This document shows positions 1 through 16,276 of a DNA stretch of 16,276 nucleotides, in pieces. The notes under the pieces were generated by a model. The model had not been told where the DNA came from. It was given only the letters and a program-made list of their open reading frames with translations, and ran no database searches. Position numbers and translations under genes: made by a program. Position 1 is the stretch's first letter. The number at the start of each line of letters is the position of its first letter. Source of the stretch: Candidatus Auribacterota bacterium (GTDB taxonomy: Bacteria; Auribacterota; UBA6266); the NCBI GenBank assembly GCA_023136205.1, contig JAGLRQ010000107.1, forward strand, positions 1-16,276, in the 5' to 3' direction.

Positions 1-698
1 ACGTTTCTAAAAAGAGGTTTTATCTTACCCGTGAAGACAACCCTTGTCAAGTCAGAACTGTACCCTTTATAAACAACACCCATATCGATGAGAATAATAT
101 CGTTTTCAAGAACTTTTCTTTTACTTTCATAATAATGGGGCATTGCTGAATTCGGGCCGCTTGCGACAATAACAGGGAAAGACGCGTTTTCAGCCTGTGA
201 CCTGTATATCAGGTTATCAATCCTGTTTTTAATTTCTTTTTCCGTTAGACCGGGTTTAATAAACCTGCGGATGTGGAGGAAAATGTCATCTGCTATTGTA
301 ACTGCTTTTCTTATTTTTTTAATTTCTTCTGCTGTTTTAACCGCCCTGAACTCTGCAATAATATCCCCGCAATCCTTGAAGCACAAGTTTTTTATTTTCT
401 TCCGGTAAGCTGACAGAGACGAACAGGTAAGATTTTTTCCGTTGTAACCAAGTGTTGCCCTTTTTAAATTTTTACACAGGAGTGAGATTGTTCCTGAAAC
501 ATCATCTGTTTCAAGGATTTTAAAGCCCTTTATATTCCTTCGCGCAATTAATGTATATCTGGAATCTGTAATAAAGAACGGTTTTGAGTAAAGCTTATGG
601 TATAGAATTACGGCACTTGTGCCGTTGAACCCGCATAGATACCTGATATTAGTCAGACTGGAAACAAGAAACGCACTTGTTTCGGAAATTTTTAGCAT
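1..698 (-). CDS. pepP: Xaa-Pro aminopeptidase / M24B metallopeptidase, partial (C-terminus lies beyond the left edge)
   Basis: Not in the supplied track because it runs off the edge. My own minus-strand translation from the ATG at 698-696 stays open to base 1: MLKISETSAFLVSSLTNIRYLCGFNGTSAVILY...AEFRAVKTAEEIKKIRKAVTIADDIF...ASFPVIVASGPNSAMPHYYESKRKVLENDIILIDMGVVYKGYSSDLTRVVFTG. This shows a creatinase/prolidase-type N-domain followed by the M24 pita-bread core pattern (H..., D-x-G-x-x-Y-x-G-Y-x-S-D-x-T-R). The start lies 17 nt after the aroQ stop. aroQ-pepP adjacency is common. Confidence 0.85.
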   Translation of the reverse strand, partial: MLKISETSAFLVSSLTNIRYLCGFNGTSAVILYHKLYSKPFFITDSRYTLIARRNIKGFKILETDDVSGTISLLCKNLKRATLGYNGKNLTCSSLSAYRKKIKNLCFKDCGDIIAEFRAVKTAEEIKKIRKAVTIADDIFLHIRRFIKPGLTEKEIKNRIDNLIYRSQAENASFPVIVASGPNSAMPHYYESKRKVLENDIILIDMGVVYKGYSSDLTRVVFTGKIKPLFRN

Positions 699-715
699 TT
701 TTTTTATGGTGGGCT

Positions 716-1150
716 TCACTTTTTAATAATATTTATCGCGGCAAGAAGTCCAAGGATATAGCTATACTCCCCGAAACCTGAAATCTGGCCTTCAACTGAG
801 GGAGCTGTGATGGATTTATGCCGAAACTCTTCTCTTTTATAAATATTTGACATATGAACTTCCACTACAGGTATCCTGATCGAGCTGATTGCATCTCTGA
901 TAGCGACACTTGTATGGGTATAAGCCGCGGGATTAATCACGATGGCATCATATTCTTTTTCCGATTTCCCTATTATATCAACTATTTCACCTTCATGGTT
1001 TGACTGAAAAAATGACAGGCCAACATTTTTCCCCCTGGCAGTTTCTTCCATTCTTTTAGTTATATCTTTCAGCGTTTTTTCCCCGTAGATATCTACTTCT
1101 CTTTGTCCGAGAAGATTCAGGTTAGGCCCGTTTATTACAAGAATTTTCAT
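716..1150 (-). CDS. aroQ: 3-dehydroquinate dehydratase, type II
   Basis: The 144-aa ORF carries the hallmark type II DHQase motifs: MKILVINGPNLNLLGQRE..IYG, HEGEIVD, INPAAYTHTSVAIRDA and VEVHMSNIYKREEFRHKS. It has an ATG start and an AGGAGAG Shine-Dalgarno 7 nt upstream. Confidence 0.95.
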   Translation of the reverse strand: MKILVINGPNLNLLGQREVDIYGEKTLKDITKRMEETARGKNVGLSFFQSNHEGEIVDIIGKSEKEYDAIVINPAAYTHTSVAIRDAISSIRIPVVEVHMSNIYKREEFRHKSITAPSVEGQISGFGEYSYILGLLAAINIIKK

Positions 1151-1157
1151 TTATAAG

Positions 1158-1164
1158 CTCTCCT
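1158..1164 (-). promoter_or_regulatory. Shine-Dalgarno sequence of aroQ (AGGAGAG, 7-nt spacer to ATG)
   Basis: Minus strand reads ...ATATAGGAGAGCTTATAAATG. Confidence 0.6.
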
Positions 1165-1252
1165 ATATCTTGTATTTAGTATGTAGTATTTCATATTTTA
1201 TCTGCGCTAATCCCCTGCTGTTTCGCTTCGCAAAACAAATCGCTGAGGACTA

Positions 1253-3259
1253 TCAGTCTGCGTCCAATTTTTTCTTTTTTAATTTTACTCTTCTAATTGC
1301 CTCTCTTGCCTCTTTGAGTTCCGGATCAAATTCAAGCGCTTTATTGAGGTTAGCAATGGCTTCCTGACTTCTGTCCAGCATATCATAAAACAGTCCCAGT
1401 TGTAGATAATAAAATCCCTTGGTCGGATAGGCTTCAACGGCTATTTTAAGTTCTTTTTCAATCTCATACATCGGGATGGACTGCCCCGCGTCTGCATATT
1501 GATTTTTGATACCCTTTGCCACCAGAAAATGATAAAAAGCCATGCTTGGTTCAAGTTCTGAAGCTTTTTTGTAGCTTACCAGTGCTTTCTCGTAATTGCG
1601 CAGCTCTTCAGAAACAACACCTCTGAAATGCCACAACTGAGGGTTGTCTGGGTCTACATCAATAGCCCTGTTAATAAGTTTTAAACCGGCAGATAATTTC
1701 TTTTCCTGTACCACTGCAATTGCCTGTTTATATAACTCATCCGAGTCTACAATAGCTTTTGAATATCTATAGCACAGGGCAAAGCCTATAAGGATCGCGA
1801 GGATTATTACTCCGCTCACATACCATTTTCTCTCTACGGGGAACCTGACAGACGGAACTTTTGATTTCGCGAGGACTATAGCCGCGAAGAAAAACATTGT
1901 TGAGCTGATACCCGGGACGTAGAGAACAAATTCGAAAAAGCTGTGTACAAGGATTCCAAAGAACCCAATAAAAATTGCAAACAAAAGTATGTTTTCACCA
2001 TCACGCAGATCAGAGCACTTTATCTTCCTTGCCATAGATAAAAATATTGTTAATATACAGCCTATATAAAAACAAAACCCCAGAAGGCCTGTTTCCGCGA
2101 GAATCTGGAGATAATCGTTGTGAGCCATCTGGGTTTCCTCGCCGTGAGGCAGTTTGTAACGTGGGTAAATTGACCCGAAGGCTCCCGGGCCAACCCCGAT
2201 CAACGGGCTTTCTTCGAGCATTTTTATTCCGGGAGGCCAGTAATTGATTCTGGCAAGAGCGGAAGCAACTGGTGATCCTAATTTATCACCTTTAACTTTA
2301 TAGAGGCCAATTGAAAAAAACGTAATCAAAAGGATAATAATTATCGCGGAAACAAAAGAAAATAGTTTTATTTTCTTGTCTTTCAAAAACAACAGCGAGA
2401 ATGATATGAAAAACAGAATTACCGCTGCAAAAGCAACTAATCCCCCTTTTGAAAATGTCAGGTAGAAGGAAACCAGGCATAGCAGCGGTGAAAGGATAAT
2501 ACCTCCCAAGGCAGGAAAGAATAACAGTGTGTTTTTTACAAAAATTAAAAATCCAAGGGTAATGCAGGCAGAAACACAAATAAAATAACAGTACCGGGCA
2601 ATCTTGCGGTTTATGATTGATTTGAGGGTCAATGAAATAATAACAGGGATGGTCAATACAAAGAAACCCGCCAGCGCGTTGGGGTAGATAAAAAATGAAA
2701 AGGTTCTGTTACCCGAGAGCCTTGAAATTAATTTTTCGGGCATGTGTTTTATTTGCCCGGTTTCTACAAGCCAATCTCTTGTTTCCTGAAGCCCAAAGAA
2801 ATACTGATAGAGCCCATAGAGGGCTACGAGAACTGCCGCGGTCATAAGGACATAGAGGATGTTCTCGATTTTTCTTTCACCTCTGAAAAAATTTGAAATC
2901 GAAAGGTAAATTATTATCCATGTTACAAGGTTTACCATCAGCGATCTTGCTTTCCAAGGTACTATAGAAAAATGTTTTGATATAAGCGCGATGACTAGAA
3001 ATCCAAGAAGGAATATAGCGGGAAGGTCAACATAGAAATCTGTTTTTCTGGTTATTGATTCAAAAAATACCAGAATCAATATACAAAACCATCCTATAAA
3101 AAAGGCGTGATTATACCGCGGAAAGACTATGCCGCTTACAAACAACCTTAAAAATACCGCCGCGGCAATTGAAATACAAATTGAAAGAGCCAAAACTTTC
3201 TGAGGCCGAAAGGTAAAGAAAGGATTGATTCTTTTTTCGGTAATTTTATTGCTTACCAT
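1253..3259 (-). CDS. O-antigen ligase/polymerase family (Wzy_C-type) polytopic membrane protein with a C-terminal TPR repeat domain
   Basis: The 668-aa ORF has about 500 aa of strongly hydrophobic multi-helix sequence containing the Wzy_C/O-antigen-ligase signature region (GEETQMAHNDYLQILAETGLLGF). The last ~150 aa are soluble, helical and TPR-like (LINRAIDVDPDNPQLWHFRGVV..., YEKALVSYKKASELEPS, QEAIANLNKALEFDPELKEA). ATG start, overlapping the upstream gene stop by 14 nt. Confidence 0.8.
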   Translation of the reverse strand: MVSNKITEKRINPFFTFRPQKVLALSICISIAAAVFLRLFVSGIVFPRYNHAFFIGWFCILILVFFESITRKTDFYVDLPAIFLLGFLVIALISKHFSIVPWKARSLMVNLVTWIIIYLSISNFFRGERKIENILYVLMTAAVLVALYGLYQYFFGLQETRDWLVETGQIKHMPEKLISRLSGNRTFSFFIYPNALAGFFVLTIPVIISLTLKSIINRKIARYCYFICVSACITLGFLIFVKNTLLFFPALGGIILSPLLCLVSFYLTFSKGGLVAFAAVILFFISFSLLFLKDKKIKLFSFVSAIIIILLITFFSIGLYKVKGDKLGSPVASALARINYWPPGIKMLEESPLIGVGPGAFGSIYPRYKLPHGEETQMAHNDYLQILAETGLLGFCFYIGCILTIFLSMARKIKCSDLRDGENILLFAIFIGFFGILVHSFFEFVLYVPGISSTMFFFAAIVLAKSKVPSVRFPVERKWYVSGVIILAILIGFALCYRYSKAIVDSDELYKQAIAVVQEKKLSAGLKLINRAIDVDPDNPQLWHFRGVVSEELRNYEKALVSYKKASELEPSMAFYHFLVAKGIKNQYADAGQSIPMYEIEKELKIAVEAYPTKGFYYLQLGLFYDMLDRSQEAIANLNKALEFDPELKEAREAIRRVKLKKKKLDAD

Positions 3260-4343
3260 TTTTTGAACCGAAATATTCCAGGATTGATATTATAAAAAGA
3301 ATTAGAATAACCTGAGACATTATCAAAAGTGCCGAACAAGTATTGTCAACTTCCGGAAGAACTATGGCCGCTATACCCGTACAAAGGCAGATTATATAAA
3401 TAAACGTTATCGCTGTTTTGTACGAAAGCCCGAGGCGCATCAGCCTGTGAGAAAAGTGGTTCTTATCAGGTGCGAAAATTGAAACGCCTTTATAAATGCG
3501 TACAGCGATAACAGTTACCGTATCGTATAACGGAACCGCCAGGACAAGAATCGGCATTAGTATTGGAAACAAGGTATAGCTTTCCTGAGTGTAATATGTG
3601 CCCAGGATTGTAAAGACAGCCAGCATATATCCGAGAAACATGCTTCCCGCGTCACCCATGAATATTGAAGCAGGGTTAAAATTAAACATGAGAAACCCCA
3701 GAATACATCCCGCGAATATAAACAGCATTGATGAAATAAAGAGCTCCCCCATCCTTACTGAAATAAATATGAACGTTAAAGCTGAAACCAATGCAACCCC
3801 GGCGGATAAACCATCAGCATTGTCAAGAAGATTAAATGAGTTTATAACCAGTAAAAACCAGAAGTATGTAACGAGATATGAATAAAAAGTATTTCCTAGA
3901 AAAAGGCTGAGCCTTACCCCAAATATAATCGGCACGGAAGCAGCTACCAGCTGCAGGATTATTTTGGAAGAAGGTTTTATATTATATTTGTCATCATACA
4001 AACCTCCGATAACAATTATAAGGCCTCCCCCAAAGATAGCCGCAAGCAGTTTGAGTTTTTTTAACATTCCCGGCAGGTTCGGGATAAAATAAGTGTTTAA
4101 AGAAGGTATAAAGTTGAACTTCGAGTTTAACAGGACAAAGATTATACAACCCGCGGTAACAAGCAAAACTGACAGGTAAATTGCTGCGCCGCCCATAAGA
4201 GGGACTTTATCCGTGCTGAGTTTTTTAAAAGAATGAATATTGACAAACCCGGTTTTTATAGCAAGGGATCTAAACAATAAAGTAAGTATGATGCAGGTAA
4301 ATCCTGAAACCGCAAACAGCGCAAACAGTTCTTTTATCGGCAT
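3246..4343 (-). CDS. Polyprenyl-phosphate HexNAc-1-phosphate transferase, MraY/WecA family (initiating enzyme)
   Basis: The 365-aa polytopic ORF has the family motifs NSFNLLDNADGLSAG and FMGDAGSMFLGY. ATG start, overlapping the upstream GT stop by 10 nt (ATGCCGATAA). Confidence 0.88.
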   Translation of the reverse strand: MPIKELFALFAVSGFTCIILTLLFRSLAIKTGFVNIHSFKKLSTDKVPLMGGAAIYLSVLLVTAGCIIFVLLNSKFNFIPSLNTYFIPNLPGMLKKLKLLAAIFGGGLIIVIGGLYDDKYNIKPSSKIILQLVAASVPIIFGVRLSLFLGNTFYSYLVTYFWFLLVINSFNLLDNADGLSAGVALVSALTFIFISVRMGELFISSMLFIFAGCILGFLMFNFNPASIFMGDAGSMFLGYMLAVFTILGTYYTQESYTLFPILMPILVLAVPLYDTVTVIAVRIYKGVSIFAPDKNHFSHRLMRLGLSYKTAITFIYIICLCTGIAAIVLPEVDNTCSALLIMSQVILILFIISILEYFGSKNGKQ

Positions 4344-5497
4344 AATAACTCCATATACAGTTTCTCTATCTCGTCCACCATGTAATTCTTATCAAAATAA
4401 GGTATAATTAATTTTTTCCCCTGTTCTCCCATTCTTTCACATAATTTTTTATTTTCAACAAGTTTTTCAAGCGCCTTATATAAACCATTTGAATCTTTCG
4501 GCCGAACAAGGCAGCCGGTTATATCATTTTTCACAACTTCCCGCGCGCCATCCACATCAAACGACACGATAGGTTTTTTACACGCGAATGACTGCGGTAT
4601 AACTTTTGCCAGGCCTTCCCTTAACGAAACATGCACAATAATATCAGAGGCTCTTATGTACTCAGGTATTTTAGATGGATGTACAAGCCCCGCAAAAATT
4701 ATTTTATCCGAAATGCCTAAGTTCTTCGCCATGTTAACAAACCTATCTTTCAAAATTCCGTCTCCGACCAGCAGAAGGTAGATATTTTTGTGCCGTCTTG
4801 CCAGTTTTGCAAAAGCGTCAAATACATATTCGTGCCCTTTAAGCTCAAAGAGCCTTGCTATTTTGCATATTACGACAGCATCTATGGGTATTTTCAAAGC
4901 CTTACGTAACTGTTTTTCACCGCCTCCGGAGTTAAAATAACTATTAAGATCAAACCCGCTTCTGATAACCCTGTATAGTTCCCTTTTTGAGACTCTGGCT
5001 GCAATGGATTGTTCGGTCATTGCCTCCGAAACAGTAATAAAGTAATCAGTAAACCTGTCAACAAATCTCTCACAGGATTTATAGAAAATATTGGATAATT
5101 TGCTTTGATATTTATGATATGGAAGCCCGTGTATAGTATGAATGACAAGTCTTACCCCTGCAAGTTTTGCGGCAATTCTTGCGAGTATTCCCGCTTTTGA
5201 ACTGTGAGTATGAACTATATCGTATTTTTCACGCTTGAAAATATTCAGAAGCTTAAAGAAAGCGATTGTATCCAGAAAAGGGTTTACAGCCCTTTTCATT
5301 GAAGGTATAAGAATGATTTTTACCGAGGCTTTTTCAGCTTCAACAAACAGCGTTCCTTCAGGGCCCACAGCAGGCCCGGTAATAAGGGTAACATCGTATC
5401 CTTTTTTCATTAATCCTTCGACTGTGTAAAAGGTATTCTCCTGCGCCCCGCCTATGATAAGGCGCGTGATTATATGAGCTATTTTAGGTTTTTTCAA
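4334..5497 (-). CDS. Glycosyltransferase, GT-B fold / family 4-like
   Basis: The N-terminus KIAHIITRLIIGGAQENT is a typical GT4 Gly-rich start. The C-terminal half has HVSLREGLAKVIPQSFACKKPIVSFDVDGAREVV (E-x7-E-like region). The track start at 5512 is TTG with no SD. A second in-frame TTG at 5497 is preceded by GAGGAA with a 7-nt spacer and gives MKKPKIAHII, so 5497 is preferred. 5512 remains possible. Confidence 0.85.
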   Translation of the reverse strand: MKKPKIAHIITRLIIGGAQENTFYTVEGLMKKGYDVTLITGPAVGPEGTLFVEAEKASVKIILIPSMKRAVNPFLDTIAFFKLLNIFKREKYDIVHTHSSKAGILARIAAKLAGVRLVIHTIHGLPYHKYQSKLSNIFYKSCERFVDRFTDYFITVSEAMTEQSIAARVSKRELYRVIRSGFDLNSYFNSGGGEKQLRKALKIPIDAVVICKIARLFELKGHEYVFDAFAKLARRHKNIYLLLVGDGILKDRFVNMAKNLGISDKIIFAGLVHPSKIPEYIRASDIIVHVSLREGLAKVIPQSFACKKPIVSFDVDGAREVVKNDITGCLVRPKDSNGLYKALEKLVENKKLCERMGEQGKKLIIPYFDKNYMVDEIEKLYMELLCR

Positions 5498-6593
5498 GAT
5501 AGAGTTCCTCAAATTTTGGGATAATGTGCTCCCATGAGAACCTTTTTACCCTCTCCCCCGCGAGATCTCCCATAGCAGTTCTTTCAGCAGGATCCCTGCA
5601 CAACCTGATGATTTTATCTGCCAGTTCTATGGAGTTTGCGGGTTCAATCAGGAATCCGGTTTCACTATCATCTACAATATCACTCAAGCCATCAATCTTT
5701 GATGCTATAACCGGTTTCCCGCATGCCATCGCTTCAGCAGCAGAAATCCCAAATCCTTCCCACAGAGAAGGCATTACAAAAATATCCAGGCTGTGTAAAA
5801 AGGATTTAACATTCTTAACAAAACCCAGGAGGCGGAACTTCTTTTCAAGCCCTGCGTTTTTAATCCTCAACTGAAGTTTCTTTTTGAGCGGGCCCGACCC
5901 CCCTACCAGGAAAACCGCGTCAGGGCGATATTTTATCACCTCGCATGCGGCCTCAATTAGGTATTTATGGCCTTTTTGTTCGTGAAGGTGCCCCAATGCG
6001 CCAATTACAATATTGCTTTCAACACCCAGTAATTTTCTGTAATTTGCTGTGTTTATGCCGGAATCAGTAAAACTTTCAACTTTAACACAATTATGGATCA
6101 CATCGACTTTACCTTCCGCGAGCCCAATATTTTCCACAAGAAATTCTTTAACACCGTTTGAAGCCGCTACAATTTTAGTAGTGCTGCCGGAGAGTGTTTT
6201 CTCCAATAATCTGTAAGGCAGTCTTTGTTTAAAATCATATCTGTTTTGCTCTGAGGATATTATTTTTCCAGCATTAGCCAATTTCGCAGCAATCCTGCCA
6301 TAAATCTGGGAAAGGACAAGATGGGTATGCACAACATCGGGTTTTGAGGTTTCAATAATATTTTTTAATTTAGGAAGCACTGATATATCATAATTGCCCT
6401 TCATGGCAATTACATAACATTTGAGCCCCTTTCTCTCTGCAAAATCCTTTAGATAGGTGCTCTTATCTTTTCTTCTATCAAGGAATATTACTTCCTGTTT
6501 AAACTTATCTCTGTTAATTTTATCAATGAGGAGTTCCAGCAACTTTTCATTACCGCCAATATCAAAACTGTTTATAACATGAATAATCTTCAT
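5484..6593 (-). CDS. Glycosyltransferase, GT4 family
   Basis: The 369-aa ORF with an ATG start begins MKIIHVINSFDIGGNEK and contains MPSLWEGFGISAAEAMACGKPVIASKIDGLSDIV, the canonical GT4 donor-binding region. Its first ~55 codons are duplicated as a relic at 8187-8356. Confidence 0.9.
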   Translation of the reverse strand: MKIIHVINSFDIGGNEKLLELLIDKINRDKFKQEVIFLDRRKDKSTYLKDFAERKGLKCYVIAMKGNYDISVLPKLKNIIETSKPDVVHTHLVLSQIYGRIAAKLANAGKIISSEQNRYDFKQRLPYRLLEKTLSGSTTKIVAASNGVKEFLVENIGLAEGKVDVIHNCVKVESFTDSGINTANYRKLLGVESNIVIGALGHLHEQKGHKYLIEAACEVIKYRPDAVFLVGGSGPLKKKLQLRIKNAGLEKKFRLLGFVKNVKSFLHSLDIFVMPSLWEGFGISAAEAMACGKPVIASKIDGLSDIVDDSETGFLIEPANSIELADKIIRLCRDPAERTAMGDLAGERVKRFSWEHIIPKFEELYLEKT

Positions 6594-6596
6594 AAT
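6431..6596. repeat. Direct repeat, copy A (functional GT 5' end); partner is 8187-8356
   Basis: 6478-6596 aligns without gaps to 8238-8356 (offset exactly 1760 nt), with 100 of 119 positions identical by hand count. This includes a perfect 33-mer (6478-6510 = 8238-8270). After a 10-versus-12-nt unalignable patch, 6431-6467 aligns to 8189-8225 with 29 of 37 identical. Confidence 0.9.
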
Positions 6597-6602
6597 TTTT
6601 CT

Positions 6603-6782
6603 TTATTTTCTTGGCAACAATTCAATGCCTGTGATGTCTGCCTTCTTTTCCAGCTTGATCTGTTCTCCAAGAGCTCCAGCGCTACAACCTACATCAAAAA
6701 TCTTTTCCGCATTGGTAGGGAGTAAATTTCGAATATCGCTTCGCTTGCCAACACAAGATGGATTGAAATCATAAAGTTCCAT
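6603..6782 (-). pseudogene. Truncated class I SAM-dependent methyltransferase (N-terminal 59 codons only)
   Basis: MELYDFNPSCVGKRSDIRNLLPTNAEKIFDVGCSAGALGEQIKLEKKADITGIELLPRK* aligns residue for residue with the N-terminus of the intact 219-aa methyltransferase at 11641-12300 (MDIRDLNPSYIGQRPDIERLVSPNAKTILDIGCSTGTLGAAIKARTGARVFGIEL...). About 26 of 55 positions are identical. The fragment keeps SAM motif I (DVGCSAG) but stops just after it, 9 nt before the next gene's ATG. The track start at 6791 is GTG. The ATG at 6782 matches the homologue's start. Confidence 0.75.
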
Positions 6783-6787
6783 AATTC

Positions 6788-8185
6788 TCACTTCGTTTTA
6801 AAAAATTTCTTTTTCGAATATCGCAGTAATGCTTCTCTCTTATTTTCTACTTTACTAAATTTTGAAACTAATTTTTGTATTTTGTGAATATATAGCAGTG
6901 GCTTGATTCTAAACCTCCTTTTGTTTTTCAGGCTAATATCCCGAGATCTAGCGAACATTTTCTTATATTTCCTAATGCGTTCTATCAGCTTATCATCTAT
7001 CCAGGGAACTGTAGGAACATCCAGATAGAACTCACCCCAATCTTTAAGTGAGCCAGGTTCCTCAAAGCCCATCTTTAGCGATAAATCAAATAAAGGAGTG
7101 CCGGGATAGGGCGTATAGAGAAAGAGCAGTAATTCACTTGCGGGAATCTTTTCCCTAAAAGTATCTATCAGTTTGAAGGTTTCTTCAATATCTTCCTGTG
7201 TTTCGCCTGGGACCCCCACCATCATTGAAAAAGAAGGTATTATATTAAACCTATGGCAGAGATTGCCAAATTCCAATATCATCTCCGGCGTAATTCCTTT
7301 ATTTAATCTATCCAATGTTGCTTGAGCGCCGGATTCAGCCCCTACCAAGAGTCGTTTACAGCCTGACCTATCCAGCATTTCCCACTCTTCTGTCTCAAGA
7401 TTACAAAGTACATCTATCCTTGTATCTGAAGACCAATTTATTTTAATATTACTTCTAAGCAATTGGTTGGCAAATTCTAATGCCCTCTTCTTTCCTATAA
7501 AAAAGTTGTCATCGTCAAAATGCACACCATCAATAAAATATCTTCCCACACTATAATCAATAAGATCTACAACGCTTTCAATGCACCATCCGCTGTATTT
7601 CCTGCCATAAACCGAATTAATGGCACAAAACTTGCAGCCAAACGGACAACCCTGTTGTGTATATAAAGAGATTGTGCGCGGGCTCACATAAGGAATAATA
7701 TATCTTTCCATATTTCTAATCAGATCAAAGTTGTAAACAGGAAACTTGCTTTTGTCTATATATTCATAAGCAATTATATCGTCTGTCTTTTTCCCATTTT
7801 TAAGGCTTTCGACTATATCACAAAAAGCCTGTTCACCCTGTCCCACAATAACTTTATCTACATACTCATTCTCTAATGTCTGTTCAGGCTTTAAAGAAGG
7901 ATGCCACCCGCCCCATATAAGAGGAACACCGGGATTGATAGATCGAATCACTTGGGCTACTTCTAAAGAAGACTTTATATATGTGCCTGTAATAGTGCTA
8001 ATCCCCACACAGATTGCATTTTTGATTTCATCCCTATGCTTCCTCCATACCAAACCTGGCGTAGCTTCGTCTAAGATTAAAACCTCGTTATCCAAATTTG
8101 TGGCAAGAGACAGTAGTGCATGAGGCAAGCGTCCGTGTGAACCGCCGGCTCTTATCAAAATTACCTTTTTCCCCTTCTTAAACAT
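6788..8185 (-). CDS. B12-binding domain-containing radical SAM protein (class B radical SAM, candidate methylase)
   Basis: The CxxxCxxC cluster QQGCPFGCKFCAINSVYG has its Cys codons at 7646-7648, 7634-7636 and 7625-7627. The N-terminal flavodoxin-like cobalamin-binding-type domain reads KVILIRAGG...GISTITGTYIKSSLEVAQVIRSINPGVPLIWGGWHPS. The downstream radical SAM core includes LLVGAESGAQATLDRLNKG. The track start at 8200 is TTG. The ATG at 8185 is preceded by GGAGAGG plus a 4-nt spacer and gives MFKKGKKVILI, a 465-aa protein. Confidence 0.88.
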   Translation of the reverse strand: MFKKGKKVILIRAGGSHGRLPHALLSLATNLDNEVLILDEATPGLVWRKHRDEIKNAICVGISTITGTYIKSSLEVAQVIRSINPGVPLIWGGWHPSLKPEQTLENEYVDKVIVGQGEQAFCDIVESLKNGKKTDDIIAYEYIDKSKFPVYNFDLIRNMERYIIPYVSPRTISLYTQQGCPFGCKFCAINSVYGRKYSGWCIESVVDLIDYSVGRYFIDGVHFDDDNFFIGKKRALEFANQLLRSNIKINWSSDTRIDVLCNLETEEWEMLDRSGCKRLLVGAESGAQATLDRLNKGITPEMILEFGNLCHRFNIIPSFSMMVGVPGETQEDIEETFKLIDTFREKIPASELLLFLYTPYPGTPLFDLSLKMGFEEPGSLKDWGEFYLDVPTVPWIDDKLIERIRKYKKMFARSRDISLKNKRRFRIKPLLYIHKIQKLVSKFSKVENKREALLRYSKKKFFKTK

Positions 8186-8186
8186 T

Positions 8187-8356
8187 TTTCCTCTCCGCAA
8201 AATCTTTCAGGGAAGTGCGCTTATCCTATAACCCCGGTCAAGGAATATTACTTCCTGTTTAAACTTATCTTTGTTGATTTTATCGACAAGCAACTCCAGC
8301 AGTTTTTCATTGCCGCCTACATCAAAACTGTTTATAATGTGAACGATCTTTATTAT
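8187..8356 (-). pseudogene. Relic of a glycosyltransferase 5' end (homologue of 5484-6593), start codon lost and frameshifted
   Basis: Minus-strand translation gives IKIVHIINSFDVGGNEKLLELLVDKINKDKFKQEVIFLD, against MKIIHVINSFDIGGNEKLLELLIDKINRDKFKQEVIFLD in the intact gene. ATG has become ATA at 8353-8351, and the nearest upstream in-frame codon run begins after a TAG with no canonical start. A 2-nt length difference at 8226-8237 breaks the frame, and a TGA follows. Homology ends 1-2 nt before the radical SAM ATG. Confidence 0.85.
8190..8196 (-). promoter_or_regulatory. Shine-Dalgarno of the radical SAM gene (GGAGAGG)
   Basis: Minus strand reads GCGGAGAGGAAAAATG. This sequence sits inside the glycosyltransferase relic and is homologous to coding codons (GCAGAGAGAAAGGGG, A-E-R-K-G) of the intact copy. 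Confidence 0.6.
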
Positions 8357-8425
8357 GGTAAAACACCGAATGCATTTCTAACCTAGCTCCAGTTTTATAT
8401 GTACATAGACTTTTATGAACCAAAA

Positions 8426-9694
8426 TCACATAAAAACAAAATCTTTTTTAACAAACACAAGATAGTAAGAAGTAAAATACGAGCCTATCCAGTATACTCC
8501 ATTAGCAATTACAGCTCCTGCTATTCCGAAATAATATATTAGTGGTATCATAAGAAGTATAGCTATTGTGGGAAAAAGAACATTTAATAAATATAATCCC
8601 TTGATATAGTTCTGAGATTCAAACAATGTTTTAATAATCTGTGATGGAAATCCAAAGGACATAAGCAGTATCAATAGTTGAGAATAAACTATCGAACTTT
8701 CATATGTTTTTGAAAAAAACAACAGAATAAGGGGCCTTGCAACTAAAAAACCGATTACTCCAAGTGAAACAGATAGAATCGTTATCAACAAAAATTTATT
8801 TTTCACTTTTAAAAAAGCTTTCTCTCTTTCTAATTCCGAGAGCTTTGGGAAAATCAAACTCGTTTCTATCATAAGCAGGCTCTTTAACTGATTTTGAAAG
8901 GAATATGCTACCTGGTAAATAGCTAAAGCCTGAAAACCAAGAAAAGCGCCCACTATTATTTTATCAAGATTAACAAACAATATGCCTATTGCTCCTATAA
9001 AGGTAATGTGCTTAGAGAATTTAACGCCATCTCTTATATCATGTTTTTTTTCGGGAAGTTTTCTCAAAATAGAAGACGTAATAACTAAATTAAAAATAAC
9101 ATGGGCTAATAACGCTGCCAAAATTATAATTGGCAAAGAAGCCTTTCTAAAGATACTAATCAATATAAAGACAATTGATAATATTGATATAGCAGAAATT
9201 AAAGAAGCATAAATCCCAAATTTCTTGTTCCCAATATAGAATGCTGTCCAGAGATTATATCCGCAATACGGGACAAAAAATATTCCAGCGATCACAAATG
9301 AAGAAGACAGGATGGGTTGGCTCGCAATAAAATAATAATATAAAGCAACAATAAAACAACCAGCCATTCCCAAAAAAGAATATTTAACTTTTACAAAACT
9401 TAGCCGTCTAAAGGAACCGATATTCCCAATTGCAATTGAATTAACGGTAGCTATTTTTAAACCGGGAAGGCTTGCCATGGTTAAAATTGCCAATACCGAC
9501 ATAATAAATGCAAACTGGCCAAAAATGTTCTCTGTGGAAAAACGGGCGAAAGCAATATTTTGGGTCAGTTTTGCAAAAGAATTAACAAACAAAGGAAGCA
9601 ACATAAGCAGCGTGTTTTTAAAAAAATACCTTACATTGACCTTTGTTAATCTTTCAAGCAAATCTAATATTGAATTTATTGGATTTCTTAACAT
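8426..9694 (-). CDS. Polysaccharide/O-unit flippase, Wzx-like (MOP superfamily)
   Basis: The 422-aa ORF is very hydrophobic, with roughly 12 predicted helices by eye, short Lys/Arg-rich loops and a low-GC gene. Its size and its position in a GT/Wzy_C cluster are typical of Wzx. ATG start with GAAGGA 5 nt upstream. The call rests on architecture rather than a sharp motif. Confidence 0.7.
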   Translation of the reverse strand: MLRNPINSILDLLERLTKVNVRYFFKNTLLMLLPLFVNSFAKLTQNIAFARFSTENIFGQFAFIMSVLAILTMASLPGLKIATVNSIAIGNIGSFRRLSFVKVKYSFLGMAGCFIVALYYYFIASQPILSSSFVIAGIFFVPYCGYNLWTAFYIGNKKFGIYASLISAISILSIVFILISIFRKASLPIIILAALLAHVIFNLVITSSILRKLPEKKHDIRDGVKFSKHITFIGAIGILFVNLDKIIVGAFLGFQALAIYQVAYSFQNQLKSLLMIETSLIFPKLSELEREKAFLKVKNKFLLITILSVSLGVIGFLVARPLILLFFSKTYESSIVYSQLLILLMSFGFPSQIIKTLFESQNYIKGLYLLNVLFPTIAILLMIPLIYYFGIAGAVIANGVYWIGSYFTSYYLVFVKKDFVFM

Positions 9695-9742
9695 TTAATC
9701 CTTCTCTAAAACTAAAAATAAACCTTGTATTTTTTCCGTTTT

Positions 9743-10429
9743 TTATTTTTTTACAGCCTTCCATAATAAATCTCTTGCAAATAACCGATTTAGTGTATGA
9801 GGTGTTTTTTCTGATACTTTCAGGAATGGCAATATTCTTCCCGTTAAAGGTAATATTTGAACATCAACAAAAAAATTTGATAATAAATTTTCCAATTGTA
9901 AATAAGAAAACATTTTCATGTGAGTTGGATCTGGCTCAAATTCTTTCCCAAACAAAAATTTTATTCTATTAAAAACACGAAAGCTATTTGGTACAGAACC
10001 TAAAAACAAACCACCATGCTTAAGTACTTCAAAAATTTTTTTTATAAAAGGCTCTGCATAATAAATATGTTCAACTATTTCACAGGCTACAATCACATCA
10101 AGTGATTCTCTCTCAAAAGGAAACTCTGTATTTAAATCAAGCCAAAGAGTTTTTATTCCAAGTTTTTCCCTGGCTATATTCAATGCAGCACTATCAACAT
10201 CCGCTCCGATTACCTCATTCCCATTAACAAAATATTTTGTTAATTCCCCATCCCTACAGCCCAAATCTAAAACTTTTTTCCCCTTCCCAATCCAATCTTT
10301 TAAATAATTACCTCGTTTGCCTTGACAATACAGGTAACCATATCTTTTTCTGGCTAAATGATGCGATTTGTAGATTTTTTCAAGAATAGACTTTGAAGAA
10401 TCTTTATCGTTATTAACAGATATACCCAT
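9743..10429 (-). CDS. Class I SAM-dependent methyltransferase
   Basis: The 228-aa ORF has motif I VLDLGCRDGELT, post-I VIGADVD, and DVIVACEIVEHI...LKHGGLFLGSVPN, typical of the Methyltransf_11/23-like fold. ATG start. Confidence 0.85.
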   Translation of the reverse strand: MGISVNNDKDSSKSILEKIYKSHHLARKRYGYLYCQGKRGNYLKDWIGKGKKVLDLGCRDGELTKYFVNGNEVIGADVDSAALNIAREKLGIKTLWLDLNTEFPFERESLDVIVACEIVEHIYYAEPFIKKIFEVLKHGGLFLGSVPNSFRVFNRIKFLFGKEFEPDPTHMKMFSYLQLENLLSNFFVDVQILPLTGRILPFLKVSEKTPHTLNRLFARDLLWKAVKK

Positions 10430-10452
10430 TCTATGTTCTTTCCTATAAATAC

Positions 10453-11523
10453 CTAAATTATCTCCTCAAGGAGACCCTTAAGATGCCTTCCTAAGGCCTG
10501 AGGTGTAAACTTCTTTATGGCCAATCGATAACCATTCTCGGCTATCCTCTCCCTTAGCTCTTGATTATTCTTCAGCTCTAATATGGCTGAGGCCAAAGAC
10601 TCAGGATCAGCTCTCCGACACAATTTCAGATGTTCGTTGTCTACAAAGATTTCTCTAATAGCTGGAGTATCAGCGGTGATGACAGGTTTTTTCGCCGCTA
10701 AGGCTTGGTAGACCTTGTTAGGAATCACCTTCTCTGTCTTTTTTGTCCTGCCAAATATCCCTAAACAGAGGTCCGCTTTAGCCACCAGAGAGGGGAGAAC
10801 TGCTGGAGGGACGGAATCCTGAAATATGAGGTTGTCTACCTTTATCCTGCTGGCCAAATCCCGCATCTCTTGCCAGGTTTGTCCCTTGCCCACCAACTCG
10901 AACCTAATCTTGGATTCTTTTTCTAATATTTTGGCGGCCTCAATAATATATTGAATCCCATGCAAAGGGATGTAGGTTCCCCAGAAGAGGACTAAAAAAC
11001 GGGAGTTTGCTCTCTTGAGGGGTTGGGGGAAGAAGAGGTCATTATCTGCCCCGACAAAGACTTTCCTTAACTTGGTTATTTTAATCTTAAACTCACGACA
11101 GAAATAATCCAGATGCTGATTGGTATCAGCCAGAACAAGGTCAGCTAAATTCATTGAAAATTTATCAAACCAGAAGTAGTACCTTGCTCTAAGAGAATTC
11201 TCCTTGACTAATCTTCTATCAAAGACATTTGTGTCATAAAGAGAGGTAAAGGGGTCAAAGACCAATGGTTTCTTGGTAAGCTTAGCCAAAAGATAGGCCA
11301 AAGGGAGGATTGTTTGATTACATTCTGCCACGATGACGGCTTTACATCCTCTAAAAACCCTCAGATACTGCCTGAGTAATAGAGGATATCTCTGGTAACT
11401 CTTCAGTTGAGGAGAAAGGTTGCACTCGACCACCTCAACATCATTGGCTTGTAGGCCTTTCCTCAAAACGGCATTACGGGCATACTCTCTATTATATGCT
11501 CCAAAGTAACAGATTTTCATCAT
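10453..11523 (-). CDS. Glycosyltransferase, GT-B fold (GT4-like)
   Basis: The 356-aa ORF starts MMKICYFGAYN. Its C-terminal half has FRLVLFWGTYIPLHG..., GIFGRTKKTEKVIPNKVYQALAAKKPVITADTPAIREIF, a GT-B C-domain pattern. Sampled lines of this gene are noticeably more GC-rich than those of neighbouring genes. Confidence 0.75.
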   Translation of the reverse strand: MMKICYFGAYNREYARNAVLRKGLQANDVEVVECNLSPQLKSYQRYPLLLRQYLRVFRGCKAVIVAECNQTILPLAYLLAKLTKKPLVFDPFTSLYDTNVFDRRLVKENSLRARYYFWFDKFSMNLADLVLADTNQHLDYFCREFKIKITKLRKVFVGADNDLFFPQPLKRANSRFLVLFWGTYIPLHGIQYIIEAAKILEKESKIRFELVGKGQTWQEMRDLASRIKVDNLIFQDSVPPAVLPSLVAKADLCLGIFGRTKKTEKVIPNKVYQALAAKKPVITADTPAIREIFVDNEHLKLCRRADPESLASAILELKNNQELRERIAENGYRLAIKKFTPQALGRHLKGLLEEII

Positions 11524-11640
11524 CCCTTACATTCCCTAATGAAACTCGAATTTTCCAAATCGCAAAATTTACAGTCGATTCCCCAGGAAAAAACTATGCG
11601 CATAATCTCTCCCTCGCTATGCAGCGCAACGGAATAGCGG

Positions 11641-12300
11641 TTAGGTACAACGCTGTGCTCGTATCAAGTACTGAAAAGCAAGAAAGTTCCTCATGCCGGG
11701 AATCGCAAGAAACTTGGCAAAACGATTCAGTCTATGGCCTCTTTCTATAAACCTGTAATTTGTTTTGATTGTGTCGATTGATAAATCTGCGCTATCAAAT
11801 AATTCCATTATGTTTCTTTTAGTAAAGAATCTGAGGTGTGTTTGGTCGTGAATGCCCCTCTCCCTGTATGGCCAATTCCCTTTAAACACCAGATTAAAAA
11901 TCGTATCTAAATGTCTAACGTTAGGGATTGATGCGATTATTGTGCCGTCGTTTTCCAGATATCTCGCTGCTCCCCTCAAGACAGACCAAGGATCGATTAA
12001 GTGCTCTAATATATCAGCGAAAATTATTGTATCAAATCTAAAATCCTGCATTTTACCTTGAAGTATTATTTCTGCAGCATCACCCACGAAAACCTTGTCC
12101 AACCGATCAGAGGCAACATGCGCCATTTCTTGTGACAGTTCAATTCCAAAAACTCGTGCGCCCGTTCTTGCTTTGATTGCCGCGCCCAGGGTGCCAGTAC
12201 TACATCCTATATCAAGGATGGTTTTGGCATTGGGGGAAACCAACCTTTCTATGTCTGGTCGTTGTCCTATATAGGACGGATTAAGGTCTCTTATATCCAT
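11641..12300 (-). CDS. Class I SAM-dependent methyltransferase
   Basis: The 219-aa ORF has motif I ILDIGCSTGTLG, post-I VFGIELS, then FDTIIFADILEHL and NDGTIIASIPN. It is the intact homologue of the stump at 6603-6782. Confidence 0.88.
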   Translation of the reverse strand: MDIRDLNPSYIGQRPDIERLVSPNAKTILDIGCSTGTLGAAIKARTGARVFGIELSQEMAHVASDRLDKVFVGDAAEIILQGKMQDFRFDTIIFADILEHLIDPWSVLRGAARYLENDGTIIASIPNVRHLDTIFNLVFKGNWPYRERGIHDQTHLRFFTKRNIMELFDSADLSIDTIKTNYRFIERGHRLNRFAKFLAIPGMRNFLAFQYLIRAQRCT

Positions 12301-12312
12301 ATCATTCCTCTT

Positions 12313-13401
12313 TCACTTTTTAATGCAACTCTCGAGCGCAGTATATATATTGGAAACACAATTTTCCAGTTTATGCTGCTCAACAACAATATTTCTCAAA
12401 TGCAATCCTAAAGCATTTTTTTTGTCAGCCGGCATCGCAGAAAACTTCTCTATCCTTTGGACAAGTTTATGAGGACTGTTTTCATTGATGAAACAATCCT
12501 CAAGGTTACTCATAAGTAACTTTTTTAAAGCCCCGTTATTAGTAATTATCAGGAGCCCACTGCTCATTGCTTCCAACACAGCTTTATCATAACTACCGAC
12601 GTCAGTCAAGCTTACCAAGACATCACATGATTTATATAATGAACCAATTTTCTGATGCAATACAGGTCCAATAAACTTTACCATATCAGTAAGACCGCAA
12701 TTTTTTATCATTCTTTTTAATCTCTCACAATAATCACGATGTTTGTTTATTAAAACATCCCCAGCAATTATACATTTGAATTTAACTTTTCCACTGTCCT
12801 TAAGTTTTTTTAATGCTTCTATAAGAACCTCAAGTCTTTTAACCGGAGCTATTCTACCTGCTGAAAGTATTTTTATAATTTTATCCTGCTTGCCATAATT
12901 TTTTAGATCAAATGTGGCAGTGTCTATCCCGTGTCCGGCAACAACTATTTTCTTTGATTTTAACGGGAAACTCTGTCTTGATGCTGTAATTATCTTATTA
13001 CAAATCAAGTGTGCTATTCTCAATTTCAAAGTTGCTTTACAGTGAATATACCATATAACAATGGGAATCTTGAATAACACTTTAAAAGGGACCAAAACCA
13101 GTGCATATACAGGGCACATGTGAATAAATATGCAGTCTATTCCCTTTTCTTTTTTTATTTTAAAAACAGTTGAATATAATATCTTAAGGATGTTTGTTTT
13201 TCCTGGATTATTTTTTTTCTTAATTTCAATAATTTTTACATTTTCCGGCAAATCATAATTTCCTGCTCTCAGTGTACACACGAAAACCTCTTTAAAAAAA
13301 GATGAAAATTCCGCTAACCATTTCGTAAAAAATCCAAGGAGCCAGTCATTTTCGTCTACAACCTGAGTAACGATTAAAATATTTAATTTTTTGTCTTTCA
13401 T
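12313..13401 (-). CDS. Glycosyltransferase, GT-B fold (GT4-like)
   Basis: The 362-aa ORF has N-terminal LNILIVTQVVDENDWLLGF. The C-domain reads ILSAGRIAPVKRLEVLIEA...CDVLVSLTDVGSYDKAVLEAMSSGLLIITNN. The gene is very AT-rich. Confidence 0.75.
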   Translation of the reverse strand: MKDKKLNILIVTQVVDENDWLLGFFTKWLAEFSSFFKEVFVCTLRAGNYDLPENVKIIEIKKKNNPGKTNILKILYSTVFKIKKEKGIDCIFIHMCPVYALVLVPFKVLFKIPIVIWYIHCKATLKLRIAHLICNKIITASRQSFPLKSKKIVVAGHGIDTATFDLKNYGKQDKIIKILSAGRIAPVKRLEVLIEALKKLKDSGKVKFKCIIAGDVLINKHRDYCERLKRMIKNCGLTDMVKFIGPVLHQKIGSLYKSCDVLVSLTDVGSYDKAVLEAMSSGLLIITNNGALKKLLMSNLEDCFINENSPHKLVQRIEKFSAMPADKKNALGLHLRNIVVEQHKLENCVSNIYTALESCIKK

Positions 13402-13410
13402 CGAGCACTC

Positions 13411-14547
13411 TTATCCGATTTTTTGACCGAGTGTTTTTTCAATCATTTGAAAATAATTTTCTGCGAATTTTATTGTGCTGAAATTTTCTTCAACAAAGTT
13501 TTTTCCGTTTAAACCCATAATTTTCATTTTTCCCTTATTGTTGAAAGCAAATAATATTTTTTCTGCCAATGATTCTGGATCTGCAGGCTGAATTAGCAGC
13601 CCTGTTTCTCCATCAATAATTAATTCGGGAATTCCTCCGACACAACTTGCTATTGCGGGCCTTGAACAGGCAAATGCTTCAAGGATTACCCTCGGAAGGC
13701 CTTCAGTGATTGAAGGTAATATCAATGCAATTGAACTATGTATAAAATCTGCAATTTCTCCCTGAGTTTTGTTGCCCAAAAATATAAACTCATTATCTAA
13801 TTTAAGGGTTTTTACTCGATTAGCAAACATTCCTTTCTCTTCGCCACTGCCGATTATTAAAACCTCCAGTTTGGTATGTTTTTCTTTTGCAATGGAAACA
13901 GCGTCAATTAATGTATCAATTCCCTTCAAATGGATAATCTGTCCTACAAAGATAAAACGGTTTTGTATAATTTCTTTTTCCTTAGAATCAAAAAATATTT
14001 CGATGTCAGTATATGTCGGAAAAATAAATTTAGGTTTTTGAAATTCGCCAACAACTTTTTCAATTTCTTTTGAAATAATTCTAATTGCATCACTTTTGTT
14101 TAATGCCCATTTCCCCATCAAATCAGTTATCCATTTGAATCCACTGCCAATCCTTTTATAGACAACCGGCGCTTTATCCCATTCTCCATGAATTTCAATA
14201 ATTAATTTGATTCTTGGTTGCAGTATTTTAATAAAAGTGCCGGCAATTCCCTCAAACGGAGATTGACATACAATAATAGATATATCTTTTCTTCCAACCA
14301 GCAGAATTCCCTTTAAAAAGGCATAGATTAAAAAATACGCCTGCCTGAGATAATTTGGAACTCTTGAAGAAATCAGGTAAAAATCGGCATTTTCATTAAA
14401 ATGAAGCTTCCCTTTTCCATTATGAAGGCTGATAAATGTCATATCCAGCTTTTGCGAGAGGGCCTTTACTTTTTTCGCGTTAGTTTGATTCAGGGGTTTT
14501 GAGTAACGTGCCCCGCCGATAAACAATACTTTTGTTTTTTTATCCAT
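13411..14547 (-). CDS. Glycosyltransferase, GT4 family
   Basis: The 378-aa ORF contains FIFVGQIIHLKGIDTLIDA and LPSITEGLPRVILEAFACSRPAIASCVGGIPELIIDGETGLL, the canonical GT4 E-x7-E region. Confidence 0.9.
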   Translation of the reverse strand: MDKKTKVLFIGGARYSKPLNQTNAKKVKALSQKLDMTFISLHNGKGKLHFNENADFYLISSRVPNYLRQAYFLIYAFLKGILLVGRKDISIIVCQSPFEGIAGTFIKILQPRIKLIIEIHGEWDKAPVVYKRIGSGFKWITDLMGKWALNKSDAIRIISKEIEKVVGEFQKPKFIFPTYTDIEIFFDSKEKEIIQNRFIFVGQIIHLKGIDTLIDAVSIAKEKHTKLEVLIIGSGEEKGMFANRVKTLKLDNEFIFLGNKTQGEIADFIHSSIALILPSITEGLPRVILEAFACSRPAIASCVGGIPELIIDGETGLLIQPADPESLAEKILFAFNNKGKMKIMGLNGKNFVEENFSTIKFAENYFQMIEKTLGQKIG

Positions 14548-14555
14548 CTCTAAAA

Positions 14556-15671
14556 TCAGCTTTCAAATAAACTTAAAAGATTTTTAAGATAATCATCCCA
14601 GGAAAAATTCGACGATTTGCTAATACAATTTTCTTTCATCTCCTGCTTAAGAGAAGCATCCTCACAAATTTTTAATATGCTTTCTTTAAAATCCTCGTAT
14701 TTATCAGCTTTCACCAAAAAACCGTTAAAGCCGTTTTCGATAATTTCCCTGTTGCCTCCAACATCAGTTGCAACCGAGGGAAGCCCGGCAAACTGAGCTT
14801 CTATTAAAACATGCGACAGCCCCTCGGTAATACTGTTTAACAGGAAACAATCGGACGACTTCATATATTCAAAAACATTATTCTCCTCCACGGAGCCGAG
14901 AAATATTATTCTTTCCCTCAAACCATAATCTGTTATGAGATTCTGAAGGTATTCTTTCTGAGGCCCTTCGCCGATTATTGCCAGGTTATAATTCTCAGGA
15001 AGCTGGGAGAGCATTTTTATCAACAGATCAAACCTTTTCAGTGACACCAGCCTTCCCGCCGTTAAAAGGATATATCCCTTTTTCCCCAATGATTTTACAT
15101 TGCTAATTTTCTCAGGCGGTTTGTAACCGCTTTTTATAACATAGACATCCGCTTTTTTTATCCCCCACCCTGAAACTATCTTTTTCAGGTAATTGCTCGG
15201 AACAATAATCCTGTCCATCTTGCCGGCAGAAAGAACCTGGATTTTTCTTAAAACAGCCAGCAGCCACCGTTTTTTCTCATGCTGAAAATCAACAACAGAA
15301 CTTTTAAGGCCAAAGTTTCTCTGTCCGTATTCCCACGCAAAATCTCTGACTATCCGCATTATTTTTTTTTGTTTCTTTAGAAAAAAACTCGCAAGGAACA
15401 CTGGTAAATCAAGACCATTTATATATATGATATCACTCTTCGTTCCGGCCTTAATAATTGCCCAGACAGCCTTAATCTGCCTCAACAGCCAATTGCTGCT
15501 TCTCGAAACGCGCGTTACTCCGTTTTCATTATCATCAGACAGCTGTTTGCCATATGTAAAAACGGATACCCTGTTCCCCCTTGACTCCAATTCCTTTTTA
15601 AGCCTGCAACAATGTTGTGCGGGACCCCCGATATCCGGAGGGTAAATGCCGGTTATAATGAATATCTTCAT
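14556..15671 (-). CDS. Glycosyltransferase, GT4 family
   Basis: MKIFIITGIYPPDIGGPAQH is a typical GT4 N-terminus, and LNSITEGLSHVLIEAQFAGLPSVATDVGGNREIIENGFNGFL follows later. The track start at 15710 is TTG. The ATG at 15671-15669 overlaps the rmlD stop as ATGA (translational coupling) and removes a non-homologous 13-aa extension. Confidence 0.9.
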   Translation of the reverse strand: MKIFIITGIYPPDIGGPAQHCCRLKKELESRGNRVSVFTYGKQLSDDNENGVTRVSRSSNWLLRQIKAVWAIIKAGTKSDIIYINGLDLPVFLASFFLKKQKKIMRIVRDFAWEYGQRNFGLKSSVVDFQHEKKRWLLAVLRKIQVLSAGKMDRIIVPSNYLKKIVSGWGIKKADVYVIKSGYKPPEKISNVKSLGKKGYILLTAGRLVSLKRFDLLIKMLSQLPENYNLAIIGEGPQKEYLQNLITDYGLRERIIFLGSVEENNVFEYMKSSDCFLLNSITEGLSHVLIEAQFAGLPSVATDVGGNREIIENGFNGFLVKADKYEDFKESILKICEDASLKQEMKENCISKSSNFSWDDYLKNLLSLFES

Positions 15672-16276
15672 AAATATTTTTCTATATATTCCCCCAGCGC
15701 TTCTTTCCAATGGCGTGTTCTGCGTCCGGTTTCCCGTTCATATTTTTCAAGCGAAAAAACTGAATAGCGGGGCCTGGCAGCCGGCCTTTTATATTCTTCG
15801 GATGAAGCAGGGTTAACACTAATCTTTCTTCCCAGCAGATTAAATATCGCAATAGCAAACTCATACCATGAACATTCCCCGCTGTTGCAGATATTAACAA
15901 CGCCTTTAAGCTGTTTTTCAACCGCGTTCAAAATAGCTTCCGCGAGATCATATGTATAAGTAGGCTTTCCTTTTTGATCACTCACTACTTTTAAAACAGA
16001 CTCATTTTGGGGGATGTCGGCTAATGTAGAAACAAAATTTTTACCGGAGGGGCCGTAAAGCCATGAAGTTCTGACTATCAGGCTGTCTTTTGCATGTGCC
16101 ATCACATTTTTTTCACCCTTGAGCTTGCTTAAACCGTACACACTAATCGGTGAAGGGGTATCTGTTTCGGTGTAGGGAGTGCCCTTTTGCCCATCAAATA
16201 TATAATCGGTGCTTATATGGATTACCCTGGCACCATATTTAGATGAGTTTACCGCGATGTTGCGGGGCCCCTCCGC
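15668..16276 (-). CDS. rmlD: dTDP-4-dehydrorhamnose reductase, partial (N-terminus beyond the right edge)
   Basis: The frame is open from base 16276: AEGPRNIAVNSSKYGARVIHISTDYIFDGQKGTPYTETDTPSPISVYGLSKLKGE... It has the RmlD signatures STDYxFDG and the catalytic YGxSKxxGE, and continues ...RTSWLYG...GKNFV...DQKGKPTYTYDLA. The M at 16141 in the track is an internal GTG (Val), not the start. Confidence 0.92.
   Translation of the reverse strand, partial: AEGPRNIAVNSSKYGARVIHISTDYIFDGQKGTPYTETDTPSPISVYGLSKLKGEKNVMAHAKDSLIVRTSWLYGPSGKNFVSTLADIPQNESVLKVVSDQKGKPTYTYDLAEAILNAVEKQLKGVVNICNSGECSWYEFAIAIFNLLGRKISVNPASSEEYKRPAARPRYSVFSLEKYERETGRRTRHWKEALGEYIEKYL

Follow-up and report, generated by a model that had tools for sequence, protein, structure and literature searches.

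How did an intact B12-binding radical SAM (rSAM) gene come to lie, within a glycan operon, between two same-orientation copies of the 5' end of a glycosyltransferase (GT) gene, and what is the upstream, disabled copy a remnant of? We addressed this question for the window, that is, the whole analysed stretch of 16,276 nucleotides (contig JAGLRQ010000107.1 of assembly GCA_023136205.1); the coordinates of all relevant features are collected in Table 1. The interval belongs to a polysaccharide cassette of roughly 10.7 kb that varies between strains of a Candidatus Aureabacteria (Auribacterota) population.

Table 1. Features and junctions (J1 to J4) of the rSAM interval and of the surrounding cassette
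Feature	Position	Strand	Remarks
Probable left edge of the strain-variable cassette, RmlD 3' end	15851..16064	-	14 SNPs in 187 nt
Wzx-type flippase, 422 aa	8426..9694	-	Pfam PF13440/PF01943; immediate upstream neighbour of the relic
Dead 5' remnant (relic) of a second GT copy	8187..8356	-	3 nt of leader and ~55 codons; truncated at 8187
Perfect 33-mer	8238..8270	-	Equals 6478-6510 in the intact GT copy
Junction J1: GT homology ends	8186..8189	-	1-4 nt before the rSAM start codon (8183-8185)
B12-binding rSAM gene, intact, 465 aa	6788..8185	-	Pfam PF02310 + PF04055; uncharacterised subfamily
59-codon ORF	6603..6782	-	Codons 1-55 (6618-6782) correspond to the N-terminal part of the 220-aa MetW-like methyltransferase of the module
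Junction J2: internal out-of-frame deletion	6618..6622	-	Methyltransferase codons ~56-212; AATTG overlap
Methyltransferase 3' end, retained	6597..6622	-	IVAKKIKKN in the +1 frame; C-terminal consensus [IV]VAKK
Junction J3: methyltransferase 3' end continues into the GT ATG	6585..6597	-	
Downstream repeat copy	6429-6596	-	First ~55 codons of the intact GT, with leader
GT4-family glycosyltransferase, intact, 369 aa	5484..6593	-	Pfam PF00534/PF13439
Junction J4: GT stop and next GT start overlap	5484..5500	-	
Right-hand homologous crossover interval	5193..5251	-	Type A cassette versus type B strain L084

Within 5000-9800, the top direct repeat returned by a repeat finder pairs 6478-6596 with 8238-8356 (119 nt, 84% identical, spacing 1760), and the remaining repeat families do not exceed 33 nt (73-89% identity). 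MAFFT carried the match past a 2-nt indel to about 6429/8187, and BLASTN of one copy against the other gave E = 4e-27. The two same-orientation copies of the GT 5' end, 1760 nt apart, that had been described in an earlier note on this DNA are borne out by all three programs, and the ungapped block with its perfect 33-mer was recovered as well. The alignment with the intact GT likewise confirms that the upstream copy is dead: ATA replaces ATG at 8351-8353, and a +2 frameshift at about 8226-8237 leads frame 0 into TGA, with frame 2 picking up as DKRTSLKDFAERK, compared with DKSTYLKDFAERK in the intact gene. Our recount of the 119-nt block agrees with the earlier tally of 19 mismatches, of which, in the coding part, 11 fall at codon position 3, six at position 1 and one at position 2, the outcome being six conservative amino acid changes, including the lost start. 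Screening of the relic for a functional element yielded no Rfam hit, terminator, promoter excess or ORF longer than 35 aa.

The substitutions preserve a record of selection. Between the relic and the intact copy, pS is 0.69 (21 differences over 30.3 synonymous sites) and pN is 0.064 (8 differences over 125.7 nonsynonymous sites), for an omega of about 0.04, so that the synonymous sites are near saturation and the amino acids are conserved. Comparison with four outgroups divides the amino acid differences between both copies, and, at I6, K28 and G41, it is the relic that holds the ancestral residue. Had the GT 5' end been duplicated locally, for instance as a target duplication on rSAM insertion, and had the upstream copy then decayed neutrally, same-orientation direct repeats around an insert would readily result, but this origin is scarcely credible given these values: a dead copy beside a live one is expected to show an omega of at least 0.5, which is rejected with P = 1.3e-5, the near-saturated synonymous sites are accompanied by two disabling lesions only, and the relic retains ancestral residues lost from the live copy. 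With differences that are almost solely synonymous, duplication followed by decay is rejected, in line with the view expressed in the earlier note. Judged by its codons, the relic is the remnant of a second, once-functional GT copy that diverged under purifying selection, as that note had also proposed. The closest non-self homologues of the core GT are 49-54% identical at the amino acid level; a protein search of 5.8 billion protein clusters found no GT at 54%-100% identity, and a search of JGI metagenomes for the parent lineage of the relic with a degenerate back-translated 33-mer gave 0 matches. Thus, neither parent is sampled, and the donor lineage is hypothetical.

The protein encoded between the repeats combines an N-terminal cobalamin-binding domain (residues 61-129) with a radical SAM core (residues 181-345) in which the CxxxCxxC motif appears as GCPFGCKFC, a combination that places it in class B (B12-binding); it scores below the cut-off of every NCBIfam equivalog. 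It is 62-80% identical to about 28 database proteins, and the window from 8180 to 6619 is 79% identical in nucleotide sequence, over 1.56 kb, to an unrelated contig, L012. Typically, these relatives belong to a module that consists of the rSAM, a MetW-like methyltransferase of 218-224 aa and a GT of ~388 aa, usually behind a flippase of ~500 aa; the rSAM-methyltransferase-GT order is kept in 7 of the 14 contigs with rSAM relatives, one of them with a fusion of the rSAM and the methyltransferase. Loci that pair the rSAM with a full-length methyltransferase, one of the arrangements that the earlier note had proposed to look for, include L012-L014, L052-L054 and L062. The relatives of the module reside in ordinary glycan loci; the best match in a plasmid search was 33% identical, and the only relative of the rSAM among GTDB species representatives is a Stahlbacteria protein (63%), with the source species not among the matches. 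The window lacks the GT and the flippase of the module and contains only the rSAM and a methyltransferase without codons ~56-212. By these comparisons, the insert is a fragment, rather than a full member, of a widespread module, and its DNA is foreign. Base composition singles out no flank as foreign by GC or GC3 (GC is 0.375 in the relic, 0.38 in the rSAM, 0.40 in the GT and 0.37-0.42 in housekeeping genes).

The intact rSAM gene had been recognized between the repeats in the earlier note, but what was described there as a methyltransferase 5' stump is a gene with an internal deletion that has kept its 3' end. The 5' piece is 54-58% identical to the methyltransferases of the module and 49% identical to the methyltransferase encoded in the window at 11641-12300. 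The best local matches of the retained 3' end lie within the final 30 nt of the methyltransferase genes in L013, L014, L054 and L062, with a score of 43 against L014 compared with a null of 24.1 +/- 3.2 (maximum 34). Because the last ~26 nt of the methyltransferase are kept, the junction between the module and the core locus falls on the GT start codon itself, not 9 nt upstream as previously thought. TTATGAARATT is the starting sequence of both GTs, that of the module and that of the core locus. The operon is still translatable: no terminator was introduced, and the remnant ORF ends 9 nt ahead of the GT ATG. At J1, the N-terminus of the rSAM, MFKK, is the same as in the relatives from L054 and L055, so that its ATG is native to the module, and GGAGAGG, which belongs to the relic, serves as the Shine-Dalgarno sequence of the rSAM gene. 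The stretch AGAGGAAA at this junction is shared only with the sequence upstream of the L012 rSAM; in the other module relatives, that region reads differently. At J4, the cassette precisely lacks the PMT_2-type gene that every relative and a co-occurring strain have at this point, and the C-terminus of the GT (...EKT*) comes from reading the TGAAAAAACCTAA of the next gene.

Related loci reveal the site without the insert. In L007/L008 and in L009-L011, the flippase is followed directly by the GT, which provides the "empty" loci anticipated in the earlier note, and L006 carries an independent, different insertion at the same boundary. The flippase of the window is 43.5% identical to the one that directly precedes the GT in L009/L010. 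A co-occurring strain, L084 (type B), identified by exact look-up of the DHQase protein, has a PMT_2 orthologue in place of the 3' neighbour of the GT; its contig ends inside PMT_2, short of the GT region. The type A cassette and L084 diverge by 9.4% over 5252 to 5496 and by 0% beyond, a step inside the next gene which shows that diverged alleles recombine in this population. In exact-protein look-ups, every contig with the flippase or the first GT was type A; a search with the L084 PMT_2 fragment found one partial relative, L089 (GT2 93% identical), without the GT region. At the probable left edge of the cassette, four assemblies break.

An assembly artefact, in which the assembler joined two strain haplotypes, has to be considered given that diverged strains co-occur in the samples, the SNPs are patchy, and assembly stops at the 33-mer in some contigs, among them L047 and L050 (Logan, k=31), which end at 8241. 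Nevertheless, seven assemblies, drawn from six samples and made with at least three pipelines, span both repeats colinearly with an identical structure, which excludes the chimera of co-occurring strains that the earlier note had wished to see checked; there is also no sequence of k-mer length common to J1 and J3 by which the graph could be mis-joined, and the ATA start and the frameshift of the relic are not expected of any functional haplotype. This explanation can be all but dismissed. A mobile element (an IS, a transposon, an integron cassette or a phage) that inserted the segment and later disappeared would fit the outer junctions, both of which are gene-precise and cassette-like, but is very improbable. 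No transposase or integrase was found among the window ORFs or within 10 kb of the window in either direction, and the segment is not flanked by significant inverted repeats, an attC-like structure or a short target duplication, so that the domain search and the repeat finder substantiate the earlier claim that such traces are absent; the module relatives, as indicated above, reside in ordinary glycan loci, with nothing above 33% identity on plasmids. A search for terminators and Rfam elements found none.

We consider it somewhat probable that the interval is a multi-junction scar of homology-facilitated illegitimate recombination (HFIR) between diverged glycan loci, with import of an allele. 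The ancestral order would have been that of the relatives, namely, flippase, GT, PMT_2-type gene and next GT. A fragment of the foreign module would have entered upstream of a GT allele, with the module's own GT replaced at the shared TTATGAARATT (J3), and the resulting rSAM-methyltransferase-GT block would then have been joined to a second, diverged functional GT allele located directly behind the present flippase. This joint, at J1, would have truncated the second allele at codon 55 and placed its end 1-4 nt ahead of the rSAM ATG, leaving the 170-nt relic. The most likely route would involve DNA of a diverged relative, with a homologous, RecA-dependent anchor downstream and an illegitimate joint at J1 that would rest on the 3-10 bp of microhomology typical of HFIR. 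Subsequently, the relic would have lost its start codon and gained one frameshift, and methyltransferase codons ~56-212 would have been lost later (J2). As for an anchor, conservation with the relatives and the co-occurring strain extends over the intact GT and the genes downstream of it, and a crossover maps to 5193-5251; as for an insertion coupled to a deletion, codons 56-369 are gone from the relic, and their place is occupied by 1.59 kb of module DNA. The earlier note had suggested homology-assisted or illegitimate recombination between related glycan loci; we retain this mechanism, but the insert comes from a foreign module rather than from a related locus. This history demands at least two to three separate events. 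The 33-mer, which the note regarded as a candidate crossover or conversion tract, is real, but its length is only modestly unusual (permutation P = 0.016-0.022 for a perfect run as long); plain HFIR leaves it (P about 0.02) unexplained, so that a later gene conversion or a single-crossover route is needed.

A different lineage's locus, as the earlier note held, is the likelier source of the relic, but the second GT could also have been a resident. In this alternative, which we regard as rather unlikely, two tandem functional GTs stood behind the flippase in the ancestor of the cassette, and in a single insertion-deletion the rSAM-methyltransferase segment took the place of the final 940 nt of the upstream paralogue, reaching as far as the start codon of its downstream neighbour and creating J1 and J3 together. 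Such a scenario derives both outer junctions from one event, accommodates the purifying-selection signature equally well and makes a 33-mer conversion tract natural, as expected between tandem paralogues. However, none of the relatives among L006-L011 has two copies of the GT, no second copy above 54% identity is found in any assembly of the population, and allelic divergence between lineages is a more usual situation than the long maintenance of two 85%-identical GTs at an omega of about 0.04, whereas recombination of diverged alleles is directly seen in the population. Less plausible still is Campbell-type integration of a circularised 1.76-kb donor (rSAM, methyltransferase and 55 GT codons) by a single RecA-dependent crossover at the 33-mer, the one long perfect stretch in the GT homology; in this route, J1 would be the joint of the circle, the 170-nt GT homology would be duplicated around the insert, and both copies would be chimeric. 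The homology-insert-homology layout, with 170-nt repeats whose period, 1760 nt, matches the length of the putative circle, is what such an event leaves behind, the 33-mer exceeds the length expected by chance, and circularisation followed by a single crossover is documented for incoming linear DNA (PMC3240628). Against it, a homology of 170 nt with 84% identity would serve very poorly as a substrate, the donor must already carry J3, and the 33-mer is equally explicable as a later conversion tract or by chance. Separately, a reversible deletion switch between the repeats was considered and rejected because a crossover at the 33-mer would hand the GT the relic's ATA start.

HFIR is known from natural transformation in Streptococcus pneumoniae, Acinetobacter baylyi and Pseudomonas stutzeri (PMC3240628), and the present locus resembles those cases in the foreign DNA beside a homologous anchor, the resident deletion, the joint without extended homology and the lack of a recombinase gene; unlike in those cases, the process is deduced here from its product alone, in an uncultured phylum. 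Junction remnants are also found in O-antigen clusters, such as the tyv remnant in the Abe module of Yersinia pseudotuberculosis, along with the ascE/ascF insertion, which involved neither homology nor mobile elements (PMC5399914). Shared with O-antigen and capsule scars are a truncated, displaced biosynthesis gene at the splice site, crossovers in conserved flanks and a cluster of mosaic GC content; in contrast to the Yersinia-type remnants, the gene is still intact 1.76 kb away, resulting in a diverged direct repeat, and the host belongs to a candidate phylum with unstudied glycans. In sequential displacement arrays, such as the orphan modules of T6SS effector-immunity, Rhs and CDI systems (PMC5361080), the incoming module and the resident gene similarly share a conserved stretch, and the rest is displaced, with orphan fragments in the same orientation. 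There, however, the displaced 3' ends and the immunity genes persist downstream and can be functional, whereas here a dead 5' end lies upstream. The coincidence of J1, J3 and J4 with gene starts is also reminiscent of the mosaicism of tailed phages, although in this case it occurs in a chromosomal glycan operon. In tailed phages, mosaicism at gene boundaries results from illegitimate recombination combined with selection, or from short boundary homologies.

The scar is real and tidy, but it is an ordinary kind of event for surface-sugar clusters, adding an example without establishing a principle. As such, it provides a dated, readable record of the rebuilding of a surface-polysaccharide locus in a phylum without cultured members, which includes a horizontally acquired modification gene, the displacement of a resident allele and cassette polymorphism among co-occurring strains. 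It also draws attention to a B12-rSAM/methyltransferase/GT glycan module that is widespread and uncharacterised and may merit biochemical study. The three gene-precise junctions all fall on Shine-Dalgarno-ATG-AAR regions (J1 on the rSAM ATG, J3 on the GT ATG and J4 on the start of the next GT). One could speculate, although we consider this doubtful, that A-rich translation-initiation regions are recurrent microhomology sites, beyond mere selection on random joints; if so, whole genes in AT-rich glycan operons could be swapped in register without a recombinase, in a "poor man's cassette system". At two of these junctions, the displaced and the retained gene share their start sequence, TTATGAARATT at J3 and ATGAAA..CC at J4.

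All genes in the window lie on the minus strand and make up a single polysaccharide (O-antigen-like) operon, in which the 5' end of a glycosyltransferase (GT) gene occurs twice, flanking a B12-binding radical SAM (rSAM) gene and a methyltransferase remnant. A 538-kb scaffold in an ENA metagenome assembly is 100% identical to the window, and contigs of two NCBI MAGs (annotated as Candidatus Aureabacteria, that is, Auribacterota) are 99.8-99.9% identical. The GC content along 8426-14547 is mosaic (0.31 for the flippase and the methyltransferase at 9743-10429, 0.32-0.34 for the GTs at 12313-14547, 0.41-0.43 for 10453-12300, and 0.38-0.40 from the relic on), which suggests several assembly events.

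Features of the glycan operon, in transcription order
Feature	Coordinates	Strand	Position
RmlD, partial		-	first
Three GT1-type glycosyltransferases	14556-15710, 13411-14547, 12313-13401	-	after RmlD
Methyltransferase	11641-12300	-	after the GT1-type trio
GT	10453-11523	-	after methyltransferase 11641-12300
Methyltransferase	9743-10429	-	after GT 10453-11523
Wzx flippase	8426-9694	-	directly before the relic
Relic of the GT 5' end	8187-8356	-	after the flippase
B12-rSAM	6788-8185	-	after the relic
Methyltransferase remnant	6603-6782	-	after the rSAM
GT4-family glycosyltransferase (core GT)	5484-6593	-	directly after the methyltransferase remnant
Second GT (GT2)	4334-5497	-	after the core GT
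WecA-like initiating transferase	3246-4343	-	after GT2
Wzy-TPR polymerase/ligase	1253-3259	-	after the WecA-like gene; housekeeping genes next

The duplication of the GT 5' end described in the earlier note is real: the pair 6478-6596/8238-8356 (119 nt, 84% identity, period 1760; BLASTN E = 4e-27) stands out by a wide margin as the strongest direct repeat of the region, and continues past a 2-nt indel as far as 6429/8187. The upstream copy is dead, as had been claimed, with ATA in place of ATG and a +2 frameshift after codon 40 that runs into TGA. Translated in the shifted frame, this copy gives DKRTSLKDFAERK compared to DKSTYLKDFAERK, and its last base is 1 nt before the rSAM ATG. Across the 52 alignable codons, the relic and the intact GT differ by 21 synonymous changes on 30.3 sites (pS 0.69, near saturation) and 8 non-synonymous changes on 125.7 sites (pN 0.064), yielding an omega of ~0.04. 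A dead copy evolving next to a live one is expected to show an omega of at least 0.5, which is rejected (P = 1.3e-5), as is neutrality (P = 1e-9); this contradicts local duplication with subsequent decay and upholds the view that the relic diverged as a functional gene before its truncation. Judging from four outgroup orthologues, ancestral residues survive in the relic at positions 6, 28 and 41 and in the live GT at positions 12, 23 and 45, and all relic-specific changes are conservative. Given the low omega and this split of ancestral residues, nearly all the divergence arose when both copies still worked, and the relic was inactivated recently.

Misassembly of co-occurring strains does not account for this arrangement. 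Both repeat copies are spanned, colinearly with the window, in 7 assemblies from 6 samples (L001, L002, L003, L004, L048, L049 and L092; L numbers denote the database contigs or scaffolds compared), and the junctions share no sequence of k-mer length that could mis-join two strains, so that the chimera considered in the earlier note is ruled out. L047 and L050, two Logan contigs (k = 31), extend from the genes upstream across the flippase and end at 8241, within the repeated 33-mer, which is the behavior of a de Bruijn graph at a true genomic repeat.

The rSAM is full-length (465 aa), with the CxxxCxxC motif present, and scores under the cut-off of every NCBIfam equivalog. In the databases, the rSAM has much nearer relatives (62-80% amino acid identity) than the core GT does (at most 54%), and contig L012 is 79% identical to window positions 8180-6619 at the nucleotide level. 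Usable flanks were available for 14 contigs: in 7, a 218-224-aa MetW-like methyltransferase and a ~388-aa GT come next after the rSAM, and in 6, a ~500-aa flippase, not related to that of the window, lies before it; in L012, the rSAM and the methyltransferase are naturally fused (P0122, 697 aa). Because the rSAM relatives are closer than those of the GT and this gene order recurs, the insert is a piece of a glycan-modification module that has spread horizontally. This conserved, uncharacterized flippase-rSAM-methyltransferase-GT module, itself under the NCBIfam equivalog level, is found at L012:287-5023, L014:4886-9623, L052-L054, L013:3977-7242 and L062. Past codon 5, the window rSAM (8150-8185) is 8-9 Lys-rich codons shorter than all close relatives, as if an in-frame deletion had taken place between AAGAAG repeats. 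Among the GTDB species representatives, the sole rSAM relative is a Stahlbacteria MAG (63%); an exact 8-mer scan of these representatives did not include the source species at ~100% among its matches, and its representative may be another MAG without this contig or gene.

The methyltransferase between the repeats is incomplete, as noted earlier, but is not a mere stump. Its homology extends over codons 1-55 (to 6618) and is then lost, whereas the 26 nt at 6622-6597 match the final ~30 nt of module methyltransferase genes, the best local matches in L013, L014, L054 and L062 lying at positions 640-668 of ~669 nt. When extended into the start of the gene that follows, the L014 match scores 43, compared to 24.1 +/- 3.2 (maximum 34) for shuffled sequences, and the +1 frame encodes IVAKKIKKN, in agreement with the C-terminal consensus [IV]VAKK. 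These two matches point to the loss of codons ~56-212 by an internal, out-of-frame deletion (J2, at an AATTG overlap). The module has a GT of its own, starting with ATGAAAATT, whose ATG is overlapped by the methyltransferase stop; the core GT starts with ATGAAGATT. Given these matching starts and the presence of the native methyltransferase 3' end at the core GT ATG (J3), we consider it likely that, along with the internal deletion, the module GT was replaced by the core GT in register. The methyltransferase at 11641-12300 is a full-length paralog (55-56% identity) of the module methyltransferase without an adjoining rSAM and could complement the deleted copy.

At the relic/rSAM joint (J1), the GT homology ends at 8187-8189. 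The rSAM start, ATGTTTAAGAAG (MFKK), is the module's own because L054 and L055 likewise begin with MFKK; GGAGAGG of the relic, 5 nt upstream of this ATG, can serve as the Shine-Dalgarno sequence. In module relatives, the sequences 5' of the rSAM vary too much for microhomology at J1 to be recognized. The analysis found neither a transposase or integrase nor an inverted repeat, terminator or RNA family; thus, as previously surmised, mobile-element insertion is contradicted, and the product fits recombination without a dedicated element. In the most economical history, the module would first have arrived 5' of one GT allele (J3). The resulting block would next have become linked to a second, diverged GT allele that lay behind the present flippase (J1), the relic being what remained of it, and the methyltransferase would then have undergone internal deletion (J2). 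Homology-facilitated illegitimate recombination (HFIR) combines a single homologous anchor with a single illegitimate joint, resulting in insertion plus deletion (PMC3240628), and J1 would fit such a product. Alternatively, DNA could have been circularized and integrated by a single crossover at the 33-mer (PMC3240628), which would account for this perfect match, the length of which is modestly above chance (P = 0.016-0.022). It is also conceivable that a former tandem GT paralog was cut by a single insertion-deletion event.

In O-antigen clusters, recombination junctions marked by gene remnants are well known, as are insertions with identifiable junctions but without homology or a mobile element (PMC5399914), and HFIR-type displacement has been proposed for T6SS/Rhs arrays (PMC5361080). 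Compared to the O-antigen remnants, the scar adds an unusual diverged direct repeat; it is a clean, well-documented further example, in an unstudied phylum, of a known kind of system. Only the recurring start-codon junctions might point to something more general; as this is a single locus, selection acting on random joints is an equally good explanation.

Four related lineages have syntenic loci, sharing GT2, the WecA-like gene, Wzy-TPR, DHQase, peptidase M24 and EF-P. The empty sites sought in relatives exist: in L007/L008 and L009-L011, the GT immediately follows the flippase. At the same boundary, L006 (L006:1-5500) carries a PMT_2 gene and a different B12-rSAM (22% identical), so this boundary is a recurrent insertion point. 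In all these relatives, a PMT_2-type gene also separates the GT from GT2; it is absent from the window, where the GT C-terminus ...EKT* is encoded in the start region of GT2, TGAAAAAACCTAA; in the relatives, ...DETV* lies over the PMT_2 start, ATGAAACC. The GT/GT2 joint (J4, 5484-5500) is thus a fourth gene-precise junction, with PMT_2 precisely missing.

In L084 (L084:1-2042), a scaffold from one of the same samples that represents a co-occurring strain of the same species, a PMT_2 ortholog is immediately upstream of GT2. L084 diverges from the window by 9.4% over the first 245 nt of GT2 (5252-5496) and is identical over the other ~860 nt aligned, until a scaffold gap; this cassette-level polymorphism thus has a homologous crossover in the conserved flank, within GT2. 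On the other side, the RmlD 3' end (15851-16064) shows breaks in four assemblies and clustered SNPs, and accordingly, the cassette in which the scar lies (~10.7 kb) is itself subject to exchange between strains. SNPs between strain-level assemblies are grouped in tight patches of 7-10% local divergence, at 15878-16064, 5135-5192 and 4475-4571 (vs L003) and at 3231-3239, 2602-2615 and 625-711 (vs L002), and 5484-8426 has none. The patches reflect either recombination over short tracts or a consensus that switches from one co-occurring strain to another. In one sample's assembly (SAMN18200495), the intact GT has a nonsense variant at 5657 (L048:4541; Gly313 to stop), which may represent either a true knock-out haplotype or an error. 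An Auribacterota MAG with a 93% identical GT2 (L089:1-2732) shows the order PMT_2, SPASM-type radical SAM, GT2.

What the first reader, a model, noticed from the sequence alone, without database searches (positions are those of the whole stretch)
6788..8185. Intact class B (cobalamin) radical SAM enzyme embedded between flippase and glycosyltransferases: candidate unconventional glycan tailoring step
The ORF has the CxxxCxxC cluster and an N-terminal B12-binding-type domain. Its length (465 aa) is normal for the family, so it appears functional, with a good SD. Established knowledge: class B radical SAM enzymes methylate or otherwise modify unactivated carbon or phosphorus centres. Examples are GenK/GenD1 on aminoglycoside sugars, Fom3, and the hopanoid methylases HpnP/HpnR. 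To my knowledge no member has an assigned role in Wzx/Wzy-type surface polysaccharide assembly. Its position in an operon with six GTs, an initiating transferase, a flippase and two ordinary O/N-type methyltransferases makes a C-methylated (branched-chain) or otherwise radical-modified sugar in the repeat unit a reasonable hypothesis. That hypothesis is inference only. The enzyme would also make glycan structure dependent on cobalamin supply.
Basis: partly seen in the sequence, partly recalled or inferred. Interest (0 to 1): 0.68.

Follow-up and report, generated by a model that had tools for sequence, protein, structure and literature searches.

The report
B12-type radical SAM glycan-tailoring enzyme
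An intact, uncharacterised cobalamin-type radical SAM enzyme sits in a surface-sugar gene cluster of an uncultured bacterium, and its close relatives nearly always travel with one particular methyltransferase inside such clusters, so it probably decorates a cell-surface sugar chain in an unproven way.

Summary
Window 6788-8185 (minus strand) encodes an intact 465-aa protein with a Rossmann-type B12-binding domain and a radical SAM core (C180-x3-C184-x2-C187). It lies in a one-strand cluster with a WecA-like initiating transferase, six GT4-type glycosyltransferases, a Wzx-like flippase, two class I methyltransferases and a Wzy_C-TPR protein.

The protein reaches no curated family cut-off and is 14-20% identical to any solved structure. 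Its close subfamily (61-80% identity, about 29 proteins) forms one 50%-identity cluster inside a cloud of more than 2000 uncharacterised clusters.

Of 19 non-redundant close-subfamily contexts, 16 are glycan loci (Wzx/Wzy, Wzm/Wzt or GT-C type). In 15 a class I methyltransferase lies within two genes, and in one contig it is fused.

The window's methyltransferase at 11641-12300 is the conserved partner. A 59-codon stump of a second copy follows the rSAM gene. A degenerate copy of the downstream glycosyltransferase's 5' end precedes it and supplies its Shine-Dalgarno sequence.

Best reading: a portable rSAM plus methyltransferase glycan-tailoring pair. C-methylation is plausible but unproven, and other radical chemistry is equally compatible. 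Cobalamin binding is inferred only. It is a new member of a known kind, of moderate interest.

The parts
6788..8185 (-). Intact B12-binding-domain radical SAM gene, 465 aa including the stop codon. An alternative TTG start at 8200 is unlikely, because homologues begin with MFKK/MIKK.
   Evidence: The AF2 model has pLDDT 93.4.
7781..8173 (-). N-terminal Rossmann (B12-binding-type) domain, about residues 5-135. It carries the conserved motifs G61-x-S63-x-I65, G92-G93 and G117-E118.
   Evidence: Pfam PF02310 at 47.9 bits. The motifs are invariant or nearly invariant. The family profile aligns to OxsB across this domain and reaches its second half in TokK.
7061..7675 (-). Radical SAM core, about residues 171-375, including the GAESG motif (G282, E284) and K296.
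   Evidence: Pfam PF04055 at 69.6 bits. Invariant columns are listed.
7625..7648 (-). The [4Fe-4S] cluster motif C180-PFG-C184-KF-C187.
   Evidence: Read directly from the sequence. The three cysteines are invariant in 54 sequences.
6603..6782 (-). A 59-codon truncated copy of the partner methyltransferase (MT*). Homology ends near codon 55.
   Evidence: It is 53-55% identical to the first 55 residues of the methyltransferase that follows or is fused to the rSAM in L004, L005 and L006, and 49% identical to the window methyltransferase at 11641-12300. Pfam gives no hit. It was called as a 62-aa gene in three assemblies.
8188..8356 (-). A degenerate copy of the first ~165 nt of glycosyltransferase gene 5484-6593. 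The start codon is lost (ATG to ATA) and there is a 2-nt indel. Its 3' end supplies the rSAM gene's Shine-Dalgarno sequence.
   Evidence: Direct repeat D1: 119 nt at 84% identity, spacing 1760 nt.
11641..12300 (-). Intact partner class I methyltransferase MT* (219 aa; MetW/Methyltransf_23 type).
   Evidence: It is 50-56% identical over its full length to the methyltransferase adjacent or fused to the rSAM in L004, L005 and L006. The nearest solved structure is 3cc8, a putative methyltransferase of unknown function.
8426..9694 (-). Wzx-like flippase (Polysacc_synt / Polysacc_synt_3).
5484..6593 (-). GT4-family glycosyltransferase immediately downstream. It is the source of the duplicated 5' segment.
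3246..4343 (-). WecA/MraY-family polyprenyl-phosphate sugar-1-phosphate transferase, the initiating enzyme.
   Evidence: PF00953 at 113 bits.
1253..3259 (-). Wzy_C-domain protein with a C-terminal TPR region. It could be a ligase, a polymerase or an O-oligosaccharyltransferase.
9743..15710 (-). The rest of the same-strand cluster: second methyltransferase 9743-10429; GT1 10453-11523; and GT4s at 12313-13401, 13411-14547 and 14556-15710. A further GT4 lies at 4334-5512.

Best explanation
The gene encodes a functional cobalamin-type (class B architecture) radical SAM enzyme of an uncharacterised subfamily. It forms a portable two-gene tailoring module with a specific class I SAM methyltransferase (MT*, window 11641-12300).

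Proposed mechanism, all inferred: on the cytoplasmic face, before export by the flippase, the [4Fe-4S] cluster cleaves SAM to a 5'-deoxyadenosyl radical. That radical abstracts a hydrogen from an unactivated carbon of a sugar, or of a substituent on a sugar, in the lipid-linked or nucleotide-activated glycan precursor. The most likely outcome is methyl transfer from methylcobalamin, giving a C-methylated decoration. MT* would add an ordinary O- or N-methyl group to the same residue.

Shown here: an intact gene under purifying selection; the domain architecture and cofactor motifs; the conserved pairing with MT*; and conserved residence in glycan loci.

Inferred only: the substrate, the chemistry, cobalamin binding and the timing relative to flipping.

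My sub-estimates: acts on the glycan pathway, about 0.75; is a methylase, about 0.5.
For: The ORF is intact with all family-invariant residues. dN/dS is 0.09-0.14 against ten homologues.

Pfam B12-binding and Radical_SAM hits are both above their cut-offs. The Cbl motifs GxSxL, GG and GE are conserved (motif definitions in PMC9204698). The AF2 model has pLDDT 93.4, and the top fold matches are class-B enzymes plus AprD4. The family profile aligns to cobalamin-binding OxsB across the N-terminal domain (profile 22-343). It aligns to TokK over profile 78-356, which includes the second half of that domain. It aligns to AprD4 only over the rSAM core.

Sixteen of 19 close-subfamily contexts are glycan loci, and a class I methyltransferase lies within two genes in 15 of 19. 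MT* is fused to the rSAM in P0002/L004. In the wider family, methyltransferase density falls from 11% of ORFs within 2 kb of an rSAM gene to 0% at 6-8 kb.

All genes lie on one strand, with no terminator-like site between the flippase, the rSAM gene and the glycosyltransferase.
Against: No characterised relative is close: the best curated score is HpnJ at 135 bits against a cut-off of 577, and identity to solved structures is 14-20%. Several of the nearest relatives are not methylases (HpnJ, BchE, OxsB, AprD4), and AprD4 does not bind cobalamin (PMC12931638).

In the window the gene is flanked by two gene fragments, and the adjacent partner copy is truncated. One close homologue (L121) has no glycan genes nearby. 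Firmicute members of the wider family sit in non-glycan clusters.

There is no cobalamin riboswitch in the window. The genome's cobalamin supply could not be examined.
Confidence: 0.5

Rival explanations
1. The enzyme tailors the glycan by radical chemistry other than methyl transfer. Candidates are ring contraction or rearrangement (as proposed for HpnJ on a hopanoid-linked amino sugar, or as in OxsB), deoxygenation by dehydration (as in AprD4 on paromamine), epimerisation or oxidation. MT* alone would then supply the methyl group.
For: HpnJ is the top curated hit (135.5 bits). AprD4 is the top sequence and fold hit among solved structures. Both act on sugars. The glycan context is the same as for the best explanation. 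HpnJ, BchE and OxsB are non-methylases within the class (PMC9204698).
Against: All these scores are far below the family cut-offs, and the protein is about equally distant from methylases: TsrM, TokK, CysS, MgmA, PhpK and HpnR. The majority of characterised class-B enzymes are methylases (PMC9204698). No reductase partner of the AprD3 type is conserved next to the gene.
Confidence: 0.25
2. The substrate is not the glycan. It could be a lipid carrier, a membrane lipid, a peptide or a cofactor, and the placement in glycan loci would be a by-product of mobile accessory-gene neighbourhoods.
For: The wider family at 30-38% identity occurs in non-glycan clusters: PPDK-like, NHL-repeat, SDR, thiolase and ABC-2 genes in Paenibacillus L017. 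Only 43 of 76 wider-family loci hold a recognisable glycan gene. One close homologue, L121, has no glycan neighbour. The second-best curated hit is a lipid-biosynthesis rSAM, TIGR04072.
Against: Within the close subfamily, 16 of 19 contexts are glycan loci of three different export types. Only the rSAM and MT* are conserved at 50-80% identity, while the surrounding glycosyltransferases diverge. That is the pattern expected of a glycan-tailoring cassette.
Confidence: 0.12
3. The gene is a stranded remnant. It was carried into this locus by a recombination that truncated its adjacent partner, and it is no longer used.
For: It is bracketed by a degenerate glycosyltransferase 5' copy and a 59-codon methyltransferase stump. 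Its ribosome-binding site is recycled glycosyltransferase coding sequence.
Against: The reading frame is open and all invariant residues are kept. dN/dS is about 0.1, although this averages over long divergence and says little about recent time. An intact MT* orthologue is present in the same operon. There is no terminator upstream. The sequence is identical in three assemblies from different samples.
Confidence: 0.08

Closest known systems
HpnJ (hopanoid-associated B12-binding radical SAM protein, TIGR03471)
   Same: It has the same two-domain architecture. It is the best-scoring curated family (135.5 bits, aligned over residues 71-380). It is proposed to act on a lipid-linked sugar by contracting an oxane ring (PMC9204698).
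   Different: The score is far below the 577.6-bit cut-off. No hopanoid genes lie nearby. HpnJ is not paired with a class I methyltransferase, and its reaction is not a methylation.
AprD4 (apramycin C3'-deoxygenation radical SAM diol dehydratase, PDB 6fd2)
   Same: It is the best sequence and fold match among solved structures (E 3.7e-15; TM 0.64-0.68). Its substrate is a sugar, paromamine.
   Different: Only the rSAM core aligns: query residues 153-375 and family-profile positions 170-395. AprD4 does not bind cobalamin (PMC12931638). The window protein keeps the GxSxL, GG and GE cobalamin motifs. It scores 75 bits against a cut-off of 500.
GenK / GenD1 (gentamicin sugar C-methyltransferases, class B rSAM)
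   Different: They are secondary-metabolite enzymes acting on free pseudo-oligosaccharides. Similarity to them was not tested here, because no model or sequence was available in the libraries. The window holds no aminoglycoside genes.
CysS (cystobactamid iterative methylase, PDB 9n1d) with its upstream O-methyltransferase
   Same: It is a class B rSAM that methylates a methyl group installed earlier, building ethyl to tert-butyl ethers (PMC9204698, PMC12846815). This offers a rationale for an obligate methyltransferase plus rSAM pair. It is a fold match with TM 0.61.
   Different: Identity is 16%. CysS is 628-645 aa long with an extra domain. Its substrate is an aromatic methoxy group on a carrier-bound intermediate, not a sugar. 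The window protein has no Trp after the cysteine motif (it reads C-x3-C-x2-C-A-I), unlike the TokK/CysS group.
OxsB, TokK, TsrM and MgmA (QCMT): solved cobalamin-dependent rSAM enzymes
   Same: All share a Rossmann cobalamin domain followed by an rSAM barrel. TM scores are 0.58-0.64. Profile alignments cover part or all of the N-terminal domain: OxsB at profile positions 22-343 and TokK at 78-356.
   Different: Identity is 15-20%. Their substrates are a nucleoside, a carbapenam, tryptophan and a protein glutamine. None occurs in a glycan locus.

Membership tests
Radical SAM superfamily (PF04055) | A CxxxCxxC motif ligating a [4Fe-4S] cluster. | tested here: met
   C180, C184 and C187 are invariant in 54 homologues.
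Radical SAM superfamily (PF04055) | A profile score above Pfam's gathering threshold and a partial TIM-barrel fold. | tested here: met
   The score is 69.6 bits against a cut-off of 29.5. The AF2 model (pLDDT 93.4) matches rSAM structures with Foldseek probability 1.00.
Cobalamin-dependent (class B) radical SAM enzymes | An N-terminal Rossmann B12-binding domain (PF02310). | tested here: met
   The score is 47.9 bits against a cut-off of 32.1, although only profile positions 51-120 align. The model shows alternating beta-alpha elements over residues 7-129. The family profile aligns to OxsB from profile position 22.
Cobalamin-dependent (class B) radical SAM enzymes | [quoted passage not shown] | tested here: met
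   They are G61-I-S63-T-I65 (Ile in place of Leu), G92-G93 (invariant) and G117-E118 (invariant and nearly invariant).
Cobalamin-dependent (class B) radical SAM enzymes | Actual binding of cobalamin and its use in catalysis. | not testable with these tools
   AprD4 and ArsL show that a Rossmann-like N-terminal domain does not guarantee cobalamin binding (PMC12931638).
HpnJ (TIGR03471) | A score at or above the curated equivalog cut-off (577.6 bits). | tested here: not met
   The score is 135.5 bits.
AprD4 family diol dehydratases (NF033070) | A score at or above the curated cut-off (500 bits). | tested here: not met
   The score is 75.1 bits, and only residues 141-374 align.
TIGR04295 (B12_rSAM_oligo), TIGR04072 (lipid rSAM), BchE, PhpK, HpnR and MgmA (TIGR04014) | A score at or above each family's curated cut-off. 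| tested here: not met
   The scores are 33.7 against 400; 124.9 against 360; 97.5 against 481; 94.5 against 600; 76.6 against 650; and 70 against 360.
GenK/GenD1-type sugar C-methyltransferases | Sequence relatedness to GenK or GenD1, plus methyl transfer to a sugar carbon. | not tested
   No GenK or GenD1 model or sequence was available in the libraries searched. The chemistry is not testable here.
Wzx/Wzy-dependent glycan assembly locus | An initiating polyprenyl-phosphate transferase, glycosyltransferases and a Wzx flippase. | tested here: met
   PF00953 at 113 bits; six Glycos_transf_1 ORFs; and Polysacc_synt plus Polysacc_synt_3 hits.
Wzx/Wzy-dependent glycan assembly locus | A dedicated Wzy polymerase and a chain-length regulator (Wzz/PCP). 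| tested here: inconclusive
   Only one Wzy_C-domain protein is present, fused to TPR repeats. It could be a ligase, an O-oligosaccharyltransferase or a polymerase. No Wzz gene is seen in the 21 kb of L001. Related loci L005, L006 and L119 do have Wzz-kinase plus Wzy.

The most novel reading that the evidence does not exclude
The methyltransferase plus rSAM pair is an obligate two-step alkylation cassette for surface glycans. MT* would install an O- or N-methyl group on a sugar of the lipid-linked unit. The cobalamin rSAM would then methylate that methyl group or a neighbouring unactivated carbon, once or iteratively as CysS does, giving ethyl or branched-alkyl or C-methyl decorations not yet described in bacterial surface glycans. 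The cassette would move between Wzx/Wzy, Wzm/Wzt and GT-C pathways and would make surface-glycan structure depend on cobalamin.
Probability: 0.12. Interest if true: 0.8.

Novelty: new member of a known kind. Interest (0 to 1): 0.45.

Why it matters
If the enzyme does modify the glycan, it would be the first radical SAM, cobalamin-dependent tailoring step assigned to a lipid-linked surface glycan. It would also be the first function for part of a very large unexplored region of the class-B rSAM family: more than 2000 clusters at 50% identity with E <= 1e-30. It would add unactivated-carbon chemistry to the known repertoire of glycan decorations and would tie cell-surface structure to cobalamin availability in uncultured PVC-group bacteria. 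The conserved rSAM plus MT* pair, with its natural fusion, gives a defined two-protein target for reconstitution.

Tried and rejected
1. Ten full-text literature searches, seven of them pairing radical SAM, cobalamin or B12 terms with O-antigen, Wzx, polysaccharide, exopolysaccharide or glycosyltransferase, found no paper linking the two. A 2026 review of B12-rSAM enzymes does not contain the words sugar, glycan or polysaccharide.

2. I recalled that the Kuenenia S-layer O-glycan paper tied radical SAM genes to glycan methylation. The text has no such statement, so I dropped this.

3. The genome-contig scan returned only relatives at 38% identity or less and none of the close subfamily. The close contexts came from contig look-ups and the metagenome scan instead.

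4. Apparent rSAM 'fusions' of 650-980 aa in high-GC loci have no extra Pfam domains. I attribute them to my ORF caller extending ORFs to the longest upstream start. Only P0002 (rSAM-MT) and P0123 (partial MT plus GT fragments, then rSAM) carry extra domains.

5. A SNP comparison of three assemblies gave no variation in or around the rSAM gene, so it gives no information on recent selection.

6. Rfam found nothing in the window, including no cobalamin riboswitch. No terminator-like site lies in 6300-9000.

7. Curated-family and fold scores cannot separate methylase from non-methylase.

8. The genome's cobalamin uptake and synthesis genes could not be checked, because only about 21 kb around the gene is readable.
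Full report
**1. The observation**

All ORFs of 140 aa or more in the window lie on the minus strand. The ORF 6788..8185 is open and 465 aa long from its ATG. GGAGAGG lies 4 nt upstream of that ATG. Homologues start MFKK or MIKK, so the ATG is preferred to the in-frame TTG at 8200.

- Pfam gives Radical_SAM at 69.6 bits (cut-off 29.5, residues 176-340).
- Pfam gives B12-binding at 47.9 bits (cut-off 32.1, residues 56-124).
- The motif C180-PFG-C184-KF-C187 lies at window 7625-7648.

- a WecA/MraY-type initiating transferase at 3246-4343;
- six Glycos_transf_1/GT4 ORFs at 4334, 5484, 10453, 12313, 13411 and 14556;
- a Wzx-like flippase at 8426-9694;
- two class I methyltransferases at 9743-10429 and 11641-12300;
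- a Wzy_C-TPR protein at 1253-3259;
- an RmlD fragment at the window's end.

The longer contig adds RmlA-like and RmlB-like genes and a complete RmlD upstream.

**2. Source**

The window is identical to part of a 538-kb ENA scaffold. It is 99.8-99.9% identical to two further assemblies, one of them MAG GCA_030639325.1. The flanking AccC protein is 98% identical to a protein labelled 'Candidatus Aureabacteria', now phylum Candidatus Auribacterota in the PVC group. The next relatives, at about 70% identity, are Omnitrophota.

**3. The protein**

No NCBIfam family reaches its cut-off.

| Family | Score (bits) | Cut-off (bits) |
|---|---|---|
| HpnJ | 135.5 | 577.6 |
| lipid-biosynthesis rSAM TIGR04072 | 124.9 | 360 |
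| Sden_1168 P-methylase | 104.6 | 575 |
| BchE | 97.5 | 481 |
| PhpK | 94.5 | 600 |
| HpnR | 76.6 | 650 |
| AprD4 | 75.1 | 500 |
| MgmA | 70 | 360 |
| TIGR04295 | 33.7 | 400 |

An AF2 model built on 54 homologues is confident, with pLDDT 93.4 and pTM 0.89. Foldseek against the PDB gives roughly equidistant matches:

- AprD4, TM 0.64-0.68;
- TsrM, TM 0.61;
- TokK, TM 0.64;
- OxsB, TM 0.60;
- CysS, TM 0.61;
- MgmA, TM 0.58;
- MiaB and RimO follow.

Identity to all of these is 14-20%.

The family profile aligns to AprD4 only over the rSAM core (profile positions 170-395). It aligns to cobalamin-binding OxsB over positions 22-343, which includes the N-terminal domain, and to TokK over positions 78-356. 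AprD4 lacks cobalamin (PMC12931638).

[quoted passage not shown] It calls the DxHxxG 'His loop' a red herring. The window protein has G61-I-S63-T-I65, G92-G93 and G117-E118. In the 54-sequence alignment G92, G93 and G117 are invariant, and G61 and E118 are nearly invariant.

So the class-B architecture and motif tests are met. Cobalamin binding itself cannot be tested here.

**4. Family size**

A search of 1.84 billion representatives at 50% identity gave one representative for the close subfamily (P0024, 63% identity). After that came a continuum at 41% identity or less. There were 2131 clusters at E <= 1e-30 and 23,355 at E <= 1e-10. The word-indexed search found about 29 close proteins at 62-80% identity, then a drop to 38% or less. 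All named ones are uncharacterised proteins from MAGs.

**5. Conserved context of the close subfamily**

I examined 19 non-redundant contexts.

| Context type | Loci |
|---|---|
| Wzx (with or without Wzy and Wzz-kinase), then rSAM, a ~220-aa methyltransferase and GT1 | L004, L005, L006, L119, L089/L090; L091 has rSAM-MT-GT1 but no Wzx on its short contig |
| Variants with the methyltransferase before the rSAM, or Wzx after it | L094, L097, L122 |
| GT1, methyltransferase, LPG_synthase_TM, rSAM, then a PMT_2 (GT-C) gene | L007/L096, L008 |
| Wzm/Wzt ABC-transporter type, with a Wzt_C domain and PAPS synthesis genes | L098 |
| Glycosyltransferase or epimerase genes only | L093, L095, L120 |
| Contig too short to judge | L092, L099 |
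| No glycan gene | L121 |

Counting the window, 16 of 19 contexts are glycan loci. A class I methyltransferase lies within two genes in 15 of 19.

In L004 the rSAM and the methyltransferase form one 697-aa ORF (P0002; a single contig). Only the rSAM and this methyltransferase are conserved at 50-80% identity. The surrounding glycosyltransferases and flippases match at about 20-30%. That is how a portable tailoring cassette behaves.

**6.

- The methyltransferase at 11641-12300 is 50-56% identical over its full length to the partner methyltransferase (MT*) of L004, L005 and L006. The conserved pair is therefore complete in this operon, but split by about 3.4 kb.
- Directly after the rSAM stop codon, a 59-codon ORF (6603-6782) is 53-55% identical to the first 55 residues of MT* and then stops. 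It is a truncated second copy.
- Directly before the rSAM ATG, about 8188-8356 is a degenerate copy of the first ~165 nt of the downstream glycosyltransferase 5484-6593. The evidence is direct repeat D1 (119 nt, 84% identity, spacing 1760 nt) and the alignment. Its start codon is ATA, and a 2-nt indel breaks the frame.
- Homology runs up to the rSAM ATG. The 'good SD' GGAGAGG is therefore recycled glycosyltransferase coding sequence, from the codons for A-E-R-K.

So the block [rSAM plus methyltransferase codons 1-55] sits between two copies of the glycosyltransferase 5' end. This is a recombination scar.

The scar is present in three assemblies, so it is not an artefact. Those assemblies carry no SNP in this block. 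No terminator-like site lies between the flippase, the rSAM gene and the glycosyltransferase.

**7. Is the gene still functional?**

The reading frame is open and every family-invariant residue is present. dN/dS against ten homologues is 0.09-0.14; dS is large or saturated, so this averages over long divergence. An intact MT* is present in the operon. I rate decay as unlikely, at about 0.08.

**8. The wider family**

I surveyed 80 loci from species-representative genomes at 29-38% identity. They span Planctomycetota, Omnitrophota, Acidobacteriota, Bacteroidota, Desulfobacterota, Bacillota, CPR bacteria and DPANN archaea. I classified neighbouring ORFs with HMMs built here.

- 43 of 76 loci have a GT, Wzx, Wzy or PMT_2 gene within 8 kb.
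- 12% of neighbouring ORFs are glycan-class.
- 49 of 76 loci have two to five rSAM paralogues.
- Class I methyltransferase density falls from 11% of ORFs within 2 kb of an rSAM to 5%, 3% and 0% in successive 2-kb bins.

The family is heterogeneous. The Bacillota loci, such as Paenibacillus haidiansis L017, hold PPDK-like, HAD, TetR, NHL-repeat, SDR, thiolase and ABC-2 genes and no glycan genes. Glycan linkage is therefore a property of the close subfamily and of many, but not all, wider relatives.

**9. Mechanism**

Shown: the architecture, the cofactor motifs, the conserved pairing with MT* and the residence in glycan loci.

Inferred: the enzyme acts on a cytoplasmic glycan precursor. It uses a 5'-deoxyadenosyl radical to abstract a hydrogen from an unactivated carbon. 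It most probably transfers a methyl group from methylcobalamin, while MT* adds an ordinary methyl group. Most characterised class-B enzymes are single methylases (PMC9204698).

The tight and sometimes fused methyltransferase partner also fits a CysS-like scheme, in which the rSAM methylates a methyl group installed beforehand. CysS builds ethyl to tert-butyl ethers this way (PMC9204698, PMC12846815).

Non-methylating chemistry of the HpnJ, OxsB or AprD4 kind is not excluded. Nothing computed here separates the two.

**10. Known or new?**

The literature searches and the 2026 review found no B12-rSAM with an assigned role in surface-glycan assembly. The library does not cover subscription-only papers.

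The protein is a new, uncharacterised member of a known superfamily. The glycan-tailoring role is a well-supported hypothesis from context, not a demonstrated function. I set interest at 0.45. A specialist would not be surprised to see a B12-rSAM in a glycan locus of a MAG. However, the conserved rSAM plus MT* pair gives a concrete, testable entry point into a large unexplored part of the family.

Noticed in passing
window 8188-8356 and 6478-6596: A direct repeat (119 nt, 84% identity, spacing 1760 nt). The upstream copy is a pseudogenised 5' end of glycosyltransferase gene 5484-6593: its start codon reads ATA and it carries a 2-nt indel. The rSAM gene's Shine-Dalgarno sequence derives from it.
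   Followed up: yes
window 6603-6782: A 59-codon stump of the partner methyltransferase lies immediately after the rSAM gene. An intact orthologue lies 3.4 kb upstream at 11641-12300.
   Followed up: yes
window 1253-3259: The only Wzy_C-domain protein is fused to C-terminal TPR repeats (668 aa). No separate polymerase or Wzz gene is seen in 21 kb. The product may therefore be a short oligosaccharide ligated to lipid or protein rather than a polymer.
   Followed up: partly
window 2602-3239, 4475-5192 and 15878-16064 (compared with L002 and L003): All SNPs between the three assemblies fall in a few tight clusters, for example 14 within 190 nt of rmlD and 11 in GT 4334-5512. Long identical stretches lie between the clusters. 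This looks like short recombination tracts between strains.
   Followed up: no
window 8500-10500 and 12500-14000: G+C drops to 0.31-0.32 over the flippase, the second methyltransferase and two glycosyltransferases, against 0.38-0.43 elsewhere. This mosaic composition is typical of exchanged glycan genes.
   Followed up: no
L006 12447-13886, L119 11457-12896, and L008 15868 to the end of the locus: Related glycan loci carry a second, different B12-binding rSAM gene a few genes downstream. They also carry extra methyltransferases and an APH/choline-kinase-like gene.
   Followed up: no
L098 262-5807: One close homologue lies in an ABC-transporter (Wzm/Wzt) O-polysaccharide locus. Its Wzt has the Wzt_C carbohydrate-binding domain, which in known systems recognises a terminal cap on the chain (from my own knowledge, not checked here). 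PAPS-synthesis genes are also present. This hints that the tailoring could be a chain-end modification.
   Followed up: no
L120 7607-8569: A Peripla_BP_2 gene lies next to the GT1 of a close-subfamily locus. Peripla_BP_2 is, from my own knowledge, the family of the B12-binding protein BtuF and of siderophore-binding proteins. This is a possible but weak hint of linked cobalamin supply.
   Followed up: no
L017 (Paenibacillus haidiansis), L013, L016, L020, L030, L042, L088: Bacillota members of the wider family occur as three or four paralogous B12-rSAM genes. In L017, the only one of these loci scanned against Pfam, they are interleaved with PPDK-like, NHL-repeat, SDR, thiolase, TetR and ABC-2 genes. 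The others show the same ORF-size pattern with no glycan-class hits. This is an uncharacterised non-glycan cluster in cultured organisms.
   Followed up: partly
L007/L096, L025, L034, L047: A recurrent module of GT1, a class I methyltransferase, a ~312-323-aa ORF (LPG_synthase_TM by Pfam in L007) and a B12-rSAM. L007 also has an adjacent PMT_2 (GT-C) gene. It occurs in L007/L096 and in three Desulfobacterota-type MAG loci. It suggests modification of a polyprenyl-phosphate sugar before flipping.
   Followed up: no
window 15668-15710: The listed TTG start of GT 14556-15710 overlaps the rmlD end by 43 nt. The public gene call uses a later start that gives 371 aa, so the 384-aa ORF is probably over-extended.
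   Followed up: no
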